From the NCBI GenBank assembly GCA_944391395.1, contig CALXTI010000001.1, positions 146,065-210,064 on the forward strand: a DNA stretch of 64,000 bases, read 5' to 3'. The position numbers were made by a program, and so were the translations under genes. The notes beneath the pieces are model-generated. The model worked only from the letters and a program-made list of their open reading frames with translations. It searched no databases and was not told the origin of the DNA. How positions within the stretch are numbered: the stretch's first letter is position 1; every line of letters begins with the position of its first letter. The DNA is from an uncultured Alphaproteobacteria bacterium (lineage in GTDB: Bacteria > Pseudomonadota > Alphaproteobacteria > RF32 > CAG-239). Of this stretch, positions 1 through 64,000 are shown piece by piece.

Positions 1-27
1 AAGCAGAGTACCGTTCGTTTTTCAAGA

Positions 28-684
28 TTATTTTTTGAGTGGTGAACCGATTAGTATGTTAAAAGATGATTTAATCAAACCGACCGACCATTTTAAGATG
101 ATGAGGCCGCCAACCACGCCGATTAACGGATCTAAAAATACCCAGCCGAAATATTTGCCGCAGATTAGGGCGATGATGGCCATAACCGAGGTTAAGGCGT
201 CGGCCAAAATGTGCAGATAAGCCGCTTTGAAGTTGAGGTTTTCTTTGTGTTTGTGCGTGCGTTTTGTATGTTCTTGATGTGTGTGGCAATGAATGTGATT
301 TTCAGACATAATCAAAACGCAGACAATGTTGACAATCAGACCGACGACCGTTACCAAAATCGCCTCATTGAACGAAATGGATTGCGGATGAATGAAACGT
401 TCGACCGATTCATATAAAATACCTAACGAGGTTAAGCCTAAGAACAGAGCGCTGGTATAGCCTCCGAGCGCATTCAGGGTTTCTTCGCGGTCTTTATAGC
501 GGGTAACGACGACGCACACCAAATAAGTGATGGATAAAGCAAGCGCGTGCGTGCCCATATGAAAACCGTCGGCGGTCAAAGCCATGGATTTGGTGCAGAT
601 ACCGAAACCGATTTCGGCAAACATCGTTAATAAAGTAACAATAATCACCAAGAGAGTTTTGTTTTTTAAGATTTCATTATCCAT
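28..684 (-). CDS. Cation diffusion facilitator (CDF) family metal efflux transporter, membrane domain only
   Basis: 218 aa with multiple hydrophobic helices and a His-rich loop (HIHCHTHQEHTKRTHKHKE) typical of Zn/Co/Ni CDF exporters. AAGGA SD sits before the ATG at 684. It is directly downstream of the CsoR-like gene with overlapping signals. Confidence 0.7.
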   Translation of the reverse strand: MDNEILKNKTLLVIIVTLLTMFAEIGFGICTKSMALTADGFHMGTHALALSITYLVCVVVTRYKDREETLNALGGYTSALFLGLTSLGILYESVERFIHPQSISFNEAILVTVVGLIVNIVCVLIMSENHIHCHTHQEHTKRTHKHKENLNFKAAYLHILADALTSVMAIIALICGKYFGWVFLDPLIGVVGGLIILKWSVGLIKSSFNILIGSPLKK

Positions 685-694
685 TTTCTTTTCC

Positions 695-973
695 TTATTT
701 CATTTTTTCCAAATGTTCTGCCAACTCATCAATTAAAGCGGCGCTGTTTTTGCCGGTTTTTAGGGCGTCGGTGATGCAGTTTTGCAAGTGGCCGCGGACG
801 ACCTCTTTCCAGACGCCTTTTAAGGCGGCCTGACAAGATACGATTTGATTTAGGATTTCCATACAATCGCGGTTTTCCGCTACCATTTTGTTGATGCCGC
901 GGATTTGACCTTCTATTCGATTAAGGCGGGTCGCCAGTTTTTTCTTTTCTTCATCATTGCAACAAAAAGACAT
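695..973 (-). CDS. CsoR/RcnR/FrmR-family metal-sensing transcriptional repressor
   Basis: About 92 aa all-helical protein; spacing of the C..H..C residues (CCNDEE...RDCMEIL...VSCQ) is like DUF156/CsoR. Start moved to the internal ATG at 973, which has a perfect AAGGAG SD. Appears operonic with the CDF transporter. Confidence 0.7.
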   Translation of the reverse strand: MSFCCNDEEKKKLATRLNRIEGQIRGINKMVAENRDCMEILNQIVSCQAALKGVWKEVVRGHLQNCITDALKTGKNSAALIDELAEHLEKMK

Positions 974-1134
974 GAAATACTCCTTATATAGCATATACCC
1001 CTATACCCTATATATACATAAACCGGATATGCTTGTCAAGGAAGATTTTTTATTTTTAGCAAGTGGAAATTTTAAGTTTACATTGCTATTTAAAACCATT
1101 ATGATTTGCTTATGTTATTAGCAAAGGAGGGAAT

Positions 1135-1797
1135 ATGCAGCCGGAAGCATTGTTTGCAATTTCTAACGGATTATATATATTGTCAGCCCGGGAAGAAAAC
1201 GGACGATTTGTCGGTTCTTTAATCGACGCTGTGAGCCAGGTGGCAACAGATCCTGATTTTTTGATGATTTCTTGCATGAACGGAAGTTATACCAAGAAAG
1301 TGGTTGAAGAAACCGGCGAGTTTGCTTTAAGCGTTTTGCCGCAAAATATTGATCCGTTGACGGTGGGTGTTTTCGGTTATCAAAGCAGCCGCAACGCCGA
1401 TAAATGGGCGCAAGTTGACGGAACAGAACATGACGGTATGATGTATTTGCGCCAAGCTTTGGCCAAAATCCACTGTTTGGTGACGGAAAGCTTGGAATAT
1501 CCGAGTAATACGGTGTTTTTTGCCAAGGTTGTTGATGCCTTTGACAATCGCACCGGCGAGCCGCTGACTTATAAGATGTATCGCGACGGGTTTAAAAATA
1601 AAGTTATGGAAGCTTTTGAAAGACATAAAAAACAATCTAACGTTAATCAGAAAGGAGAAAATGTTATGGAAGATAAAAAATGGACCTGTATGGTTTGTGG
1701 TTATGTTTATGACGGCGACGTGCCGTTTGAAGATTTGCCGGAAGATTGGGTTTGTCCGTTGTGCGGTGTCGGCAAAGATCAATTTGAACTACGTTAA
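1135..1797 (+). CDS. Flavin reductase-like domain fused to rubredoxin (Hrb-like high-molecular-weight rubredoxin)
   Basis: N-terminal ~170 aa is flavin_reduct-like. The C-terminus carries the rubredoxin motifs C-x-x-C-G-Y ([11 protein letters not shown]) and C-P-x-C-G ([13 protein letters not shown]). GGAGG SD before the ATG. Confidence 0.7.
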
Positions 1798-1903
1798 ACT
1801 TTGAAATTTGACAAAATAAAGCAAAAGACTCTGATGAAAAATCAGAGTTTTTTTTGCAGCGCTTGAAGTTTGTTTGAGGAGGTCTAATCAACGGTCTGCA
1901 AAT

Positions 1904-2716
1904 CTACGGATTGTCAGCCCAGGTTTTTCCGTTTTTTATCATATTGATAACATTTGCTTGCATATAATTTTTGTTATTATTTGTATGGATAAATTTTTCA
2001 AAATCCATAACTTTAGAACCGTCAACACCGTTTTCTTTAGCCCATTGTCTGAGTCTTTCCAAGTTTTCCGGCGTAGAAATTATGGCAACAAGCCTTTCCG
2101 GATTTTTTTTGAAATCAACATTATCTATCATCCAACAAGACGAAAGATTTTGATATTCTGCTTTATCTTTGGCGGAAACAACAAACAAGCATCCGGCTGG
2201 ATAACAAAAATTATCAATCAGCCGCATGTACGTTCTTGATGATGTCTCGACAGAGTCTTTATTTGTGACGGATATCTTTCCGGGAGGATCATAGCTCGTT
2301 GAACGGCCAAATCTATCCGCGCCGGAGAATATGCCGCCGCTTAATATAATATTTTTTGCACCGATTATTGTTGTGCCGTGAAAACAAAGCATTTTGTCAT
2401 CAGAGATGCTTTGGGCTGCTTTTTCCGGAAATTCCTGATATTGTTTTAACCGATAGGCAATATCCTGTTTTTGTGGTTCGCGCAGAAGTTCGGATTGTTC
2501 CTCATAGCTTTTCAAATCGTATTCTTTTGCATTTAAGATTCTTTGATATTCTTTTATAATAAACTGGTTACCTTTAACAACCGCCGCCGCATATTCTTGT
2601 TTAATATCGTTAAGATCTTTTTCCAATACGGATATTTCCAAGGGAATTTTTTTCTTTTCTCTAGCAAAATATTTCAAATTTGCTTGATAATATTCTTCCA
2701 CAATACCGTTTTCCAT
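1904..2716 (-). CDS. Hypothetical protein with coiled-coil N-terminus and a C-terminal globular domain containing an FHGTT motif
   Basis: AT-rich ORF. Start placed at the internal ATG (MENGIVEEYY) that follows AGGAG. No recognisable family. Lies next to tRNA-Glu. Confidence 0.45.
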   Translation of the reverse strand: MENGIVEEYYQANLKYFAREKKKIPLEISVLEKDLNDIKQEYAAAVVKGNQFIIKEYQRILNAKEYDLKSYEEQSELLREPQKQDIAYRLKQYQEFPEKAAQSISDDKMLCFHGTTIIGAKNIILSGGIFSGADRFGRSTSYDPPGKISVTNKDSVETSSRTYMRLIDNFCYPAGCLFVVSAKDKAEYQNLSSCWMIDNVDFKKNPERLVAIISTPENLERLRQWAKENGVDGSKVMDFEKFIHTNNNKNYMQANVINMIKNGKTWADNP

Positions 2717-2866
2717 TATTTTACTCCTAAGCATAACAACATCAGTGTAACATAATTTTATACCAAAAACAATTTTTAATCAAAATTTTATAAAATCAAA
2801 TCGTTTTAAAAATAATTCTTGCATTGCGAGAAGAAGTATATTAAAAGGGTAGCAACTTTACAACTT

Positions 2867-2942
2867 GGTCCCATCGTCTAGTGGCCTAGGACGCGGCCCT
2901 CTCAAGGCTGCAACACGGGTTCAAATCCCGTTGGGATCACCA
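2867..2942 (+). tRNA. tRNA-Glu (anticodon CUC)
   Basis: Cloverleaf read by hand: acceptor GGTCCCA/TGGGATC, D-arm GTCTAGTGGCCTAGGAC, anticodon loop CTCTCAA, T-arm GGGTTCAAATCCC, encoded CCA. Confidence 0.85.
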
Positions 2943-2944
2943 TT

Positions 2945-2973
2945 AAAAAAAGCGCCATAACGGCGCTTTTTTT
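2945..2973. terminator. Bidirectional Rho-independent terminator between tRNA-Glu and sodB
   Basis: AAAAAAAGCGCC-ATAA-CGGCGCTTTTTTT hairpin flanked by A and T runs. Confidence 0.6.
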
Positions 2974-2993
2974 AGAATTGAATCCGGGAAATC

Positions 2994-3569
2994 TTATTCT
3001 TTCCAGTCAATTAAGTGGTTCAAAAAGGCGTCAACAAAATCGCCGCGGCGGTTTTGATAATCCAGATAATACGCATGTTCCCACACATCTATCGTTATTA
3101 AGGCTTCCAACCCATGCGCCAACGGATTATCGGCGTTTGCGGTCTTCATGATTTCCAAACTGCCGTCCGCACGACGTATTAACCACGCCCAGCCGCTGCC
3201 GAATTGCGCCAAAGCAGCTGTTTTAAATTCTTTGCAAAAAACTTCATAACTGCCGAAAGTTTTGATAATATCTTCCAACAGACGACCTTGCGGCATGCCG
3301 CCGCCATTCGGACGCATGCAATTCCAAAAGAAAGAATGATTCCAGGTTTGTGCGGCGTTGTTAAAAATCGCCGTATGTTCGGACTTTCCGGCCGTTTTTT
3401 GCACAATTTCTTCCAATGTCATGTTTGCAAATTCTGTTCCGGCAATCAGTTTGTTTAGATTGTCAACATACGTTTGATGATGTTTCAGGTAATGAAATTC
3501 CATCGTGTTTTTTGAAATATACGGCGCCAAAGCGTCCAATTCATAGTTTAGAGTCGGCAATTTAAACAT
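2994..3569 (-). CDS. sodB: Fe/Mn superoxide dismutase
   Basis: 191 aa with SOD signatures ([24 protein letters not shown]). GGAGAAA SD. Confidence 0.9.
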
Positions 3570-3756
3570 TTTTTTCTCCTTATAAAGTTAATTTTACTCT
3601 TAATATACACAAGTTTAGATGCTTTTCAACAAGGATTGCTGCCATTTTTAACATTTCTTGTTAATAATTATTAACAGGCCTTTAAAAAGATTCACAAATA
3701 AAAAATATGGCGTTATAGTAAAATTACCATTAAAAAAATTACGGAAGGGTAAAGAG

Positions 3757-4443
3757 ATGAGAGTGTTGTTGGTGGAAGATGATTACGCCGTCTCGCAAAG
3801 CATTGAAACAATGCTGAAAAAAGAGGGTATGATTGTCGATGCGACCGATTTGGGCGAAGACGGGCTCGAAATCGGCAAGTTGTACGATTATGATATCATT
3901 ATTCTGGATCTGATGCTTCCGGACATGAACGGTTATGAAGTGTTAAAAAGTTTGCGTAATGCCAAAGTCAACACGCCGGTTCTTATTTTGTCCGGCTTGT
4001 CCGAACCTGATAAAAAAGTCAAAGGTTTGGGCTACGGTGCGGATGACTACTTAACCAAACCTTTTGATAAGTCCGAGCTTTTGGCGCGTATCCAGGCGAT
4101 TGTGCGCCGTTCCAAGGGACATTCCAATTCCATCATTAAAACCGGCGATGTCGAAGTCAATCTTGACACACAGACGGTTACCGTCGGCGGCAAAGCCTTA
4201 CATCTGACCGGTAAAGAATACGGCATTATGGAGCTGCTGTCTTTGCGCAAAGGCTCAACGCTTAACAAAGACCAATTCTTAAACCATCTTTACGGCGGCA
4301 TTGATGAGCCGGAATTGAAAATTATCGACGTCTTTATTTGCAAGTTGCGCAAAAAGCTGGAAAAAGCTTCCGGCGGCAAGAATTATATCGAAACCGTCTG
4401 GGGACGCGGCTATGTTTTGCGCGATCCGGACGAAGCCAAATAG
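3757..4443 (+). CDS. ctrA: Cell-cycle response regulator CtrA (OmpR family)
   Basis: Receiver domain (VLLVEDD...[13 protein letters not shown]...KPFDKSEL) plus winged-helix domain ending ...[17 protein letters not shown], close to alphaproteobacterial CtrA. Start set at MRVLLVEDD (AAGGGTAAAGAG SD) rather than the longer ORF-track start. Confidence 0.9.
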
Positions 4444-4458
4444 TTTATAATGATAAAC

Positions 4459-4495
4459 AAAACCCCGAGCAGCTTTTGCCCGGGGTTGCTTTTAT
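4459..4495 (+). terminator. Rho-independent terminator after ctrA
   Basis: AAAACCCCGAGCAGCTTTTGCCCGGGGTTGCTTTT hairpin followed by T-run. Confidence 0.55.
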
Positions 4496-4508
4496 GAAAC
4501 TGATTTTT

Positions 4509-5237
4509 TTATCTTCTGTCACCCATAATTCTCAACAAATTAAGAAACAGGTTGATAAAATCCAAATATAATGACAAAGCGCCGGCAACCGCTTTGCGCG
4601 TTGCGGAATCTTCCGTGTCGGCAGAATGATATATGTTGCGGATTGTCTGTGTGTCATAAGCCGTTAAGCCGACAAAAACGGCGATTGTAATATACGATAA
4701 AGCATAATCCAAAGCCGTGCTTTGCATAAAGAGATTAACAATGCTGGCGATGATAACGCCCCATAAACCCATAATCATAAACGAACCCAAACCGGTCAAG
4801 TCGCGTTTGGTGGTGTAGCCATACAGGCTCATGGCGCCAAAAGTGCCGGCCGTGATTAAAAAGACGCGGGTCATGCTGGAGGCCGTATATGCCAAAACAA
4901 TCGGCGTCAACGACGCGCCGATTAAAGCGGAATAAAGCCAGAAAATGCCTTGGACTTGTGTTGTTGAACCACGGGAAACCGCCCAGTTGAAAGCAAAAAC
5001 CAAAATCAACGGCGCAATAAAAATCAACCAAGCAAATCCGGACATGGTGGCGGTGTTAGTTGCCGGGTTGAAGTTGAAGAACAATCTGATTAAGCCGGTG
5101 TTGGCAATCAGATACGCCACCAATGCGGTTAAGCACAAACCGCCGGCCATATAATTGTATACCTTAAGCATAAAGCCGCGCAAACCTTCGTCAACGCCGC
5201 TTCTTTCCACAGCCGAAGTGTAAGTTTTTGTTTCCAT
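4509..5237 (-). CDS. Bax-inhibitor-1/YccA family membrane protein (FtsH modulator-like)
   Basis: 242 aa with seven hydrophobic helices. N-terminal MKVYNYMAGGL and C-terminal DTQ..IR..SLYLDFINLF motifs are typical of BI-1/YccA. Confidence 0.75.
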   Translation of the reverse strand: METKTYTSAVERSGVDEGLRGFMLKVYNYMAGGLCLTALVAYLIANTGLIRLFFNFNPATNTATMSGFAWLIFIAPLILVFAFNWAVSRGSTTQVQGIFWLYSALIGASLTPIVLAYTASSMTRVFLITAGTFGAMSLYGYTTKRDLTGLGSFMIMGLWGVIIASIVNLFMQSTALDYALSYITIAVFVGLTAYDTQTIRNIYHSADTEDSATRKAVAGALSLYLDFINLFLNLLRIMGDRR

Positions 5238-5308
5238 AGTTTTCTCCTAAAAAAGTTTACCTGAGAAATAATATAGAAATTTTTTTATTAAAAATCAATA
5301 AACGTATA

Positions 5309-5343
5309 AAAAAACACCCGCCTTTCTCAAGGCGGGTGTTTTC
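5309..5343. terminator. Bidirectional terminator between the yccA-like gene and the degT-like gene (convergent)
   Basis: AAAAACACCCGCC-TTTCTCAA-GGCGGGTGTTTT hairpin. Confidence 0.6.
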
Positions 5344-5356
5344 AAAGCGCGGAAAA

Positions 5357-6517
5357 TTAAGCGGCTTTGGACGAATACTGCTTGGCAAATTCATTCATCG
5401 TATTGATGATGTAAGACTGTTCGTCTTCTTCAATATACGGATGCATCGGGATGCTCAAAACCGTTTGGGACAGTTTTTCGCAAACCGGAAGCGGCCGGGT
5501 GTTCCATTTTTTATAAGCCGTTTGAGTGTTAACCGGACGCGGATAATATACGCCGCACGGAATTCCGGCTTCTTTCAGGTAAGCCATCAGTTCATCGCGG
5601 TGTTCACAGTTAATCGTGTACAGGGCATAAGCCGAACGGCAGTTGTTCAAAATCCGCTGTTTGCCGAAATAAGGGCTCAGTTCCGTATCATAGCGTTTGG
5701 CGATGCGATAGCGGCTCTCCAGTTCGTTATCAAAAACTGTCAGTTTTTGCAAAATAACCGCGGCCTGGAAAGAATTCATACGGCCGGTCATGCCCAAACG
5801 GATATTATCATAATGGTCTTCCGGGCTCATACCGTGAACGCGGCAGGATTTAACCAGTTCGTTTTCTTCGTTGCTGTTGGTAAACACGGCACCGCCGTCG
5901 CCGTAACCGGCCAAAGGTTTGGTCGGATAAAAGGAAGTGGCGGTCATGTCCGAAATTGAACCGGCTTTTTTGCCATAATAAACCGAACCGTAAGACTGGC
6001 AGGAATCCGAAAGCACTTTCATGCCGTTGTCGTGAGCGATTTTGATGATTTCATCCAATTCGCACGGAGAACCGAAAATGTCAACCGGAATAACCGCTTT
6101 TAAGTTAAGCTTGCCTTCTTTTTTGACTTCGGCAATGGCGCGTTTCAAATCTTCGGGATCCATATTGTAGGTGTCCGGTTTTGAATCAACAAAAATCGGG
6201 GTAGCGCCAAGCAACACCGGAGCTTCGGCCGATGAAACGAAAGTAAAGGAAGAAACAAAAACCGCATCACCGACTTTAACGTCCCAAGCCATCAAAGCCA
6301 AGGTCAAAGCGTCGGTGCCGGAACCGCAAGTCGAACAGTATTTGGTGCCGGAATATTCCGCTAATTTTTGGTCAAGCTCTTTAGTTTCCGGACCTTGGCA
6401 ATATGCACCATGATCCAAAACTTTTTCTAAAGATGCCATAAATTTGTCACGGCCGATAATGTTTTGTGATGTGGCGCAATCAAACAAATTTATTTTTTTA
6501 GAAGGTTTATCCATCAT
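5357..6517 (-). CDS. DegT/DnrJ/EryC1/StrS-family PLP-dependent sugar aminotransferase
   Basis: 386 aa. Motifs GSGTDAL, FYPTKPL..G.GDGGAV and FxSxS match the family. Probable Lys-binding region is present. Confidence 0.8.
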   Translation of the reverse strand: MMDKPSKKINLFDCATSQNIIGRDKFMASLEKVLDHGAYCQGPETKELDQKLAEYSGTKYCSTCGSGTDALTLALMAWDVKVGDAVFVSSFTFVSSAEAPVLLGATPIFVDSKPDTYNMDPEDLKRAIAEVKKEGKLNLKAVIPVDIFGSPCELDEIIKIAHDNGMKVLSDSCQSYGSVYYGKKAGSISDMTATSFYPTKPLAGYGDGGAVFTNSNEENELVKSCRVHGMSPEDHYDNIRLGMTGRMNSFQAAVILQKLTVFDNELESRYRIAKRYDTELSPYFGKQRILNNCRSAYALYTINCEHRDELMAYLKEAGIPCGVYYPRPVNTQTAYKKWNTRPLPVCEKLSQTVLSIPMHPYIEEDEQSYIINTMNEFAKQYSSKAA

Positions 6518-6734
6518 TTTTTTATCCTTTAAAGTTAAAGTTCAAAACTGGGGCTGATAATAAGGGGAATGTTTGCTCGATGCAACACACAAGATGTTTC
6601 TTGATTGTAACAAAAAGCGCAATCCATACCAAAATATCAGCATATTTGTGTATTTTTTGTTGATTTAATCCGCATAATTGCTATATTTGTGCTATGTTTT
6701 CAGAAATTAAAAAAATTAATGTAAGGAAATTCTG

Positions 6735-7526
6735 ATGAAAAAATTTGGTCTGACGGCATTTTTGATATTAAGCCTTGCCGCGTGTGCCACCAATCCGGAT
6801 GGAAGCAAACTTTCCGCCGATGATGAAGAATCAAAAGTGGAATATTACAATCGCGCCATGTTCAATTTTAATTATCAGTTTAATAAAAAGGTGATGAAAC
6901 CCGTGGCCAAAGGCTACAAGAAAATCACCAACCAGTTTTTCCGTGACCGGGTCAGCGCTTTTTTTGACAATTTGGAAGAACCGGCTTATTTTATAAACAA
7001 TCTTTTTCAAGGCGAAATCAAAAACAGCGGTATTTCCGTCGGACGTTTTTTGCTTAATTCTACGTTAGGCCTGGCCGGAACGTTTGATGTGGCCGCAGGC
7101 TGGGGACTCGAAAAAAAGAAAAACAGTTTTGACCAGACCATGGCAAAATATTGCGTGCCGGACGGACCTTTCTTTATATTGCCGATTGTCGGACCGGCAA
7201 CGCCGCGGTATGTCGCGGGTTGGACGGCAGACGCTTATGCGAGTCCGTTGTTTTGGGCGTTGATAGACGTGGAAGATGACGGCGTCGATGCGGCTGTTGT
7301 CGGTGCTACGGCTTTGAAATATATCAATCTGTATGCGGAAAACGAAGGACTGATTGAAAGTTTGGAGGCCGGTTCGGTTGATTTTTATGCCACGATGAAG
7401 TCAGCCTTTTTGCAAAATCGGCAGAAATTCGTCAGCCTATGTGCCCAAGGCGCCGACGATGAAGAGACATTAAGTTACGATTTTGATTTTGGCTATGATG
7501 ACGCCTTTGATGAAGAAATGGAATAA
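6735..7526 (+). CDS. mlaA: MlaA/VacJ-family outer-membrane lipoprotein
   Basis: Lipoprotein signal (LILSLAAC). Conserved MlaA core: YNRAMFNFN, FFDNLEEP, LNSTLGLAGTFDVA. Confidence 0.75.
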   Translation: MKKFGLTAFLILSLAACATNPDGSKLSADDEESKVEYYNRAMFNFNYQFNKKVMKPVAKGYKKITNQFFRDRVSAFFDNLEEPAYFINNLFQGEIKNSGISVGRFLLNSTLGLAGTFDVAAGWGLEKKKNSFDQTMAKYCVPDGPFFILPIVGPATPRYVAGWTADAYASPLFWALIDVEDDGVDAAVVGATALKYINLYAENEGLIESLEAGSVDFYATMKSAFLQNRQKFVSLCAQGADDEETLSYDFDFGYDDAFDEEME

Positions 7527-7554
7527 TCAACTGTTTTGAAGGAGATTAAACGCT

Positions 7555-8154
7555 ATGCAAAAATTTTTGAGTTTTGTCGTTGCCGTGTTTTTGTTGGCGA
7601 CAGGGTCGGCACAAGCCGAAGTTAACGCACAACAAGCTGAAGATTTTATTAAACAGGTTACGACACAAGGAATTGAAGAAATCATCAATTCCGATGTGTC
7701 AATCGAAGAAAAAGACGCCCGATTTGCCGATCTTTTCAATAAATATCTTGATTTGGACTTTATCGGCCGCTTTGTCTTGGGGCGTTATTGGCGGACATCA
7801 ACGCCAGAACAGCAAAAAGAATTTATAAACGTGTATCGTGAAATGAACATTAAAACCTGGTCGAAACGGTTTGACGAATTCAAAGGCAAAACCTTTGTTT
7901 TCAAAGGCACAACGCCGTCAAATTCGGCAGGGCAGATTTTCGTTAACACCGAAGTGCCGATGGAACAGGGTGCGCCGGCGAAAGTAGTTTGGCGGGTTAA
8001 AGAAACAAAAGGCGAATTCAAAGTCGTGGATATCATTATTGAAAACGTCAGTCTGGCGATTACCGCCCGCAATGAATATACGGCTTATATTAAAAAATCG
8101 CCCGACGGTGTTGACGGTTTGATTGCTAATTTGCGGCAAAAAAGTCAGCAATAA
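7555..8154 (+). CDS. mlaC: MlaC/Ttg2D-family periplasmic phospholipid-binding protein
   Basis: Signal peptide, then LDFIGRFVLGRYWR and related motifs characteristic of MlaC. Follows mlaA in the same orientation. Confidence 0.7.
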   Translation: MQKFLSFVVAVFLLATGSAQAEVNAQQAEDFIKQVTTQGIEEIINSDVSIEEKDARFADLFNKYLDLDFIGRFVLGRYWRTSTPEQQKEFINVYREMNIKTWSKRFDEFKGKTFVFKGTTPSNSAGQIFVNTEVPMEQGAPAKVVWRVKETKGEFKVVDIIIENVSLAITARNEYTAYIKKSPDGVDGLIANLRQKSQQ

Positions 8155-8335
8155 GGGTTTGAAAACACCGTTGATATTGCCGGAATACTCTGTTCCGGCA
8201 ATGTTTTTTTTTGTTTTTTCGCTCTTAATGTTTTTTTATAATCCGTTTTTGATTTTCTAAATGTAAGGATTGACATTTTGCGCTTTTTTAGGTAAAATTA
8301 TCGTATGTATAAGTGTTTTTTTGTCGGGGGCTGTT

Positions 8336-10021
8336 ATGCTTAATATAAAGAGATTTTTTATAATTTTGGCCGGAGTGCTGTTTTTAAGCGCTTCCGCCGA
8401 AGCACGTGTTTGTTTCTTGGCGGGAAGCGATGACGCCAGTAATTGTTTGACCATTGCCGAGTTTGAAAGTTCCAGCTGCCCCGGATATACGACATGTGAA
8501 ATTCCTGATGTTGCGGCGCGCTCTTGTGATGAAGGCGGTGTGGCTGTTTACAAACCTGAAGATTGCTGCACCAACAACGAACATTTTGAGCCTTGCAACG
8601 GCGCCGGACAAATCTGCTTGAGCGGCACCAGCTGTAATGGTGTCGACGGTAACGGCGAAACTTATACATCATGCCTTATCGGTAATTGCGTTTGCGACAG
8701 CAGCTACTCGGAAAATTGTGCCGGAAACGGCCTGGAAGGCGTCGGCGAAGCTTGCGACGGCTTATATCAAAGTTGCCAATGCGCCAGCAACTATTATACT
8801 TGCGATGCGGCGGCAACCGGCGGCGGCAGCTCGTGTAATGACGGAACGCAAAAATACACTTCTTGTACTTGTCCGACTGCCGATGGCAGCGAATGGGTGA
8901 CAGATCCGGATATCTGCTGTTGGGGTGTGAGCGATACCTGTACATCACAACCAAGCGGCGATAAAGTTTATAAATGCCGCACCGGTCAGGTTTATGATTG
9001 TTTCTGCGGATATAGTTATGATGCCGGTAAAACTGGCTCTTGCAAAAACGGTTGTACCGACGATAACTATGAATATGTGGGAAATATTCCCAGCAACGCC
9101 ACCTGTGGTGATTTTACCCAGGGTATAAAAGGCGCCTGCGGAAATAATTGTTATTGTAATGACGGATATTGGGATTTCAAAGAAGAATGTTCTGTGCAAA
9201 ATGAAAACATCTGCGCGGAGCTGGGCTATACCGACACGTCCTGTGAAGGTGATTGGATTGCTTGTCCGTATGACGTTTCCGCTAAAAAATGCCTGGCTTC
9301 AGAAAAAGAAGAAGTTTGTACGGATGGCTATGCCAAAACGGTTGAAGAATGTGGAGACCGCGGAGCCGAGGCATGGACATTGGAAGCGGTTGCCGGTTCC
9401 AGCTGCGGTAAATGTACGCCGAAAGCCTGCCCGTCAGGTTCAAGCACAACGAGTAAAACGGCCAAGCCCGGTATCAGCGAAGTTGTTGTAACGGGATATT
9501 CCGGAATTGAGGAATGCACGAAATTGGCCAGCTGTGCGACAGGTTATGCTTACTCCAAAGATGCTTTGGATACCGGTGAAACGCTGGGTACAACTTATTT
9601 CGGCACGGTCAACGGTAAAAAATGTTATAAAATAACCTGTGCGTCCAGCAGTTTAACAAGTCTTACCTTTGGTAAGTATGCCACAACTCTTGCTGGCTGT
9701 GGAACACAAGGCGCCAAAGGCTGGAAATTTAACACTACAACAGGCAGCAGTAATTTGGGATGCAAACTTTGCGTTGCAAAATCCTGCCCGACAGGTTATT
9801 CAACAATGGTGAGCTTCTGCCAATGGGGCTCGGAGACGAAAGGATATTCCGGTGACTTGCCTTGTAGGAAATGCGTATCAGATTCTGGAAACATAGACTT
9901 TAACAGAAAGTGTACTCCCGGATGTGATTATGACTGTTCCAATGCCGGAGGGCCGCGTTGTACTTCACAAAGTACTTATAGAGGTCTGGCCTGCTTGAAA
10001 TGTGTTGAATTTATTGAATAA
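8336..10021 (+). CDS. Secreted cysteine-rich modular protein (paralog family member A)
   Basis: About 560 aa. Signal peptide MLNIKRFFIILAGVLFLSASAEA, then more than 70 Cys in repeated modules (CAELGYTDTSC...CPYDVSAKKC; ECGDRGAEAW..CGKCTPKACP; GCGTQGAKGW..CKLCVAKSCP). Start moved to the ATG at 8336, downstream of the ORF-track start. No family recognised. Confidence 0.6.
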   Translation: MLNIKRFFIILAGVLFLSASAEARVCFLAGSDDASNCLTIAEFESSSCPGYTTCEIPDVAARSCDEGGVAVYKPEDCCTNNEHFEPCNGAGQICLSGTSCNGVDGNGETYTSCLIGNCVCDSSYSENCAGNGLEGVGEACDGLYQSCQCASNYYTCDAAATGGGSSCNDGTQKYTSCTCPTADGSEWVTDPDICCWGVSDTCTSQPSGDKVYKCRTGQVYDCFCGYSYDAGKTGSCKNGCTDDNYEYVGNIPSNATCGDFTQGIKGACGNNCYCNDGYWDFKEECSVQNENICAELGYTDTSCEGDWIACPYDVSAKKCLASEKEEVCTDGYAKTVEECGDRGAEAWTLEAVAGSSCGKCTPKACPSGSSTTSKTAKPGISEVVVTGYSGIEECTKLASCATGYAYSKDALDTGETLGTTYFGTVNGKKCYKITCASSSLTSLTFGKYATTLAGCGTQGAKGWKFNTTTGSSNLGCKLCVAKSCPTGYSTMVSFCQWGSETKGYSGDLPCRKCVSDSGNIDFNRKCTPGCDYDCSNAGGPRCTSQSTYRGLACLKCVEFIE

Positions 10022-10048
10022 CAATTTTAATGCAGTTCCGGAAAATTT

Positions 10049-10075
10049 AAAAAGGCACCGTCAGGTGCCTTTTTA
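10049..10075 (+). terminator. Rho-independent terminator
   Basis: AAAAAGGCACC-GTCA-GGTGCCTTTTT. Confidence 0.6.
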
Positions 10076-10178
10076 GTATAATTTTAAATAAGCATAAAAC
10101 AAAAAAACAACCCTCTTGCTTTTTAAGAAAAAATATGATATATAAAAGTAGGTTTTTTGAACAGGGTATTGATTTGCC

Positions 10179-10538
10179 ATGATTATCAACAGTAATGATG
10201 CTTTGCAAAGAAATATTTTAACAAACAAGTGTTTCTACCAAACAACAGCGCAGATTATGCATGATTTTGAGCAGAAAGGTTATGCTAATTCGGCAGATGA
10301 AACCGCCAAAGTGATAGCTGCGTATCATGATGTTATGCAGAAAAAAACAAAAAATAATTATAGCAAGGATTATAACGAAGCTTTTGGTAAAATAGACAAC
10401 GCCATTAAAAACATGGCAAATAAGGTCTTTTACATTTATGATAAAAAAAGTTTTGACCTTGCTTATCAATCTTTTCAGAGTTTTGACTACATCAACGCCA
10501 TTATTGGTCGTCAGCGGATGAAAAAATCCCGTTTATAA
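10179..10538 (+). CDS. Hypothetical protein
   Basis: 119 aa AT-rich ORF with no recognisable motif. Confidence 0.3.
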   Translation: MIINSNDALQRNILTNKCFYQTTAQIMHDFEQKGYANSADETAKVIAAYHDVMQKKTKNNYSKDYNEAFGKIDNAIKNMANKVFYIYDKKSFDLAYQSFQSFDYINAIIGRQRMKKSRL

Positions 10539-10670
10539 AAAAGCAAACATATGTCGTTTTTTGTTTAAATTATAAAAAAAGCTCTGTGAACTTTTTTATA
10601 ATAGCCGTTGCAAAAATGCATTATTAAATCTACACTGCGTTTATAATTTTTAATTATCTGCGAGGATTTT

Positions 10671-11648
10671 ATGAAACAAATATCAGTTATCGGCTGCGGC
10701 CGTTGGGGCACGTTTTTGGGTTGGTATGCCGCTAATTATTGCGTGGACAGTGTCGTTCTTTATGATATTCCCACTTCGCCTAATTTTATTGAATTACAAA
10801 ACACTCGGCGAAATCCTTATCTGGAATTGAGCGACAACATGGTCTTGACGCCGGATTTGAATAAAATCCTGCAAAACGAATATATCATTATTTCCATCGG
10901 TTGCCAGCACCTGCGCGAATTGGCCAAACAACTCAACGGTTATGATTTGCAAGGAAAAAACTTTTTGTTGGCGATGAAAGGGTTGGAAGAACCCAGCGCC
11001 AAAATTTTAGTGGACGTTTTTAATGAAGAAATCAAACAAAAAATACATGTTGCCTGCTTAGGCGGCCCTGGGCATGTGCAGGATTATATGAAAAAAGTTC
11101 CGTCTTGCGCCGTTATCGACAGTTATGAAGAAGAGGCAAAAGAGTGCTGGATTGCGTTGTTGCAAAGCGATTTAATTCGTTTTTATTACGGCAATGATGT
11201 TGTCGGCAATCAAATCGGTGCTGCTCTTAAAAATGTTGTGGGTATTGCCGCCGGTATTTTAGACGGTTTGGAATGGTACGGTCTTAAAGGCGCTTTGATG
11301 GCGCGGGCGCCGGTGGAAGTCGGACGTTTGATAAAGCATTTTGGCGGTAATCCGTTCACGGCTTACGGTCTGGCTCATTTGGGCGATTATGAGGCCACTT
11401 TGTTTTCCAAGCACAGCCACAACCGCATGTATGGCGAAATGTTTGCCAAGGGCGAAAGGTTCGGCAAGTTGGCCGAAGGGGTTGCCACGCTCAAAGCCGT
11501 CAAACTGATCGCCGACAAAGAAAATATTGACATGCCGATTTGTCAGGCTCTGTATAAAGTGATTTATGAAGATGCCGACATCAAAGCCACAATTCGGGAA
11601 ATGTTTGAGCGTAATTTGAAAAAAGAATTTGATTATGTTTGCGCTTAA
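10671..11648 (+). CDS. NAD(P)H-dependent glycerol-3-phosphate dehydrogenase (GpsA)-like protein, divergent
   Basis: N-terminal Rossmann GxGxxG (VIGCGRWGTFLG). C-terminal GpsA-like helical domain (GNDVVGNQIGAALKNVVGIAAGILDGL...AYGLAHLGDYEATLFSKHSHNRMYG). GAGGA SD. Confidence 0.55.
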   Translation: MKQISVIGCGRWGTFLGWYAANYCVDSVVLYDIPTSPNFIELQNTRRNPYLELSDNMVLTPDLNKILQNEYIIISIGCQHLRELAKQLNGYDLQGKNFLLAMKGLEEPSAKILVDVFNEEIKQKIHVACLGGPGHVQDYMKKVPSCAVIDSYEEEAKECWIALLQSDLIRFYYGNDVVGNQIGAALKNVVGIAAGILDGLEWYGLKGALMARAPVEVGRLIKHFGGNPFTAYGLAHLGDYEATLFSKHSHNRMYGEMFAKGERFGKLAEGVATLKAVKLIADKENIDMPICQALYKVIYEDADIKATIREMFERNLKKEFDYVCA

Positions 11649-11728
11649 TATTGTAGATAATAAACGTTAAGAAAGCCGGCATTTTGCCGGTTTTTTTAAT
11701 AACAAAGAACATTCCGGAGGTTTAAATT

Positions 11729-12601
11729 TTGTTTCCGGTGCTTATATCTGGTAAAAATTGGAGAAAAGCCATGGAAAAAAGAATCACTTTGTTAGCCGGA
11801 TACGATAAAAATAAAATTATACGGGATTATGTTGTTTATCTTGTGCAAGAACTATCAAAAATCAGCGATGTATATTATTTCGCCGATGGTAAATTGCCGC
11901 GGGACGAACTTGATAAAATTCGCCCTTATGTCAAATATGCCGAAAGTTCTTTGCATCAAGGCTATGATTTCGGCTCCTGGCAATATCTTATTCATTTTGT
12001 CGGTTGGAACAAACTGAGCCAATACGATGAAATGATTATCTGTAACGACAGCGTTTATGGCCCGATGACCGAATTGCAAGATATTTTTGACTACATGGGG
12101 CTTCGCGGATACGACTTTTGGGGATTGACCGAAAATTACACCACTAATTATCATTTGGACAGCTATTTTATGGTGTTCAACAATAACATCTTGAAAAATG
12201 CCAAGTTTCGGGAATTTTGGCAGAATATCACTCCCGGTTTTAACCGCAAAACTTACGAAACGGTTTTGACGCCGTTTTTAACCGAGCTTGGTTTTGTCGG
12301 CAACAGCTATATTAAAAACTATAAAAAAGATGATATGTTGGCTTATCCGCTGCATTTGCTTGAAATAAAAAACATGCCTTTCATCCGGGTGAAGTCGCTG
12401 AAAGAACCGAAATATTATCTGAAAGAAACGGTGTTTAACATAGACGGCAAAATCCACCGTAAGACAGGTTATAAGACGGAAATGATAAACAAACATTTAT
12501 CCGCTGTCGGAGATTTTTCGGGGTTCGGCATAAAATATTATTTAAAAAATACGATGGATAGTTTGAAATCAAAATTTGATAATTTTATCCCCCGGCTTTA
12601 A
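11729..12601 (+). CDS. Rhamnan-synthesis protein F (RgpF)-like glycosyltransferase family protein
   Basis: 290 aa. Motifs YDFGSWQY and HLDSYFMVFNN resemble the Rhamnan_synth_F family. The ORF-track start is TTG at 11729 preceded by GGAGG; an alternative ATG at 11771 is preceded by GGAGA. Confidence 0.45.
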   Translation: MFPVLISGKNWRKAMEKRITLLAGYDKNKIIRDYVVYLVQELSKISDVYYFADGKLPRDELDKIRPYVKYAESSLHQGYDFGSWQYLIHFVGWNKLSQYDEMIICNDSVYGPMTELQDIFDYMGLRGYDFWGLTENYTTNYHLDSYFMVFNNNILKNAKFREFWQNITPGFNRKTYETVLTPFLTELGFVGNSYIKNYKKDDMLAYPLHLLEIKNMPFIRVKSLKEPKYYLKETVFNIDGKIHRKTGYKTEMINKHLSAVGDFSGFGIKYYLKNTMDSLKSKFDNFIPRL

Positions 12602-12636
12602 GATATAAACAGTTGTTGTAAAAAATCACGGAGGAT

Positions 12637-13200
12637 ATGATGTCTGAAGAAGAAAAATCACTAAAATCGCCGGTTCGTTTGCCGAATCCGGAAATTTCGG
12701 ATCCGTTGTTGCAGCTTATCAACAACCGAGTTTCTACCAAAGAATTTTGTTTAGGCAGTTTGGATGAACAGGACGTCAGCAATATTTTATGGTCGGCTTT
12801 CGGGCAAAATAAAAAAGGGACTCGCACGATTCCGACAGCCTTAAATGAAAAAAACTTAAAAGTATATTTGCTTAATGAAAAGGGAATTTGGTGGTACAAC
12901 GGCGAAAGTCATACATTAAGCAAAATTTCCAACGAAAACGCTCTTCCTTTTTTGGAAAGTCAGGAATATGTGCAAAACGGCTCGCTTAATCTGGTTTATA
13001 CCGGAAGCAACCGCGATTATTCGCCATTGCATGCCGGTTCGGCTTATCAAAATGTTTATTTATACGCTACGGAAAAGGGATTGGGGAGTGTTGTCCGCGG
13101 GTTTATTGATAAAGAAAAACTTCATCGCGTGCTTGGCTTAAAAGATGATGAATTTGTCATTATTCATCAATTAATCGGCTATCCCGTAAAAAAAGATTAA
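12637..13200 (+). CDS. Nitroreductase-family protein
   Basis: 187 aa. N-terminal NRVSTKEF (RRS.R.F-like) and the overall fold pattern match the nitroreductase superfamily. Confidence 0.55.
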   Translation: MMSEEEKSLKSPVRLPNPEISDPLLQLINNRVSTKEFCLGSLDEQDVSNILWSAFGQNKKGTRTIPTALNEKNLKVYLLNEKGIWWYNGESHTLSKISNENALPFLESQEYVQNGSLNLVYTGSNRDYSPLHAGSAYQNVYLYATEKGLGSVVRGFIDKEKLHRVLGLKDDEFVIIHQLIGYPVKKD

Positions 13201-13246
13201 AAAAACACTTGCGATTTGTAAAAAAAGATTATAGAAAAGGGGGCAT

Positions 13247-13337
13247 GGATAGATGGCCGAGTGGTCGAAGGCGCACGATTGGAAATCGTGTGTACCCCCA
13301 AAGGGTACCGTGAGTTCGAATCTCACTCTATCCGCCA
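13247..13337 (+). tRNA. tRNA-Ser (anticodon GGA)
   Basis: 91 nt with long variable arm. Acceptor GGATAGA/TCTATCC, anticodon loop TTGGAAA, T-arm GAGTTCGAATCTC, encoded CCA. Confidence 0.85.
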
Positions 13338-13344
13338 TTTACAA

Positions 13345-13373
13345 GAAACCCCGCTGCAGAAGCGGGTTTTTTT
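13345..13373 (+). terminator. Rho-independent terminator after tRNA-Ser
   Basis: AAACCCCGCT-GCAGA-AGCGGGTTTTTTT. Confidence 0.65.
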
Positions 13374-13537
13374 GTAAATGATGAGGGAGAGTAGAGTTCG
13401 AACTCACGGAGTAAGTGAGTTTGACTTTCAACAGAAAAGCGGTAAAATTTTTTGCTTTGACTTTTGTAAAGTCAAAAAGTTTTTGTGAGGTTTGTGTGGT
13501 ATGAAAAAGCGCGGAATTTCCGCGCTTTTGAAAAAAA

Positions 13538-14380
13538 TCAATTACACTTCCAGCCACCGGTCTCTCCTGTTTGGCAACAGCGATTTGTGCTGGTGCTACC
13601 GCAAGATCCACCCCATCCAGATGGTGTTGGTGCATTGCTTCCCATGCAAACGGTATCGCAATTATATAGGTCACAGGCATCCATGGCATCCCAATTACAC
13701 AGCCTATTGTAATAACATGTTTTACGTGTGTCGCCTAAATATACAGAGTAGGATTTGTAAATAGAACCAGAGCCTGCGCTGCTAGAAGCATATCCATAAT
13801 CGCGGCAAGTTTTAGCCGTGCATTTACCCATCGGTGTGTCGCCGGAGTAGCATCCTTCATATTTCCAGCCGCTTGGGTGAGAGCCGTTTCCGCAATCATT
13901 AACGCTGGCATATTGGGCATTGTATCCGACACAATCTTTGGCAATGCATTTGCCGCAGGTAACGGTTCCGCCCAAACTGTTGGAAACGATGGTTGTTTCC
14001 ACTTTCCAGCCTTCCGGATGGCTGCCGCTGCCGCAATCTGCTACCGAAGTCAAATTCTCGGTAAAGCCTTCCGGACAAAGCGCCTTACTTTCAGCACAAA
14101 GCGTATATGACCTGTCGGTTAAACAAGTTACAATGTTGCCGCACCAGGAAGATTTGTCATCGGTGGTAAAACCGAGCGCTTCGCAGCTGGGTTGAATACA
14201 TTTCTTATAACTTTCGTCAAACGGGCAATATAAATATCCATCGTCGGCACAATTCGCATCGTCGGTTTGACTAAACCCCAAAGCAGCGCAATCCGGCAAA
14301 ACTTCGCAGTTAACCTGAGCCTTGACCGGAAAAGCGGCGGCGGTTGCTAAAAGTATACTCAGAAAACTGATTTTAGGCAT
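13538..14380 (-). CDS. Secreted cysteine-rich modular protein (paralog family member B)
   Basis: 280 aa. Signal peptide MPKISFLSILLATAAAFPVKAQV. Modules CAALGFSQTDDANC..YLYCPFDESYKKC and CEALGFTTDD, and twice GSGSHP.GWK...GKC.AK.C, shared with the 8336 and 14390 proteins. Confidence 0.6.
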   Translation of the reverse strand: MPKISFLSILLATAAAFPVKAQVNCEVLPDCAALGFSQTDDANCADDGYLYCPFDESYKKCIQPSCEALGFTTDDKSSWCGNIVTCLTDRSYTLCAESKALCPEGFTENLTSVADCGSGSHPEGWKVETTIVSNSLGGTVTCGKCIAKDCVGYNAQYASVNDCGNGSHPSGWKYEGCYSGDTPMGKCTAKTCRDYGYASSSAGSGSIYKSYSVYLGDTRKTCYYNRLCNWDAMDACDLYNCDTVCMGSNAPTPSGWGGSCGSTSTNRCCQTGETGGWKCN

Positions 14381-14389
14381 TGTTTACTC

Positions 14390-14854
14390 CTATCTTAAAA
14401 GGCATTTAACTTTGGTTTTGCTGGCAGGGCATTTTAAATATTCCCGGCAATTTCCGACGTCATCGGTGTAGCCCAACGCAGCACAACGTTCGGCGTCGGT
14501 TACCAGTTCGTGCAGCAAACCGTTCCAACAGGTTTCGCGGTTGTAATAACCGTCTTCACAAAGGGCAATGCTGCATTCATAACAGATTAAGTCATGATAT
14601 TCAACCTGAATACAAGAATATCCGTCACTTGATTTTAGCGGTGCGCTGTAGTAGCGCCCGTCTTCACAGGTGTATTGTTTGCACCATTTGTAAGAACTGT
14701 CAAACGGGCAGGTGATGTAGCCTTCCGTGCAGGTGATGTTTTGTTTGTAGCCTAATTCGGCGCATGAGGGGCGGTCAATGCAATCTTGTCCGCAAACCTG
14801 GGCGGAAACATTGAAAGGAAGAAGTAGCAATGACAACAAAAGGATATTTTTCAT
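14390..14854 (-). CDS. Secreted cysteine-rich protein (paralog family member C)
   Basis: 154 aa. Signal peptide MKNILLLSLLLLPFNVSAQ. Modules CAELGYKQNITC..YITCPFDSSYKWC and CAALGYTDDVGNC. Confidence 0.6.
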   Translation of the reverse strand: MKNILLLSLLLLPFNVSAQVCGQDCIDRPSCAELGYKQNITCTEGYITCPFDSSYKWCKQYTCEDGRYYSAPLKSSDGYSCIQVEYHDLICYECSIALCEDGYYNRETCWNGLLHELVTDAERCAALGYTDDVGNCREYLKCPASKTKVKCLLR

Positions 14855-15023
14855 CTGAAAGGCACCTGCTGTTTATGTTAACATATATACATTATAAACT
14901 ATTTTCATGTTTTTGCAATTATATTCTGAAGATATAAAAAATGTGTAAATAAACGGCATGAAAAAATGATTAAAAGCTTGCGTTGAACTGAAAATATTAT
15001 ATTTTAACAACAGCGGAGGTTTT

Positions 15024-15746
15024 ATGAACACAAAATATAAAAATATCCTGATTTTGACCGGTGCCGGCATTTCAGCCGAATCCGGCTTGGCGACGTTTCG
15101 GGATGCCGATGGTTTGTGGAACAATCATAAGGTGGAAGACGTGGCCACAATCGAGGCGTTTGAACGCAATCCGGAGTTTGTGCATCAGTTTTACAACGAA
15201 ATGAAACCCGAACTTTTGCACGCAAAGCCGAATCCGGCACACCTGGCGTTGGCAAAACTTGAACAAGAATATCCGGGCGAGGTGAATATTATCACGCAAA
15301 ATGTCGATACGCTGCATGAAAAAGCCGGAAGTCAAAAAGTGTGTCATATCCATGGGCAGATTAATCAGGCCGTGTGCCTGAATTGCGGCAATATTCTGGA
15401 AACGTGGGATGATGTTGATACGCAAACCGTTTGCCCGCATTGCCGTGTGGCCGGCATGATGAAACCAAACATTGTGTTTTTCGGCGAACCTTTGTTGTAT
15501 ATGGATAAGGCGGCGCATTTGCTTTCAAACTGCGATTTGTTTGTATCCGTCGGAACCTCAGGCGTTGTTTATCCGGCGGCGGGTTTTGTGCAAACGGCAA
15601 AATATCGCGGTGCCGAAACTTATGAATTTAATCTGGAGGCGGCTTCCAACAACTATCTGTTTGACAAGCACATCTATGGTAAATGCGGCAAAACATTGCC
15701 GGAGTTTGTCGATAAGCTCTTGGCGGAAGTCAAAGAAGGTGAGTAA
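15024..15746 (+). CDS. cobB: NAD-dependent protein deacylase, Sir2 family
   Basis: GAGISAESGLATFRD, HG zinc ribbon (CLNCG...CPHC), FGE..P motifs. Confidence 0.85.
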   Translation: MNTKYKNILILTGAGISAESGLATFRDADGLWNNHKVEDVATIEAFERNPEFVHQFYNEMKPELLHAKPNPAHLALAKLEQEYPGEVNIITQNVDTLHEKAGSQKVCHIHGQINQAVCLNCGNILETWDDVDTQTVCPHCRVAGMMKPNIVFFGEPLLYMDKAAHLLSNCDLFVSVGTSGVVYPAAGFVQTAKYRGAETYEFNLEAASNNYLFDKHIYGKCGKTLPEFVDKLLAEVKEGE

Positions 15747-15749
15747 ATC

Positions 15750-17531
15750 ATGAATGAAGAAGATGTAAAAAAGAAAGTCGGCTTGGACCTGATTGTAAAA
15801 ACCATCGTGTATGCGTTTGCGGTGTTTGGCATTTTGTTTATTTTGATTTTGTTGAGTGTTTTGGGAATTATGGGGCCGGTCAACATGGCCGTCAAAGTGC
15901 CGGAAAAAACCGTTTTGACGGTTGATTTTGACGTTCCTTATGCCGAAGTCCGCGGCGATGATTTTTTTGCCGAGTTTGCCGATGTGCCGGTTTATTCTTT
16001 TTTTGATTTAATCAGAGCAATTAACACCGCTGCCGATGATGAGCGGGTTAAGGCGCTGGCGGCAACGGTCAATGTTTCGTCGTTGGGGCTGGCGCAGATG
16101 CAAGATGTTGTTCAGGCCGTAGAGTTTTTTAAGAGTAAGGGCAAAGAGGCTTATATCCATTCAAACAGCATGGGAGCGTTCGGCGGCGGCACCAAAGAAT
16201 ATTATCTGGCTGCGCATTTTAATGAAATTTGGCTGCAATCAGCGGCGAGCATCGGTATGACCGGTGTGCATATCGAAGTACCGTTCTTTAAGAATTTGTT
16301 GCAAAAAATCGGTGTTGAGCCGGAATTTTATGCTCGCCGAGAATATAAAACAGCGGCAGAATCTTTAATCAGAGATGGTTTTACGCCGGCTTACAAAGAG
16401 GAAATGTCAAAACTCGGTTCAGGGTTGTTTCATCAGTTGACGGAAGGCATCGCCGAAGCGAGAGGTTTGGAAGTTAATGAGGTGAAAAAAATCATTGATA
16501 AGGCGCCGATTTTCAGCCACTCGGCCGTTTCGGAATATAAATTGGCCGAACAGGAAGGTTACCAACAGGATATGGAGGAAGAACTGGCCGAGAAATATGA
16601 TGCCGAAATTTTGGATATCAACGATTATATGTATAATATCGGCGATTATCAGAGCGGTGATTTGCCACAGGTGGCTTTTCTGGCTTTGGAAGGTTCGATT
16701 GAAAGCGGACAGAGTTTTAACAATCCGGTGCGGGAGGCAATTATCGGTTCGGCGACGGTGCGCAGTCAGCTTGAGGAATTGGGCGAGCTTGAAAATTTAC
16801 GGGCGCTTGTTGTGCGAATCAACAGTCCGGGCGGTGATTATGCCGCGTCTGACGAAATTTTTCACGCGTTGAGAAAATTTAAGCAGGATAAGAAAATTCC
16901 GATAGTGATTTCCATGGGTGATTATGCGGCTTCCGGCGGTTATTTTATCGCGCTGGCGGGGGATTATATTGTTGCCGAACCGGCGACGATAACCGGTTCC
17001 ATCGGCGTTTTGGGCGGCAAAATGGTATTAAACAAACTATGGAAAAAATTAAATATCAACTGGGAGGAACTTAATTATGGCAAAAACGCCGGAATTTTGA
17101 GCGTTAATCATAAGTTCGGTCCGGAAGAAAGAAAATTGTTCAATGCTTCGTTGGATATGGTTTACAACGATTTTATCCTTAAAGTGTCGGAACACCGCAA
17201 ACTTGATAATGTTGAAGATATCGCCGCCGGCCGTGTTTGGCTTGGAAAAGATGCGCTGAAAATCGGCCTGGTTGACGAATTGGGCGGAATCGAGGCGGCT
17301 TTGAAAAAAGCAAAACAGCTGGGCGGAATTATTCCCGGTGCGGATTTTGGTTTGACATATTATCCGCGGCAACGGAGCTTTCAGGAAAAATTGGCTGAAT
17401 TTTTGGAAAGCGGCGGCGGTTTGCCGGCAATTAAAGTTTTGGAAAACAGCGGCATAAACATAAATGAATTCAGGCTTTTGCAACGTCTGCAATATGATGC
17501 GGCGTTGCCGCCGTTTAAGCTTGAAATGTAA
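15750..17531 (+). CDS. sppA: Signal peptide peptidase SppA (protease IV, 67K type)
   Basis: 593 aa. N-terminal TM, two ClpP/crotonase-like halves, catalytic region SMGDYAASGGYF and K-containing motif. Confidence 0.85.
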   Translation: MNEEDVKKKVGLDLIVKTIVYAFAVFGILFILILLSVLGIMGPVNMAVKVPEKTVLTVDFDVPYAEVRGDDFFAEFADVPVYSFFDLIRAINTAADDERVKALAATVNVSSLGLAQMQDVVQAVEFFKSKGKEAYIHSNSMGAFGGGTKEYYLAAHFNEIWLQSAASIGMTGVHIEVPFFKNLLQKIGVEPEFYARREYKTAAESLIRDGFTPAYKEEMSKLGSGLFHQLTEGIAEARGLEVNEVKKIIDKAPIFSHSAVSEYKLAEQEGYQQDMEEELAEKYDAEILDINDYMYNIGDYQSGDLPQVAFLALEGSIESGQSFNNPVREAIIGSATVRSQLEELGELENLRALVVRINSPGGDYAASDEIFHALRKFKQDKKIPIVISMGDYAASGGYFIALAGDYIVAEPATITGSIGVLGGKMVLNKLWKKLNINWEELNYGKNAGILSVNHKFGPEERKLFNASLDMVYNDFILKVSEHRKLDNVEDIAAGRVWLGKDALKIGLVDELGGIEAALKKAKQLGGIIPGADFGLTYYPRQRSFQEKLAEFLESGGGLPAIKVLENSGININEFRLLQRLQYDAALPPFKLEM

Positions 17532-17617
17532 GATTTTGTGCTTGCAAAAAAATGTTCGTGCTGCTAAAACAAAACGCAATGGTTTTGGATATTTTTTATA
17601 AAAATTAAGAGGCAAAT

Positions 17618-17905
17618 ATGTCAGTAAACAATGAAACGGTTGAAAAAATCGCATCGTTGGCCAAGCTTAAAATCGATGAGGAAAAGCTTGACGAAGCCCG
17701 TAGCGAATTTAACAAAATTCTTGATTGGATGGCTCAGCTGGACGAGGTTGATACCGATGGCGTCGAACCGTTGGTTTCGGTTAACTCCCAACAACTTGTC
17801 TGCCGTGAAGACGTGGTAACCGACGGGAATAAAAAAGCAGAAATTCTGGCTAATGCGCCGGCAAGCGAGTTTGGATATTTTTCGGTGCCGAAAGTTGTGG
17901 AGTAA
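17618..17905 (+). CDS. gatC: Asp/Glu-tRNA amidotransferase subunit C
   Basis: 95 aa. Sequence IASLAKLKIDEEKLDEARSEFNKILDWMAQLDEVDT is typical of GatC. Confidence 0.9.
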   Translation: MSVNNETVEKIASLAKLKIDEEKLDEARSEFNKILDWMAQLDEVDTDGVEPLVSVNSQQLVCREDVVTDGNKKAEILANAPASEFGYFSVPKVVE

Positions 17906-17908
17906 GAT

Positions 17909-19366
17909 GTGATGAGCGAATTGACCAAATTAACAATAGCCGAAGCTTTAAACGGATTAAAAGAAAAGAAATTCAGCGCTAAAGAATTGACGGAGGCTTA
18001 TATCGATAAAATGAACGCAGGTCGCCGTTTTAACGCTTATGTTTCGGAGACGCCGGAAATCGCTTTAAAAGCGGCGGAAGTTGCTGATAAAAATTATGCT
18101 TCCGGTACGCCGCGCGCGTTGGAGGGTATTCCTTTGGGAATTAAAGATTTGTTTTGTACCAAAGGTGTGCGCACCACGGCTTGTTCGCATATTATCGATA
18201 ATTTTGTTCCGCCTTACGAATCAACGGTAACCGAACATTTGTTCAATGCCGGCGCCGTATGTCTGGGAAAATTAAGCATGGATGAATTCGCCATGGGCGG
18301 CAGCAATGAAAACAGTTGTTTCGGTCCGGTGATAAATCCGTGGAGCAAAGATGTGCCGTTGGTGCCGGGAGGTTCTTCGGGCGGTTCGGCGGCTGCCGTG
18401 TGCGCCGAAATGTGCGCCGGCGCCACCGGAACGGATACCGGCGGTTCCATTCGCCAACCGGCGGCTTTTTGCGGTATTGTCGGTATCAAACCGACTTACG
18501 GCCGTTGTTCGCGTTACGGAATTATGGCGTTTGCCTCATCATTGGATCAGGCCGGACCGATGGGCAAAGACGTGCGAGATTGCGCGCTTTTACTCCATGT
18601 TATGGCTGGGTATGATGAAAAAGACTCAACTTCCGCCCGTCAAGAAGTTCCGGATTTTGAAAAGGTCTTGGGGCAAGATGTTAAAGGGTTGAAAATAGGT
18701 GTTCCGGCGGAATATCGTCCGGAAGGCTTAAATAAAGAAATTGCGGATGCCTGGGATAAGGCGGCGGCAATTTTGAAAGCCCGCGGAGCGGAGATTGTGG
18801 AAATCTCTTTGCCGCATACCAAATATGCCCTGCCGGTTTATTATATTATCGCACCGGCGGAAGCGTCTTCAAATCTGGCGCGTTATGACGGTATTCGTTA
18901 CGGCAATCGTGTTGACGGCGCGCATGTCGATGATGTCTATGTCAATACCCGCAGTATGGGTTTCGGCAAAGAAGTTAAGCGGCGGATTATGATTGGCACT
19001 TATGTTCTGTCTGCCGGATATTATGACGCTTATTATGTCAAGGCGCAAAAAGTGCGACGGCTCATTCAAAATGATTTTAACGAGGCGTTTAAGCGCTGTG
19101 ATGTTATTTTGACGCCGACTTCTCCGGTAACGGCTTTCCCAATCGGGGACAAATCCATGGCGGAAAATCCGCTTAATATGTATCTTAACGACGTGTTTAC
19201 GGTGTCGGTTAATTTGGCGGGGTTGCCGGCCATGAGCCTGCCTATCGGTTTGTCGGCGGACGGTCTGCCTTTGGGTATGCAGCTTATTGGCAAGGCTTTT
19301 GATGAAGAAACGGTGTTTAAGTCGGCTTATGCTTTGGAACAAGATGCAGGGTTTAAGAGGAAATAA
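17909..19366 (+). CDS. gatA: Asp/Glu-tRNA amidotransferase subunit A
   Basis: Amidase signature [11 protein letters not shown]...[11 protein letters not shown]. Confidence 0.95.
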
Positions 19367-19368
19367 AA

Positions 19369-20826
19369 ATGGCGGAATATGTTATTGAAACCCCAAAAGG
19401 GAAATGGGAAATCGTGTGCGGTCTGGAAATCCACTGCCAAATTATTTCAAAATCAAAAATTTTCAGCGGCGCTTCCACCGAATTCGGTGATGACGCTAAT
19501 GAAAATGTTTCGTTTGTTGATGCGGGCATGCCCGGAATGTTGCCGGTTTTAAACAAAGAGTGTGTACGGCAGGCGGTTAAAACCGGTTTGGGTTTGAACG
19601 CAAAAATCAACAAATATTCCGTGTTTTCCCGCAAAAATTATTTTTATCCGGATACGCCGCAAAATTATCAAATTACTCAGTTTGAATATCCGTTGGTGGG
19701 TGAAGGCGAAGTTTTTGTGGACTTAAAAGACGGTTCGACCCGCCGTATCGGAATCGAAAGAATCCATATTGAACAAGATGCGGCAAAATCCATTCATGAT
19801 TTGAATCCGAAAAAAAGTTATATTGATTTAAACCGTGCCGGCGTCGGCTTGATGGAGATTGTGACTAAACCGGATTTTCGCTCGCCGGAGGAAGTGGGCG
19901 AATTTTTGAAAAAGCTGCGTTCCATCGTGCGCTATCTCGGTACTTGCGACGGCAATATGGATGAAGGTTCCATGCGCTGCGACGCCAGTATATCGGTGCG
20001 TCCTTCGGGCAGCAACGAATTGCGTCCGCGGGCAGAGGTTAAAAATGTCAATTCGGTTAAGTTTGCCATGCAGGCGGTTGAATTTGAAGCCAAACGGCAG
20101 ATTGAGCTGTATGAAAACGGCGAAACCATGCAACAGCAGACGCGCCATTTTAATCAAACGGACGGCAGTACGAAATTTTTGCGGTTGAAAGAGTTTTCGG
20201 ATGATTATCGTTATTTTCCGGAGCCGGATTTGCCGCCGCTTATTTTGGACGATGCGTTTATTGAAAATGTCAAAAAAGAAATGGTGGAACTGCCGGATGC
20301 CAAAAAAGCCCGCTTTGTTAAAGATATGGGCTTGACGGCATATGATGCCTCCGTTTTGTGCGAAAACAAGGAAACGGCAGATTTCTTTGAAAAAGCCGCC
20401 AAAGGTCATGACGCCAAAAAGGTGGCAAACTGGATGATGGGTGATTTTTTTGCCATGCTTAACGCCAAACGTCTGCCGTTGGAAAAAAGTCCGGTTACGC
20501 CTGAAATGCTCGGGCGGTTGGTGGATTTAATCACTTCAAACGTAATTAACGGAAAAACCGCCAAAGATGTGTTTGTCATTATGGCTGAGACGGGTGAGAA
20601 TCCGGAAAAAATCGTGGAAGAAAAGGGCTGGAAACAAGTTACCGATACAGGCGCTATTGAAAGTCTGATTGATAAGATTTTGACGGCGAATCCGGACAAT
20701 GTTGCTGCCTATCAAGCCGGTAAGGTTAATTTGATGGGATGGTTTGTCGGACAAGTGATGAAAGAATCCAAAGGCACGGCAAACCCGGCTATGGTTAATC
20801 AGATTTTGAAACAAAAGCTGGGCTAA
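19369..20826 (+). CDS. gatB: Asp/Glu-tRNA amidotransferase subunit B
   Basis: GatB motifs (CGLEIHCQ, NRAGVGLMEIVTKPD, C-terminal YqeY-like tail). Confidence 0.95.
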   Translation: MAEYVIETPKGKWEIVCGLEIHCQIISKSKIFSGASTEFGDDANENVSFVDAGMPGMLPVLNKECVRQAVKTGLGLNAKINKYSVFSRKNYFYPDTPQNYQITQFEYPLVGEGEVFVDLKDGSTRRIGIERIHIEQDAAKSIHDLNPKKSYIDLNRAGVGLMEIVTKPDFRSPEEVGEFLKKLRSIVRYLGTCDGNMDEGSMRCDASISVRPSGSNELRPRAEVKNVNSVKFAMQAVEFEAKRQIELYENGETMQQQTRHFNQTDGSTKFLRLKEFSDDYRYFPEPDLPPLILDDAFIENVKKEMVELPDAKKARFVKDMGLTAYDASVLCENKETADFFEKAAKGHDAKKVANWMMGDFFAMLNAKRLPLEKSPVTPEMLGRLVDLITSNVINGKTAKDVFVIMAETGENPEKIVEEKGWKQVTDTGAIESLIDKILTANPDNVAAYQAGKVNLMGWFVGQVMKESKGTANPAMVNQILKQKLG

Positions 20827-20828
20827 AC

Positions 20829-21806
20829 ATGGCAAAAAAGAAAAAAGAACGCAAAATTCCCGAAGTTCTGGTTTTTACGGATGTTAACCGGTATCCCGAT
20901 GATTTGGCGTCTTTTGTGGTGTTGGCGTATTTGGCGGATAAAAAACTCATTAATATCAAAGGCATTATTACCGAGTTGGGCACTTATGAAATACGCCGTC
21001 GTCGGGCGATTTATGCCAAAGGGGCAATGGTGGAGCTCGGACAACCGTTTCTACGCGTGGCACCGGGCGGTGATTATGAAGTACAAGACGAGGCGGACAA
21101 TACATTTCCGGAAAACGAAATTGCCGATATTTTTGCTCAGCACGGTATGACGATTTTAAGGAGCGGTACGACTTTTGTGCAAGAGTATATCAAATCGGTT
21201 AAAGAGAGGAATGTTTATGTTCTGCTCAACGCGCCGTTTCCGGATTTTGCCAAATATGTTAGAGCAGCATCGGAAGCGGTGAAGAAAAAAGTTAAGAAAA
21301 TCGTGGTGGGCGGCAATGTTGTGCCGCAAAAAAACGAAAAAGGTTTTTATCAGCCTGATGCCGAAAGTTTTAATTTTAAAGTCGGCTGGCCGGCAGCGCA
21401 GGAACTGTTTGATTATGCGCAGGAAAAAGAAGTGCGACTGGTGGTGGTTAGACCGGAAGATGTTAAAACCTTGCAGATGAAATATGAGTTTTTGGAAGAT
21501 TTGCAAGCAAGCAAAAATCCGGTGGCGCGACAGTTGATTGCCGACAAAAATAATAATCCGGTTTCCATGCAATATGACATGTTATCGGCTTTGGCATTGG
21601 CTGACGGTGAATTTAAGCGTGCCGGAGGAGTTTTTGAGCAAGAAGAAGATGCAAAAGTTAATGTTTCTTTTGCTAAAGTAGCGGATGCCGAAACGTTGAG
21701 AGCAAAATTTTGTGAGATTTTTAGAGAAAAATTAGCACCAAAGAAAATTTCGTTGGCGCAGTTGATGAGGCCGAAAGAAGAAAATAAAGAGGAAAGCAAG
21801 GAGTAA
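20829..21806 (+). CDS. Hypothetical protein with nucleoside hydrolase (IUNH)-like N-terminal pattern and Lys-rich termini
   Basis: Pattern FTDVNRYPDDLASFVVLAYLA...IKGIITELG resembles the DxDxxxDD...GITTV core of inosine-uridine nucleoside hydrolases. Only 2 nt separate it from the gatB stop. Confidence 0.35.
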   Translation: MAKKKKERKIPEVLVFTDVNRYPDDLASFVVLAYLADKKLINIKGIITELGTYEIRRRRAIYAKGAMVELGQPFLRVAPGGDYEVQDEADNTFPENEIADIFAQHGMTILRSGTTFVQEYIKSVKERNVYVLLNAPFPDFAKYVRAASEAVKKKVKKIVVGGNVVPQKNEKGFYQPDAESFNFKVGWPAAQELFDYAQEKEVRLVVVRPEDVKTLQMKYEFLEDLQASKNPVARQLIADKNNNPVSMQYDMLSALALADGEFKRAGGVFEQEEDAKVNVSFAKVADAETLRAKFCEIFREKLAPKKISLAQLMRPKEENKEESKE

Positions 21807-21810
21807 TGTT

Positions 21811-22587
21811 ATGACAAACGCCTTTTTTTTCAACGGATTGATGGCGGCACTCGTTGCCGGTTTGTTTACCGGCGTCGGCGGGTTTTTGATTTTTGTAAAA
21901 AAACGCTATTCAAAAAGTAACATTAATCTGATGCTTAATATTGCAGCCGGCGTGATGTTGGCGGCGTCGTTCTTTGCTCTTTTGGTACCTTCCATGCAGG
22001 AGATTTTTAAGATTGGTCTCGGTAAAAGCCATGCGGCTCTTTGGTATTGTCTGGCGGTATTTTTCGGGGTGGCGCTGATTTGGGTGTTAAATGAGTTTTT
22101 GCCGCATGAACATAACAATATGGTGCGACACGGACCGCATTTCAGTTTGCGCAAAGCGTGGTTGTTTATTATTGCCATATCGCTGCACAAACTGCCGGAA
22201 GGGTTGGCGGTCGGCGTGGCCTACAGCGCCGAAAATTTGGTTAATCCGGAAAGTCTGGTGTTGGGGATAGCTTTGCACAATATTCCGGAGGGGCTGACAA
22301 TGGCGATTTCTTTAATCGGTGCTGGCCAAAGCCGTTTGCGGGCGGCGTTGATCGCTTGTCTTATCGGCCTGCTGCAGCCTTTGGGCGCGGTGTTGGGCTT
22401 GGCTTTGAGCGGCTTGGGAACGGTGTTTGTTCCGTTCGCCATGGCGCTTGCCGGCGGTACATTGTTGTTTGTCGTTATTAACGAAATTCTGCCGGAAACT
22501 TATGGCTATAAGCAGACGGCAAAATCGGCTTTCGCCGTTTTTGCCGGCTTTATTGTCATGACATACTTGTTTATGGTTTTGGAATAG
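21811..22587 (+). CDS. zupT: ZIP-family divalent metal transporter (ZupT-like)
   Basis: Eight hydrophobic helices with HNIPEGLAVG and HNIPEGLTMA motifs. Confidence 0.8.
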   Translation: MTNAFFFNGLMAALVAGLFTGVGGFLIFVKKRYSKSNINLMLNIAAGVMLAASFFALLVPSMQEIFKIGLGKSHAALWYCLAVFFGVALIWVLNEFLPHEHNNMVRHGPHFSLRKAWLFIIAISLHKLPEGLAVGVAYSAENLVNPESLVLGIALHNIPEGLTMAISLIGAGQSRLRAALIACLIGLLQPLGAVLGLALSGLGTVFVPFAMALAGGTLLFVVINEILPETYGYKQTAKSAFAVFAGFIVMTYLFMVLE

Positions 22588-22604
22588 GGCTGTCGGCGTC
22601 TTTG

Positions 22605-24386
22605 TTAAAAAATTCCGCTTTGCTTTTCAAAACCGGAAGCCTGCATTTCATAAAATTTGTAATAGGCGCCTTTTTTCTCAAGCAATTCCCGATGTTTGCC
22701 GGTTTCCACGATTTTGCCTTTGTCCATCACTACCAAACGGTCCATTTCGTTTAAGGTAGAAAGCCGGTGGGCGATGGCAATCACGGTTTTGCCTTTCATC
22801 AGGCTTTTGAGAGAACGTTGAATGTAACGTTCGCTTTCGCTGTCTAAAGCAGATGTCGCCTCGTCTAAAATCAAAATCGGGGCGTTTTTCAAAATTGCCC
22901 GCGCAATCGCGATACGTTGTCGCTCGCCGCCGGAAAGCATGACGCCGCGTTCGCCGACTTTGCTCTGATATCCGTTGGGCAGGCTCATAATAAAATCATG
23001 AATATAAGCTTTTTTGGCGGCGGCTATGACTTGTCGGTCGTTTGCCTTGGGATTGCCGTAACGGATGTTTTCCATGATGGTGCGGTTAAACAAAGTGTTT
23101 TCTTGCGGAATGACGGCGATGTTTTTGCGTAGGCTCTCTTGTGTTACGTCGGCGATATCTTGTCCGCTGATTAAGATTTTACCTTTTTGCAAATCGTAAT
23201 ATCGGCTTAAAAGTTTAATTAGGGTTGATTTTCCGCTGCCGGAATGGCCGACCAGGCCGACTTTTTCGTTCGGTGCAATATGCAGGCTGAAATTTTTAAA
23301 TAACGGTTTGCCGTCTTTATAATGATAAGTGATTTTATCATAATCAATGCGGTTTTCTTTGACTTTTAAGATTTTAGCGTCAGGCTTGTCCACGACCTCG
23401 TTGGGTATTGCCAACAAGTCAAGTCCGTCTTGAATCGTGCCGTAAACCTGAGCAAAATTACTGGCAAAATAACTCATGTTGCGCACATTGCCAACCAGCG
23501 AGAGCACCAGTGAAATGCACAACACCACATCGGCGACGCTTAAATTATGGCGATACCAAAAATAAAGGATAAGCGCGTATGAAAAAATTGTCATCAAGTC
23601 AAAAATAAACTGTGATACCGTGCGCACGGTTATGTCTTTGTTCATTTCACGTCTTTGTGCCACGGCGGCTTCACGTGCGGCTTTGAAATAAAGCCGTTTT
23701 TCGTAAAAATAATTGGCAAAGCTTTTAACCAGCTGGCTGTTGGTGACGCCGTCCACAAATATGCCGTTGGCGGCGGCGTTTAATTTGGCTTTCATCGCCG
23801 AATAAGGGGTAACCTGTTTGCGAAAATAAACCGCCAAGAGCAAAAAGAACAAGTTGACGCCGCCCAAAATCAGCGCCAGTTTTTTATCAGCCGTACCAAT
23901 AAAGCAAAGGCTCATCACCATTTCTATAATCGGCATGGAAAAACCGAACAAAACGCTGAAGTAAAAATGCTCAACCATATTGATGATGTTGCGCACTTTG
24001 CCGGAGATGTTGCCGGAAAGTTCTTCTTCAAAAAAGCGGGCGGAATGTTTGTGTACCATGACAAACAAATCTTTGGAGACTTTCAGCGTGGCGAACGGTA
24101 CAAAATTTGCTTCCAAAATGCGTCGGAAAAATTCAATGCCGCCGCCGACAAACAATGCCAGCAGCATGTAACTTAAATATTTTATCAGAGTTTGCGCCAC
24201 GTCTTGATAAGCTTTTGCGTCTGAAATAATACCGATTATTTCGGCGGCAATATAGTTTTGCAGCCGCATTATAAAAGCCGCACAGGAAAAAATCAGGACA
24301 AAGGCAATCAGCAGATATTTTGCCTGCATGGCGTACTTCCAAACAAAACGCCATACCGTCAGCCGTTTGCCGCTTGTTATGTTCAA
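22605..24386 (-). CDS. ABC transporter, fused permease/ATP-binding exporter (MsbA-like type I exporter)
   Basis: N-terminal six-helix TMD. Walker A GHSGSGKST, signature LSGGERQRIAIARA, Walker B ILILDEATSALD. Confidence 0.85.
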   Translation of the reverse strand: MNITSGKRLTVWRFVWKYAMQAKYLLIAFVLIFSCAAFIMRLQNYIAAEIIGIISDAKAYQDVAQTLIKYLSYMLLALFVGGGIEFFRRILEANFVPFATLKVSKDLFVMVHKHSARFFEEELSGNISGKVRNIINMVEHFYFSVLFGFSMPIIEMVMSLCFIGTADKKLALILGGVNLFFLLLAVYFRKQVTPYSAMKAKLNAAANGIFVDGVTNSQLVKSFANYFYEKRLYFKAAREAAVAQRREMNKDITVRTVSQFIFDLMTIFSYALILYFWYRHNLSVADVVLCISLVLSLVGNVRNMSYFASNFAQVYGTIQDGLDLLAIPNEVVDKPDAKILKVKENRIDYDKITYHYKDGKPLFKNFSLHIAPNEKVGLVGHSGSGKSTLIKLLSRYYDLQKGKILISGQDIADVTQESLRKNIAVIPQENTLFNRTIMENIRYGNPKANDRQVIAAAKKAYIHDFIMSLPNGYQSKVGERGVMLSGGERQRIAIARAILKNAPILILDEATSALDSESERYIQRSLKSLMKGKTVIAIAHRLSTLNEMDRLVVMDKGKIVETGKHRELLEKKGAYYKFYEMQASGFEKQSGIF

Positions 24387-24402
24387 ATCGGTTCTCCCTT
24401 AC

Positions 24403-27400
24403 TTAAAAGCTATACTTTAAGCCGGCATTATATACCATATTATCATTATGTTCAAGCAGGCGCATGATTTCAGCATACACATTCCAGCCATTGAATTGAT
24501 AGTCGGTTTTCAAACTGATGACGCCGCGGCTGCGGGAATTGTCATAACCTGCAATTTCGTACAGGCCGTTCATGCCGGCGAACCGCGCGTTGATGTTTTG
24601 GTAGGCATCGTCATTTAGCTCGTAATAATACATGGCGCCGGCCTTTAAGTTGAGTTTCCCTTTAGCGCCAAAATCCGCTGCTTTGGAAAGGTAAGCGCCT
24701 AAGCCGGCTTCGGCTGAGAACATATTTTTGGCCTTAACCGAAATTCCGCCATCTTCGGCAAAGTCATCTTGATACATGCCGCTTAAGTTTATTTCTGCCG
24801 TCGGTTCAATATTGATACCGGAAGCTTGTTTTTTAAGGTAAATGCGGTTGTTCAAACCGTAGTAATAAGCTTTGAGGTCGGCCGTATGCTTTTTGGCATC
24901 GTCATAACGCTCATAATCACCGTCGCTAAATCCGACGTATGGTATAATCAGCGCGCCCCAACGCTCATAATCAAACCAATAAGGGTTGTAAACCTCAAAT
25001 AAATTATCATCGCGGTTGACGCCGTTGTCAAAATCAGTATCGACGCGGTAAACGCCCAACCCGATACCGTAACGGAAATTGTTGTTGATTTTTTTATCAA
25101 ACAAGCCGCTGAAGCCAAATAGACGCTCTTCATAACCGCTGACGCCGTCGTGCGCTTTGATGTCGTGATAATAATTGTCGGAAACAACGCTTACGCGTTC
25201 ATCTTTTTCGGAGGCGTTGTTTTGCATTAAATCAGCCATAGTGCGGTTGATGTGGCGCAGTCTCGCAAAATTTTGGTAAGCAAACGCCGGTACAAAATTT
25301 GTTCCTAATGTTTCTGCGACCACATTATTGAGTTTTGTTGTGTCTTCCGCGGTTTTGAATGTGTCAAACACATCGATTCGGTTGCCTTGTTGATAGTTGT
25401 TTTCAAGATATGAGGCCAGATTTTTATTTGCCATCAGTTTGTTGAAATCATAACGCGTCATCGCAATTTTATCACCGATCATTTCAGCGGCAAACATAGC
25501 GCTGTCGGAAGCGGCGGTCGCATTGTTTTCTTCCGCTTCAATCACGCGGCTTTCGTAGTAGTCATCATTGCTGCCGGTGGTCAGGTCTGCACCGCCATAC
25601 AATGTTCCGCTGACACTGCCGGTTTTGATTATGGAGTTTTTGCCGGCGACAGTCTTGCTTTTTTCATCAGCCAGAGCGTCTAAATTTAAGCTGTCTTCAG
25701 CTTCTAAAACGCCGAGATTGTAAAATTTTGCGCCGTTGGTCAAAGCAAATGCTTGCGCTCCGGCAGATTCCGTATCATCAGACAATGTACCGCCGTTTAT
25801 GGTCTCGGTTTCTTGGCTGCCGCTTCCGCTTACGGTGATAGTGCCTTGATTAACGATAACGGATTTTGAGCCGTTGGCGTACATGCCGACCGCGTTTGTG
25901 CCGCTGACGGTGATGGCGCCGCGGTTGATAAGTTTGACATAATTATCGTTTACGCCGTCCACATAACCGTCGGCAAACATGCCGGTACTTTCTTTGCCGC
26001 CGGTTAATGTGATGCTTCCCCGATTTTCAAATCCTTCTTCACCGGTTCCGGTAGCGTAAACCCCGTATTGATTATCACCGATTAAAGTGATGTTGCCTTC
26101 ATTGTATCCGGTTGCGGTTTTTTCAAGATAAATCCCGACCCGGCCGGATGCGCCGGCAGAACGATCATTTATTTTGCCGGTTGAGGAATTGATGACTTGG
26201 CCGGAATCGGCGTACATGCCTATGCCGTCTTTTATGTCGATGGATATGGTGCCGTTGTTGGTTAACTTTGCATTGTTTTGTCCCATCATGCCGATGCCCA
26301 TGTATCCGGAAATGTTAATCACGAAATCGTTTATAATCTCAGCTAAGCTTCCGTCAGCCAGCATTCCTGTGGCGTTTTCCGTTTGCGCTTCAAGCGTTCC
26401 TTTGTTGATAAGTTTGCTGAGGTGATTGCTGCCGTTGGCGTACATGCTGACGGCATTTTCTGAATCGATATTGATGCTGCCGCGGTTTTCAAATCCGTCG
26501 GCAGATGTGCCTTCGGCATATATACCGACGCCGTCCGCAAAACCGGTGATTGTAATGCTGCCTTCGTTGTAACCACCCGCATCACCGGTAAGATAAATGC
26601 CAAAAGCTTTGGATGACTGTTGGTTTTCTCCTTCGGTTTCTGTGGCGGTCAAATTGAGCGCGCTGCTGTTGATAACCGTATTGCCGTTACCGTTTGATTC
26701 AATGCCTTTCAGATTGACGGCACCGGTTAAATCAATCGTACCGTTGTTGGTAAACGAAACGGATTGACCGTTGAGCTGCACACCGGCAATTTTGTCGGGA
26801 TAATCTATGTCGATGCTGTTGTTTAAAGTGGCGTCGACGTAATTGCGGTCGATGACAAGACCTTTTATTTGCGGATCATCGCTTTCTTCTAAGGTATGCA
26901 TCAACGCTTTTATGTTGTTAACGCTCAAAGAACTGCGCTTGTCGGCCGAAGCCTCATCATTGTACCAATCGGTATAGTGCAAAACCGCTCCTCCCGGAAA
27001 GCGTTCGGCATAGATCGTACCGCTGTATTGGTCAACGTTTGTTATGTCGCCGACAATAAAATTATCCTGATAACGCGAATTGAGCTGAAGTACGGAATGT
27101 TGGCCGCCGGTGTTGTTTATAATGCTATCGATACTTTTAAAATGAACATTACTTAAATCAACCGTGCCGTTGTCTTTATATGAATAGTACGACAGATAAT
27201 ACGCTTCGATTTGCCCGGAATTTTCAAATTCTTTGGTGCGTATCTGATAGGTTTTTAAGGTGCCGCGATTGATGACGCTTTCAAGGTAGCCGGTTTTGTT
27301 TTCATCGGCAATATGTCCTTCAGTACTGCCTAAAGTGCCGATTTCGGCAACTCCTCCTTCTTCATTAACAAACGTGCCGTATTCGGGTCTGGATTCGTAT

Positions 27401-29634
27401 CCGGACAAAGCGCCTATAAACATGTTGCCGCTGTTGTGTGTTTCGCTGATTTCTCCGATGTTGACGTCAAAGACGCCGCCAGCCAAATTGTTGAGGATTG
27501 CAGCTCCCATATCGGCTTCGGCGCCGGTCAGCGTGCCGGCGTTGTTGATGGTGGAGCCATATGCCTCAATGTTGCCGTTAAGCGTTGCGCCGGATTGCAC
27601 GTTTAAGATGCTTTCACCAAGGTTGACGGAATAAAAATAGCCGCCGATTCCGGAAATTTGATAGTCGATGTTTGCGTATTGGTCGATAATTGAATGTTGG
27701 GCGACCAGACCGCCGGCAACAAAATTCGGGAAACTGCTTTCATAATACTGGCTGTTCATGTCCACATAAATATCGCCATGATTGGTAAGCTTCACGCCGT
27801 CAATTAATAAAGCCTGCATGGTGGCGTTTCCGGTCATGGTTATTTTACCGCTGTTTTCAGCCTTGATTAAAGTGCTTTCGTCTTCTTTGGAAACGTTTTC
27901 GCCTTTGTTAAGCACGCTTAATCCCATGGCACGGTAGCGGTCTCGATAAGCATTGACATCTTCATGATTGAGATTTGCAAAATAGGTTTCATCAAAACTG
28001 AAGTTAACATCTATGGCGCCGGAATTGTTAACTTCTATTTTATCAAACTCGTTTAACGGGATTGCCGAGACATTCATTCCCGCCACGGTCATATATTTAT
28101 CTTTTCCGGAAGTGTTTCCTTTTTCAATACGCTCATCGGTTGTCAGTTTGAGCGTAATGTTCCCCTCATTGTTCCAACTATTGATCAATTCTTTTTCAAT
28201 GTCATAACTGCGATGTAATCCGCCGGTCGACCTTCCGTCAAGCGTTAAGTAAATACCCAGGTTGGCTGTTGAGGGTTCAATATAATTATAGTCATGAGCT
28301 CCGTTAAGAGAATTATCTTGGATAACAAAGGTCGCCGTTCCGGTTAAGGTAATGTCGCCGGAATTGTAAACAACGCCATTGCCAAGCAGCATGATGCCTA
28401 TATTGTCCCGACCGTTCAGGTAAACCGTGCCGTTGTTTTCCAAAGTATGGAGGCTCTCCAGTTTGCTGTTTATAACACTTCCCAAAGTTTCGGTCAGAAT
28501 ACCGTAGCTGTCGTCTGCCGTGATGGTGATGGTGCCTGAATTTGAAATGGCTCCCACGCCGGAATCAATGCTTGTAAAAAATGTTTTATATGTGCTGGGT
28601 TCATGCGTTGCCATAATACCGACGCCATCGTATCCATCTGCCAAAACAATGTTTCCGGTATTGTCGACTCCGCCGGAGGACGCATATATTCCGCCCCAAG
28701 TTTCGCTTTTATTTGTTCCCGTGTTGGTCAAATTTTCAGAGTTATCGGTTCCGTTGTCGGTTTCGATGACAAAATTTGTTTCAGGTTCGACTTCGGTAAT
28801 GCAAGATTCACAACCGCCGCAAGAATTGTAACTTGAACAAACTTGTCCGGCGGTGCAGGTAAGGTCGGTGTAGCAACCTTCGGCGCAAGGGTTTTCTTTA
28901 CAAACATCGATTTGTTCGCATCTTTCGCAGCCGCCGCAACTATTTTGTTCGGCGCAAGTGTAACCTTCGGTGCAGGTAAGGTTGGTGTAGCAACCTTCGG
29001 CACAAGGATTTTCTTCACACGTTTCAACCGGCGGATCATTGCAGACAAGACAGTTACCGTTTTCATCCTCTTCGGCGCAACCGAATTCGCAGCTTAATCC
29101 CGGAGTTTCGGCCGTTTCATCACCACCGCCGCCGCCACCGCCGCCACCGTTTAAAAGTAGCGCTATGCCGCCGCCGGCAAGAAGCAAACCGGCCAAAGCC
29201 CATTTTTTGGAATTTGATTTTTCCATGTTATAAACCGGCGGCACATAATCGGCACTTTGCCATGTCGCACCGGCTTGCACGGCGTCTGATTCTATAAAAG
29301 CCTGATAATAGGGAATTTTCCATGTGCAAGGATGGTCAGGGTTGGCGCCCGCTTGACGGAAGGCATTATAAGCCGTGGCATTGCGCCGTTTGGCGGCAAC
29401 ACAAAGTCCCGTGTCGCCGTATGCGTTGGTGGCGTTAATGTTCATGCCGCGATGCACCGCTTCAAGCAACAATCTGACATCGCCTCTGGCCGCGACGGCA
29501 TACATCTCGTTAAAGTTGCGCGGCGCCAAACGATATGAACTCGCCGCCGCCGGCGATACAACCGTGCTGATTATCAGCGCCGGCATAAGAATAAAACTGA
29601 TAACTTGTCTGAAAAACCGTCCGGACATGATCAT
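24403..29634 (-). CDS. Large autotransporter (type Va) adhesin-like protein with repetitive beta-helical passenger
   Basis: 1743 aa. Sec signal peptide. An ankyrin-like repeat follows near the N-terminus (YGDTGLCVAAKRRNATAYNAFRQAGANPD). Hydrophobic plus poly-Gly linker, then tandem Cys-rich ~40-aa module. Dozens of GxITLTG/GxxxxGMYAxG passenger repeats. C-terminal beta-barrel ending ...YNAGLKYSF. Confidence 0.75.
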   Translation of the reverse strand: MIMSGRFFRQVISFILMPALIISTVVSPAAASSYRLAPRNFNEMYAVAARGDVRLLLEAVHRGMNINATNAYGDTGLCVAAKRRNATAYNAFRQAGANPDHPCTWKIPYYQAFIESDAVQAGATWQSADYVPPVYNMEKSNSKKWALAGLLLAGGGIALLLNGGGGGGGGGDETAETPGLSCEFGCAEEDENGNCLVCNDPPVETCEENPCAEGCYTNLTCTEGYTCAEQNSCGGCERCEQIDVCKENPCAEGCYTDLTCTAGQVCSSYNSCGGCESCITEVEPETNFVIETDNGTDNSENLTNTGTNKSETWGGIYASSGGVDNTGNIVLADGYDGVGIMATHEPSTYKTFFTSIDSGVGAISNSGTITITADDSYGILTETLGSVINSKLESLHTLENNGTVYLNGRDNIGIMLLGNGVVYNSGDITLTGTATFVIQDNSLNGAHDYNYIEPSTANLGIYLTLDGRSTGGLHRSYDIEKELINSWNNEGNITLKLTTDERIEKGNTSGKDKYMTVAGMNVSAIPLNEFDKIEVNNSGAIDVNFSFDETYFANLNHEDVNAYRDRYRAMGLSVLNKGENVSKEDESTLIKAENSGKITMTGNATMQALLIDGVKLTNHGDIYVDMNSQYYESSFPNFVAGGLVAQHSIIDQYANIDYQISGIGGYFYSVNLGESILNVQSGATLNGNIEAYGSTINNAGTLTGAEADMGAAILNNLAGGVFDVNIGEISETHNSGNMFIGALSGYESRPEYGTFVNEEGGVAEIGTLGSTEGHIADENKTGYLESVINRGTLKTYQIRTKEFENSGQIEAYYLSYYSYKDNGTVDLSNVHFKSIDSIINNTGGQHSVLQLNSRYQDNFIVGDITNVDQYSGTIYAERFPGGAVLHYTDWYNDEASADKRSSLSVNNIKALMHTLEESDDPQIKGLVIDRNYVDATLNNSIDIDYPDKIAGVQLNGQSVSFTNNGTIDLTGAVNLKGIESNGNGNTVINSSALNLTATETEGENQQSSKAFGIYLTGDAGGYNEGSITITGFADGVGIYAEGTSADGFENRGSINIDSENAVSMYANGSNHLSKLINKGTLEAQTENATGMLADGSLAEIINDFVINISGYMGIGMMGQNNAKLTNNGTISIDIKDGIGMYADSGQVINSSTGKINDRSAGASGRVGIYLEKTATGYNEGNITLIGDNQYGVYATGTGEEGFENRGSITLTGGKESTGMFADGYVDGVNDNYVKLINRGAITVSGTNAVGMYANGSKSVIVNQGTITVSGSGSQETETINGGTLSDDTESAGAQAFALTNGAKFYNLGVLEAEDSLNLDALADEKSKTVAGKNSIIKTGSVSGTLYGGADLTTGSNDDYYESRVIEAEENNATAASDSAMFAAEMIGDKIAMTRYDFNKLMANKNLASYLENNYQQGNRIDVFDTFKTAEDTTKLNNVVAETLGTNFVPAFAYQNFARLRHINRTMADLMQNNASEKDERVSVVSDNYYHDIKAHDGVSGYEERLFGFSGLFDKKINNNFRYGIGLGVYRVDTDFDNGVNRDDNLFEVYNPYWFDYERWGALIIPYVGFSDGDYERYDDAKKHTADLKAYYYGLNNRIYLKKQASGINIEPTAEINLSGMYQDDFAEDGGISVKAKNMFSAEAGLGAYLSKAADFGAKGKLNLKAGAMYYYELNDDAYQNINARFAGMNGLYEIAGYDNSRSRGVISLKTDYQFNGWNVYAEIMRLLEHNDNMVYNAGLKYSF

Positions 29635-29738
29635 TCCTTATATTTTTAAAACAACATAATCTTTGATTGTTATCATGCACGGTTTTTGCTTAAATTTTGG
29701 TTAAGTGGCAGAAAACAGAGCAAAGATTTTTATCCTTG

Positions 29739-29767
29739 TTGACAAAAACGTCCAAAGGTGCTATCCT
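29739..29767 (+). promoter_or_regulatory. Putative sigma70-type promoter for the 29809 gene
   Basis: TTGACA-17 nt-TATCCT, about 40 nt upstream of the ATG. Confidence 0.3.
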
Positions 29768-29808
29768 GATAAGGTTGAAAATAATTATTAACTAAATAAA
29801 TTAAAACT

Positions 29809-31533
29809 ATGTGGTATTTATTATTATCTTTGATTTTTGCCGCGGTATTCGTGGCAATGTCATGGCAAAAGAATCGTAATATCTTTCCTTTCATCGGAGG
29901 AGGAGTGTTGTTTATCCTGTTTTGGGTAATCAACTATTTTTCGTTGCCGGTTATGAATATCTGGAATAACGGCTTGTGGACGGAGTTCTTGTTCACTATT
30001 GTTCCGGCCGCTATCGCCGGCAGCCTTAGTGAAGACAGGTATTATGAACTAGTCTTCCGCTGGACTTGGCGCTGCTGGGTGGCAATCGCCTATGTTGTCA
30101 TTTTTATCGGTGTCAATCTTGGCTCCGGAGAGATGTTTAACAGCAACAAATATCAAAAGATGCTGTCGGTTGAGGAGGTGAAGTTTGACAACTTCTCTTC
30201 TGATGTGAACGTCATACCGGTTGAGAAAATGCTGGTGGCAGATGCCAACATCGCTCGTAAGGTGGTGGAAGACCGTTTGGAAGAAGACCCCGGTCTCGGC
30301 TCGCGTTGTCAGGTCGGACGAATGACGCTGCAAAACCTCAATGGTTCATTTACCATTGACGGCGGACGCAAACTTGTCTTTGACAATGAGCTGGTCTGGG
30401 TGGCACCGCTAGAACACTCCGGTTTTTGGAAGTGGGTCAACAACGATGTAACCCCTGGGTATATGTTGGTTTATGCCAGCGACCCGACCAAAACATTCCT
30501 GATTACCGAGGTAAACGGTGAGCCGCTTAAAATGCGCTATCTTGAAAGCGCTTGCTTTGGCGAAGACATTGAACGACATATCCGTACCCGCGGTTATGCC
30601 ACCCAAGGTTTGACTGAGCATAATTTCGAGATAGACTTTAACGGTCGTCCTTACTGGGTATTGTGTAACTTTAAGCCGACCATCGGCTTCAAAGGCCGCG
30701 ATGCCAAAGGTGTGATTACCGTTGATATCCAGAGCGGCGAAGTGGCGCAGTACGGAATTGAAGATGCGCCGGCTTGGGTTGACCATATTCAGCCGGAACA
30801 ATTCATCTTCCAGCAGGTTCGCTGTTGGGGTGAATACAAAAAAGGCTGGTGGAACAGTGTTTTTGCCCAAGTGGACGTGCAAAAACCGACACCGGGAATG
30901 GTGCTGGTTTATTCCGAAGGCCAGAGCTACTGGTATACCGGAATGCAGTCTGCTGGCGGCGATGCGGCCACTTCAGGCTTTGTTCTTGTCAACACCCGCA
31001 CCAAAGAAGCACGTTACTATCGTGTTTCCGGCGTTAACGAGGAAGAGGCCAAGAAAATTGCCGAAGATCAGAATTTTGCCAAAGCGGCAAATTATTCGGC
31101 AACCAGTCCGGTGCTTTATAATGTACGCGGCGTGCCGACGTATTTTATGACCTTAATCGGTCAGAGCGGCAATATTACCGGATACGCTTTTGTGGCGGTA
31201 ACCAATCGTCAGGCGGTCGGTGTCGGTTCATCAAAGCGCGAAGCAGAAGTTGAATATTTGACCACGCTCCGCCGCACGATGAATGATGGTATTACCGACG
31301 GACCGGTTACGTCAATGGCAAAAACCATGACCGTAAGAGCCATAACCCGGGAGGGAAATGTTTATTACATTCTCTTTGAAGGGGTCAAAGGCATTGAGTT
31401 TACCGGCTCAACGGAATTTTTCCCAGAGCTTAAGTGGACCAAAGCCGGCGACAAAGTTGAGGTCGCTTACGGTGACGGGTTAAGCAAAGTTGTTCCGCTG
31501 GACAGCTTTGATAATCTGGATTTTGAAATCTAA
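29809..31533 (+). CDS. Membrane protein of unknown function (four N-terminal TM helices plus ~450-aa extracytoplasmic domain)
   Basis: 574 aa. The first ~110 aa are strongly hydrophobic; the remainder is hydrophilic with no recognisable motif. Divergently transcribed from the autotransporter. Confidence 0.5.
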   Translation: MWYLLLSLIFAAVFVAMSWQKNRNIFPFIGGGVLFILFWVINYFSLPVMNIWNNGLWTEFLFTIVPAAIAGSLSEDRYYELVFRWTWRCWVAIAYVVIFIGVNLGSGEMFNSNKYQKMLSVEEVKFDNFSSDVNVIPVEKMLVADANIARKVVEDRLEEDPGLGSRCQVGRMTLQNLNGSFTIDGGRKLVFDNELVWVAPLEHSGFWKWVNNDVTPGYMLVYASDPTKTFLITEVNGEPLKMRYLESACFGEDIERHIRTRGYATQGLTEHNFEIDFNGRPYWVLCNFKPTIGFKGRDAKGVITVDIQSGEVAQYGIEDAPAWVDHIQPEQFIFQQVRCWGEYKKGWWNSVFAQVDVQKPTPGMVLVYSEGQSYWYTGMQSAGGDAATSGFVLVNTRTKEARYYRVSGVNEEEAKKIAEDQNFAKAANYSATSPVLYNVRGVPTYFMTLIGQSGNITGYAFVAVTNRQAVGVGSSKREAEVEYLTTLRRTMNDGITDGPVTSMAKTMTVRAITREGNVYYILFEGVKGIEFTGSTEFFPELKWTKAGDKVEVAYGDGLSKVVPLDSFDNLDFEI

Positions 31534-31537
31534 CAAG

Positions 31538-31576
31538 GCCCCGTTCATCTTTAATGATGAACGGGGTTCTTTTTTC
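31538..31576. terminator. Bidirectional Rho-independent terminator
   Basis: GGCCCCGTTCATC-TTTAA-TGATGAACGGGGTTCTTTTTT, an 11-bp perfect stem. Confidence 0.7.
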
Positions 31577-31584
31577 TTAAAATT

Positions 31585-31728
31585 TTAATATTTCCATTCT
31601 TCTTTTTCGATTTCGACGACTTCTTCTTTATCCGCCGGTTTTGAAGATTTGCAACCGCAACCACCTTTGGCGGAAGCTTTTTTGGTCTCTTTGGTTGATG
31701 AACGCATGTTTTCCTTTTGTTTTTTCAT
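31585..31728 (-). CDS. Unannotated small ORF (47 aa, Lys/Glu-rich with GGCGCK motif)
   Basis: ATG preceded by a perfect GGAGG SD at 6-nt spacing. Translation MKKQKENMRSSTKETKKASAKGGCGCKSSKPADKEEVVEIEKEEWKY. Lies between two terminators. Not in the ORF track because it is shorter than 60 aa. Confidence 0.35.
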   Translation of the reverse strand: MKKQKENMRSSTKETKKASAKGGCGCKSSKPADKEEVVEIEKEEWKY

Positions 31729-31884
31729 AATTTCCTCCTGATGTTTTGTTTTAAATATTCAAACTGTTTGCAATTTGTTTTTGCGTTCTTAAAAATAAGC
31801 CCGGATTTTGAAATTTTAATCTAAACATTCGGTTAGAAACAAAAAAACCGCCCGTATCGGGCGGCTAAAAATTTTATCAAAATT

Positions 31885-33651
31885 TTATTTGTTATCCAAA
31901 TCCAGTTTGATGTGCAATTCTTTCAACTGTTCTTCGGTAACAGTGTTCGGCGCTTGCATCATTAAGTCTTGCGCCTTGCCGTTGAGCGGAAAGATTATCA
32001 CGTCGCGGATAATCGGCTCGTCAAGCAAAAGCATGACCGTGCGGTCAATCCCCGGAGCGCAGCCGGCGTGCGGCGGAGCGCCGTATTTGAAAGCATTAAT
32101 CATGCCGCCGAACTTGTTGTCCACCACGCTGTGGTCGTAACCGGCAATTTCAAAAGCTTTGTACATGATTTCCGGCTGATGATTTCTGACCGCGCCCGAG
32201 GCAAGTTCCACTCCGTTGCAGACCATGTCATACTGATAAGCCAGAATTTCCAGCGGATTTTTGTTCAATAAAGCGTCTAAACCGCCCTGCGGCATGGAAA
32301 ACGGATTGTGCGAAAATTCCACTTTTCCGGTTTCTTCGTTTTCTTCATACATCGGAAAATCAACAATCCAGCAGAGTTTGAACGCGTTATAATCAAACAA
32401 GCCCAATTCTTCGCCGAGTTTGTTGCGGACTTTACCGGCAAACTTGTTGATAAGCTTCGGGGTGCCGCCCATAAACAGCACGGCGTCGCCGTCTTGTATC
32501 GCAAATGTTTGTTTCAGTTCATTTAATTTTTCTTCGGATAAAAATTTGGCGATACCTTTGGCGCCGGCGGAAGAGAAGGCGACATAGGCCATACCGCCCA
32601 TTCCTTCTTCTTTGGCGTAAGCGTCAAACTTATCAAAGAACGAACGCGGCTTGTCGCCGGCATTGGGCGCGGCTATGGCACGGATTTGTTCGCCGTTTGC
32701 TGCTTTTGTGTCATACAGTCCAAAGCCGGAATTGTTAAAAAACGCGGTTGCATCGGCAATGACGAGCGGATTGCGCAAATCCGGCTTGTCGGAGCCGTAT
32801 TTTAACATCGCTTCTTTAAACGGAATCCGAATAAACGGGGCTTGGTCAACTTTTTTGCCGTTGGCGAATTTGTTGAAAATGCCGCCCATGGTGTGTTCCA
32901 AAACCTTAAAAACATCTTCTTGCGTGGCAAAAGACATTTCCATATCCAGTTGATAAAATTCTCCAGGGCTACGGTCGGCTCTGGGGTCTTCATCACGGAA
33001 GCACGGTGCAATCTGAAAATACTTGTCAAAGCCGGAAACCATCAACAACTGTTTGAACTGTTGCGGGGCTTGCGGCAGAGCGTAAAATTTGCCGGGGTTG
33101 ATGCGCGACGGCACCAAAAAGTCGCGCGCGCCTTCCGGCGACGAGGCTGTCAAAATCGGTGTCTGATATTCGGTAAAACCTTGTTCGGTCATCAGACGGC
33201 GCATTTCGGCAATCACTTTTGAACGCAAGATAATGTTGTTATGGATGCGCTCTTTGCGCAAATCCAAAAAGCGGTATTTCAAGCGCAGTTCCTCAGGGGC
33301 GTCATCTTCGCCGAAAACCTGAATCGGCAAAACATCGGCGGCGGAATACACCTCCATGGATTTTGCTTTGAGCTCAATTTCGCCGGTCGGCATATTTTTG
33401 TTGATGCTTTCACGCACGGCGACTTCGCCGACAAACCCGACCACGCTTTCCACACGAGTGTTTTCAATTTTTTCAAACAAATCGGACGAGGAATCCACCA
33501 CGCATTGGGTTATGCCGTAATGGTCGCGCAAATCAACAAAGCACAAATTTCCCAAATTGCGTTTGCGGTGTATCCAACCGGCCAGCTTGACTTGTTTGCC
33601 GGCGTCTTCGCGGCGCAGTTCGCCGCAGGTGTGAGTCCGATATTCGTTCAT
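31885..33651 (-). CDS. aspS: Aspartyl-tRNA synthetase
   Basis: 588 aa bacterial-type AspRS with class II motifs and a GAD insertion domain. Confidence 0.95.
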
Positions 33652-33781
33652 TTTTTCCTCAAATTTTTATTAAAACAGCTTTTTTGTTTTTAGAGCCGTT
33701 TTGCAATAAAAGCAACAATAAAATTAAAAAAATATTAAGCAATCCGGCGTATTTTTAAAAACCAACCGAAGAGAGATACTG

Positions 33782-35020
33782 ATGAGAATAATTGAAAATA
33801 CAGAAGCCTTAAACGCACTTTGTTCGGAGTTGCGACAACAATCGTTTATCACCGTGGATTCAGAATTTGTGCGCGAGAAAACATATTATCCGAAATTGTG
33901 TTTGCTGCAAATCGGTTGGGTTGATGATGCCGCGATTGTTGACCCGTTGGCGCCGGATATGGATTTTGCGGCGTTTTTTGAAATTCTGGCGGATGAAAAA
34001 ATTTTGAAAGTTTTTCACTCCGGCCGGCAGGATATTGAAATTTTTTATAATATGAGCGGCAAAATTCCGACTCCGGTTTTTGATACGCAAATTGCCGCTA
34101 TGGTCTGCGGATTTGGTCCTTCCGTCAGTTATGACAATTTGGTGCGCGCGATTACCAAAGTTGATTTGGATAAGTCCAGTCGTTTGACCGATTGGAGCAA
34201 ACGACCGCTCGCCACAAAGCAACTGGAATATGCATTGCGTGATGTGACGTTTTTGGTTCCGTGTTATCAACATCTTGCCGCTTATTTGCGTGAACATGGT
34301 CGTGAACATTGGATTGATGAGGAAACAGCGGCTTTGTGCGATGAAAACATTTATAAGCCCGATCCGGATAATGCGTGGTTAAAAATTCGTCATTCGGCAC
34401 ATAGTCCGCAGTTTTTGGCGATGCTCAAAGAACTGGCAGCATGGCGGGAAAGGCGCGCCATGAAATGTAATACGCCGCGGCAGTCAATTTTAAAAGACGA
34501 GATGCTTGTCAATATTGCCGCGGTGGCGCCGAAAACGCTTGAGGATATGGAAAAAGTACGCAATATTCATCAAGATGTCATCAAGGGTAAATTGGGAAAA
34601 GAAATCTTGGAAGTCTTAGGCCTGGCGCGGCAAATGCCTTTTGGCGGCGAGCTGCGGAAGATTGAGCGTGAACGGCAAACAAACATTCCGAGTTCAGCAG
34701 GTGCTTTGATGGAGGTTTTGCGCTTGCTGCTAAAGATTAAAAGCGAACAAAATAATGTTGTTTCATATATTATCGCATCAGAAAAAAACTTACGGGATAT
34801 TGCCTGCGGCACCGATGATAAAAACAATCCGGCTTTGAACGGCTGGCGTTATGAAATTTTCGGGCAGTATGCTTTGGCTTTTCGTAAAGGATTGGCAACC
34901 ATTCGTTATGATACCGTCAACAAAGAAATCGTCATAGATATAGTAAAAAAAAGCCGCGGACAATTAAAGAAAACAAATGAAAAAGAAGAAAGCCCCGCCG
35001 CAAATCCGGACGAGGCTTGA
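33782..35020 (+). CDS. rnd: Ribonuclease D
   Basis: DEDDy 3'-5' exonuclease domain (ITVDSEF...LLQIG), HRDC region, and a long C-terminal extension as in alphaproteobacterial RNase D. Confidence 0.8.
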   Translation: MRIIENTEALNALCSELRQQSFITVDSEFVREKTYYPKLCLLQIGWVDDAAIVDPLAPDMDFAAFFEILADEKILKVFHSGRQDIEIFYNMSGKIPTPVFDTQIAAMVCGFGPSVSYDNLVRAITKVDLDKSSRLTDWSKRPLATKQLEYALRDVTFLVPCYQHLAAYLREHGREHWIDEETAALCDENIYKPDPDNAWLKIRHSAHSPQFLAMLKELAAWRERRAMKCNTPRQSILKDEMLVNIAAVAPKTLEDMEKVRNIHQDVIKGKLGKEILEVLGLARQMPFGGELRKIERERQTNIPSSAGALMEVLRLLLKIKSEQNNVVSYIIASEKNLRDIACGTDDKNNPALNGWRYEIFGQYALAFRKGLATIRYDTVNKEIVIDIVKKSRGQLKKTNEKEESPAANPDEA

Positions 35021-35042
35021 TAGAGAAAATCAAAAAATATAT

Positions 35043-35249
35043 CTATGATAAAATCCGGATATCGCCGGCTGCGCTACGCCCTCTGTCATCATAAATTTCA
35101 TAACTGACTTTTTGTCCGTCATATAATTTTTTAATGCCTTTTTCTTCCAACTTGGTAACATGAACAAAAATATCTTTGCCGCCGGTTTCAGGTTGAATAA
35201 AGCCATATCCCTTTTTGGTGTTAAACCATTTTACAGTACCCGTAGACAT
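35043..35249 (-). CDS. Cold-shock protein, CspA family
   Basis: 68 aa. MSTGTVKWFNTKKGYGFIQPE...DIFVH. Confidence 0.9.
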   Translation of the reverse strand: MSTGTVKWFNTKKGYGFIQPETGGKDIFVHVTKLEEKGIKKLYDGQKVSYEIYDDRGRSAAGDIRILS

Positions 35250-35389
35250 AACGTCTCCTTTCTTTGTTTATATATAGCTTGTTTTACAAAATAGTCCGCC
35301 TATATATAGTAACAAGAAAAGAATATGACAAAAAGGCAACTCTGTCAAGTAAAAATATACGTTTTGACTGACACACACTCTAAAGTTGC

Positions 35390-35767
35390 TCAAAGATTGG
35401 TGTCTTCTATCTTAAATTTTATTTTCATATTGTTGATGTATTCCGCGCGGGATGGAAATTTCTTATGTTCTTCGGCGTAAGAATCCAAAACGTGAAGTAT
35501 GGCTTTTTTATATTTCGGTTCATTGGCGGCGATGACGCACAAGTAAAAAACGGCGGCTTCAAACACTTGTTGCTTGTCGGTGCCGAGTTGGGCGGCAACC
35601 GCGACATACGGCGGCGTGCAGCTTTTTTCGAATTCCTTTTTGGAGATAATGTAGCTGGTTTTCTGGATGGCGTTGGCTTGACGAGGGGTAATTTCATCTT
35701 CCGGCGCGTCTTTTGCCCACCACAATTTGAAAAATTCTATAATTTTTTTATTTGCACTTTTGAACAT
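35390..35767 (-). CDS. Hypothetical protein
   Basis: 125 aa ORF with no recognisable motif. Confidence 0.35.
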   Translation of the reverse strand: MFKSANKKIIEFFKLWWAKDAPEDEITPRQANAIQKTSYIISKKEFEKSCTPPYVAVAAQLGTDKQQVFEAAVFYLCVIAANEPKYKKAILHVLDSYAEEHKKFPSRAEYINNMKIKFKIEDTNL

Positions 35768-35881
35768 GGCTTTCTCCTTTAATTTTATCTGAAGAATAAC
35801 AGAGTTTTTATGAAAAAGATACTAAAAAAACATTTGACTTCTTAAATAAAAAAGCGTATGAAAGTTTCACGATTTGCTTAT

Positions 35882-35955
35882 TGCTTTGTCGTCTAATGGT
35901 AGGACAGCGGACTCTGACTCCGTTAATCTTGGTTCGAATCCAGGCAAAGCAGCCA
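35882..35955 (+). tRNA. tRNA-Gln (anticodon CUG)
   Basis: Acceptor TGCTTTG/CAAAGCA, 3-bp D-stem, anticodon loop CTCTGAC, T-arm CTTGGTTCGAATCCAGG, encoded CCA. Confidence 0.8.
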
Positions 35956-35960
35956 CTAAA

Positions 35961-36316
35961 AAACCCTCTTTATGAGGGTTTTTTAGTGGCTGCTTTGTCA
36001 TTGGACGAGAAGCAATGTTCGGAATCGCGATGCCCGCCGGAAAATGTCGGCGGGCGGAAAGATGGCGGCTGCCTTTGGAAAAGGTCAGCCGCCTATCCAG
36101 GCAATTATGCTTGAGGCAAGTAGATTTATAATGAAACACAAACCCTCTTTATGAGGGTTTTTTAGTGGCTGCTTTGTCATTGGACGAGAAGCAATGTTCG
36201 GAATCGCGATGCCCGCCGGAAAATGTCGGCGGGCGGAAAGATGGCGGCTGCCTTTGGAAAAGGTCAGCCGCCTATCCAGGCAATTATGCTTGAGGCAAGT
36301 AGATTTATAATGAAAC
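35961..36316. repeat. Perfect tandem duplication of a 178-bp unit immediately downstream of tRNA-Gln
   Basis: Unit 1 (35961-36138) and unit 2 (36139-36316) are identical by eye. Each unit holds three perfect hairpins (AAACCCTC/GAGGGTTT; GCCCGCCG/CGGCGGGC; GGCGGCTG/CAGCCGCC) and an 11-nt inverted copy of the tRNA 3' end (TGGCTGCTTTG). With unit 1, the tRNA 3' end completes a 24-bp perfect palindrome. Confidence 0.85.
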
Positions 36317-36419
36317 GTTCTCAATACCTATCCGGTTTATTCCTTCGGCGGTATAAATTTCAACTTGAAAATGATTAAGCGACAAGCGTTATAGAAAATC
36401 AGATAGTTAAAGGTTTGTC

Positions 36420-36545
36420 TTGCAAAAAATGTAAATATTCACCATTTTATGTTGTAAAAAATGTAAATATTTGCTATTTTATGTTGCAAAAAATGTAAAT
36501 AAGCGCTATATTTATGTTGTAAAAAATGTTATTTCGCTCATTTGG
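36420..36545 (+). repeat. Four tandem ~32-bp direct repeats (TTG[C/T]AAAAAATGTAAATA...) upstream of the DUF4143 ATPase gene
   Basis: Repeat starts at 36420, 36452, 36484 and 36517, each with an 18-20 nt conserved core. They end 10 nt before the ATPase SD. Confidence 0.7.
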
Positions 36546-36555
36546 AGAAAAAATT

Positions 36556-37863
36556 ATGAAAAGAACTGTCTTTAACGGCCTTGTTAAATGGAAGAACAAG
36601 CCAAATCGTAAGCCTTTGATTTTACAAGGTGCAAGACAGGTCGGCAAAACTTGGCTTATGCAGGAGTTCGGCAAACAAGAATATAAAAAAACCGCTTATA
36701 TCAATTTTGATAAAAACGAAAATATGAAAAATTTATTTTCTCAAGATATGGATGTGCAACGGCTTTTAAGAGGTTTAGCGCTGGAATCCGATACACAAAT
36801 AACTCCAAATGACACATTGATTATTTTTGATGAAATCCAAGAAAATCCTAATGCTCTTAATTCCTTAAAATATTTCTACGAGCAGGTTCCGGAATATCAT
36901 ATCATTGCCGCAGGAAGTTTATTGGGTGTTGCGTTGACACATCACGGACAGTCTTTTCCGGTCGGTAAAGTTGAATTTATGAATATTTTTCCGATGTCTT
37001 TTTATGAATTTCTGGGAGCTATCGGCGAAGATGATTTTTGTAAGATATTAAAACAAAACGATTTTGAGATTATTAAGAGTTTTAAAAATAAATATGAAGA
37101 TTTTTTGCGGCAATATCTCTTCGTTGGCGGAATGCCGGAAGCTGTGGCTCATTTTGCACAATATCGTGATTTTAACGAAGTACGCAACATTCAAAACAAC
37201 CTGTTGCGCGCATACGAAGAAGATTTTAGCAAGCATATTGATAAATCCAATATCGCCAAAGTTAATATGATTTGGAACGCTGTTCCTTCGCAAATCGCTA
37301 AAGAAAACCAAAAATTCATTTATGGACAACTTAAAGCCGGCGCTCGTGCTGCTGAATTTGAAAATGCCTTAACGTGGTTAAAAGAAACCGGCTTGGTCTA
37401 TCCTATCACCAAAATATCAAAACCAGATTTGCCATTGTCCGGTTATGAAGACAGAAGTTTTTTCAAACTGTATATGTTAGATGTCGGACTTCTTTGTGCA
37501 AAAAGTTTGCTTCCGGCAAAAGCACTATTGGAAGGCAATCGTATATTTGAAGAATTTAAAGGCGCACTGACAGAACAATATGTATTGCAACAAATAAAAA
37601 CTTTAGACAACACTCCTGTTTATTATTGGACTGGCCGGACTTCTGAGATTGACTTTGTTATTCAGAAAGATGATTTCGTTATACCAGTAGAAGTAAAGGC
37701 CGGAATTAATCTGAAAGCACGAAGCCTGACAACCTATCAAGATAAATATCATCCTTTGAAATCCATTCGCACTTCTCTGGCTGATTTTAAAATAAACGAT
37801 AATTTATATGATATTCCTCTTTATCTTATTGAAAATCTAAATCAGATTATTGATGAATACTAG
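36556..37863 (+). CDS. AAA-superfamily ATPase (AAA_14 N-terminal domain plus DUF4143-type C-terminal domain)
   Basis: Walker A GARQVGKTWL and Walker B LIIFDEIQ, with a C-terminal DUF4143-like region. AT-rich. Start set at the ATG (36556) that follows the GGAGA SD. Confidence 0.65.
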   Translation: MKRTVFNGLVKWKNKPNRKPLILQGARQVGKTWLMQEFGKQEYKKTAYINFDKNENMKNLFSQDMDVQRLLRGLALESDTQITPNDTLIIFDEIQENPNALNSLKYFYEQVPEYHIIAAGSLLGVALTHHGQSFPVGKVEFMNIFPMSFYEFLGAIGEDDFCKILKQNDFEIIKSFKNKYEDFLRQYLFVGGMPEAVAHFAQYRDFNEVRNIQNNLLRAYEEDFSKHIDKSNIAKVNMIWNAVPSQIAKENQKFIYGQLKAGARAAEFENALTWLKETGLVYPITKISKPDLPLSGYEDRSFFKLYMLDVGLLCAKSLLPAKALLEGNRIFEEFKGALTEQYVLQQIKTLDNTPVYYWTGRTSEIDFVIQKDDFVIPVEVKAGINLKARSLTTYQDKYHPLKSIRTSLADFKINDNLYDIPLYLIENLNQIIDEY

Positions 37864-38183
37864 TGGTTGTTTCTAACAGATGTTGTTTTTTATGACCAAA
37901 GGCATATTACCTTTGTTTTCTTGACTTTGACGCGTGTCTTTTTTATCCTGAAAGCAGGATGGCCGGGTTGGCTGTCTCGGAACTAAACAATTCCTTGATA
38001 AAGCGTCTTATTGGTATGGGACGTAAAATTTTATGCCTGCCGGTCGAATGACCGGAAGGCGGTAGAATAAGCCTTGCGGTCAATATACCGCGCTATTTCT
38101 TTATCATAGTTGTTTACTTCCGGTCGCTTTTGAATTTTGAAAGCGATTTTTTTTAAGTTTCACTTACAAAAAGGAAGGTTACT

Positions 38184-38849
38184 ATGAAATATATTAATGA
38201 AAACGGCCGTTCCATGGTCGAAATGCTGGGCGTTTTGGCGATTATCGGCGTCTTGTCCGTCGGTGGTATCGCCGGTTATTCCAAAGCCATGAACAAATAC
38301 AAAATCAACAAAACCAACGATCAGGTTTCAATGTTGGTCGCCAACATCCGCACCCTGTTCTCCTCGCAGAACAACTATGAAGGTTTGAATAATGCCCAGG
38401 CGATTAAATTCGGTGTGGTCCCGAATGATATGTATGAATCAAGCACAAGCAGTACGGTAACTGTTGATGATATAAAAAATGCTTTTGGTGGCGCGGTCTT
38501 TATTAACGCGAGCGGTACGGATGCTGCGCATCTAACTTCGGCGTTTATCGTTGAATATCAAAACATTCCGGAAGAAGCCTGCGTCAACATTTTGACCTCG
38601 GACTGGGGTTCCGGTCAGGGGTCCGGCTTGATTGCTATCGGTGTTGAGGCAACTGCAACCGTTGCTGCTGGAGGTTCTGCTTCAGCGGGAGATTTGTTGA
38701 ATGATATCTATGTCGGCGATGCCGGTGCTTCCGGTGATGATGGTTCTATTGGTACGCCGGGTGGTACGGCACAGTCCGCACCGTTTGCGGTCAGCGAAGC
38801 GATTGATGCTTGCGGTACGGCTAATACCATTTATTGGAAGTACTATTAA
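38184..38849 (+). CDS. Type IV pilin-like protein (class III signal peptide, G/A/S-rich C-terminus)
   Basis: N-terminus MKYINENGRSMVEMLGVLAIIGVLSVGGIAGY, with the prepilin cleavage motif G|RSMVE (Glu at +5) and a hydrophobic helix. C-terminal low-complexity Gly/Ala/Ser/Asp region. Confidence 0.55.
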   Translation: MKYINENGRSMVEMLGVLAIIGVLSVGGIAGYSKAMNKYKINKTNDQVSMLVANIRTLFSSQNNYEGLNNAQAIKFGVVPNDMYESSTSSTVTVDDIKNAFGGAVFINASGTDAAHLTSAFIVEYQNIPEEACVNILTSDWGSGQGSGLIAIGVEATATVAAGGSASAGDLLNDIYVGDAGASGDDGSIGTPGGTAQSAPFAVSEAIDACGTANTIYWKYY

Positions 38850-39142
38850 TATAAGCAGGTTTTATGCTTAAAAGCGGCAATCCCTATAAGCGGCTTTCGG
38901 GCATAAAAAAACGAAAATATTGTTTCAAAGCGGTTCCCTAGCCGCGGCAAAATAATATTTTCCCCTAAAAAAACTCCCGTAACAAACGTTGCGGGAGTTT
39001 CCTTTTGCCCCTGCCGACCATCCGTTCGTTCGGTAAAAATATGACAGGGAAAAGAACACGGCTGTTCGGTGGCCGCCTGGCGGAAAACAAAAATTAAAGG
39101 CTTTTTGAAACTCAAAAAGCCTTTTCAAAATGGTTGAGCTTT

Positions 39143-40660
39143 TTAATATGCTCGGGCGTAAATGACGTCTAAGGTGGCGTCTTCGCCGGTCAGCAGGCAT
39201 TTGCCGGTGGTGCCGCTTTGGTCAAACGGAATGCAGCGGATGTTGATTTTCATAGATTTTAATATTTCTTCGGTTTCCGCTTTGCCGTTCCACTTGCCGC
39301 GTACAAACGCGACTTTACCCTGTTTGCCGTCTTCAATCCATTCGTTGTTGTTGGCAAAATAAGCCTTAAATTCCTCCGGCGTTTTAATGTCGGTACGGAT
39401 GTTTACGTCTTGGCGCGCTTTGGCGCGGGCAAACATTTCATGCTGGATTGTTTCCAGACGTTGTCCGATAGTGCCGATAAAATCTTCAGCCTTTGCGATT
39501 TCTTTGCCTTCGGGCGTGCCGAGCTTGATGCGCTCTCTTACCATCATGCCGTTGTTGTCAACGTCGCGCGGGCCGATTTCGCAAATCAGCGGTGCGCCTT
39601 TGCGCGTCCATTCCCAAAACTTGTCAACGCTTGTTTTGTTACGCTTGTCAAGTTTGATGCGGATTTTTTCGCCAAAGGCAGTTTGCGCGCGCAATTTTTG
39701 ATAAATTTCGTTGACGTAAGACATCACTTTGTCTTCGTCTTCGGGCTTTTTAATCACCGGCACCAACACCACCTGATACGGTGCAACTTTGGGCGGAACG
39801 ACCATGCCTTCATCATCGGCGTGAGTCATAATCAAGCCGCCGATGAGGCGGGTGGAAACACCCCAAGAGGTGGTGTAGGCAAACTCGGGTTTGTTGTCTT
39901 TGTTAATAAACGTGATGTTTGCCGATTTGGCAAAATTCTGCCCCAAGAAATGCGACGTGCCGGCTTGCAGCGATTTGCCGTCCTGCATCATGGCTTCAAT
40001 GCAATAAGTATCTATGGCGCCGGGAAATTTGTCATATTCCGGCTTGCGACCGACTACCACCGGCATGGCCAGACTTTCTTCCGCCACTTCGCGATAGACT
40101 GCAAGCATTTGTTTGGTTTCGTCTTCAGCCTCTTTTGCCGTGGCGTGCGCGGTGTGGCCTTCCTGCCACAAAAATTCGCGCGTTCTTAAAAACAGACGCG
40201 GACGCATCTCCCAACGCACAACGTTTGCCCATTGATTGACCAACACCGGCAAATCACGGTAGGAATGAATCCATTTGGCAAAAGAATCGGCAATAATCGT
40301 TTCACTGGTAGGGCGGACGATTAAAGGTTCGTCCAGCTCGGAATCCGGCACCAGTTTGCCGTCTTTGGCGGTAAGGCGAGAGTGTGTTACAACGGCCATT
40401 TCTTTGGCAAAGCCTTCCACGTGTTCGGCTTCTTTCTGGAAAAAAGAAAGCGGAATAAAAATCGGGAAATAGGCGTTTTCGTGGCCGGTTTCCTTGAAAC
40501 GCTCGTCAAAAATGTCACGGATGCGTTCCCAAATGCCGTAGCCCCAAGGTTTGATGACCATGCACCCCGGTGAAACGGAAGTTTCGGCCATGTCCGCCTC
40601 GGAAACGACGCATTGATACCATTCGGGATAGTTGGTTTTGCGGTTTGTTTTAAGTGCCAT
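39143..40660 (-). CDS. proS: Prolyl-tRNA synthetase (eukaryote/archaeal-like type without editing insertion)
   Basis: 505 aa with class II motifs and C-terminal Zn-binding domain ending ...DVIYARAY, as in eukaryote-like ProRS of some Alphaproteobacteria. Confidence 0.9.
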   Translation of the reverse strand: MALKTNRKTNYPEWYQCVVSEADMAETSVSPGCMVIKPWGYGIWERIRDIFDERFKETGHENAYFPIFIPLSFFQKEAEHVEGFAKEMAVVTHSRLTAKDGKLVPDSELDEPLIVRPTSETIIADSFAKWIHSYRDLPVLVNQWANVVRWEMRPRLFLRTREFLWQEGHTAHATAKEAEDETKQMLAVYREVAEESLAMPVVVGRKPEYDKFPGAIDTYCIEAMMQDGKSLQAGTSHFLGQNFAKSANITFINKDNKPEFAYTTSWGVSTRLIGGLIMTHADDEGMVVPPKVAPYQVVLVPVIKKPEDEDKVMSYVNEIYQKLRAQTAFGEKIRIKLDKRNKTSVDKFWEWTRKGAPLICEIGPRDVDNNGMMVRERIKLGTPEGKEIAKAEDFIGTIGQRLETIQHEMFARAKARQDVNIRTDIKTPEEFKAYFANNNEWIEDGKQGKVAFVRGKWNGKAETEEILKSMKINIRCIPFDQSGTTGKCLLTGEDATLDVIYARAY

Positions 40661-40680
40661 TTTTTTAATTCCTTTTCTTT

Positions 40681-43074
40681 TTAGTTTCTTAATTCGCCGT
40701 TGGTTTTTTTGCCGACTTCCACAATCACTTTGTTCATAAGGTTTTCAATGTCCTTGTCGGTAAAAGTCTGTTCTTTGGGTTGGAAAGTAACGCTCAAAGC
40801 CACGGACTTTTTGTTTTCCGGCAGGTTGGAACCTTCATAAATATCAAAAATGCGGACATCGCTGATGTGCTCGCGGTCGGCGTTTTTGGCCGCGGCTAAA
40901 ATGTTGGCGGCGGCGACGTCTTTGCCAACGATGAAAGCCAAGTCTTTATCAACCGGTTGGAACGGCGAAAGTTCAAGTTTTTTCTTGGATTTGTCGTGTG
41001 TGTCGCGCGGCAGCGGTATGTTGTCAAGATATACCTCGAAGGCGACGACGCGTTCTTTTAAGCCGAGTTTTTTGGCTACGGCCGGATGCAGTTCGCCAAA
41101 ATATGCCAGCACGTTTTTGCCCAAGCGCAAAGCGCCGCTGCGACCGGGGTGATAATACGCCGGCGCGTCGCGGGTGATTTGCGGGTTTTCATACGGGCCT
41201 TTGGCGGCGGCAATCGCCGCTAAAGCGTCGGCTTTAACGTCAAAAACATCAAAGTTACGCGCGGAACCCGACCAGTCTTTTTTAGAGGTTTGCCCGACGC
41301 GGATGCCGGCGGCAACCGTGCTTTGTTCGCCGGGATGACGGCCGTAAAATTCCGGTCCGACTTCAAACAAAGAAAGGTTGGCATAGCCGCGGGCAATGTT
41401 GTTTTTAGCGCCTAAAAGCAAGTTTGGCAATAGCGACGGGCGCATTTCATCCAAATCCGCGGCAATCGGGTTTTGCAACAAAATCTTTTCCGCTTGATTG
41501 TTTTTGTGGAAATATTCGGCAATTTGCGAATCGGTAAAACTCCAGGTTACCGTTTCATACATGCCGCGGTCGGCCAACTCATGCCGGACGGCCACCACAT
41601 TGTTTTGGCGGGGCAAAAGCGTTTGTTTCGGGAATTTGTCGTGCGGCAGGCTTTCGGCCGGAATCTCGTCCAAGCCAATCATGCGCACCACTTCTTCGAC
41701 CAAATCATGCTCACCTTCAATATCGCCACGCCAGGTTGGCGATACGGCTTTGATTTTATCGCCTTCAACCGCAGTTTTGAAACCGAGATTGTTTAAGATT
41801 TCAAGGATTTTTTCTTGTGAAACCTCAATGCCGATAAGGGTTTTAAGCCGGTTCGGACGAATATAGGCCACGCGTTCGGGCGCATCCTCATTGCCACAAA
41901 CGGTCATTTCCGCCGCTTCGCCGCCGCAAATGTCTAAAATCAGCCCTGTGGCGTATTGCGAAACGGAAACGTTTGATTTCGGGTCAATCCAGCGTTCGTT
42001 GCGATAGCGCGAATCCGACTCAATGCCGTATTTGCGTCCCGTTCGGGCAATGCATTCGGGTTTGAACCATGCGCTTTCCAGTAAAACATTTGTCGTATCG
42101 TCCGAGCAGCCTTTGGCCAAACCGCCCATGATGCCGCCCAGGCACTGGATGCCCTCGTCATCGCAAATGCCTAAGCATTTATCGTCCATGATGTATTCTT
42201 TTTCATCCAAGGCAGTGAATTTTTCGCCGTTTCGGCACATGCGAATCGTCAAACAGCCGCTCAGCTTATCGGCGTCAAACACATGCAAAGGATGCGACAA
42301 ATCATAGTTGATGTAGTTGGTTACATCCACCAGCGGCGAAATGGAACGCAAGCCGATGGCGGTCAGGCGGTCTTTCATCCATTTAGGGGTCTGAGCTTTG
42401 TTGTTGACGCCTTTAATGTAACGTCCGACATAAGTCGGGCAGTTGTCCGGACATTCCACTTTTATGGCAATCGGGCTTTTGAACGTGCCTTTAATTTCTT
42501 TGATTTCAAGCGGTTTTAAGGCGCCCAAGCCCGCCGCCGCCAAATCACGCGCGATGCCGCGGACGCCCAAACATTCGGCGCGGTTGGGGGTGATGGAAAC
42601 TTCAATCACCGGATCAATTTTCAAGACATCGGCGGCAGCCAGACCAATCGGCGTGTCGGTCGGAAGCTCAATAATGCCGGTGTGGTCTTCGCCGACGCAG
42701 AGTTCTTTTTCCGAGCACATCATGCCGAAACTTTCCTGTCCGCGGATTTTGCCGACTTTCAAAACTTCGTTATAGCAGGGAATGAGTGTGCCGACCGGCG
42801 CAAACACGCCGACCAAACCTTCTTTGACATTCGGCGCGCCGCAAACGACCTGCAATTTTTCTTTGCCGGTGTTGACGGTCAACAAATGCAAATGGTCGGA
42901 ATCCGGATGCATGGCGACGTTTTCCGCCCGCGCGGTGATAAAACCTTTTAAGTTTGCCGCCGGATTGAAAACTTCTTCAACTTCAAGGCCGATTTTGGTT
43001 AAAGTGTTGACGATAGTTTCTAAATCTGCCGTTGTTTCCAAGTGCGATTTCAGCCAAGATAACGTGAATTTCAT
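40681..43074 (-). CDS. pheT: Phenylalanyl-tRNA synthetase beta subunit
   Basis: tRNA-binding, B3/B4, B5 and anticodon-binding domains. Start set at MKFTLSWLK, whose ATG overlaps the pheS stop (ATGA). Confidence 0.95.
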   Translation of the reverse strand: MKFTLSWLKSHLETTADLETIVNTLTKIGLEVEEVFNPAANLKGFITARAENVAMHPDSDHLHLLTVNTGKEKLQVVCGAPNVKEGLVGVFAPVGTLIPCYNEVLKVGKIRGQESFGMMCSEKELCVGEDHTGIIELPTDTPIGLAAADVLKIDPVIEVSITPNRAECLGVRGIARDLAAAGLGALKPLEIKEIKGTFKSPIAIKVECPDNCPTYVGRYIKGVNNKAQTPKWMKDRLTAIGLRSISPLVDVTNYINYDLSHPLHVFDADKLSGCLTIRMCRNGEKFTALDEKEYIMDDKCLGICDDEGIQCLGGIMGGLAKGCSDDTTNVLLESAWFKPECIARTGRKYGIESDSRYRNERWIDPKSNVSVSQYATGLILDICGGEAAEMTVCGNEDAPERVAYIRPNRLKTLIGIEVSQEKILEILNNLGFKTAVEGDKIKAVSPTWRGDIEGEHDLVEEVVRMIGLDEIPAESLPHDKFPKQTLLPRQNNVVAVRHELADRGMYETVTWSFTDSQIAEYFHKNNQAEKILLQNPIAADLDEMRPSLLPNLLLGAKNNIARGYANLSLFEVGPEFYGRHPGEQSTVAAGIRVGQTSKKDWSGSARNFDVFDVKADALAAIAAAKGPYENPQITRDAPAYYHPGRSGALRLGKNVLAYFGELHPAVAKKLGLKERVVAFEVYLDNIPLPRDTHDKSKKKLELSPFQPVDKDLAFIVGKDVAAANILAAAKNADREHISDVRIFDIYEGSNLPENKKSVALSVTFQPKEQTFTDKDIENLMNKVIVEVGKKTNGELRN

Positions 43075-44180
43075 CGTGTCTGCCCTCCGTTGTTGCTTAA
43101 GCCGCCGGTCATGGAAGAGAAATCCAGCGGTGCGAAGCCGTAATTTTTTAACCACCGGACGTCGGATTCAAAAAACGTCCGCAAATCAGGAATGCCGTAT
43201 TTGAGCATGGCCAGACGGTCAAGCCCGACGCCAAAGGCAAAGCCCTGATATTCGTCAGGGTCGATGCCGCCGGCTTTTAAAACATTGGGGTGTACCATGC
43301 CACAGCCCAAAATTTCCAGCCAGTCGCTGCCTGCGCCGACTTTTAGTTCGGTTTTGGTTTTTAAGCAGCCGATGTCCATTTCCGCCGACGGTTCGGTGAA
43401 CGGAAAATATGACGGGCGGTAGCGCACCGGAATTTCATCTAACTCAAAAAAGGCTTTGACAAAGTCATACAAGCAGCCTTTCAAGTGCGCCATGGTGGTG
43501 GTCTTGTCAATCACCAACCCTTCCACCTGATGAAACATCGGGGTGTGGGTGGCGTCATAATCGGAACGATAAGTGCGCCCCGGAGCAATAATGCGAATCG
43601 GCGGTTTTTTGTTTTCCATGGTGCGAATCTGCATGCCCGAGGTGTGGGTGCGGATAACATAGGATTTGTCCATGTCAAACGGTTCGTTCGCGTCATGGGG
43701 AAGATAGAAAGTGTCTTGCATTTGGCGTGCCGGATGATTGGGCGGCATGTTCAAGGCGTTGAAGTTGTGGAACTGGTCTTCAATGTCGGGACCTTCAGCC
43801 ACGTCAAAACCCATTTGGCCGAAAATGGCGACAACTTCTTCATAAATTTTGGAAACCGGATGCACGCGACCCTGAATTTCCGGCCGTATCGGCAAGGTAA
43901 CATCCACGATTTCGGTTGCGAGCTTTTGGTTCAAAACTTCGTTCTCCAAAATTTCGCGGCGGTTTGCAACGGCTTGTTCGATTTCGTTTTTCAAAACGTT
44001 GAGTTTTTTGCCGGCTTCAATTTTTTGTTCTTGCGGCAAAGCGCCCAAGCCTTTCATCATTTCGGTTACCGCGCCTTTTTTGCCCATGGCGGCAACCCTG
44101 ACCTCGTCAAGGCTTTTCAAATCCGCCGCTGCGGCAATGTTTTGCAAAATTTGCGTTTTCAGACTTTCTAAATCTTCCAT
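43071..44180 (-). CDS. pheS: Phenylalanyl-tRNA synthetase alpha subunit
   Basis: Class II core motifs (FPFTEPS, GxGxGxxR). Confidence 0.95.
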   Translation of the reverse strand: MEDLESLKTQILQNIAAAADLKSLDEVRVAAMGKKGAVTEMMKGLGALPQEQKIEAGKKLNVLKNEIEQAVANRREILENEVLNQKLATEIVDVTLPIRPEIQGRVHPVSKIYEEVVAIFGQMGFDVAEGPDIEDQFHNFNALNMPPNHPARQMQDTFYLPHDANEPFDMDKSYVIRTHTSGMQIRTMENKKPPIRIIAPGRTYRSDYDATHTPMFHQVEGLVIDKTTTMAHLKGCLYDFVKAFFELDEIPVRYRPSYFPFTEPSAEMDIGCLKTKTELKVGAGSDWLEILGCGMVHPNVLKAGGIDPDEYQGFAFGVGLDRLAMLKYGIPDLRTFFESDVRWLKNYGFAPLDFSSMTGGLSNNGGQTR

Positions 44181-44268
44181 GGTTTAAAACTTTCTCATAC
44201 GTAAAAAGAGCCTTCTTGGACTGCCAAGATGACTCTTTTTATTGCTTTTTTAAGAATACGGTATTTGC

Positions 44269-44628
44269 TTACTTATTAAGAGCCGCTTTGGCAGATTCTA
44301 CCAGTTTAGCAAAAGCTTGGGGCTCTTTTAAGGCGATATCAGCAAGGACTTTACGGTCAAGCTCGATGCCTGCCTTGACGAGCCCGCTGATAAATCGGGA
44401 ATAAGTCATATCATGCAAACGGGTTGCGGCGTTGATGCGCTGAATCCACAAAGCGCGGAAGCTTCTCTTCTTGGCTCTGCGGTCGCGGTAGGCATATTGC
44501 AAACCTTTTTCAACCTTTTCAACAGCAACTCTGAATACATTTTTGTTGCGACCTCTGTAACCTTTGGCCATATCAAGAATTTTCTTGTGGCGGGTGTGAG
44601 CGGTCATACCTCTTTTAACACGTGACAT
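44269..44628 (-). CDS. rplT: 50S ribosomal protein L20
   Basis: [27 protein letters not shown]. Confidence 0.95.
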
Positions 44629-44641
44629 CTTTTATTCCTCC

Positions 44642-44839
44642 TTACAAATACGGTAAAAACTTTTTGACAATCTGAACATCGGCTTCGTTCAACAGAACAG
44701 AACCGCGAGCCTGTCTTTTCATCTTTTGGGATTTGCAGAAGAGGCAGTGTCTCTTATATGCATAATTTCTTTTAAGTTTTCCGGTTCCGGTAACGCTGAA
44801 GCGTTTTTTGGCGGAACTCTTGGTTTTTAATTTAGGCAT
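44642..44839 (-). CDS. rpmI: 50S ribosomal protein L35
   Basis: MPKLKTKSSAKKRF. Confidence 0.9.
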   Translation of the reverse strand: MPKLKTKSSAKKRFSVTGTGKLKRNYAYKRHCLFCKSQKMKRQARGSVLLNEADVQIVKKFLPYL

Positions 44840-45020
44840 TTTAAAAATCCTTTCTTTGGTTGTTGGATTAATGTTAAGGGCTGTCAGGCATGCCGATTGG
44901 CCTAAACCGCCCGTTCAAAAGCGTTTATATACTCTTCCGTTTTAAAATGCAAGTAAAAATATCATAAAAAAACCGGTTGCTTGTTGTGATAAACAACATT
45001 AAAGCAACACGGTTCTTTAA

Positions 45021-45272
45021 TTATAAAGAGAAGTCGGCAGATATGCCGCGTCTCTTGAACTCCTGTTCAAGGGCGTCATACCTGTCCCTCGTGTCAATTT
45101 CTGCATCCTGGCGGCGCAGAAGGTCTGACACGCTTTCATACTCCTCCCATAATTTTTCTTCCTCCAGCGTTGGGAGAGAATCTTTCCACGCTTGAAGTTT
45201 TTCGGCTTCTTTCTTATTGAAAGCAATGGCAGCAAGAAGCAGAACCGCCATCGTTATCCAAACCAGTTCCAT
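45021..45272 (-). CDS. Hypothetical small membrane-anchored protein
   Basis: 83 aa with one N-terminal TM helix and a charged helical tail. Confidence 0.35.
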   Translation of the reverse strand: MELVWITMAVLLLAAIAFNKKEAEKLQAWKDSLPTLEEEKLWEEYESVSDLLRRQDAEIDTRDRYDALEQEFKRRGISADFSL

Positions 45273-45523
45273 AATTATATTTTTTTAACCTTTTTTAGAA
45301 TACCGCAAAACAGCGAAAAATGCAAGCAAAAGATTTTCCATAAACAAAAGAGAAAGATTTTGATTTGGCGTGTTCTTAAGGTTTGGCCTTTATCCGTCGG
45401 AAAAAGGTATGTTTGTCGGCGGCGCCAAAAGAAGAGTTTTAAAAAAATCGACTGTTATGCAGCCGTTTTTTTTCTTGATTTTTGCAAATATTATGCTAAA
45501 TTATAGACAAAATTTATATTATC

Positions 45524-45844
45524 ATGAACACTATTACATTCATTACGGCAGCGGTGATGATAGGCCTGATTGCCGTTGTGGCGTACATTCGTCACAGAAG
45601 AGAAGAAAAAAAAGAAACAATCCCGGCCGGAAGTATAAAACTCCCGTCGGGACAGATGATTCCGAACGAGACCGAGCTTTTGAAGTTCGGGATTCCGGAA
45701 CTTGATGAAATGCAGCAGCGGGATTCATACTATTTGTCCGAGTATGTCCGAAAACGGCTGCTGAAATGCCGGACGGAAGAAGAAAGAGCCCCTTGGGAGG
45801 CGCTCTATGACCGGATAAACGATGTTTGTTTTGGTCAATTCTGA
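45524..45844 (+). CDS. Hypothetical small membrane-anchored protein
   Basis: 106 aa with an N-terminal TM helix, divergent from the 45021 ORF. Confidence 0.35.
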   Translation: MNTITFITAAVMIGLIAVVAYIRHRREEKKETIPAGSIKLPSGQMIPNETELLKFGIPELDEMQQRDSYYLSEYVRKRLLKCRTEEERAPWEALYDRINDVCFGQF

Positions 45845-45895
45845 AAAAAACAAAACGAAGAAAAAGCTCTCTTACACAAAGAGAGCTTTTTTTGT

Positions 45896-46246
45896 TTAAG
45901 AATCTTGAATTTCTATTTTGAGGATTTTTGCCATGTTGCGGCGGTATTCCTCAGCCCAGGCAACCATGGAATCAATCACCGGTTTGAGCTCGTAGCCGAG
46001 CTGAGTTAAGGTATAATCAACCCGCGGCGGAATTTGAGCATAAACTTTGCGTACCAAAATCCCTTTTTCTTCCAACAAACGCAGGTTGGAAGTCAAAACT
46101 TTCTGGGTGATGTCGCCCAGTTCTTTTTTGAGTTCGCCGAAACGTTTGGTGCCGTCCATCAAGTTTTGAATAATCAAAACTTTCCACCGGTCGCCAATCA
46201 TTTTCAGCGTCATTTCCGCCAATCCGTCAGGCAAATATTCAGACAT
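45896..46246 (-). CDS. HxlR-family winged-helix transcriptional regulator
   Basis: 116 aa. IGDRWKVLIIQNL..GTKRFGELK...ITQKVLTSNLRLLEEKGIL is typical of HxlR/YtcD. Confidence 0.75.
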   Translation of the reverse strand: MSEYLPDGLAEMTLKMIGDRWKVLIIQNLMDGTKRFGELKKELGDITQKVLTSNLRLLEEKGILVRKVYAQIPPRVDYTLTQLGYELKPVIDSMVAWAEEYRRNMAKILKIEIQDS

Positions 46247-46388
46247 TCTTTTCCTCGCAAATCATTATAAACCGGCAATAGTTTCCCGCCGGCGCCTATC
46301 GCACTTTAAAGTGCGTACTATCTTTTTATAGCAGAACGATATAATTTATCAAGCAAAATATAAACTTATTAAATAACGGAGGTAATTT

Positions 46389-47600
46389 ATGAACAAAAGC
46401 AAAATATCGGCGGCTATTGTTTTGACGGCAAGCCTATGGGGGTTTAATGCTCAGGCGGCGGGTTATCAACTCAATGAATATTCGGTAACCGGCCTCGGAC
46501 GCTCGTTTGCGGGTGCCGGTATCGTCGGCGATGATTATTCGGCGCTGGCTTATAATCCCGCGGGTATGACACTTAAGCAGGGCGCCGGCATGCAGGCCGG
46601 TTTGACGGTGGCGCAGATTCACTCAAAAGTGCGTGATGGCGATGAGCGCACCAAAATGAATTTCGGCGTGCCGTTGCCGAATGTTTTTGCTCAGTATCAG
46701 TTTAATGACCGTTTTTTTGCCGGTTTGGGCGTTTATGCTCCGTACGGGTTGAAAACCCGCTATAAAAGAAACAGTTTTGTGGCTGCCGACGGGGTGGAAT
46801 CTCTGTTGGAAATTATAGATATTGCGCCGGCGGTTGCTTACAAGGCAACCGACAAGCTTTCGTTGGGCGCTTCGGTGATTGCTCGTTATATTCACGGCAA
46901 AATGACCAACACCGTGCCGGCAATTGGGCAGAGCGGATTTAGCGAGTTTGACCTTGACGGATGGACGGTGGCGTGGAGCGTCGGCGCAATGTACGAGTTT
47001 TCAGACCGTACGAGAGTCGGTGTGTCATATAAAGGTAAAAGCATGCAGACGGTCAAAGGCGACCACACAGTCAGCGGCGCGGATTTGCCCGTGCTCAATC
47101 AGGTGGTTAATAATGGCGAAGCTTCACCTGATTTGCCGCAAAGCATTTTGGTTTCCGGGTATCATCAGCTTAATGACAAATGGGGGCTTTCGGCTTCGGT
47201 GCGCTGGACCGACTGGGAAGACAGCTTTGAGGAGTTTACGCTAAAATCAAGTGCGCTGATTTTGCAACCGACGGGTAAAAACACCACAAAAGAAAAATGG
47301 CGTTCAACGTGGACGATTTCTTTGGGTGCGGATTATTATCTGAACGAAAATTGGACATTGCGCGCCGGTACGGCATGGGACCAAAGTCCGGTCAGAAATA
47401 AATATCACCGCACCACGCGTATTCCGGACAGCAACCGTATTTGGCTCTCTTTGGGCGCCAGCTACCGCCACGGTAATATGCAGGTTGATGCCGGCTTTGC
47501 CCATTTGTTTATGCAAAACTCCACGGCCGAGCATAATATTAAGGCGCATTACAAGAGTTACAGCAATATGTTGGGTTTACAACTGCAGTACAAATTTTAA
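46389..47600 (+). CDS. FadL/OmpP1-family outer-membrane hydrophobic-compound (long-chain fatty acid) channel
   Basis: Signal peptide. N-terminal hatch motif AGYQLNEYSVTGLGRSFAGAG and NPAG motif; C-terminal aromatic residue (…LQYKF). Confidence 0.8.
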   Translation: MNKSKISAAIVLTASLWGFNAQAAGYQLNEYSVTGLGRSFAGAGIVGDDYSALAYNPAGMTLKQGAGMQAGLTVAQIHSKVRDGDERTKMNFGVPLPNVFAQYQFNDRFFAGLGVYAPYGLKTRYKRNSFVAADGVESLLEIIDIAPAVAYKATDKLSLGASVIARYIHGKMTNTVPAIGQSGFSEFDLDGWTVAWSVGAMYEFSDRTRVGVSYKGKSMQTVKGDHTVSGADLPVLNQVVNNGEASPDLPQSILVSGYHQLNDKWGLSASVRWTDWEDSFEEFTLKSSALILQPTGKNTTKEKWRSTWTISLGADYYLNENWTLRAGTAWDQSPVRNKYHRTTRIPDSNRIWLSLGASYRHGNMQVDAGFAHLFMQNSTAEHNIKAHYKSYSNMLGLQLQYKF

Positions 47601-47622
47601 GATAAAAAGGTTTTTATTTCAG

Positions 47623-47646
47623 AGCCCGCAACAAGCGGGCTTCTTT
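47623..47646 (+). terminator. Rho-independent terminator after fadL-like gene
   Basis: GAGCCCGC-AACAA-GCGGGCTTCTTT. Confidence 0.5.
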
Positions 47647-47788
47647 AATGAAATTTTTACTCATGCGGGCGTATAAAGACATTGTTACAGAATTATGAAT
47701 ATTTACCCGGACGCTTCATAAAAACTGGAAAACGAGGCGTCTTTGTGCTATGATACATTAATAAAACGGTGTAAGGTGAGTTAAAGAT

Positions 47789-48580
47789 ATGTATTTATGG
47801 GTTGTTTTGGCAACATTTATTGTTGCATTGTATTCATATAATTTGTCGGTGCGTTCCGACTTAGACCGGGTTTTTGCCGAAACCAAGGCAAGCGTTGTCA
47901 TTGCCAAATTCAGAGCATTGCATAACGGCGTGAAAGATTATTTTAACTCACAGGCGCCTTCTAAAACGGGTTTAACCCATGTGACATATTATCCCGGCGA
48001 CGGAGTCAATATTACCTCGCAAAGCGAAACGGAAGAGGATGTTTTGACACTTGATGATGTGGTGGATTATCTGCCGGTCGGTTATGCCAAGGCGGGCGAT
48101 ACGCTTGAAGATATAGCGACTTTGACCGGCGGCGGAGAGATTGTGAGTAAAGTTTTTTGTTTTGAGGAAGGCGACACCACAAAACAATGTGTTTCAAGCA
48201 TAGACGGCAGTTGCTGCAGCAATGATTGTTTGGAAGACGGCAAATGTTCCGGTATTTATGCGGTTTCGTTTGCCGCCATGCCTTCACGCTGGATAAACAA
48301 AGAAACACTCAACCCAAACGCCGATATGAAAATGGCGGTGGCAAAAGTCCGCGGTTACGGCGAGACTTTCGGCTATACGCAAAAAACGGACGGAAAACTT
48401 GTTTTAAGCGGCGGCCATATGGTGCAGGAATATGACGCTTCCGGCAGTCCGGTCGGTGATAAAAAATTTGAATATCTTGAAATATATAAAGCAATTCAAG
48501 ATGATGAGGATTTCAAGCGAATCGGCTGCGACCAAGATGACAAACATTGTTTGTTCGCCATTCAGCAGATTTATGGTTAG
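47789..48580 (+). CDS. Hypothetical protein with N-terminal hydrophobic anchor, immediately upstream of the giant pilin-like gene
   Basis: 263 aa with N-terminal MYLWVVLATFIVALYSY helix and a Cys cluster (CCSNDCLEDGKCSG). There are 10 nt between its stop and the next gene's SD. Confidence 0.4.
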   Translation: MYLWVVLATFIVALYSYNLSVRSDLDRVFAETKASVVIAKFRALHNGVKDYFNSQAPSKTGLTHVTYYPGDGVNITSQSETEEDVLTLDDVVDYLPVGYAKAGDTLEDIATLTGGGEIVSKVFCFEEGDTTKQCVSSIDGSCCSNDCLEDGKCSGIYAVSFAAMPSRWINKETLNPNADMKMAVAKVRGYGETFGYTQKTDGKLVLSGGHMVQEYDASGSPVGDKKFEYLEIYKAIQDDEDFKRIGCDQDDKHCLFAIQQIYG

Positions 48581-48590
48581 GAGAAAACAC

Positions 48591-51500
48591 ATGAAAACGA
48601 AATCTAAAACCTTTTTACATAAAATAAGCCAGGCCGGCAGTATGATGGTTGAGGCCATGGCCATGCTGGCTTTGATTTCTTTGGTGACGCCGACGCTGTA
48701 TAAAAAATCCGCGGAGCGGACAACCGAGTTGCAAGATATCAACACGGCAACGCATCTGCGCACGATTATGAAGGCAGTGGACAGTTATGTGTCGGCAAAC
48801 TATCAGAGCTTGCTTGAAGATCAGCTGAAATCGGAAGATGCTTCCATGAGCATAGATTTATCAAGTGAACAAGACCAGATTTCCAAAGGTATTCATGACT
48901 ATTTTCCTTATGGTTACAGCTTTGACCAGGTCAAGAACTTCGGCGCGCCGAAAGTTGTTTTGAAACGACAGGGTATGTCTATCACCTCGTTTGTGGAACT
49001 GCCGAAAATGACCGACATCGGCGAAATGCGCGCGGCGCGGATTGCCTCCATGGTCGGCAGCAACGGCGGTTATGTCAATGCTGACGGTGATGCCCAAGGT
49101 GTGGGCGGCGTTTGGAGTTTGGACAGTTCCGAGCTTAATTCTTTGGGACTGGGTAACACACAGGGCTCAATCGTGGTGGCTTCGTCAGACGCCATTAACT
49201 CGGCAACATCCGGTGCGTTGGAAAATGAAAAATATCTGCAAAGAACGGAAGTCGAATCTACCGACCAACTGTGGCGCAACACGATGGTGACGGATCTTTA
49301 CATGGGCGGCGTGCAAGATGCCGATGCCATGCATAAAATTTTGGGTGTTGACCAGTTGATTTTGGGCAGCACAAATTGGGAAGATTATGACGCCGATTTG
49401 GTTTTGACCGATGAAAACGGTTATGAAGGGTCGGCATGGCTGGCAGGTACGTTTTCGGCTTTGAGCGACAGCTTTACGGTAAGAGGCACGGCCGACGCGC
49501 CGGAATTGGCATTTGGTGCCGGTGATGGCGATTTATTGTATGTCAATGATATGGAAGCTTCTATTTGGGGCAATGCCGATGATGGTAATATCGGCTTGGC
49601 TTTGCATAAAGGGACAAACGAAATGGAAACCGATTATGCGACGACAATCCGTAACAATTTGGACGTCAGCGGCAACACAAAAGTGGCAAGCGGCGGCACC
49701 GATACTTCTTTTGAGGCCGGTCCGGACGGATCGTATATCACGGCTGATGCCAATCAGGTCAGACTGCTGAACAACACCGTGGAGGTTTTGCGCAATGCCG
49801 GAACCGGAGGCGCCTCCACCACCAATGTGAACACGACGCAGACAAACATCAGCGGCGATACGACAATCGGCACGGCGCCGGACACCGGCAGAGGCGGTCA
49901 GGTGGTAACCAATCCGAAACTCAGCGTGCAGGGCGGCGGATATGTCCGAAATGATTTGGAAGTCGGCGGCGCGCTTTATGCAAACGAATTTAACACTTTG
50001 GAATTGCATGCCGGCGGAACGGATTTTAACGATAAAGATGCCCGTTGGCTGCATGCAACCTCTGACGGCGTGACCGTGACAAATCCTAATAATATAACAG
50101 ATCCGATTTTGCAAATAACCAAAGGCACAGATACGCGGATGTTCGGTCCGGATGGCGATAACGGCGGGATGGGCAGTGCCGTTATTTTGGGCAGTGAAAG
50201 AGGCCAGTTACGAGGTGTTGATGAGGCCTCCTTGTATACCACGGAAACGGATGGCGTGGTAAACATTCAAGATGGCGCGCTTATATTGGATAATAAGCCC
50301 GGGGCTACCGGCGGCAATACGGTGGATATTGATGCTGATGTTACGACAGTTAGAGACGGTGTCTTCCGAGTTACGAAAGGAGCATCGGTGGGTGGCGAGT
50401 ATACCGTTACCTCAGAAGCATTATATGTCGATCCGACAGGTGCCGGCGAAGTTATAGCTAATGCCGACGAAACGACGGTGCGAATGGAAGGCACTGACGG
50501 AGTCTTTCAGGTTGTACAAAATTCGGGCGAAGGGGATAAAGGACTGTTGAAAGTCGGGCCGGATTTGGATGGTACTTCCGCTGCGACCGCTACGGTTGAC
50601 AATCGTTATTTCAGATTGTCGGACACTTCGGTAGTTGTGGATCCGGATGCCTCTACAAACAAGATATTGGAAGTCAATTTGGATTATAATGACACCACGG
50701 ACTGGGAAAACAAGGGCAGTGTGTATATTCGGCGCGGCGCCGTTGAGCTCGAAAGCCCTTCAGGCACCGGATATGACGCCGATTCCGGTTATGGCTATGT
50801 TGAGATGGGGCGTTTTGTTTCCAACGCCATTGATACAATCGGGGATACCATAGAAGGTACGGAAATTGCAAAGCCGGTATATGCTACCGATGGAGTTAAT
50901 GCATTTCCAGGCGAGAAGTATGACCGTTACATGGTAAACCCGGCTTATACTTCGGTGATGCATGATATCAAGCTGACCACCCGCGGCGGCGCGCGTTTGA
51001 GCGATATTTTGCCGGATTTCATTAATAAAGGGATTTATGTGGTTAATAACAGTTACCGCGATACGGGAATTGATTTGAATAGAATTACCGCATCGGGCGA
51101 TGGTAAAAAGCAAATAACTCTGACAGATAATAATAACTATGATGATACGGCTTCCGGCACTTTAAGCGGAGCAGCGCAATGGGGCTCGCCGTTCATGGGT
51201 GTGGTGCCGGCGCCGCAATGTCCGCCGGGATATGCCCGGGTGATTACCATCACCCCGGCCGGTTTCCAGATGGCACAGGCCGGTCAGATTGTGCGGACAC
51301 CGCACGACGTGTCAGATGATTACAATAACAATCGTTTTGTGGTTGATGAGCATTCAGAAATCAACAAATTAGGACAGATTGTTGAGAGTACGTTAAGTTC
51401 TTCGACGACGGTAACCGGCGCTCAGTATACGCCGACGAGCATTCGGGATCAAGCGGGCAATCCACAGCCGTTGTATTATCTCGGTCACGCCTCTGAGCCG

Positions 51501-51989
51501 ACAGTACGAATAAAGATTGGTGATAGTCCAGAAGAACCGTATTCACCGCAACCGATTTATTTCCAACAAAGTACCTGGCTGCGAAGCAAGGTGCAGCCGC
51601 AGGCCGAAGGCGTCGCCGGAAGTTGTAACCCGAGCGCCGGCAGCGGAGAAGGCTGCGGAAGCGGTTTTCTGGGTTGGTCGGCGATTATGGGCTTTATTTA
51701 TCCGTCAAGTTTTTACGGAGATTTAATTGATAAAATAAAAGGTACGGCCGATGATGATGACGGAAATGTTTACTGGAACGTGTTTCCGGTTCGGCGCAAT
51801 ACCTTGGAAGCTTACGCAACGGTTTATTGCTACTTTGACCGGACAAATTTATACCAATCCGGACAAGATGAAAGATACGTTGATCCGTATGATCAGTTGA
51901 ACAACTTTAGATTCGGGTATACAAAACCTGATTCGGATTATGTCAAACGGTTGAATGACCCGACGTTGAAATATACCGAACCATGGTAA
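48591..51989 (+). CDS. Giant (~1130 aa) protein with type IV pilin-like class III N-terminus, putative pilus-associated adhesin
   Basis: N-terminus MKTKSKTFLHKISQAGSMMVEAMAMLALISLVTPTLY, with G|SMMVE (Glu +5) and a hydrophobic helix. A very long Gly/Thr/Asp/Asn-rich beta-type region follows. Start set at the ATG (48591) behind AGGAGAAAACAC. Confidence 0.55.
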   Translation: MKTKSKTFLHKISQAGSMMVEAMAMLALISLVTPTLYKKSAERTTELQDINTATHLRTIMKAVDSYVSANYQSLLEDQLKSEDASMSIDLSSEQDQISKGIHDYFPYGYSFDQVKNFGAPKVVLKRQGMSITSFVELPKMTDIGEMRAARIASMVGSNGGYVNADGDAQGVGGVWSLDSSELNSLGLGNTQGSIVVASSDAINSATSGALENEKYLQRTEVESTDQLWRNTMVTDLYMGGVQDADAMHKILGVDQLILGSTNWEDYDADLVLTDENGYEGSAWLAGTFSALSDSFTVRGTADAPELAFGAGDGDLLYVNDMEASIWGNADDGNIGLALHKGTNEMETDYATTIRNNLDVSGNTKVASGGTDTSFEAGPDGSYITADANQVRLLNNTVEVLRNAGTGGASTTNVNTTQTNISGDTTIGTAPDTGRGGQVVTNPKLSVQGGGYVRNDLEVGGALYANEFNTLELHAGGTDFNDKDARWLHATSDGVTVTNPNNITDPILQITKGTDTRMFGPDGDNGGMGSAVILGSERGQLRGVDEASLYTTETDGVVNIQDGALILDNKPGATGGNTVDIDADVTTVRDGVFRVTKGASVGGEYTVTSEALYVDPTGAGEVIANADETTVRMEGTDGVFQVVQNSGEGDKGLLKVGPDLDGTSAATATVDNRYFRLSDTSVVVDPDASTNKILEVNLDYNDTTDWENKGSVYIRRGAVELESPSGTGYDADSGYGYVEMGRFVSNAIDTIGDTIEGTEIAKPVYATDGVNAFPGEKYDRYMVNPAYTSVMHDIKLTTRGGARLSDILPDFINKGIYVVNNSYRDTGIDLNRITASGDGKKQITLTDNNNYDDTASGTLSGAAQWGSPFMGVVPAPQCPPGYARVITITPAGFQMAQAGQIVRTPHDVSDDYNNNRFVVDEHSEINKLGQIVESTLSSSTTVTGAQYTPTSIRDQAGNPQPLYYLGHASEPTVRIKIGDSPEEPYSPQPIYFQQSTWLRSKVQPQAEGVAGSCNPSAGSGEGCGSGFLGWSAIMGFIYPSSFYGDLIDKIKGTADDDDGNVYWNVFPVRRNTLEAYATVYCYFDRTNLYQSGQDERYVDPYDQLNNFRFGYTKPDSDYVKRLNDPTLKYTEPW

Positions 51990-51996
51990 CAAAAAG

Positions 51997-52022
51997 AAAA
52001 GGGGATGAAAATCCCCTTTTTT
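51997..52022 (+). terminator. Rho-independent terminator
   Basis: AAAAGGGGAT-GAAA-ATCCCCTTTTTT. Confidence 0.7.
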
Positions 52023-52194
52023 CATATTTGACAAGTGCTTGTTTTTTTATTCTGACGACTGCCGTGTTTTGTTTTTTTCCGGACGGGGCAAGGCTAGCAA
52101 ACTTGTTTATATGTTAGAAATTTTAGCTTGCAAATTTGTGAGCTTGTCTTATATTTTGCATAGATTTTGTGGTAATTTTTTTAAGGAGAAAATT

Positions 52195-53229
52195 ATGCCT
52201 TTGATTTCTATGCGTCAAATCCTTGACCATGCCGCTGAGAACGGTTACGGCGTTCCGGCTTTCAATATTAACGATATGGAGCAGATTATTGCCGTTTTGC
52301 AGGCTGCGCGCAAGGTTAATGCGCCGGTGATTTTGCAAACCTCGACCGGCGCGCGCAAGTTTGCCGGCGACCCGATGATTCGTCATATGGTCAAGGGCGG
52401 AATCGAAATGTTTCCCGAATTGCCGATTTGCTTGCACCAAGATCACGGTTCGTCGGTTGATATTTGCCAATCGGCTTTGGTGAACGGTTATTCTTCGGTG
52501 ATGATGGATGGTTCTCTGGAGGCGGACGGTAAAACCCCGTCTTCTTATGAATACAATGTTCATGTGACCAAAGAGGTGGTGGCGCGCGCTCATGCTGTCG
52601 GCGCTTCGGTGGAAGGCGAGTTGGGTGTTATCGGCTCTTTGGAAACCGGCAAAGGGGATAAAGAAGACGGTCATGGCGCCGAAGGTGTGATTGATAAGAA
52701 ACGTTTGGTAACTGATCCGGACGAGGCTGCGCGCTTTGTGGCTGAAACCAATGTGGACGCTTTGGCGGTTGCGGTCGGCACCTCGCACGGGGCATATAAA
52801 TTCACCCGCAAGCCGGACGGTGATATTTTGGCAATCGACGTGATTGAAAAAATTCATCAAAAACTGCCGAACACGCATATGGTGATGCACGGTTCGTCTT
52901 CGGTTCCGCAAGAATTGCAGGATTTAATCAATGCATACGGCGGCACCATTCCGCAAACTTACGGTGTGCCGGTGGAAGAAATTGTCCGCGGCATTAAATC
53001 CGGCGTGCGCAAGGTCAATGTCGATACCGACTGCCGTATGGCCATCACCGGAGCCATCCGCCGGTTGTTTAGCGAAAATCCGAAAGAGTTTGATCCTCGC
53101 AAATACTTAAAGCCGGCAATTGAAGAAATGCAAAAGGTGTGCGAAGCACGTTACATTGCTTTCGGCGCGGCCGGGCATGCCGATAAAATCAAAGTTATTC
53201 CGCTTCCCGAGATGGCAAAGCGCTATTAA
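52195..53229 (+). CDS. fba: Fructose-1,6-bisphosphate aldolase, class II
   Basis: [24 protein letters not shown]... with Zn-ligand His motifs (HQDHGS, HGSSSVP). Start set at the ATG after the AGGAGAAAATT SD rather than the long upstream ORF extension. Confidence 0.9.
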
Positions 53230-53301
53230 TTTTTTGCTATAAGATAAAAAAACATCCCGACAATTTTATATTGCCGGGATGTTTTTTGCCTTAATTTTTT
53301 T

Positions 53302-53559
53302 TCAAAGATCTGCCTTTTCTCCTTTGGCGCAATAAGCTGCGGCGAGGCAGATTAAAGTTACGACCAAGGAAATGCCAATTCCGACAAATCCGTTCGCCGG
53401 AGAAATTGAGAAAAGTTCAACCACAAAATAAATTACCGTGATTGAAAAACCCAGACCGATACAGTCAATAACCATGACTTTTCTTTTTCCATCAGCCCTG
53501 CGGCTAAAAGAAAAACAGTAAATGCAACACATGGCTACATTCCCAGAATCATATCCCAT
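53302..53559 (-). CDS. Hypothetical small membrane protein
   Basis: 85 aa with two hydrophobic helices and several Cys. Confidence 0.3.
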   Translation of the reverse strand: MGYDSGNVAMCCIYCFSFSRRADGKRKVMVIDCIGLGFSITVIYFVVELFSISPANGFVGIGISLVVTLICLAAAYCAKGEKADL

Positions 53560-53706
53560 TCCATAATTAGTATTTTTATCAATGGGATTCTAGCAAATAG
53601 CTGATGGTAAAACAAGTGTTTTTTATTTCAAACTGATTAAAGGCAGAATTTAAAACAAAAAATGCAGAAACAACGGTTTCCGCATTTTTTATACTATGAT
53701 TTGGGG

Positions 53707-54213
53707 TTATTTTGCCAGAATATCTAAAATCTTTTTGTTGGCAATATCAAGCGAAGTGTTGTCAAAAACGGCAACTTCGCTGGCCAGACGGTCAAGCGCC
53801 TGTTCGTAAATTTGACGTTCGCTGTATGATTGTTCGGCCAGATTTTCGTTGCGGTATAAATCGCGGACAACTTCGGCGATGGCAATCGGGTTGCCGGAAT
53901 TGATTTTGTTCTCATATTCCTGTGCGCGGCGCGACCACATGATTTTTTTGATTTTCGGTTTGCCTTTTAATGTTGTTAAAGCATCGTTGATGGTTGAGGC
54001 TTCCGAAATTTTACGCAAGCCGACATGCTCAACTTTGGAAACCGGAATTCGCAAAGTCATTTTATCTTTATCGAAATTAACGACCAACAGTTCCAGCTCG
54101 CTTCCGGCAATGGTCTGTTTGGAGATGTCGGAAACTTTGCCGACGCCATGGGTCGGGTAGACAACATATTCTCCGGCGTTGAAAGCCAGAGACGGCGTTT
54201 TTTTGGTGCTCAT
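53707..54213 (-). CDS. CarD/CdnL-family RNA polymerase-binding transcription factor
   Basis: FNAGEYVVYPTHGVGKV at the N-terminus (RNAP-interacting domain). Confidence 0.85.
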   Translation of the reverse strand: MSTKKTPSLAFNAGEYVVYPTHGVGKVSDISKQTIAGSELELLVVNFDKDKMTLRIPVSKVEHVGLRKISEASTINDALTTLKGKPKIKKIMWSRRAQEYENKINSGNPIAIAEVVRDLYRNENLAEQSYSERQIYEQALDRLASEVAVFDNTSLDIANKKILDILAK

Positions 54214-54316
54214 AAAGCTCTCCTTTATCAGATTTTTTGTTTAAGACACTTTGGAATATACCACATTTTTGGCTTCAAATCTACCCCTAAATTTAAAAAA
54301 AATGATTTTTTTTAAA

Positions 54317-54790
54317 TTATCCTTGTTTGGGGAACATTCCGGTCTGGCGCAGGGCTTCGCCGATAACCATAACCGCAGAAACCGCCACGTTGATGGAGCG
54401 GGCGTGAGGCGTCATCGGAATTAAAAGCCGGGCATCGGCAAGCTCGTGAACTTCCTGCGGGACACCGGCGCTTTCGCGTCCCATTAAAATAATGTCGTCG
54501 GGACGGAAAGAAAACTCCGTGTAAGGCTGAGAGGCATGTGTGGTTAACAATACAATGCGTCCGTATTCCCGAGAGTGCGTTTGTCGGTATTCCAAAAAAT
54601 CCGCCCACGAGTTGTGGCGGCGGTATTGTGCCAGATCAAGATAATCCATGCCGGCGCGGCGCATGGCCTTTTCGTTGAGGATAAAGCCGCACGGCTCAAT
54701 GATGTCTAAAGGCAAATCCAAACAGGCTCCCAACCGCAACAGTGTGCCGGTGTTTTGAGGAATATCCGGTTGAAAAAGAGCTAATCGCAT
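54317..54790 (-). CDS. trmL: tRNA (cytidine/uridine-2'-O)-methyltransferase, SpoU/TrmL family
   Basis: SPOUT motifs (PQNTGTLLRLGA, DIILMGRESAGVP, HARSINVAVSAVMV). Start set at MRLALFQPD. Confidence 0.8.
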   Translation of the reverse strand: MRLALFQPDIPQNTGTLLRLGACLDLPLDIIEPCGFILNEKAMRRAGMDYLDLAQYRRHNSWADFLEYRQTHSREYGRIVLLTTHASQPYTEFSFRPDDIILMGRESAGVPQEVHELADARLLIPMTPHARSINVAVSAVMVIGEALRQTGMFPKQG

Positions 54791-54855
54791 TTTTTTAAGT
54801 TCCGAATTTATGAAAAAAGCGGTCGAATGTTTCCAGAACGACCGCTTTTGCAAGG

Positions 54856-55344
54856 TCAGGCGTTGTCGGCGGTGTTGTCCGTCGTTGGAGCGGCGGCGTT
54901 TGCGGCTGCCGCTTTACGGGCGTTGTAAACCGTGGCAAAATCAATCGGGTTTAACATAAACGGAGGCAAACCGCCTTCGGTTAAACACTGTGTCATGATG
55001 TTGCGGGCAAACGGAAACAACAAACGCGGAATTTCTATGCCTAAAACCGGTTCAATGTGTTCTTCGGGAACATTTAAGCTCACGACCGCGCCATAAGAAA
55101 GTTCGAAAATAAATAATTTTTCATTTTCGAGCTCGCCGTTTACGGCAAGATTTAACAATACGTTATAATTTGAATTTTCCAGTTTTTGCGATTGAACATC
55201 AATGTCGACCTTTAAATGAGGCGGTTTGTTCATCTTGCCGAAAATTGACGGTGCGTGCGGAATTTCCAGCGATAAATCTTTAATGTACTGAATATTAATC
55301 ATAACGGCCGGTTGTTGGTTGTTTCCCGGATTGTTTTCACTCAT
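54856..55344 (-). CDS. secB: Protein-export chaperone SecB
   Basis: SecB core (INIQYIKDLSLE...NVLLNLAV...FIFELSYGAV...LLFPFARNIM). Confidence 0.85.
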   Translation of the reverse strand: MSENNPGNNQQPAVMINIQYIKDLSLEIPHAPSIFGKMNKPPHLKVDIDVQSQKLENSNYNVLLNLAVNGELENEKLFIFELSYGAVVSLNVPEEHIEPVLGIEIPRLLFPFARNIMTQCLTEGGLPPFMLNPIDFATVYNARKAAAANAAAPTTDNTADNA

Positions 55345-55485
55345 GTTTTCCCCCTGATTATTAAATAACAACAAAATACTGCCTAATTACATAGCGCAAA
55401 TATTCTTATCCGTCAAATATAATAGTTGATAATGTGAAGAAAAGTCTTTATATATAAATTAGTCGTAAAATGAAGAGGTATGAAT

Positions 55486-56148
55486 ATGTCTGCTTATCTG
55501 GATATAATTTTTTTGCTTATTGTCGCAGTTTTGATTTTTGCCCGCTTAAGAAGCGTTTTAGGCACGCGGCCGGAAAACGATAAACCCGAAGTGCGCGTGG
55601 TTTCTCGTAAAGAGTTTGAACAAGCTTGTGAAAACATGCGGCGGGAAATTGAAGAAAAGATGAATTTGGCTTCAACGATGCAAAAAAATCAAAATATTGA
55701 AAATGCGGAAGGGGTGGATAAAGTTTTGTATTCTATCCCGCATTTTGATCGGGCTGATTTTTGCCGTCGGTGCGGTAAGGCTTTTGAAATGATTTTAAGT
55801 GCTTTTGCCAACCGCGATGAAGAAACGTTGAAAATGTTAACCGGCAAAAAGTTGTTTGCCAAGTTTCAGGAAATAATTAAGCAACGCACCGAACAAGGCA
55901 TTACCGCCGAAACGGATTTGATTAAAGTTGACGAATTAAATATTGAAGACGCCAAAATTTCTTCCAAAGGTATTGCTCGAATTGTGGTCAAATTTATCAG
56001 TGAGCAAATTAATTTGTTGAAGAATGCCGCCGGAGAAGTGATTGAAGGTGATGAAAATTTTGTGCAGAAAATCACGGATGTATGGACTTTTGAACGCGAC
56101 CTCAATTCAAAATCGCCGGCATGGCTTTTGGTTTCAACCAAAAAATAG
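55486..56148 (+). CDS. Tim44-like domain protein
   Basis: N-terminal TM helix plus C-terminal Tim44-like domain. Divergent from secB, as is usual in Alphaproteobacteria. Confidence 0.65.
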   Translation: MSAYLDIIFLLIVAVLIFARLRSVLGTRPENDKPEVRVVSRKEFEQACENMRREIEEKMNLASTMQKNQNIENAEGVDKVLYSIPHFDRADFCRRCGKAFEMILSAFANRDEETLKMLTGKKLFAKFQEIIKQRTEQGITAETDLIKVDELNIEDAKISSKGIARIVVKFISEQINLLKNAAGEVIEGDENFVQKITDVWTFERDLNSKSPAWLLVSTKK

Positions 56149-56166
56149 ATTTAAGCGGCGGGCACC

Positions 56167-57342
56167 ATGAAACGAATCGGACTATTGTTGTTGGTTTTAG
56201 GCTTGTTTTCCTGCAGCGTGAAGGAGCAAACAAAACCGCAGGTTATTGTCGGCACAGAACGCGGTGTGGAGTTGCAGCCGGCTGTTTGGTCTGATTTGCG
56301 TCATTTGGCTGAAGATGATTTGTTACAAATCGTTCCGGCATGGCGTTTGAGTTGTGAGGCCGTGCTTGAGAAACCGGAATTTTTGAATACGGCGCAAATT
56401 AAAACAGAGCCGGAGGCTTATCTTAAAACCTGCCGACGTTTTTTAGCGGAAGATTTTAGCAACAATCGCGATATCAGGCGTTTTTTGATTGAAAATTTTC
56501 GTCCTTATCTGGTGATGGAAAATCTTAATCCGCAAGGCAAATTCACTTCTTATTATGAGGCGGAAATCAAAGCTTCAAAGCATAAACACGGCAAATATCA
56601 ATATCCGATATACGGTCGGCCGAATGATTTGCTGGAAATCAATTTACGCGATTTTGATGAAAGCTTGCCGCGTCAGCGTTTGTTGGGACGGGTGAAAGAC
56701 AATCAAGTCGTACCGTATTATACCCGTGCGGAAATCAGCCGCAACGGTGTTGATGCGCCGGTGGTGCTGTGGGGCGATGACGCGGTTGATATTTATTTGA
56801 TGCAGATTCAGGGTTCGGCAGTGGCAATTTTGGATGACGGTACGGCCGTGCGAATCCGTTATGCCGACAATAACGGACATAAATTTGTGGGAATCGGCAG
56901 CATTTTGTTAAAAAAAGGATTGCTGAAGCCGGGGCAGGCATCCATGGATAAAATTCGGGACTGGCTCAAAGAGAATCCGCAAAAAGCAAAAGAAAGCATG
57001 GATGAAAACCCGCGCTTTATTTTTCATAGGTTATCAGACGCGCCGGGGCCTATTGGCGCTTTGGGCGTGCCGTTGACCGCCGGCAGAAGTCTGGCGGTGG
57101 ACAATCGTTATATCCCGCTTGGCAGCCTGCTTTGGTTGGAAACAACCGGTCCGGATAAAGAACCGATTGAAAAACTGGTAACGGCGCAAGACATCGGCGG
57201 CGCCATTAAAGGTGCGGTGCGCGGCGATTATTTTTGGGGACACGGCGAGGAGGCTCTGCTTTCGGCCGGAAAAATGAATGCGGTCGGGCGTTATTATATT
57301 TTGTTGCCGCGTCATGCCGAGGTGAAAATCAGTGACCGATAA
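56167..57342 (+). CDS. mltA: Membrane-bound lytic murein transglycosylase A
   Basis: Lipoprotein signal (LGLFSC). MltA and 3D domain motifs. Confidence 0.8.
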   Translation: MKRIGLLLLVLGLFSCSVKEQTKPQVIVGTERGVELQPAVWSDLRHLAEDDLLQIVPAWRLSCEAVLEKPEFLNTAQIKTEPEAYLKTCRRFLAEDFSNNRDIRRFLIENFRPYLVMENLNPQGKFTSYYEAEIKASKHKHGKYQYPIYGRPNDLLEINLRDFDESLPRQRLLGRVKDNQVVPYYTRAEISRNGVDAPVVLWGDDAVDIYLMQIQGSAVAILDDGTAVRIRYADNNGHKFVGIGSILLKKGLLKPGQASMDKIRDWLKENPQKAKESMDENPRFIFHRLSDAPGPIGALGVPLTAGRSLAVDNRYIPLGSLLWLETTGPDKEPIEKLVTAQDIGGAIKGAVRGDYFWGHGEEALLSAGKMNAVGRYYILLPRHAEVKISDR

Positions 57343-57850
57343 AGAAGATGAAGAATTTTGGCAGGAAGCTGTCCGAGGTGTTCGGCAGATGCCGGAAAAT
57401 AAAATTGCCGCGCCGGTAAAACAAAAAAAGTTGCAATTACGGGAACGGGAAGAAACCGTGCCGCTTAAATTGGTTAGGCACGATTTGACGTTAGGCACGC
57501 ACGCGGATATTGACGGCAACACCATGCGGCGTTTCAAACGCGGCGAGTTTCCGGTGGAAGGCGTGCTGGATTTGCATGGTTATACGGAAGACAAAGCTTA
57601 TGAGGCGGTGCGGAGGTTTGTAACCGAATCGTATCTTTCAGGCAAGCGTTGCGTGATGATTATTACCGGCAAAGGTCTTTATCATGCCGATGAAGATGTG
57701 TTTCAGCCTAAAGGCGTGTTGCGTGAGCGAGTGCCGCAATGGCTTAATCAGGATAATTTAAAGCAGCTTATTCTGACTTATATTCATCCGCAGGAAAAAA
57801 TGGGCGGTAAAGGTGCATTGTGCTTGCTTTTGCGGCGTAAACGCGGTTGA
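57332..57850 (+). CDS. Smr-domain protein
   Basis: C-terminal Smr domain (LDLHGYTEDKAYEAV...VMIITGKG). Overlaps the mltA stop by 11 nt. Confidence 0.75.
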   Translation: MTDKEDEEFWQEAVRGVRQMPENKIAAPVKQKKLQLREREETVPLKLVRHDLTLGTHADIDGNTMRRFKRGEFPVEGVLDLHGYTEDKAYEAVRRFVTESYLSGKRCVMIITGKGLYHADEDVFQPKGVLRERVPQWLNQDNLKQLILTYIHPQEKMGGKGALCLLLRRKRG

Positions 57851-57856
57851 TTTTTA

Positions 57857-58621
57857 TCAAACCTTGTAGGGGAGTTTGCCATAAATAAAATTACTGATGC
57901 AGTTGGGCAAAATTGCGCCTAACCACGCAGCCAGCCGCATCGGCCACGGGAAAGTTATCAGTCCGATGTTTTTTTCTATGCCGGCGGCAATGATGGCGGC
58001 GGCGTTTTCGGCTTCCATAAAAAACGGCATCGGGCAGGTGTTTTTGTCCGTGATGCGCGACCGTACGAATCCGGGGCAGACAACGCTTAATTGGATGTTT
58101 TCTTTGGCTAGGCGAATTCGCATGGCTTCGCCGTAAGCTTTAACGCAGGCTTTGGATGCGCTGTATGACGGGCAACCGGCCAAGCCATGATAACCGGCAA
58201 TGGAGGAAACAATTGCCAGAGCGGCTTTTTCTGCAGAGTTGCGACGGCGGTATATTTCAATACCGGGGGTAATGGTGTTTAAAACGCCAAAAATGTTGGT
58301 ATTGAAAGTATTGTATATATTTTCGGGCGTTTCTTCGCCGGTGGAAACGCCGGCGTTGGCGATTATCAAGTTAAGCGGGGAATTTTTCTCGCATTTTTCA
58401 ATCCATTCGGCGGTTTTTTGACGATTAACGACATCCAAAATTTCGGTGTGCACATTGACTCCGAATCTGGCGCAAGCGTCGGCGACGTTACTTAATCTTT
58501 GCGCGTTGCGTCCGCATAAAAACAAATTCGTTACTTTTTGTTCGGCGTAGTATAGGGCCAGAGCTTCGCCGATGCCCGATGAAGCGCCTGTTATTAAAAT
58601 GTTTTTTATGTTTTTATTCAT
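57857..58621 (-). CDS. SDR-family oxidoreductase
   Basis: TGASSGIG Rossmann motif, NAG, and YxxxK catalytic motif (YSASKA). Confidence 0.8.
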   Translation of the reverse strand: MNKNIKNILITGASSGIGEALALYYAEQKVTNLFLCGRNAQRLSNVADACARFGVNVHTEILDVVNRQKTAEWIEKCEKNSPLNLIIANAGVSTGEETPENIYNTFNTNIFGVLNTITPGIEIYRRRNSAEKAALAIVSSIAGYHGLAGCPSYSASKACVKAYGEAMRIRLAKENIQLSVVCPGFVRSRITDKNTCPMPFFMEAENAAAIIAAGIEKNIGLITFPWPMRLAAWLGAILPNCISNFIYGKLPYKV

Positions 58622-58693
58622 GAGAATTTCCTAGTAATATATTAACCGATACAAAATATACTACAAAAAATCAAAAATAAAAGGAGAAAAGTT

Positions 58694-59596
58694 TTGCAGT
58701 TGTCCAGCATGACCGGATTTGCCCGCAATAAAACCGATTTTGTTTTTCAAAACAAAAAGTATGATTGGGTGTGGGAAATCAAAAGCGTGAACGCTAAAAA
58801 CGCCGATGTCAAAATCCGTTTGCCGCAGTGGTTGGATATGCTGGAAACAGATGTTAAAAATATATGCATGCGTGTTTTTTCGCGCGGCACGTTCAATGTC
58901 AATTTGATGTTGGAAGTTGAAAACACGAATCCGGTGTTGAAGGTCGATGAGGGGCTTTTGGCGTCGTTGGTTGACGAAGCGCACAACATTTATAACACGT
59001 CGCCGGATTTTTTTGCCAAACCGTCGCCGGTTGAGTTTTTGAAAATAAACGGTGTGGTTAAAGCCGCCGAAAATATGCCCGATGATGAAGAAACAGCAGC
59101 ATTAGGAAAAGTTTTGTGCCAAAGTTTTGAAAAGGCAGCTCTGGCGTTGAAAGAATCGCGGCGCCAGGAAGGTGCGAAAATCGGACAAGCTTTACAGATG
59201 ATTCTGGCACAAATCCGGGAAAATGTTTCGGCAGTTCGGGAAATCAGTAAAAAATCGCCGGAAAAAATCAAAGAAAAAATTTGCAGGCAGATTAAAGATA
59301 TGGTCGAAGATGCCGGCATTTCGGAAGACCGACTCAATCAAGAAGCGTTGCTTTTGATTATGCGGGCTGATGTTAAAGAAGAGCTGGATCGTCTGGACGC
59401 TCATCTTAAAACCGCGGAAGAACTTCTGGCAGAAAACAATCCGGTCGGTCGGCGATTGGATTTCTTGTGTCAGGAACTCAATCGCGAGGCGAATACGTTG
59501 TGTTCCAAATCTATGGATATTGAGCAAACAAAACATGGTATGGCTTTAAAAGCTTTAATTGAGCAATTTCGCGAACAAGTACAAAATGTGGAGTGA
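58694..59596 (+). CDS. YicC-family protein
   Basis: N-terminal SMTGFAR, as in E. coli YicC SMTAYAR. The apparent start is TTG with GGAG seven nt upstream. Confidence 0.75.
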   Translation: MQLSSMTGFARNKTDFVFQNKKYDWVWEIKSVNAKNADVKIRLPQWLDMLETDVKNICMRVFSRGTFNVNLMLEVENTNPVLKVDEGLLASLVDEAHNIYNTSPDFFAKPSPVEFLKINGVVKAAENMPDDEETAALGKVLCQSFEKAALALKESRRQEGAKIGQALQMILAQIRENVSAVREISKKSPEKIKEKICRQIKDMVEDAGISEDRLNQEALLLIMRADVKEELDRLDAHLKTAEELLAENNPVGRRLDFLCQELNREANTLCSKSMDIEQTKHGMALKALIEQFREQVQNVE

Positions 59597-59601
59597 AAGA
59601 T

Positions 59602-60267
59602 ATGGCTGATGTTATTGATGTTTTAAGAAAAACCCGTAAAGGCGCGATGTTTATTATCGAAGCGCCGTCCGGAACCGGCAAAAGCACGGTGATTAAAGAA
59701 TTGCTGAAAAGAGATTCAAATTTGAAGTTTTCGGTATCGGTTACAACCCGCGCCAAACGCGCCGGTGAACAAGAAGGTGTCGATTATTATTATATCACCG
59801 ATGAACAATATGATGAATATCTGGCGCAAGATGCTTTTTATGAGTATGTCGATTCACAATACGGTTCGCGTTACGGTACGTTGCGTTCGGAAGTGGACAG
59901 TTTTATCAATGTCGGACAAGATGTTGTTTTTGATATGGACTGGGTTGGCGCCGAACAGATGCGGCAAAAGGCGCCCGATGATGTGGTGACGATTTATCTA
60001 TTGCCGCCTTCGGTCAAGGAAGTGCACCGCCGGCTTATCAATCGCGGCACGGATTCCAAAGAAGTGATTGACAAGCGCATGAATATGATTATTGAAAAAA
60101 TCGAACATTGGAATGAATTCGATTATGTCATTGTGAATGAAAACGTGGAGGACACGATTTATAAAGTGCAAAAAATTATTTCCTGCGAGAGAATGAAACG
60201 CGTGCGGCAAACGGGGTTGCCGGCGTTTGTTGAGTCGTTAATCAAAGAAGCCAAAGAAGTGTTGTGA
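59602..60267 (+). CDS. gmk: Guanylate kinase
   Basis: P-loop APSGTGKST and the GMP-binding pattern TTR...E..G.DY. Confidence 0.9.
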   Translation: MADVIDVLRKTRKGAMFIIEAPSGTGKSTVIKELLKRDSNLKFSVSVTTRAKRAGEQEGVDYYYITDEQYDEYLAQDAFYEYVDSQYGSRYGTLRSEVDSFINVGQDVVFDMDWVGAEQMRQKAPDDVVTIYLLPPSVKEVHRRLINRGTDSKEVIDKRMNMIIEKIEHWNEFDYVIVNENVEDTIYKVQKIISCERMKRVRQTGLPAFVESLIKEAKEVL

Positions 60268-60292
60268 GGTTTTTTAATCCGGAGATAAGGTT

Positions 60293-61219
60293 ATGACGCA
60301 AATATATCAATCCGTAACGGAGCTTGTCGGCCATACGCCGTTGATACAACTTAACCGGTTGGCGGAAAAACATAAGATTAAAGCCAAAATTTGGGGCAAA
60401 TGCGAGTTTTATAATCCGGTTTTTTCGGTTAAAGACAGGGTGGCGTTGATGATGTTGGAAAAAACGAATGCCGATAAAATCACGCCGGAAACGGTTTTTG
60501 TAGAGGCGACATCGGGAAATACCGGAATCGGATTGGCGGCGATGTGCGCGGCCAAAGGTTATAAGTTGGTCATTGTCATGCCGGAGAATATGTCAAAAGA
60601 ACGAATCAAACTGATGAAACATTTTGGCGCGGAAGTTATTTTGACTCCGGCAGAAGACGGTATGGAGGGCGCGGTTAAAAAAGCGGAAATTTTGGCGGAA
60701 AAAAATCCGAACGTTATTTGGCTGAAACAGTTTGAAAACAAAGCCAACCCAGGTGCGCATACTTTGGGTACGGCGATGGAATTGATGGAAGACACCGGCG
60801 GTAATTTTGATGTGTTGGTTTGCGGTATAGGGACGGCCGGAACAATTACAGGTGTTGCCAAAGCGTTAAAAACTTGCAATCCGGATTTATATGTTGTGGC
60901 GGTTGAGCCGTCGGAAAGTCCGGTTTTGGAAGGTGGTAAAGCCGCCGTACATGAAATTGAGGGAATCGGTGCAAACTTTGTTCCGCCGCTTTATGATGAA
61001 AAATTGGTTGACGAGATTGTTCATGTGAACAGTCGCGATGCGTTTGCGACGGCAAAAGAAACGGCTCAGATTGAAGGATTGCCGGTCGGCATTTCGGCCG
61101 GTGCGGCGTTGCGTGCCGCTTTGGAGCTTGCCAAGCGGCCGGAAATGCATCATAAAAATATTGTGGTTATCTTGCCGGACGCCATTGAGAGATATTTATC
61201 ATTAGGCTATTTTGACTGA
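60293..61219 (+). CDS. cysK: Cysteine synthase A (O-acetylserine sulfhydrylase)
   Basis: PLP-lysine motif (SVKDR) and the GTGGT loop (GIGTAGTITG). Confidence 0.9.
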   Translation: MTQIYQSVTELVGHTPLIQLNRLAEKHKIKAKIWGKCEFYNPVFSVKDRVALMMLEKTNADKITPETVFVEATSGNTGIGLAAMCAAKGYKLVIVMPENMSKERIKLMKHFGAEVILTPAEDGMEGAVKKAEILAEKNPNVIWLKQFENKANPGAHTLGTAMELMEDTGGNFDVLVCGIGTAGTITGVAKALKTCNPDLYVVAVEPSESPVLEGGKAAVHEIEGIGANFVPPLYDEKLVDEIVHVNSRDAFATAKETAQIEGLPVGISAGAALRAALELAKRPEMHHKNIVVILPDAIERYLSLGYFD

Positions 61220-61242
61220 AATTTTGAGATAAAAGGAAACGT

Positions 61243-62352
61243 ATGCGGTTAAATTCAATATTGGGACGATATCTGGCAAAACAAATTGTCGTAACCTTTT
61301 TGTTGGTGCTGATAACCATCATGGGTATTATCATGATGTTTGACGCCATTGAGGCTTTGCGCCGCATATCCGGTCGTGAAGATGTCGGTATGAGCTATGT
61401 CTTTGAGTATGTCATTACCCGCCTGCCGCAGACAGTGGACAAGGTGTTGCCGTTTGTGATGATGGTGGCGGCAATGATTACTTTTTGGCGTGTGAGTAAG
61501 AGCAACGAATATGTGATTATTCGTTCGGCCGGTGTTTCGGTATGGGGTTTTTTGGCGCCGGTTTTGCTGTCGGTGTTTATTGTCGGCGCTATTAACGTTG
61601 CGTTTGTTAATCCGATTTCTTCAAGAATGTATGAGTTGCATGAAACAATTAAATATCGTTTTGCCACGCGCAATCCCAAGGCAATGTTGTTTTCAAGCAA
61701 AGGGCTGTGGATACGCGAGGCAACGGATGATGACAGAGTTTTGGTTATTCAGGCAAAATCTTTGCGGCAGGAAGAAAACGAAGTTTTATCCATGCGCGAT
61801 GTCAGTATTTTGGAGATGGACCGCAATTCGCAAATCGTGCGGCGAGTGGAAGGTTTGGTGGGCGAGTTGAAAGACAATGTGTTCCGCTTGCGCGCCGTTA
61901 AGGTTTATGCCGGCGGCGAACCGACCAAGACGCTTCCGTCGGTTGAGTATAACACAAGTATAGATTTACAACGCATCAAGGAGAATTTTATTGACCCTGA
62001 CGCCATTTCCGTTTGGGATTTGCCGGATACCATACATTTTTACGAATCTTCCGGGTTTTCCGCTCAGCGGCACCGCATGCGCTATCTTTCGCTTTTGGCT
62101 TCACCGTTTTTGTTGGTGGCAATGGTGCTGGTGGCAGCAATCTTTTCACTGAAAGCAAATATGCGTCAAGGCGGGGTAATGTTTATGATTGTGGCCGGCA
62201 TTACCACCGGTTTTGTGGTGTATTTCAGCTCGCAGGTAGTCTACGCTTTTGGCATAAACGGTTATATACCAGTATGGCTGGCGGTGTGGACGCCCACTTT
62301 GGTGGTCGGGCTTTTAGGTGTTTCGGCTATGTTGCACTTGGAAGAAGGCTAA
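61243..62352 (+). CDS. LptF/LptG-family lipopolysaccharide export permease
   Basis: YjgP/YjgQ topology: three N-terminal TM helices, a periplasmic beta-jellyroll, three C-terminal TM helices. Confidence 0.7.
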   Translation: MRLNSILGRYLAKQIVVTFLLVLITIMGIIMMFDAIEALRRISGREDVGMSYVFEYVITRLPQTVDKVLPFVMMVAAMITFWRVSKSNEYVIIRSAGVSVWGFLAPVLLSVFIVGAINVAFVNPISSRMYELHETIKYRFATRNPKAMLFSSKGLWIREATDDDRVLVIQAKSLRQEENEVLSMRDVSILEMDRNSQIVRRVEGLVGELKDNVFRLRAVKVYAGGEPTKTLPSVEYNTSIDLQRIKENFIDPDAISVWDLPDTIHFYESSGFSAQRHRMRYLSLLASPFLLVAMVLVAAIFSLKANMRQGGVMFMIVAGITTGFVVYFSSQVVYAFGINGYIPVWLAVWTPTLVVGLLGVSAMLHLEEG

Positions 62353-63710
62353 ATTTTTCTGGTTCTTCCGGCATATGGATTTTCGCCTTTGCGTACGGTA
62401 ATGCGAATTGGAATCCCGCCCAAATCGAAAGTTTCTCTTAAACTGTTTGTCAGATAGCGCAGATATGAATCCGGCAGTCCTTCCGGGTTGCTTGAGAAAA
62501 TGTAAAATGCCGGCGGGCGGGTTTTGGCTTGAGTGATGTATCTTAATTTGATGCGGCGCTTGTTTTTGCCTAAGGGCGGTGTGTTTTGTTCCTGCACATC
62601 GGTGAACCATTTGTTTAACGGCGCCGTCGGAATGCGGGTGTTCCAGCGCTCATAGACCTTAAATACCGCACTCATTAATTTATCAAGACCTTCACGTTTT
62701 AGAGCGGAAACAGTTACGGTCGGGATGCCGGTTACCTGAGTTAAAGATGTTTGTAGTTTGTCATTTAAACGTTGCAGTGCTTCAGAACGTTTGGCAATGT
62801 CCCATTTGTTGACGGCAATGACCAAAGCACGCCCTTCGTCAATGACTTGTCGTGCAATAGTTAAATCCTGCTTGTCCAAAACGGCATCGGCATCCAAAAC
62901 CAAAATAACGACTTGAGCCATGAAGGCGGCGTGTTTGGTGCTGGCTGCCGACATTTTTTCCAATGAATGCGTAATTCTTGATTGACGGCGCAGACCGGCG
63001 GTATCAACCAAATTGATTTTTCGACCTTTCCATTCCCATGCGGAGGAAACGGCGTCCCGAGTGATGCCGGCTTCGGGACCGGTCAACATTCTTTCATCTT
63101 TGAGAAGGGCGTTGACCAGAGTTGATTTACCGACGTTTGGCCGACCGACGATAGCCAGCTGCAAAGGTTTTTCAACGGTTGAATCTTCTTTGCGCGGCTG
63201 TTCTTTATTTTGAACGTCGTCATTCAGACGAGCTAATTCGGTATATAAATCTTCAAATCCGAGACTGTGCTCGGCGGAAAAAGGAATCGGCTCGCCCAAG
63301 CCGAGTTTGTAGGCTTCATAGATGCTGTCTTCCAGAAGTTTTCCTTCGCATTTGTTGGCTAACAAAATGACAGGTTTGCCGCTTTGCCGAACCATGGAGG
63401 CAAAGGTTTCGTCATGAGGATGCAGGCCGCTGCGGGCGTCAATCATGAACAAGCAAACGTCAGATTCGTGTATTGCGCGTTCGGTTTGTTTGCACATGCG
63501 TTGTTCAATACTGCCATCTTTCGCGGTTTCGAAACCTGCCGTGTCTATCAGGATTAAATCAAGTCCGCGGAATTTTGCTTTGGTCTCCTTACGGTCACGG
63601 GTAACCCCGGGCAAATCGTGAACAATGGCCAGTTTGTTTCCGGCAAGACGATTAAACAGAGTAGATTTTCCAACGTTCGGACGGCCGATTATGGCAATTT
63701 TTAAGCTCAT
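62349..63710 (-). CDS. der: Ribosome-biogenesis GTPase Der (EngA)
   Basis: Two tandem GTPase domains (GRPNVGKST twice) plus a KH-like C-terminus. Confidence 0.95.
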   Translation of the reverse strand: MSLKIAIIGRPNVGKSTLFNRLAGNKLAIVHDLPGVTRDRKETKAKFRGLDLILIDTAGFETAKDGSIEQRMCKQTERAIHESDVCLFMIDARSGLHPHDETFASMVRQSGKPVILLANKCEGKLLEDSIYEAYKLGLGEPIPFSAEHSLGFEDLYTELARLNDDVQNKEQPRKEDSTVEKPLQLAIVGRPNVGKSTLVNALLKDERMLTGPEAGITRDAVSSAWEWKGRKINLVDTAGLRRQSRITHSLEKMSAASTKHAAFMAQVVILVLDADAVLDKQDLTIARQVIDEGRALVIAVNKWDIAKRSEALQRLNDKLQTSLTQVTGIPTVTVSALKREGLDKLMSAVFKVYERWNTRIPTAPLNKWFTDVQEQNTPPLGKNKRRIKLRYITQAKTRPPAFYIFSSNPEGLPDSYLRYLTNSLRETFDLGGIPIRITVRKGENPYAGRTRKI

Positions 63711-63719
63711 TTTTGCTCC

Positions 63720-64000
63720 TTATTTATATACCAGCAAATCCGCCTCGCCAGTGGCAAAAATAACGGAATCGGCAGCGGCTATCGGCGCCAGAGGCAGCGA
63801 ATTTCCGATGTTGCGGCGTTGCATAATGTTTCCGTCCGTTGCGGAAATTTTATAAATCGTACCGTCAGAGGCGGTAACAATCAACTGATTATTTATCATC
63901 ATCGGACCGGTTAGATATATGTCGCTGCGTTCTTCCAAGGGATATTCGGTTAAAAGAGAGGTCTGCCAAAAAATTTTGCCGTCGCTTTTGTTTATGGCAA
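63720..64000 (-). CDS. bamB: PQQ-repeat beta-propeller protein, probable BamB (C-terminal part; continues beyond window)
   Basis: PQQ-like repeats (DGTIYKISATDGNIMQ). Sits immediately upstream of der, as in the conserved bamB-der arrangement. Confidence 0.55.
   Translation of the reverse strand, partial: AINKSDGKIFWQTSLLTEYPLEERSDIYLTGPMMINNQLIVTASDGTIYKISATDGNIMQRRNIGNSLPLAPIAAADSVIFATGEADLLVYK

Follow-up and report, generated by a model that had tools for sequence, protein, structure and literature searches.

The window, a stretch of 64,000 nucleotides analysed as a whole, carries three genes for cysteine-rich proteins, here called A, B and C (Table 1). The three open reading frames proposed in the initial annotation were confirmed at exactly these positions, and the N-termini of their products each look, on inspection, like a classical Sec signal peptide, as had been claimed, with predicted cleavage between MLNIKRFFIILAGVLFLSASAEA and RVC in A, between MPKISFLSILLATAAAFPVKA and QVNC in B and between MKNILLLSLLLLPFNVSA and QVC in C. 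N-termini of this n-h-c type with A-x-A-like sites are also found in essentially all relatives. The cysteine content had been put too high, at 12-15%; it is 10.7% in A, 9.6% in B and 10.4% in C for the precursors and 10-12% for the mature parts. Between A and B we confirmed the genes for GpsA, RgpF and a nitroreductase (Pfam) as well as the tRNA-Ser gene. This stretch had been regarded as accessory, which holds in so far as its G+C content is lower and it is missing at that position in related species, but within the species it is conserved. The window also has genes typical of diderms, namely MlaA/MlaC, LptF/G, FadL, an autotransporter and SecB adjoining a Tim44-like gene, and the host is a diderm gut alphaproteobacterium. 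No secretion system was seen adjoining A, B or C.

Table 1 Positions of the cysteine-rich genes, their modules and surrounding features in the window.
Feature	Position	Strand	Description	Basis
MlaC terminator	8173-8205		upstream of the promoter-like site for A	
Promoter-like site for A	8270..8298	+	TTGACA-17-TAAAAT, 11/12	consensus match only
Gene A	8336..10021	+	561 aa, 60 Cys	ORF
Signal peptide of A	8336..8404	+	aa 1-23, MLNIKRFFIILAGVLFLSASAEA	sequence inspection
N-terminal Cys-rich core of A	8405..9199	+	aa 24-288	A subfamily-specific
Module 1 in A	9200..9301	+	aa 289-322, contains CAELGYTDTSCEGDWIACPYDVSAKKC; copy first reported, aa 293-319	HMM E=2.4e-16
Module 2 copy 1 in A	9317..9430	+	aa 328-365	HMM E=8.8e-12; pLDDT ~83-90
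Module 2 copy 2 in A	9674..9787	+	aa 447-484	HMM E=7.2e-14
C-terminal module of A	9914..10003	+	aa 527-556, C.YDCSN.GG..C..STY.G..C.KC	recurrence in relatives
Terminator-like hairpin after A	10047..10076	+		
tRNA-Ser(GGA)	13247-13337		between A and B	
Hairpin	13505..13529		perfect 12-bp stem, AAAAGCGCGGAA T TTCCGCGCTTTT	
Strain-variable cassette	13529..13793	-	3' end of B, aa ~196-280, 10 Cys	strain comparison
Gene B	13538..14380	-	280 aa, 27 Cys; second gene in C-B operon	ORF
Module 2 copy 2 in B	13805..13927	-	aa 152-192	HMM E=4.3e-13
Module 2 copy 1 in B	13931..14077	-	aa 102-150	HMM E=1.2e-15
Module 1' in B	14087..14197	-	aa 62-98, CEALGFTTDDKSSWCGNIVTCLTDRSYTLC; diverged copy, aa 66-95	HMM E=9.3e-17
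Module 1 in B	14189..14302	-	aa 27-64; copy first reported, aa 31-61	HMM E=2.5e-18
Gene C	14390..14854	-	154 aa, 16 Cys; first gene in C-B operon	ORF
Module 1 copy 2 in C	14393..14497	-	aa 120-154; diverged copy, aa 124-151	HMM E=4.4e-13
Module 3 in C	14573..14668	-	aa 63-94, CEDGRY...C.QV.Y..L.CYEC	regex
Module 1 copy 1 in C	14672..14776	-	aa 27-61; copy first reported, aa 31-58	HMM E=9.3e-16
Promoter-like site upstream of C	14891..14918	-	TTGCAA-16-TATAAT	consensus match only
Orphan pilin gene	38184-38849			
Giant protein	~48591-51989		prepilin-type N-terminus	

Together, A, B and C contain two recurrent modules, module 1 in five copies and module 2 in four. Module 1 comprises ~33 residues with four conserved cysteines, and a fifth conserved cysteine lies slightly upstream; in B, the cysteines 25, 31, 44, 52 and 61 are invariant among 55 relatives. 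The three copies described initially are real, but two more diverged ones, one each in B and C, had been overlooked. For all five the HMM domain E-values range from 4e-13 to 2.5e-18, and in a six-frame translation of the whole window the motif C-A-x-L-G-[YF] is confined to the three reading frames. All four reported copies of module 2 were recovered, two in A and two in B, with E-values from 8.8e-12 to 1.2e-15. The copy number of modules 1 and 2 indeed varies (1/2 in A, 2/2 in B, 2/0 in C). As to the proposed paralogy, the modules are common to the three proteins, but A has no overall homology to B and C. The regular expression for module 3 gave 26 copies among the collected relatives, for example at aa 63-90 of P0029. 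Cysteine positions are the invariant columns in every alignment made, which is the appearance of modules held by disulfides.

In the AlphaFold models the modules are small units with beta-hairpins, predicted at good confidence although the alignments were shallow; the first module 2 of B consists of short helices and a beta-hairpin (pLDDT 75-93). The model of B has a pLDDT of 77, with 75-94 for the module blocks, and its variable tail is poorly modelled. For A the overall value is 69.6, with 80-92 for aa 50-215 and 83-90 for module 2; aa 217-289 gave a poor model and aa 5-17 of the signal peptide a low-confidence helix. No known fold was matched in fold searches, A, B and C had no match at E<=1 in Pfam and NCBIfam, sequence and profile searches of the PDB gave no significant match, and a search of PHROGs gave nothing convincing. 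The modules are, as supposed, undescribed in these collections. Clear homology to EGF, granulin or chitin-binding families with a spread over unrelated taxa was sought and not found.

In a set of 1.84 billion proteins, a profile of module 1 matched 925 cluster representatives (E<=1e-3), of which 171 reach E<=1e-10; with 925 representatives a chance origin of the module is excluded. In a search of 185,579 species genomes every one of the 54 confirmed loci was in a MAG of uncultured gut Alphaproteobacteria, which bears out the suggestion of a lineage-specific family. Viral contigs gave no locus, and a metagenome contig collection gave just two. A single MAG from rabbit has at least 20 paralogs, and in at least 18 of its paralogues the first 285 nt have a median identity of 76.5% versus 58% for the remainder. 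Module 1 is present in 300 of 318 collected proteins, in 1-7 copies of which the first begins at median residue 34, and the tandem of module 1 and a second copy, 1', is the commonest architecture (175/300). The usual order is signal peptide, module 1 and then a variable C terminus. In relatives, the latter may be an Lcl_C (DUF1566) domain (12/55 and 9/138), a phage tail Collar domain (n=6), a beta-flower (n=1) or a pectate-lyase-like adhesive domain (n=1). The idea of surface or host-interaction proteins fits these binding-type domains fused to module 1. On the whole, those parts of the initial interpretation that sequence analysis can test were borne out.

Gene A is a transcription unit of its own. 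Its start codon, the ATG at 8336, is backed by 24 homologues with the same start (39-96% identity), which have a conserved core, aa 1-320, in common; the N-terminal cysteine-rich core, aa 24-288, has 41 invariant columns, chiefly Cys, Gly and Tyr. The end of the signal peptide, with AEA before and RVCFLAG after the cleavage point, is kept across the family. The N-terminal cysteine-rich core found no match in database searches. Many homologues of 320-325 aa stop directly after module 1, and the C-terminal module of A is also found at the C termini of P0029, P0030, P0082, P0088-P0090 and others.

C and B form a coupled operon. The gap between them is only 9 nt, and B has an AGGAG Shine-Dalgarno site, 8 nt ahead of its ATG, with which the TAG stop codon of C overlaps. 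Four species with differing genomic contexts (the window, L007, L028 and L072) have the two genes side by side, and in P0029, L043 and L073 they are fused into one. Homologous clusters number 14 for C and 31 for B.

The initial annotation had called the family rapidly diversifying, and for B this could be substantiated by comparison of strains. In 20 kb the tail cassette of B is the sole stretch without nucleotide similarity, its last 87 residues being replaced by unalignable ones between strains that are 99.1-99.6% identical in the flanks. At least three alleles exist among the strains, with B lengths of 280, 285 and 290 aa; pairwise they are 50-62% identical in nucleotides and 28-52% in amino acids and have the cysteine pattern in common. 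In one scaffold an N-gap is located exactly at the cassette. The replaced DNA stops 10 nt past the stop codon of B at a perfect hairpin, the cassette's distal edge and the likely terminator of C-B; then follows the oppositely oriented tRNA gene. The conserved part of B also evolves faster than the flanks (4.7% vs 1.2% divergence), with a ratio of nonsynonymous to synonymous changes of 9:14 vs 8:45 (Fisher p=0.03). C has no nonsynonymous changes between strains.

From these data we infer that A, B and C are probably exported and adhesin-like, stabilised by disulfides and fitted with binding tails that can be exchanged. After Sec export they would form, outside the cytoplasm, strings of small folded modules, with module 1, often doubled as 1+1', as an invariant base and the variable distal part doing the specific job. 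Since this distal part, where recognisable in relatives, is a ligand-binding domain, the three are most likely surface-exposed or released binding proteins, in which disulfides would give protease resistance. A, B and C themselves have no recognisable binding domain, and the argument draws on relatives whose common ground with them is limited to the N-terminal modules. As products of one translationally coupled operon, C and B probably act together, because they are parts of the same polypeptide in other species. The tail of B is an exchangeable cassette, probably swapped by recombination between strains, and a swap would change the ligand of B, or what binds B (phage, antibody). A is transcribed on its own and has a cysteine-rich core of its own ahead of module 1. 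In a diderm cell, a Sec signal alone takes a protein only as far as the periplasm. The odd number of cysteines in B (27) counts against an all-disulfide reading, and the presumably oxygen-free gut habitat also has to be weighed against disulfides; across the family the excess of even counts over odd ones is not significant (158 vs 127, p=0.075), with crude mature-protein boundaries and many fragments.

It is conceivable, though unlikely, that type IV pili have module-1 proteins as partners, either tip or shaft adhesins or pilus-exported proteins with module 1 as docking element. TcpF and CofJ, which are exported by type IVb pili, and pilus tip adhesins have signal peptides, and their genes lie next to those of type IV pilins. 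Likewise, several module-1 genes lie inside arrays of pilin genes: type IV pilins, with the prepilin N-terminus GRSMVEMLGVLAIIG and Pfam matches to PilS/Bundlin, are the only non-housekeeping family recurring beside module-1 genes, with 19 pilin genes spread over 13 of 59 loci and the window. In at least five genomic contexts (L031/L039, L032, L038, L047/L051 and L052) the pilin gene is ~80-450 bp away on the same strand, and in L051 a 91-aa protein, barely more than module 1, lies within an array of four pilin paralogues. The window has its orphan pilin gene and giant prepilin-type protein, but 24 kb separate the pilin gene from B, and none of A, B and C adjoins a pilin gene. Adjacency was seen in other subfamilies (N-termini 'ALTCxNDY' and 'AALNC'), the pilin enrichment is a rough estimate, and pilus assembly genes adjoin none of the loci. 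Pilin and module-1 genes, both multi-copy and variable, could merely share hotspots. The link to TcpF and CofJ is purely positional, without a relationship in sequence or fold.

A protective coat, in which a multigene set of protease-resistant surface proteins covers the cell and varies without a specific ligand, appears quite unlikely. The model would be the variant-specific surface proteins of Giardia, also a gut organism, a large multigene family with ~11-12% cysteine, many CxxC motifs and variable exposed parts. Cysteine content, CxxC motifs, the 20 or more paralogues in one genome, conserved 5' ends with a variable remainder, allelic tails and gut habitat all agree with this. However, neither a membrane anchor nor a lipobox nor any other signal for attachment is present, there is no evidence for expression of a single paralogue at a time, and paralogues have recognisable binding domains. 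The bacterial family is also not homologous to the Giardia proteins (A, B and C have no Pfam match at E<=1, hence none to the Giardia family), lacks their C-terminal transmembrane anchor and has its constant part at the N terminus instead of the C terminus.

Very unlikely, in our opinion, is a polymorphic toxin or bacteriocin, whose conserved N terminus would deliver the exchangeable tail of B as a toxin against competitors. The layout of B, a constant N-terminal part joined to a C-terminal cassette with sharp boundaries that varies among near-identical strains, is the classic one of polymorphic toxins (CDI, Rhs and similar systems), and secreted small disulfide-rich peptides are frequently toxins. 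But no immunity gene moves with the tail, as the replaced DNA ends at the terminator hairpin, and all tails are variants, though diverged, of a single small cysteine-rich domain, not different toxin folds. Pfam toxin domains are absent, the partner domains are binding domains, and no secretion-system or Rhs/CDI-type elements are nearby. A periplasmic role of A, B and C in metal binding or redox reactions is most improbable, since the recurrent CxxC motifs (CGKC, CKLC, CRKC, CLKC) among many cysteines, the Sec signal, which by itself predicts the periplasm, and the odd cysteine count in B are outweighed by cysteine spacing kept in short independent modules with intervening beta-hairpins, typical of disulfide-held domains, by the lack of conserved His or Asp partners, and by the strain-variable tail and the fusions to Lcl_C, Collar and adhesive beta-helix domains, which are hard to reconcile with binding metals or shuttling electrons.

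The adhesin-like reading can be compared with known systems. In being short, repeated and extracytoplasmic, and in their cysteine spacing and beta-hairpins, the modules resemble EGF-like, cEGF and TIL domains. Indeed, a few relatives gave weak cEGF or TIL matches (E 0.005 to 3e-5), and aa 272-285 of A (CYCNDGYWDFKEEC) fit C-x-C-x2-G-[FYW]-x(4-8)-C, the pattern of EGF-like domains. However, A, B and C themselves have no Pfam match at E<=1, and modules 1 and 2 have four to five cysteines in other spacing and conserved non-cysteine residues of their own (LG[YF], CPFD.SYKKC, G..GW, CGKC..K.C). Like A, B and C, the Legionella collagen-like adhesin Lcl has a signal peptide and comes from a Gram-negative bacterium. 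It is a type II-secreted, surface-attached adhesin with an N-terminal part that keeps it at the cell surface, a spacer and a ligand-recognising C-terminal binding domain, which contains DUF1566, binds glycosaminoglycans and has no disulfides (PMC11162425). In 21 relatives of B, module 1(+1') stands directly before an Lcl_C domain (PF07603). A, B and C lack this domain, and instead of the N-terminal helix and collagen-like stalk of Lcl they have cysteine-rich modules. The modules make up a new domain family, for which the domain libraries searched have no entry, and its functional kind is familiar: as in variable surface-binding proteins, B has its tail swapped between near-identical strains.

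The proteins encoded by A, B and C are put together from short units defined by their cysteines, of which there are at least four kinds (modules 1 to 4). Module 1 comprises about 33 residues (C-x2-LG[YF]-x4-9-C-x5-8-CP[FY]D-x-[ST]-x-K-x-C), with a fifth conserved Cys a few residues upstream of its four cysteines. Translation of the 64-kb window in six frames gives five occurrences of the motif C-A-x-L-G-[YF], always inside A, B or C, and all five copies match the family pattern C-x2-[LM]-[GN]-[YF]-x(4-9)-C-x(5-8)-C-P-[FY]-[DN]-x-[ST]-x-K-x-C, normally found right behind the signal peptide, with domain E-values of 4e-13 to 2.5e-18. Module 2 has the form CP.G[YF]...CG..G..GW...CGKC..K.C and is present in 173 copies in 77 of the 318 collected proteins. 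The initial annotation had located the three reading frames exactly and was right that module 1 is shared by them and that module copy number varies between the paralogues, but it overlooked two of the five copies of module 1. Its estimate of 12-15% Cys was somewhat too high: cysteine makes up 10.7% (A), 9.6% (B) and 10.4% (C) of the precursors and 10-12% of the mature chains. Since A, B and C are conserved, chance open reading frames were rejected.

Coordinates of the cysteine-rich genes, their modules and other features discussed here
Feature	Position	Strand	Length	Remarks
Gene A	8336-10021	+	561 aa	
Gene B	13538-14380	-	280 aa	
Gene C	14390-14854	-	154 aa	
Module 1	A aa 293; B aa 31, 66; C aa 31, 124			five copies
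Module 2	A aa 328-365, 447-484; B aa 102-150, 152-192		38-49 residues	
Module 3	C aa 63-94			CEDGRY...CY[ED]C
Module 4	A aa 527-556			C.YDCSN.GG..C..STY.G..C.KC
Low-G+C stretch beside tRNA-Ser	10000-13200			orf119, RgpF, nitroreductase; GpsA (about 44% G+C) in the middle
tRNA-Ser(GGA), 3' end	13308-13329			CCGTGAGTTCGAATCTCACTCT
Terminator-like hairpin of tRNA-Ser	13336-13380			
Inverted copy of tRNA-Ser 3' end	13388-13409			82% complementary
Strain-variable tail of B	13529-13793			
Autotransporter	24403-29634	-	1743 aa	beta-domain matched; passenger without Pfam match
tRNA-Gln(CTG) and low-G+C stretch	35882-37863			37% G+C; AAA_14/DUF4143 ATPase
Orphan type IV pilin gene	38184-38849	+		Pfam PilS/Bundlin; N-terminus GRSMVEMLGVLAIIG
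263-aa ORF	47789-48580	+	263 aa	no Pfam match; Cys cluster CVSSIDGSCCSNDCLEDGKC; precedes the next gene
Large protein	about 48591-51989	+	~1130 aa	no Pfam match; likely start MKTKSKTFLHKISQAG followed by SMMVEAMAMLALISLV
Module-1/pilin loci in other genomes	L051 4124-8014; L047 5141-7192			also L031, L032, L038, L039, L052

The N-termini of the three proteins are typical Sec signal peptides: MLNIKRFFIILAGVLFLSASAEA followed by RVC in A, MPKISFLSILLATAAAFPVKA followed by QVNC in B and MKNILLLSLLLLPFNVSA followed by QVC in C. Inspection of the sequences and alignments revealed in each a basic n-region, a hydrophobic core of 10-15 residues and small residues at -3 and -1, and A, B and C are thus predicted to be exported by Sec and cleaved by signal peptidase I. 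In the AlphaFold models, residues 1-24 of B have a pLDDT below 50 and residues 5-17 of A form a detached helix. No lipobox ([LVI][ASTVI][GAS]C) is found at the end of the signal peptides, where AEARVC (A), KAQVNC (B) and SAQVC (C) lead up to the first Cys, and lipoproteins were rejected on this ground. A class III (prepilin) signal, in which a glycine precedes a hydrophobic helix carrying Glu at +5, is absent from all three as well.

C and B belong together, and A is separate from them. The stop codon of C (TAG) overlaps AGGAG, eight bases 5' of the ATG of B; a promoter-like site precedes C and a perfect hairpin lies just beyond B. Three further species (L007, L028, L072) also have a B-like gene within 10-30 bp behind a C-like one, in two of them in unrelated neighbourhoods and in the third in a syntenic position beside Sir2. 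Other species have single proteins that are fusions of a C-like N-terminus to module-2 repeats or to other extensions (P0029, L043, L073). Gene A has its own promoter-like site (TTGACA-17-TAAAAT), is flanked by terminators on both sides and is not linked to C-B in other species.

The clear homology to EGF, granulin or chitin-binding modules that would have argued against a lineage-specific family was looked for and is absent; the modules are undescribed in Pfam, NCBIfam and PHROGs. Neither Pfam (hmmscan) nor NCBIfam gave a family for A, B or C at E≤1, and sequence profiles of EGF-like, cEGF, TIL, granulin and chitin-binding domains found no significant match in them. The sole PHROGs match, C to phrog_14851 (unknown function; E=0.009), lacked a domain-level match and was discounted as noise. 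PDB sequences were searched with B itself and with three profiles (module 1, A family, B family); nothing significant came up, and the best match, eosinophil cationic protein (E=0.026, 47 residues), was judged to be Cys-driven noise. Weak cEGF matches, in only 3 of 55 relatives, and TIL or TIL_2 matches, in 3 of the 55, all lie outside modules 1 and 2; in A, one stretch follows the EGF-type Cys pattern by eye. The AlphaFold model of B (mean pLDDT 77) shows the module blocks as small beta-hairpin units with a pLDDT of 75-94. That of A (mean 69.6) reaches 80-92 at residues 50-215 and 83-90 in module 2, and residues 217-289 are left unmodelled. Comparison at the level of whole models retrieved no structural neighbours, and fold similarity to solved EGF-like, cEGF, TIL, granulin or chitin-binding members was not found. 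Literature searches on cysteine-rich DUF1566 proteins and on gut Alphaproteobacteria (RF32) yielded no description of the module-1 family. Modules 1 and 2 are domain families new to the libraries; the probable function, however, is of a familiar kind, that of exported modular proteins which bind through a variable head.

The family is large. Word-indexed searches with B, A and C retrieved about 31, 32 and 14 clusters, respectively; one is labelled 'hypothetical protein', and no cluster has a functional name. An exhaustive HMM search with a module-1 profile built from 33 copies gave 925 representatives of 50%-identity clusters at E≤1e-3, 171 of which reach 1e-10, with up to seven copies per protein. 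Scanning one genome per species in 185,579 species confirmed 54 loci. All are in metagenome-assembled genomes (MAGs) of human, rabbit and several other animal origins whose titles read uncultured (gut) Alphaproteobacteria. Separate scans found no relatives in viral contigs and only two in a metagenome contig collection. It should be mentioned that CAVBCV01 (L032, L034, L039, L047, L057, L059) is titled 'Lachnospiraceae bacterium', but its module-1 and pilin genes and their synteny are those of the alphaproteobacterial MAG MGYG-HGUT-00610; the label is probably wrong or the bin contaminated.

In these relatives the first module 1 begins at median residue 34, right behind the signal peptide, and 175 of 300 proteins have the tandem of module 1 and its diverged second copy, 1', as in B. 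What follows is variable. Partner domains could be recognised in some of the 193 relatives scanned: Lcl_C/DUF1566 in 21, phage tail Collar in 6, and beta-flower and a pectate-lyase-like adhesive domain in 1 each, all of them ligand-binding types. Lcl_C (PF07603) occurs in 12 of 55 family members in one scanned set, several paralogues from the rabbit MAG CANPYS01 ending in it, and in 9 of 138 in the other. CANPYS01 ('Lapin-001__bin79'; L009-L027, L030) has at least 20 paralogues, whose first 285 nt have a median identity of 76.5% versus 58% for the remainder; signal peptide and modules 1+1' are near-identical, with CEELNYSK replacing LGY, and one 93-kb contig carries three paralogues. Members of the A subfamily have a conserved Cys-rich core of 265 residues, then module 1 and an optional variable extension, and in many of them module 1 is the C-terminal end. 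Module 1 is the boundary between the constant and the variable part in both subfamilies.

In layout, the closest analogue that has been studied is Lcl of Legionella. This adhesin leaves the cell by type II secretion; its N-terminal region attaches it to the surface, a stalk follows, and the C-terminal domain, which contains DUF1566, binds glycosaminoglycans (PMC11162425). In relatives of B, the same C-terminal domain stands behind module 1, which leads us to read A, B and C as adhesin-like. In the three proteins themselves, Pfam finds no PF07603 (Lcl_C/DUF1566). We consider it fairly likely that they are exported, disulfide-stabilised modular proteins, presented at the surface or released, in which module 1 (with 1') would be the constant base and the distal part an exchangeable binding head. 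On this reading, the tail of B would be under diversifying or balancing selection, either for the ligand bound or for whatever recognises the tail.

Alternatively, A, B and C could be pilus-associated proteins. Type IV pilins are the only accessory family that recurs beside module-1 genes, and at least five independent contexts have a pilin gene directly next to a module-1 gene and in the same orientation; in L051, a 91-aa module-1 protein is embedded in an array of four pilins. The pilin gene of the window, however, lies at a distance of 24 kb, and we regard a pilus association of the three proteins as unlikely. The distance between module-1 genes and type IV pilin paralogues on the same strand is about 80-450 bp in other gut alphaproteobacterial MAGs, and the pilins of these loci have the same N-terminus, a class III signal, as the orphan pilin of the window. 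The latter is located among tRNA-synthetase genes, with no assembly genes nearby. Further downstream, the likely start of the ~1130-aa protein resembles a prepilin-type signal with Glu at +5, which suggests a giant pilin-like or pilus-tip protein.

Otherwise the window is an ordinary diderm chromosome (MlaA/MlaC, LptF/G, FadL, tRNA synthetases), in which SecB adjoins a Tim44-like gene and the autotransporter is a further large surface protein. Between A and C-B, the G+C content of the stretch with orf119, RgpF and the nitroreductase gene is 30-38%, versus roughly 45% around them, with GpsA in the middle at about 44%. In two related species, C or C-B lies beside Sir2/SppA, followed by different genes (a DUF58-MoxR-UvrD block). 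Because of the low G+C content and these different genes, the stretch is probably a lineage-specific acquisition beside a tRNA gene, fixed within the species. The inverted copy of the tRNA-Ser 3' end, 58 nt downstream and just beyond the hairpin, could be left over from a second tRNA gene or from an integration event. In GCA_949285295.1, from the window species, the tRNA-Ser-containing spacer between B and the nitroreductase gene is about 186 bp longer than in the other strains (L066 4332-4850 versus L065 4332-4664). The low-G+C stretch behind tRNA-Gln may be another small island adjoining a tRNA gene.

Conspecific contigs from several metagenomes and one NCBI assembly have the gene order of the window and are 99.1-99.6% identical to it over 20 kb, with the sole exception of the 3' end of B, which is without any nucleotide similarity. 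Across strains, the first 579 nt of B are 93-98% identical and the remainder 50-62% (unalignable). At least three tail alleles give proteins of 280, 285 and 290 aa; one is closer (55%) to the tail of P0010, a member of another 90%-identity cluster. In one scaffold an assembly gap falls exactly at the tail. The swapped segment ends at 13529, at the terminator hairpin 10 nt past the stop codon of B. The constant part of B has also diverged more than its neighbours (4.7% versus 1.2%), with nonsynonymous:synonymous counts of 9:14 versus 8:45 (p=0.03), and is mosaic between strains; C has zero amino-acid changes. Point mutagenesis of the tail is excluded because the alleles share no nucleotide similarity. 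A target of a diversity-generating retroelement (DGR) would be a variable region that departs from its template repeat chiefly at adenines and has a reverse transcriptase in its neighbourhood. This reading was rejected on the same ground. The window contains no second copy of the tail and no silent copies of the alternative tails, and the window proteins that were scanned include no reverse transcriptase.

A protective or variant coat that binds nothing specifically is a quite improbable account of A, B and C. A constant N-terminal region joined to a C-terminal domain that varies between strains is also the layout of a polymorphic toxin. However, no cognate immunity gene co-varying with the tail is present directly downstream (the segment end holds no ORF, the next feature being tRNA-Ser on the other strand; no second gene is exchanged along with the tail), Pfam finds no toxin domain in the tail, and the three tails share one Cys pattern at 28-52% amino-acid identity. 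Lacking both an immunity gene and a toxin domain, the toxin reading fails; a toxin-immunity cassette was rejected for want of the immunity gene, and we hold a polymorphic toxin to be very unlikely. A role as periplasmic metal or redox proteins has hardly any likelihood.

Uncultured gut Alphaproteobacteria are present in human and many animal gut metagenomes sampled; to our knowledge, almost nothing is known about their dealings with their surroundings. The module-1 family comprises 925 clusters, and a single small genome can carry 20 or more copies; it is probably a main component of their surface or secreted toolkit, and it is invisible to annotation pipelines. If modules 1 and 2 were defined as domain families, hundreds of 'hypothetical proteins' would receive an annotation. 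The B tail is a candidate strain-typing marker and may determine host, mucus or phage specificity. We know of few bacterial proteins with 10-12% cysteine built of tandem mini-domains, and such proteins could yield new protease-stable scaffolds.

It is tempting to speculate, with a low probability of being right, that module 1 is a new small disulfide-rich fold, a docking handle by which a repertoire of exchangeable binding heads would be fixed to the cell surface. Type IV pili could be the docking site, since several genomes have pilin genes interleaved with module-1 genes. Given the 20 or more paralogues that one MAG can carry and the allelic tails, the family would, in that case, be the bacterial equivalent of the Cys-rich variant surface systems of gut protozoa, and its diversity would arise as cassettes are exchanged through the conserved 5' 'handle'.

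Follow-up and report, generated by a model that had tools for sequence, protein, structure and literature searches.

Results

A tRNA-Gln gene followed by a duplicated unit

The DNA analyzed (hereafter, the window) is a 64-kb stretch from an uncultured gut alphaproteobacterium. An intact tRNA-Gln gene with anticodon CUG (CTG) and an encoded CCA end lies on the plus strand at 35882–35955, as called by ARAGORN and by the Rfam tRNA model (61.4 bits); ARAGORN reported three tRNAs and zero tmRNAs. Downstream of this gene, TRF delimited a tandem array (35961–36316; 2.0 copies, period 179, 100% matches, score 712), which repeat searching resolved into two exact 177-nt copies at 35961–36137 and 36140–36316, with the dinucleotide AC between them. 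Copy 1, counted with its AC junction, occupies 35961–36139 on the plus strand, and copy 2, 100% identical to it, occupies 36140–36316 on the same strand. An earlier reading of this DNA, made without database searches (the sequence-only reading), had described a perfectly duplicated 178-bp unit; both perfect copies were recovered, with the size corrected to 177 exact nucleotides at a period of 179. Accessory genes encoding a DUF4143 ATPase and a type IVb pilin lie downstream of the array.

Three perfect 8-bp hairpins per unit, as previously proposed, could be read directly from the sequence in agreement with the repeat search; one of them pairs AAACCCTC with GAGGGTTT. All features below are on the plus strand and are given for copy 1 and then copy 2. 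The sequence and the repeat search place a GC-rich hairpin A (GCCCGCCG-GAAAATGT-CGGCGGGC) at 36032–36055 and 36211–36234, and a hairpin B, formed by GGCGGCTG and CAGCCGCC with an inner CCTTT/AAAGG, at 36064–36093 and 36243–36272. An inverted echo of the tRNA 3′ end, AGTGGCTGCTTTG, was detected through exact matches on the minus strand (35985–35997 and 36164–36176). It is followed by the best-conserved segment of the unit, TCATTGGACGAGAAGCAATGTTCGGAATCG (35998–36027 and 36177–36206), which emerged from alignments and motif searching and is kept even in the distant unit of related locus L015. This segment may represent an ancient inverted copy of the T and anticodon arms of the tRNA or, alternatively, an attP arm; in a permutation test it gave z=2.9 for L015 and was not significant for the window. 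Near the end of each unit lies a direct 10-nt partial copy of the tRNA T loop, T stem, and acceptor start, ATCCAGGCAA (36095–36104 and 36274–36283), a feature absent from the sequence-only reading. The unit tail, TTATGCTTGAGGCAAGTAGATTTATAATGAAAC (36105–36137 and 36284–36316), makes up both the junction between units and the array's right end, and each tail includes a perfect TATAAT (36127–36132 and 36306–36311) with no −35 partner in the promoter scan.

Two minus-strand ORFs, 35867–36139(−) and 36085–36324(−), are mechanically present across the array. Their dismissal as translation artefacts of the repeat is supported, as they have no Pfam match and no gene is called at the locus in related assemblies. 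ORFs annotated across the array are very likely spurious, and caution is also warranted because contigs tend to break here.

A palindrome that reaches into the tRNA gene

Repeat searching confirmed a perfect 24-bp palindrome with the loop TTTAT (35945–35968 and 35974–35997), whose 24-mer occurs three times in the window as compared to zero times in 100 shuffles; the palindrome that had been proposed to join the tRNA 3′ end to the first unit is thereby borne out. Its left arm comprises the tRNA acceptor 3′ strand, GCCA, the trailer CT, A6, and CCCTC, and its right arm is the reverse complement. The core at 35958–35984, AAAAAACCCTC-TTTAT-GAGGGTTTTTT, consists of an A-run, a GC-containing hairpin, and a T-run, with terminator-like sites in the scan, and by sequence criteria reads as a predicted bidirectional intrinsic (Rho-independent) terminator. 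The terminator hairpin of copy 2 lacks the left-arm complement of AGTGGCTGCTTTG.

Among related loci the palindrome takes five sequence versions, four of which are perfect over 19 to 25 bp and reach 5 to 11 nt into the tRNA. The versions differ symmetrically (A6/T6, A7/T7, or A8/T8; CT/AG versus CC/GG; ACCCTC versus GCCCT), with at least four symmetric changes among the four perfect versions; L013 is a partial exception, with 7 A versus 9 T. This pattern fits template-switch conversion of a bidirectional terminator. The terminator hairpin has probably extended outward into the flanking tRNA 3′ end, making the inverted echo the outer part of the palindrome; selection on the stem, or template-switch conversion with the hairpin as template, would have kept the arms perfect. 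The description of each unit as containing an inverted copy of the tRNA 3′ end accordingly stands as to the exact minus-strand matches, and the copy is reread here as an outward-grown arm of the terminator palindrome. At present the array would serve, at most, to stop transcription in both directions between the tRNA and the downstream accessory genes.

Copy number, empty sites, and displaced tRNA repeats in related loci

Comparison of copy number in relatives, which the sequence-only reading had suggested, revealed variation from one unit (L006–L010, L066, and L067) through two (the window, L001, L002, L004, L055, and L065) to three plus one (L003 and L005). Two loci, L014 and L064, represent empty sites in which the tRNA-Gln gene is directly followed by flanking DNA. 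In L014, ProRS follows after 490 nt, indicating that the units, the ATPase gene, and the pilin gene are all extra in the window lineage. L003 and L005 share the order tRNA, three units, ATCCAGGCAAAGCAGCCAC, 1.4 kb, and one more unit. Here, ATCCAGGCAAAGCAGCCAC is a 19-nt direct repeat of the tRNA 3′ segment that begins in the T loop, and it sits where the window units carry only the 10-nt ATCCAGGCAA; the 64-kb window has no full displaced tRNA 3′ repeat, only its first 10 nt. Over 136 nt, the start of the 1.4-kb segment in L003 shares 75% identity with the DNA directly after tRNA-Gln in L064, and it also aligns with the corresponding flanks of L014 and L076, the four-way alignment having a mean column identity of 70%. 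A 227-aa lipoprotein cassette gene of L003 has homologues in varied contexts, often adjacent to tRNA genes, a distribution that speaks neither for nor against its being native flanking DNA.

The unit of L015 is shorter (∼117 nt) and is bounded by a 57-nt direct repeat, which likewise begins in the T loop. The tRNA acceptor stem differs in this locus, and the inverted echo in the unit tracks the locus's own acceptor sequence. Window and L015 units have conserved arms and a variable interior. Full-form unit copies carry terminal inverted repeats (AGTGGCTGCTTTG...CAAAGCAGCCACT), and the third unit copy in L003 is decayed, with broken stems.

Concerted evolution and a recombination breakpoint

The inter-unit junction AAACAC|AA(A/G)CCCTC is common to the window, L011, and L013, from species whose RNase D proteins are only 80 to 89% identical, and unit copies inside each genome are near-identical and share lineage-specific variants. 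A junction conserved across species together with identical copies per genome indicates that the array is old and homogenized. Of the very recent duplication or homogenization previously suggested, homogenization is therefore retained and recent duplication is not. Sequence identity between L003 and the window is 99.6% to the left of the array and 92.6% to its right. In L055, the 125-aa allele is only 67% identical to that of the window (P0005), and the adjoining units are 100% and 99.4% identical to the window units. The array thus marks a recombination breakpoint at which accessory surface-protein genes are shuffled between strains. Copy number probably grows and shrinks (from 1 to 3+1) by unequal homologous recombination while gene conversion homogenizes the copies, which would explain why the two copies in the window are identical even though the two-copy junction predates the species.

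Database searches

An Rfam scan of the region, the whole window, and the full-form copies in L003 and L015 returned only tRNA; sub-threshold matches were hairpin look-alikes such as miRNA precursors. No unit copy away from tRNA-Gln was found in the 64-kb window plus 510 kb of related loci (574 kb). An exact unit 25-mer was absent from viral contigs and GTDB representatives, a result that is weak evidence on dispersal since relatives carry variant sequences. The degenerate motif AGAAGCAANGTTCGGANTCG had 26 matches in JGI metagenomes, all in unrelated coding DNA, and none in viral contigs, and a 19-mer of the tRNA 3′ core was likewise absent from viral contigs. The region had no blastn match in phage and plasmid collections. 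Pfam identified no integrase or recombinase among the scanned subset of window ORFs on either side of the array, nor beside the L015 unit.

Several element classes were set aside on these data. A dispersed miniature repeat (MITE, REP, or Correia-like) is at odds with copies confined to the side of tRNA-Gln in the 574 kb scanned. An integron attC array was rejected because the scanned ORFs include no integrase and the unit ends, AGTGGC...GCCACT, are unlike the attC core RYYYAAC...GTTRRRY. A two-piece (permuted) tmRNA or second tRNA gene was rejected as ARAGORN found none and Rfam gave no tRNA-like match in the units, full forms included, and a retron or group II intron fragment was dropped because the defining partner gene or signatures are missing.

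Discussion

A probable insertion scar at a tRNA attachment site

The interpretation we favor, held with middling confidence, is that the locus is a non-coding array at a tRNA-Gln(CUG) 3′ integration hot spot and that the ∼179-bp unit is the remnant of a small insertion. Insertion at the T-loop-to-CCA segment of the tRNA would have left two att-proximal arms with nothing between them. The unit would then read, in order, as a replacement tRNA trailer and terminator, a conserved segment of ∼30 nt, two GC-rich hairpins, and a direct tRNA copy, the last of these marking the attachment-site half that was displaced; the unit would later have been turned into a tandem repeat. Together, the direct repeats, empty sites, and conserved flank form the pattern characteristic of insertion into a tRNA attachment site of the T-loop sublocation, with a distal direct repeat present in L003/L005 (19 nt) and L015 (57 nt) and the same flank found unoccupied in L014 and L064. 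Integration by tyrosine or serine integrases at this sublocation is exemplified by phage Ms6, whose attB lies in the T loop of a tRNA-Ala gene (PMC1762012), and involvement of an integrase at tRNA-Gln is likewise presumed. Among the three candidates raised by the sequence-only reading, an att-site scar is thus the best supported, resting on the T-loop direct repeats that bound the units, the two empty sites, and the flank homology.

Several observations sit poorly with this interpretation, among them the lack of an integrase in the scanned ORFs and of a full displaced tRNA repeat in the window. Just 10 nt of the core are present at the inter-unit junction, with a 35-nt tail after them, which is not a clean attP, and a circle of 179 bp is implausibly small as a recombination intermediate. 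The unit located to the right of the 1.4-kb segment in L003 requires an extra deletion or recombination step. Retention of the hairpins and the conserved segment at a distance of 64% protein identity, along with a small number of compensatory or wobble-compatible changes, leaves room for function, and an echo of tRNA-Ser elsewhere in the window suggests a possible replication-based process in which no integrase takes part.

Alternative origins and functions

Such a process, which we regard as unlikely but worth serious consideration, would begin with a template switch at the tRNA terminator hairpin to yield the inverted copy and a return switch to yield the direct copy (tandem-inversion-duplication), followed by duplication and conversion without a recombinase. 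The tRNA-Ser gene (13247–13337) displays the same direct-inverted-direct pattern, with an inverted copy at 13361–13409 (82–90% complementary) and a direct T-arm copy at 13415–13430 (81%). The symmetry of indels and substitutions in the palindrome and the lack of an integrase among the ORFs scanned are consistent with this origin, as is literature on the creation of hairpins by template switching and on arm homogenization (PMC8794818, PMC8604942, PMC5941160). There is also a weak resemblance between the left part of the unit and the tRNA body read in reverse complement (z=2.9 for L015; nhmmer E=0.047), but this resemblance is not significant for the window sequence. Treatment of the whole unit as a tRNA derivative was rejected, as alignment in direct orientation was no better than shuffles and in inverted orientation was marginal (L015 z=2.9, window z=0.8). 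Further against a replication-only origin, the direct repeats of L003 and L015 both begin in the T loop, a feature of repeats made by integrases, and neither the tRNA nor the window offers a source for hairpins A and B. Moreover, the L003 repeat stops at CCA+C and excludes the terminator, whereas a simple inversion-duplication predicts its inclusion.

Less probable still is that the unit encodes a structured plus-strand RNA, either a tRNA-linked small RNA or a tRNA-like module with a long acceptor-like stem, produced by read-through from tRNA-Gln or from the TATAAT of the preceding unit. The full form is predicted to fold at −75.4 kcal/mol (z=−8.7) with a cloverleaf-like four-way junction, and L015 retains hairpins with different sequences, one of them with a GAGA loop. 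In two pairs both partners have changed in a compensatory way (hairpin 1, G-C to G-U to A-U; inner pair of hairpin B in L011-type units, C-G to U-A), and six of eight single changes are wobble-compatible on the plus strand. However, double changes affect only 2 of 42 predicted pairs in a comparison comprising 10 closely related variants and L015, and the covariation term is only −0.76 kcal/mol. The unit has no Rfam family and no promoter-like site in or before it, begins directly after the T-run of the terminator, is absent from L014 and L064, and varies in copy number; its stems are broken in the decayed L003 copy, and the units of the window have only part of the closing stem. The earlier suggestions of a small structured RNA gene and a tRNA processing element find no support in these data but retain a small probability; the extended palindrome arm also lies beyond the T-run.

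We consider it improbable that the unit is an active, non-autonomous miniature integrative element, an attP-only relative of cis-mobilizable elements or MITEs that multiplies in tandem at tRNA-Gln with an integrase supplied in trans. A patchy distribution across lineages with empty sites, conserved arms around a variable interior in window and L015 units, and the terminal inverted repeats of full copies would agree with mobility, and att-flanked elements are known to accrete in tandem (PMC3146451, PMC5704250). The complete core is nonetheless missing from inter-unit junctions, no copies occur elsewhere in the 574 kb scanned, probes that demanded exact identity had no match in the viral, GTDB-representative, or JGI collections, and a 179-bp circle is sterically unlikely. 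Excision would be predicted to generate the circle junction ...CAGCCGCCT-ATCCAGGCAAAGCAGCCAC-TAAAAAACCCTC... A bolder form of this idea, to which we assign a similarly small chance, pictures the unit as a living integrase-less attP that brings its own substitute for the tRNA 3′ end and terminator. A recombinase specific for tRNA-Gln would mobilize the unit in trans, and its ssDNA or RNA would adopt a tRNA-mimicking cloverleaf closed by an acceptor-like stem. If so, no integrative element described to date would be nearly as small, and the unit could be a landing pad that captures neighbors, for example the 227-aa lipoprotein cassette of L003.

It is very improbable that misassembly produced the exact duplication in the window (identical repeats of 177 nt are longer than typical k-mers and many related contigs end at or near the array, but several independent assemblies contain arrays with SNP-distinguished copies, namely L001, L002, and L003) or that the unit encodes a small protein, whether a 38-aa ORF (36015–36131), intact in the window, L011, and L013 and tolerant of a +3-nt loop change but lacking its start codon in L015 (AAG) and frameshifted in the first L003 copy, or one of the minus-strand ORFs, there being neither a Pfam match nor, in related assemblies, a called gene. 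The copy number in the window could still be misassembled, as identical 177-nt copies are hard for short reads; the arrays themselves are real.

Significance and comparison with known systems

As read here, one tRNA gene hosts three stacked processes: site-specific insertion, tandem expansion and contraction with concerted evolution, and symmetric growth and maintenance of a palindrome. The locus illustrates how a terminator hairpin can incorporate the functional 3′ end of a tRNA with the gene undamaged, and the recombination breakpoint that it marks belongs to a lineage of gut alphaproteobacteria about which little is known. Greater importance would follow only if the unit were mobile or transcribed.

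The unit is most likely an undescribed variant of a familiar genomic scar, and there is no evidence that it represents a novel gene or system. Correia/NEMIS, REP/BIME, and ERIC elements are 100 to 200 bp, hairpin-rich, and dispersed in tens to hundreds of copies. By description, the unit resembles them in size, hairpins, terminal inverted repeats of full copies, and possible terminator or promoter activity; unlike them, it is seen only at tRNA-Gln and in tandem, with ends derived from the tRNA. Template switching is known to create and maintain hairpins (PMC8794818), and the long perfect palindrome, short loop, symmetric lineage changes, and outward extension of the stem recall quasipalindromes of this origin (PMC8794818, PMC8604942, PMC5941160). 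In the present case, by contrast, the arm duplicates a functional tRNA gene's 3′ end and begins a tandem unit, and the pattern of changes is what points to such a mechanism. CIMEs are att-flanked remnants of integrative elements without recombination genes (PMC5704250). The array is similar in its position at a tRNA hot spot, in its att-like repeats unaccompanied by an integrase in the scanned ORFs, and in that both can sit in tandem, whereas known CIMEs span kilobases with cargo and the unit repeats are incomplete in most copies. Dehalococcoides ssrA-GIs are tandem islands bounded by 20-bp repeats from the ssrA T loop (PMC3146451). Compared with such tRNA/ssrA islands, the units are tiny (∼179 bp) and geneless, have a junction core of 10 nt, and carry no integration module, with no integrase in the scanned ORFs; they nevertheless share with these islands an intact tRNA at one end, a distal T-loop-to-3′-end repeat, tandem stacking, strain-variable content, and empty sites.

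A tandem array directly follows tRNA-Gln

The tRNA-Gln gene (anticodon CTG; 35882–35955, + strand) is followed directly on its 3′ side by a 2.0-copy tandem array (35961–36316; period 179, 100% identity by Tandem Repeats Finder). A repeat search resolved two exact 177-nt copies (35961–36137 and 36140–36316) separated by the spacer AC, each with three 8-bp hairpins: the terminator core, hairpin A (36032–36055), and hairpin B (36064–36093). The sequence-only reading of this DNA had described a tRNA-Gln, a duplicated unit, three 8-bp hairpins, and an inverted tRNA 3′ end, all of which the analysis bears out; the duplication stands, while the 178-bp length given for the unit becomes 177 nt exact with a 179-nt period. 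Overlooked in that reading was a direct copy of the tRNA T-loop/T-stem/acceptor start, ATCCAGGCAA, near the end of each unit (36095–36104 and 36274–36283).

Neighbors of the array are housekeeping genes, with AspRS, RNase D, a cold-shock protein, and a 125-aa protein of unknown function upstream, and a 32-nt × 3.4 tandem repeat, an AAA_14/DUF4143 ATPase, a PilS/bundlin-type pilin, ProRS, and PheST downstream. The ORFs scanned around the array include no integrase or transposase. Judging by RNase D relatives, the host is an uncultured gut alphaproteobacterium known solely from MAGs.

The 32-nt unit (TTGCAAAAAATGTAAATATTCGCTATTTTATG; three and a half copies, 36420–36529), each copy of which resembles a −35/−10 promoter pair, sits immediately upstream of the ATPase gene (36556–37863). 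In two related loci (L051 and L057), one to two copies of this repeat are left and the ATPase gene is cut down to a few codons from each end. The L011-type lineage (L011:4463–5220; L060) has no ATPase gene, and its pilin gene and terminator are inverted relative to 38184–39007 of the window, directly after the units. From this inversion and the L051/L057 deletion, the tRNA-Gln–ProRS region has thus been repeatedly rearranged. Upstream of the pilin gene (38184–38849) lies a conserved structured leader (38013–38150, + strand), also present in L051, L071, and L073 and ahead of 226-aa lipoprotein-family genes in other species. In it, GACCGGAAG pairs at long range with CTTCCGGTC, and GCGGTA pairs with TACCGC in an inner stem; a third hairpin comes next, and then a terminator close ahead of the start codon. 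RNAalifold on four sequences gave 27 pairs, four with compensatory double changes; the leader has no Rfam match and may be a riboswitch or attenuator that controls surface-protein genes. Elsewhere in the window, a 52-nt direct repeat (28851–28902 and 28968–29019; 92% identity, spacing 117) within a 1743-aa autotransporter (BigA-like) gene is presumably an internal protein repeat.

The putative terminator palindrome extends into the tRNA

The tRNA 3′ end (CAAAGCAGCCA) and trailer (CTAAAAAACCCTC) pair with 35974–35997 around a TTTAT loop as a perfect 24-bp palindrome, and the window holds three occurrences of this 24-mer versus zero in 100 shuffles. Five sequence versions were found among the loci, four of them perfect over 19–25 bp and extending 5–11 nt into the tRNA. 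The palindrome has A6/T6 in the window (24 bp), A7/T7 in the L001 type (25 bp), a GCCCT/AGGGC stem in the L011 type (23 bp), CC/GG replacing CT/AG in L057 (19 bp), and A8/T8 with CCTC/GAGG in L051 (19 bp); L013, from a related species, is a partial exception (7 A versus 9 T). Terminators at empty tRNA-Gln sites are short and ordinary. Repeated symmetric change, as in these versions, is predicted by hairpin-templated conversion (PMC8794818, PMC8604942, PMC5941160), and selection on the stem would be equally able to produce it. Because the T-run of the core terminator comes first on either strand, the outer arm should seldom be transcribed along with its partner; we therefore infer that the core (35958–35984) terminates transcription in both directions and that the outer arms are a DNA-level by-product. 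In the event of read-through, folding predicts a 26-bp hairpin that would outcompete the tRNA acceptor stem.

Units vary in number and evolve in concert

Exact matches to the 125-aa and ATPase proteins led to 15 more assemblies from this species group. With exact counts uncertain in any short-read assembly, the window included, one unit is present in L006–L010, L066, and L067, two in the window, L001, L002, L004, L055, and L065, and 3+1 in L003 and L005. Copies in several arrays are distinguished by SNPs, and multi-copy arrays are therefore real. In L003 and L005, the third unit terminates not in ATCCAGGCAA and the tail but in a full tRNA segment (ATCCAGGCAAAGCAGCCAC), which repeats 19 nt of the tRNA in direct orientation, beginning in the T loop and ending one base beyond CCA; 1.4 kb with a 227-aa lipoprotein-like gene and its own terminator follow, and then another unit. 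The first 136 nt of the L003 1.4 kb share 75% identity with the sequence right after tRNA-Gln in unit-less L064, and its start also aligns with the tRNA-Gln 3′ flanks of L014 and L076. In L003, the units therefore separate the functional tRNA gene from a displaced 3′-end copy still joined to the usual flank.

This flank is conserved across species (L003:3847–5291, L014:8172–8330, the L064 upstream region, and L076:220–360; mean column identity 70%), follows both CTG and TTG isoacceptor genes, holds an inverted repeat (GCTCGRAKATG...CATCYKCGAAC) and the motif CAATAGCTTA, and may be an arm of a tRNA-Gln-associated island family. In L076, the flank precedes a 221-aa gene, an AbiJ-like gene, and the 226-aa lipoprotein gene.

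The inter-unit junction (…AAACAC followed by AA[A/G]CCCTC…) is identical in the window, L011, and L013, and the multi-copy state is therefore older than these species. Lineage-specific variants are common to the copies within each genome: both L011 hairpins carry the GCCCT stem, both L013 copies read GGTGGCTTTTTTG, and the window copies are identical. Within-genome likeness of the units is thus concerted evolution, not recent duplication; of the "very recent duplication or homogenization" proposed from sequence alone, the shared lineage variants uphold homogenization and the older junction removes recent duplication. The array further marks a recombination breakpoint: in L003, identity to the window is 99.6% on the tRNA side versus 92.6% on the ATPase side, and L055 carries a 125-aa allele just 67% identical to that of the window (P0005) beside units of window type (100% and 99.4% identity). 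The L055-type allele is linked with three different downstream arrangements.

The tRNA-Gln site in related species

One unit and a truncated second are present in the L011 type (RNase D identity 89%), at least two units in L013 (80%), and one in L051 and L057. The site is empty in L064 (125-aa protein identity 53%) and in L014 (RNase D identity 74%), where the tRNA is followed by 490 nt and then ProRS; because ProRS is so near tRNA-Gln in L014, the units, ATPase, and pilin are all extra in the window lineage. The more distant L015 (RNase D identity 64%) has an ∼117-nt unit between 57-nt direct repeats, which start in the T loop and span CCA and the terminator. Its tRNA acceptor stem differs (TCAAGCA), and the inverted echo of the tRNA 3′ end follows suit (TTGGCTGGTTGA). 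Conservation between the L015 and window units is confined to the left ∼50 nt (GAGAAGCAA[A/T]GTTCGGA[A/G]TCG); the right part is unlike the window in sequence, yet also forms two hairpins.

In L012:6001–13176, RNase D is joined straight to the region at ∼53.7 kb in the window, and in L051:1452–5321 and L057, the Zip/GatB region, at ∼22.5 kb in the window, adjoins the cold-shock gene. These large differences in synteny between close relatives could be real rearrangements or MAG mis-assemblies.

Origin of the unit

T-loop-anchored direct repeats in two divergent lineages, empty sites, a flank kept beyond the displaced repeat, and strain mosaicism are all tRNA-hot-spot signs. They match the known behavior of tRNA/tmRNA integration hot spots (PMC3146451, PMC1762012), and a site-specific-insertion remnant is therefore favored. 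We give an even chance to the full reading, in which a miniature insertion remnant at tRNA-Gln would have become a homogenized tandem repeat and template switching would have lengthened its terminator palindrome.

The main rival, origin by replication alone without an integrase, is unlikely but draws on tRNA-Ser in the same window (13247–13337), which is followed by an inverted echo (13361–13409) and then a direct echo (13415–13430) of the tRNA-Ser 3′ portion; an integrase may thus not be needed to make such echoes. This tRNA-Ser(GGA) has a 20-bp near-perfect terminator palindrome running into CCA (13336–13355/13361–13380), an inverted T arm/acceptor copy (13388–13409; 82% complementary), and a direct degenerate T-arm copy (81%), the same direct–inverted–direct layout as at tRNA-Gln. 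At tRNA-Glu (2867–2942), there is an ordinary bidirectional terminator only.

A functional + strand RNA is improbable. The unit folds very stably in structure prediction (z = −8.7 for the full form), as expected because the sequence is made of perfect hairpins. RNAalifold on ten unit variants gave 42 pairs, two with double changes (covariation term −0.76 kcal/mol), and of eight single changes, six leave a wobble-compatible pair on the + strand, a pattern that is a hint of RNA, not evidence. The small structured RNA suggested earlier drew no support from an Rfam covariance search, in which no family matched the window, L003, or L015 units. A promoter scan found no promoter-like site inside or ahead of the unit; a TATAAT in the tail is without a −35 partner, and a terminator comes at once after it. 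Each unit also holds a 38-aa arginine-rich ORF (MFGIAMPAGKCRRAERWRLPLEKVSRLSRQLCLRQVDL; 36015–36131 and 36194–36310, both + strand) whose ATG lies within the most conserved motif and whose frame stays intact in the window, L011, and L013 and tolerates an in-frame +3 loop change. This ORF was judged non-coding, as L015 is without the start codon and one L003 copy has a frame shift. The ORF-track proteins across the array are indeed very likely artifacts, being mechanical ORFs without a Pfam match where related assemblies call no gene.

A still-mobile attP-only element is improbable too. In a search for other copies, the unit profile matched solely next to tRNA-Gln in the window and 510 kb of related loci, and the sub-motifs are unique in the window. 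Exact probes gave no matches in viral contigs, GTDB representatives, or JGI metagenomes, nor did blastn against phages and plasmids. The unit is not an integron attC site, a tmRNA, or a member of any Rfam family, and over the window and the 510 kb of related loci it does not behave as a dispersed MITE.

Among known systems, the closest parallel to the unit is an att-site scar or a cis-mobilizable remnant with a quasipalindrome added. Full membership in the integrative-element class is withheld because the scanned ORFs yielded no integrase and the window copies carry a partial core only. Its unusual features are the very small unit size and a terminator palindrome that has absorbed the tRNA 3′ end and kept pace with it across several symmetric changes.

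Follow-up and report, generated by a model that had tools for sequence, protein, structure and literature searches.

Positions 47789-51989 of the window (the whole 64,000-nucleotide stretch of DNA that was analysed) hold two adjacent genes, flanked by genes for a FadL-like porin and a fructose-bisphosphate aldolase. Only 10 nt separate the end of the first gene, which encodes a 263-aa partner protein, from the ATG of the second, in agreement with the original prediction, which had also given the 48591-51989 product a length of about 1130 aa; the exact length is 1132 aa. The mechanical open reading frame of this giant gene extends from 48432 to 51989, and the start was taken at ATG 48591 because an AGGAG element lies 7 nt upstream and because orthologs start 10-17 residues ahead of a conserved glycine. 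A hairpin with a T-run at ~47625-47650, 3' of the FadL-like gene, is followed by a promoter candidate, and a second hairpin lies beyond the giant gene, where A-run and T-run flanks suggest that it may act on both strands. The short spacer, Shine-Dalgarno element and terminator point to a two-gene operon which, as part of the best overall explanation, we consider likely to encode two pilin-like proteins. The features are as follows.

38184..38849, + strand: stand-alone PilS/bundlin-type type IVb major pilin, 221 aa, MKYINENG/RSMVEMLGVLAIIGVLS (slash, predicted cleavage; Pfam, tblastn)
47726..47754, + strand: sigma-70-like promoter candidate, TGGAAA-17-TATGAT with TG extension, 5' of the partner gene (consensus scan only)
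47789..48580, + strand: partner gene, 263 aa (ORF list)
48579..48583, + strand: Shine-Dalgarno AGGAG of the giant gene, overlapping the partner TAG stop, 7 nt 5' of the ATG (sequence reading)
48591..51989, + strand: giant gene, stop codon included, for a predicted PilV-like modular minor pilin, 1132 aa (ORF and ortholog comparison)
48591..48638, + strand: class III (prepilin) leader, residues 1-16, MKTKSKTFLHKISQAG, predicted cleavage after Gly16 (ortholog conservation, hhalign)
48639..49370, + strand: pilin module, residues 17 to ~260, alpha1 helix followed by alpha/beta head (Pfam, tblastn, hhalign, AlphaFold)
49371..50690, + strand: variable Gly/Thr/Asp/Asn-rich beta stalk, residues ~261-700 (conservation, AlphaFold)
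50922..51056, + strand: nearly invariant segment, residues 778-822, DRYMVNPAYTSVMHDIKLTTRGGARLSDILPDFINKGIYVVNNSY (column identity)
51168..51986, + strand: conserved C-terminal domain, residues ~860-1132 (conservation profile)
51997..52020, no strand assigned: hairpin AAAAGGGGATTTTCATCCCCTTTT, 8 nt 3' of the giant gene stop (terminator scan, reported on the - strand)

The N-terminus of the giant protein, MKTKSKTFLHKISQAG/SMMVEAMAMLALISLVTPTLY, is a class III signal, as originally proposed: a basic leader of 16 residues ends in Gly at -1, the predicted cleavage site, and is followed by SMMVE, with Glu at +5, and by ~21 hydrophobic or uncharged residues in all. Neither Gly-1 nor Glu+5 varies in any of 80 non-identical orthologs (921-1413 aa, down to ~30% overall identity), which share basic leaders of 10-17 aa, the pattern G-[STG]-[LMI]-[ML]-[IV]-E-A-[ML]-A-[ML]-L and, beyond it, V-T-P-x-[LM]-Y-[KR]-K (80/80). 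In hhalign comparisons the leader aligns with the NG/RSMVEML leader of the PilS-type pilins of the same clade. Neither Pfam N_methyl nor TIGR02532 matches the giant protein; this does not speak against a class III signal, since bona fide PilV proteins mostly fail N_methyl too, among them the controls from ColIb-P9 and S. symbiotica, and the N_methyl match discriminates poorly here.

The reading of this N-terminus as that of a type IV pilin became more specific with the finding that homology to PilV reaches ~200 residues past the hydrophobic segment. Searched with the first 320 aa, the Pfam family Shufflon_N (PF04917) matches residues 51-240 (26.0 bits, E 8.2e-6), just below its cutoff of 27.5 bits, which is exceeded in the orthologs L080, L068 and L063 (37.2, 33.3 and 28.5 bits). 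Comparison with the PilV constant region by hhalign gave 97.8% and E 1.3e-12 over 192 columns that cover the head domain and not the hydrophobic part; residues ~38-256 of the giant protein correspond to PilV 35-230, including the motifs MRxxRIAxxxGxxGGY and LYR...N.M.TD..MGG. With annotated PilV as query, tblastn retrieved the giant gene in the window at E 2.4e-5 and the N-terminal 240 aa of ~50 orthologs at E values down to 8e-9. The relationship is a distant one: Shufflon_N scores are 15-37 bits in the giant proteins versus 350-621 bits in bona fide PilVs, and coverage ends at profile positions 186-243 of 324, whereas true PilVs cover 1-324. AlphaFold predicts a helix at residues 4-78, within which alpha1 has Glu5 at E21 and Pro18 at P34, an alpha/beta head at 85-200 (pLDDT 80-90) and then beta-rich modules, the arrangement anticipated in the original prediction, in a full-length model with pTM 0.37. 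Because Foldseek gave no significant PDB match for either the giant protein (TcpB, 7w63, reached only E 1.3, probability 0.07) or the partner model, the assignment of a pilin fold, which in type IV pilins is a 'lollipop' of an alpha1 helix of ~50 residues against a globular beta head, rests on structure prediction and sequence homology. These comparisons place the 1132-aa product in the PilV family as a distant member with a predicted PilV-type pilin module.

Onto this module are grafted ~870-880 residues without detectable relatives, and full-length Pfam and NCBIfam scans of the giant protein are empty. The composition of residues 261-700 (G 13.4%, T 12.0%, D 10.5%, N 7.7%) bears out the G/T/D/N-rich character noted originally; this stalk is the least conserved part of the protein, with many indels, and accounts for a large share of the ortholog length range. 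It is all-beta in the AlphaFold model, carries Bactofilin (beta-helix) Pfam matches in 7 of 39 orthologs (best 30.7 bits) and shows weak fibre-like matches to phage tail fibres, and a search for internal repeats within it detected none. Farther along, the 45-residue segment has a column identity of 0.97-0.99 over 82 sequences that average 36% identity, with a short, non-significant likeness to a motif of the PilV constant region; at residues 768-811 the AlphaFold model has a confidence below 50. The C-terminal domain, modeled as beta-rich (pLDDT ~65-85), has invariant Cys877 and Cys1080 and a conserved terminus, ...RLNDPxLxYxxPW. It has no Pfam, PDB-sequence or significant fold match, and a Shufflon_N search of the C-terminal region found none. 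Such strong conservation of the C-terminal third is unusual for an adhesin under host selection.

The partner gene is a conserved operon partner, located directly 5' of the giant gene in 77 of the 80 loci. Its product starts straight with a hydrophobic helix, MYLWVVLATFIVALYSYNLSV, always beginning MY[LIVT][WL], without a leader and without Glu5; it has six conserved cysteines and no match in Pfam or NCBIfam searches. The AlphaFold model (pLDDT 85.8, pTM 0.80) consists of helices at 2-16 and 23-54 followed by a beta-sheet. An hhalign comparison with the N-domain of the giant protein is collinear (partner 4-220 with giant 16-184; probability 75%, E 2.5e-5) and places Met1 of the partner ~2 residues ahead of the predicted cleavage site of the giant protein. 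The partner is probably a paralog of the giant protein's pilin module that lacks both leader and Glu5.

Alphaproteobacteria from gut and rumen encode the giant/partner pair in at least 232 species, so that relatives of similar length, which the original prediction had proposed to look for, are plentiful. Full-length members of the giant family (829-1471 aa) form 637 clusters at 50% identity, and their records are all unnamed or annotated 'hypothetical protein'. In every species examined the pair is chromosomal and lies among housekeeping genes, with nothing else nearby conserved; a core-genome location of this kind is unusual for an adhesin under host selection.

The original prediction had stated that no pilus assembly genes are present in the window, which holds for the assembly ATPase, secretin, platform protein and prepilin peptidase but makes no mention of the type IVb major pilin at 38184-38849. 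The product of that gene matches Pfam PilS (E 3.4e-17) and Bundlin (E 1.9e-11), as well as plasmid PilS by tblastn, and shares the G/xxxxE leader style with the giant protein; paralogs occur in five other loci (L007, L021, L023, L029, L030), and it is likely the shaft subunit. A prepilin peptidase gene, the lack of which the original prediction had named as refuting the class III reading, was not detected in the window or up to 10 kb beyond either end, but one was found 3 kb from an ortholog on the same contig (L076; Pfam Peptidase_A24, E 2.7e-16), and the reading is not refuted on this count. This A24 family comprises 714 clusters, including 'prepilin peptidase [Alphaproteobacteria bacterium]' records, and is widespread in these MAGs. 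Searches of the window and of ~1.74 Mb of clade loci by tblastn, for which GspD/E/F of E. coli and PilN/O2/P/ATPase/PilR of S. symbiotica served as queries, detected no assembly ATPase, platform or secretin, and none was found in 10 kb past each end, the whole being a small and biased sample. As none of these three genes was found in the DNA searched, display of the giant protein on a pilus is something that we infer.

On balance, we think it probable that the giant protein and its partner are pilin-like and belong to a type IVb pilus system encoded on the chromosome, with the giant protein as a PilV-family tip adhesin. The prepilin would enter the inner membrane via its hydrophobic helix, and the A24 prepilin peptidase of the clade would remove residues 1-16 by cutting behind Gly16. 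Carrying Ser1 and Glu5, the mature protein would then join the tip of the PilS-type filament by way of its alpha1 helix; for the shaft it would be too bulky. The stalk would keep the C-terminal domain away from the pilus, and this domain, which we infer to be the adhesin, would bind a conserved ligand on host, mucus or other cells. Being leaderless, the partner is proposed to need no peptidase; it would most likely pair with the pilin module of the giant protein in a tip or priming complex, or else retain that module in the membrane before assembly.

An unlikely account, though one of some weight, accepts the pilin-like N-terminus as real and dispenses with an extracellular pilus: the giant protein would stay anchored in the inner membrane, or would form a short periplasmic, pseudopilus-like stub together with the partner, and would serve a conserved cell-envelope function, for example as an envelope-spanning fibre or tether. 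The constant housekeeping setting without other conserved neighbors and the failure to find assembly machinery near the pair, the orphan pilins or the peptidase speak for such a role, as does the fact that the C-terminal third and the 45-residue segment are conserved far beyond the level of usual adhesins, and a partner without leader or Glu5 could be a permanent membrane anchor. Against this, the invariant residues Gly-1 and Glu+5 are typical marks of processing by the peptidase and of packing into a filament, the PilS-type major pilin is sensible only with a filament, the homolog PilV belongs to a pilus (PMC9045228), and variable stalk length is typical of structures that project from the surface.

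It is considerably more doubtful that the giant protein has the strict PilV role, as the recipient-recognition adhesin of the thin pilus of a conjugative or mobile element, stabilizing mating pairs in the gut. In its favor are the homology of the N-domain to PilV from IncI1 and IncI2 plasmids and the importance of TP114 PilV for conjugation within the mouse gut (PMC9045228), but no shufflon repeat system is present in 47700-52300, no recombinase gene was found among those window ORFs that were scanned (part of all ORFs), and the orthologs have one fixed, conserved C-terminus. The housekeeping contexts examined contained no type IV secretion, relaxase or pilN-R genes, the family spans at least 232 species at identities from 93% down to ~30%, and no relatives were found in viral contigs; vertical inheritance of the locus as core genome, without linked transfer genes, already looks largely true. 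Finally, a fortuitous N-terminal likeness, with an ordinary Sec signal or signal anchor on a large secreted beta-rich protein, would fit the empty N_methyl, TIGR02532 and full-length Pfam/NCBIfam searches but is effectively refuted by the Shufflon_N, tblastn and hhalign matches to PilV, the last of which falls on the head domain. The two residues invariant in 80/80 orthologs and the failure of genuine PilVs to match N_methyl also speak against it.

Within the preferred reading of a type IVb tip adhesin and its partner, several known systems can be compared. The partner is pilin-like and lacks Glu5, as do GspK and other Glu5-less tip (pseudo)pilins, but it starts at Met1 with a hydrophobic helix, whereas GspK keeps a cleavable prepilin leader, and no sequence similarity between them was detected. 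GspK, together with other minor pilins, has been proposed to sit at the very tip (PMC8179133). The type IVa proteins PilY1/PilC are pilus-associated adhesins of ~1000-1200 aa with a modular N-terminal part, although PilY1 is not a pilin (PMC8179133). The giant protein was ruled out as a PilY1/PilC, having no beta-propeller or PilY1 Pfam match over its full length or C-terminal region and having a pilin N-terminus. CofB of ETEC CFA/III (~520 aa) and TcpB of the Vibrio cholerae TCP (~420 aa) are large minor pilins, also of type IVb systems, in which beta-rich domains come after a pilin module; they are much shorter than the giant protein, are encoded within their own pilus operons and have no detectable sequence similarity to the giant protein. 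A description of CofB gives it as a trimer exposed at the tip (PMC8179133); TcpB starts both the assembly and the retraction of the pilus (PMC5207764).

Modular pilins, such as S. sanguinis PilB and PilC and Thermus ComZ, are an established concept (Raynaud et al. 2021, PMC8179133), in which a carrier pilin module bears a grafted functional module, expected at the filament tip; in ComZ this is also a beta-solenoid. The giant protein has the same composition, with a pilin module (residues 17 to ~260) followed by ~870 residues with at least two conserved blocks, although its grafted modules match no known domain. The survey of modular pilins required the InterPro N-methyl motif, and its most extreme case had 860 residues (PMC8179133), whereas the giant family lacks this motif and spans 829-1471 aa.

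The closest comparison is with PilV, a minor pilin of the type IVb thin pili of IncI1/IncI2 plasmids (R64, ColIb-P9, TP114), which acts as an adhesin via its C-terminal part (PMC9045228). Common to both are a class III leader ending in Gly, Glu at +5, a homologous alpha1-C and head domain, a co-occurring PilS-type major pilin (here at 38184-38849) and a binding function expected in the C-terminal part. PilV, at 428-474 aa, is exceeded 2.4 times in length by the giant protein, whose match to the constant region is confined to roughly its first two-thirds and whose stalk and C-terminal domain are unrelated to those of PilV. PilV also has a shufflon (inverted sfx repeats with the Rci recombinase), none being found for the giant gene, and is encoded in a conjugative-plasmid pil operon (pilI-V; reference, L090) near pilS and a prepilin peptidase gene, whereas the giant gene is chromosomal, has housekeeping flanks and is accompanied by the conserved gene for a leaderless partner. 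Among bacterial adhesins, the giant protein would represent a known kind in a variant of unusual size that has so far received no name.

The giant gene of the window encodes a protein with a class III signal and pilin module of the PilV family and forms an operon with a pilin-like partner gene, in a clade of gut and rumen Alphaproteobacteria that also encodes a PilS-type pilin and an A24 peptidase. The mechanical ORF call for the giant spans 48432–51989, and its biological start is the ATG at 48591: an AGGAG at 48579–48583 lies 7 nt before this ATG, overlapping the TAG stop of the partner gene, and all orthologues start 10–17 residues before a conserved Gly. A start at 48432 was rejected because the longer ORF runs into the partner gene and lacks conservation. 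The 263-aa gene that the original prediction placed upstream is indeed present, its stop 10 nt before the ATG of the giant, and a promoter-like site and a hairpin, both of them consensus matches only, bracket the two genes as one likely transcription unit. The hairpin, flanked by an A-run and a T-run, looks able to terminate transcription in both directions.

38184–38849, + strand: type IVb major pilin gene (PilS-type), 221 aa
47726–47754: promoter-like site, consensus match only
47789–48580, + strand: partner gene, 263 aa
48591–51989, + strand: giant gene, 1132 aa
50922–51056: 45-residue segment of the giant after the stalk, residues 778–822, DRYMVNPAYTSVMHDIKLTTRGGARLSDILPDFINKGIYVVNNSY
51997–52020: hairpin AAAAGGGGATTTTCATCCCCTTTT separating the giant gene from the aldolase gene downstream, consensus match only

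The prepilin-type N-terminus predicted for the giant stands: Gly occupies position -1 and Glu position +5, and some 21 residues are hydrophobic or uncharged (MKTKSKTFLHKISQAG before the cleavage position, SMMVEAMAMLALISLVTPTLY after it). The same pattern recurs in 80 non-identical orthologues (921–1413 aa, identity down to ~30%): the leader is short and basic, Gly is invariant, [STG][LMI][ML][IV] leads to an invariant Glu, and the consensus continues as A-[ML]-A-[ML]-L-x-L-[IV]-x-x-V-T-P-x-[LM]-Y-[KR]-K. An invariant charged residue within a membrane helix, at exactly +5 from an invariant Gly, is characteristic of prepilins that are processed and packed into filaments, not of Sec signals. Given the invariant Gly and Glu in all 80 orthologues, the signal is therefore attributable neither to chance nor to Sec, and the notion that the resemblance to pilins is fortuitous can be set aside almost completely.

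Scanned at full length against Pfam and NCBIfam, the giant has no match; the link to PilV is visible only in scans of divergent orthologues and of the isolated N-domain. Pfam Shufflon_N (PF04917), which represents the N-terminal constant region of PilV, a minor pilin of IncI-plasmid thin pili, matched 5 of the 39 divergent orthologues scanned, with scores at loci L080, L068 and L063 of 37.2, 33.3 and 28.5 bits, respectively (cutoff 27.5), and the first 320 aa of the window giant alone reach 26.0 bits against the same cutoff of 27.5 (E 8.2e-6; residues 51–240 against profile positions 10–186). As a tblastn query against the window plus 1.74 Mb of clade loci, the annotated PilV of Serratia symbiotica plasmid pSsyis1 (L090) matches the giant gene over its initial ~240 codons at ~50 loci (window E 2.4e-5). 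The profile of the giant N-domain aligns with this PilV in hhalign at 97.8% probability (E 1.3e-12, 192 columns; giant 38–256, PilV 35–230), and the match lies wholly past the hydrophobic segment and includes the motifs MRxxRIAxxxGxxGGY and LYR...N.M.TD..MGG. As controls, genuine PilVs score 350–621 bits on Shufflon_N over all 324 profile positions; they also mostly fail Pfam N_methyl, so that the missing N_methyl match of the giant says little. NCBIfam is unusable as a test of PilV membership because none of its models recognizes even the PilV of ColIb-P9. A profile search of PDB sequences with the giant returned 0 matches, and Foldseek against the PDB returned nothing significant.

Beyond the pilin module, the G/T/D/N-rich composition noted in the original prediction is borne out (44% Gly+Thr+Asp+Asn over residues 261–700). 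In this stalk, predicted by AlphaFold to be all-β, conservation drops to 0.3–0.5 with many indels, and much of the spread in orthologue length (921–1413 aa) falls here. The stalks of 7 of 39 orthologues match Bactofilin, a β-helix family, at up to 30.7 bits; these Bactofilin and left-handed β-helix matches (~residues 280–460; loci L063, L080, L062, L065, L067, L071 and L054) occur in shorter orthologues of 921–950 aa and are absent from the window protein. No convincing internal repeats emerged when the stalk was searched with hhalign. Foldseek against BFVD retrieved phage tail-fibre-like proteins with E down to 3e-6 but TM <0.13 and rmsd 26–80 Å; the resemblance is read only as a sign of fibrous β architecture, and homology was rejected. 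The stalk is followed by the 45-residue segment, 97–99% invariant among sequences whose mean identity is 36%; AlphaFold confidence is <50 for residues 768–811, a combination that would fit an interaction or oligomerization surface. When the middle and C-terminal regions were compared with a 7-sequence PilV profile, the GG..NKGIY motif alone emerged, at a non-significant E of 0.07: the short motif GGARL..SDILPDFINKGIYV (core GGARL..SDILPDFINKGIY) of the segment resembles GGfyM..WiRsvnnKGIyT of the distal PilV constant region. The last ~270 residues form a conserved β-rich domain with invariant Cys877 and Cys1080 and the terminus ...RLNDPxLxYxxPW; it found no match in Pfam, PDB or fold searches and is a candidate colonization factor for these commensals.

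The partner gene lies directly upstream of the giant in 77 of 80 loci, and the other three loci lack either upstream sequence or the giant's 5' end. It is the only conserved neighbor: the pair is flanked by FadL and Fba in the window and elsewhere by ribosomal protein, ftsZ or tRNA-synthetase genes. Its product, which matched no Pfam family, invariably begins with a hydrophobic helix directly at Met1 (MY[LIVT][WL]), and it has six conserved Cys, suggestive of an oxidizing, periplasmic location. Aligned by hhalign with the giant N-domain, the partner is collinear with it (75% probability, E 2.5e-5; partner 4–220, giant 16–184) and shares the α1-C region, YLPxGY, a β strand and D.xxA....G.G..GY as landmarks; its Met1 falls ~2 residues ahead of the cleavage site of the giant, and at the Glu5 position it has a Leu. 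The AlphaFold model, a confident one (pLDDT 85.8, pTM 0.80), consists of helices 2–16 and 23–54 followed by a β-sheet. Foldseek against the PDB found no relative of the partner, pilins included, and no similarity to PilV or to PilS-type pilins was detected. The partner is probably a paralogue of the giant pilin module that has neither leader nor Glu5, and its conservation poses a concrete, testable question about the assembly of tip complexes.

The giant has hundreds of full-length relatives, all from metagenome-assembled genomes of Alphaproteobacteria and either unnamed or called "hypothetical protein". A GTDB scan with a single genome for each species located relatives in at least 232 species, nearly all labelled uncultured Alphaproteobacteria (for example, Candidatus Scatocola), with isolate names that, where the source is stated, refer to gut, rumen or faeces. 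Against 1.84 billion cluster representatives, the giant profile retrieved 637 clusters (formed at 50% identity) with E <= 1e-3, of which 291 have E <= 1e-30; the best 150 of the 637 all belong to the giant family (829–1471 aa, plus a few fragments), a sample in which distant relatives are not visible. At the genome loci analysed, orthologues are longest at L081:9998-14236 and L084:9998-14224 (1409–1413 aa), and the cluster representatives extend up to 1471 aa; the partners of the L081 and L084 giants are also longer, that of L084 having 305 aa and the start MYLLMLLATF. Three contigs with the giant–partner pair (L031, L076, L078) were deposited in "Lachnospiraceae bacterium" or "Bacteroidaceae bacterium" bins, probably through mis-binning or mislabelling. 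Assemblies that carry the pair include GCA_045613125.1 and GCA_949285295.1, in which contig CASDYB010000022.1 has genes identical to the ones at either end of the window. A scan of viral contigs found no relatives. The family seems to belong to the core genome of a widespread, uncultured gut and rumen lineage of Alphaproteobacteria.

As the original prediction held, the window contains no pilus ATPase, secretin, platform or peptidase gene. It does hold the PilS-type pilin gene (Pfam PilS E 3.4e-17, Bundlin E 1.9e-11), whose N-terminus, MKYINENG/RSMVEMLGVLAIIGVLS (leader MKYINENG/RSMVEML, the slash marking cleavage), has the same G-x4-E layout as the giant; paralogues with the NG/RSMVEML leader occur at five further loci (L007, L021, L023, L029 and L030, the last with two copies). 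The gene stands alone, flanked by a DUF4143 ATPase gene and by proS, and adjoins no assembly genes. The check for a prepilin peptidase was positive: contig L076 carries an A24 gene (Pfam Peptidase_A24 E 2.7e-16) 3 kb downstream of its giant orthologue, in a family of 714 clusters that includes NCBI records named "prepilin peptidase [Alphaproteobacteria bacterium]". In three relatives (L076:16588-17301, minus strand; L086:10001-10717; L087:10001-10723) the peptidase has ~237 aa and Peptidase_A24 as its only Pfam match; groES-groEL is at most a few kb away, and the vicinity contains no further pilus gene. Motif searches (Walker-A and GxGDxK) of the window and the 1.74 Mb of clade loci turned up this peptidase only, and tblastn of the same DNA with E. 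coli GspD/E/F and with S. symbiotica PilM/N/O2/P/ATPase/PilR found no ATPase, platform or secretin; nor were assembly genes present among Pfam-annotated genes 10 kb past each window end or around three peptidase homologues. Pilin, peptidase and giant genes are each lone and dispersed among housekeeping genes, so this negative is uninformative about whole genomes.

A 1743-aa protein encoded in the window (24403–29634, minus strand) ends in an autotransporter β-domain (PF03797, E 1.8e-20), and its gene adjoins an ABC exporter gene (22605–24386); it is a second very large surface protein there. Two neighboring Cys-rich proteins of 280 and 154 aa (13538–14380 and 14390–14854, both minus strand) have Sec-like N-termini, C..LG[FY] near the N-terminus and no Pfam match.

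In the mechanism that we favor, the leader of the giant would be cut after Gly16 and the protein would enter a PilS-type filament through α1, at the tip because a subunit of 1116 residues cannot pack in the shaft. By analogy with PilV, in which binding specificity resides in the C-terminal part (PMC9045228), and with modular pilins (PMC8179133), the β stalk might then project the conserved head as a binding module. The partner may join the tip or a priming complex, as the topmost subunit would need no Glu5, which has been proposed for GspK at the very top of its filament (PMC8179133). Alternatively, the giant could be membrane-anchored or periplasmic, with no external pilus; we regard this alternative as unlikely. 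Similarly doubtful is a new kind of self-contained tip module made of two pilins, in which the partner would be "born mature" and cap or nucleate the filament, bypassing prepilin peptidase because it has neither leader nor Glu5 and starts ~2 residues ahead of the cleavage-site position of the giant. The segment and C-terminal domain would then not be simple adhesion elements and might, for example, mediate oligomerization, recognize a conserved envelope or host structure, or work independently of a classical pilus machinery, none of which was found in the DNA sampled.

Among known systems, PilV is the closest relative. The match of the giant family falls short of the full PilV constant region (324 positions), a search of the giant locus for repeats or for a shufflon such as that of PilV found none, and the gene lies among housekeeping genes rather than in a plasmid pil operon. 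Since constant region, shufflon and operon context all differ, the family is a distant chromosomal branch of PilV-like pilins and not a PilV orthologue. A strictly conjugative role is very improbable. The giant fits the concept of modular pilins, for which a 2021 survey used the N-methyl motif as a criterion and cited 860 residues as the largest case (PMC8179133); members of 829–1471 aa, among the best 150 clusters, include sizes above that extreme. Because standard N-methyl signatures fail to detect the giant, the family would be invisible to a survey of that type (PMC8179133). It is not surprising in principle. Large, widespread and unannotated, it seems to belong to the core of an uncultured gut lineage: hundreds of its members now have a testable identity, as PilV-type pilins outside conjugative plasmids, chromosomally fixed and without a shufflon.
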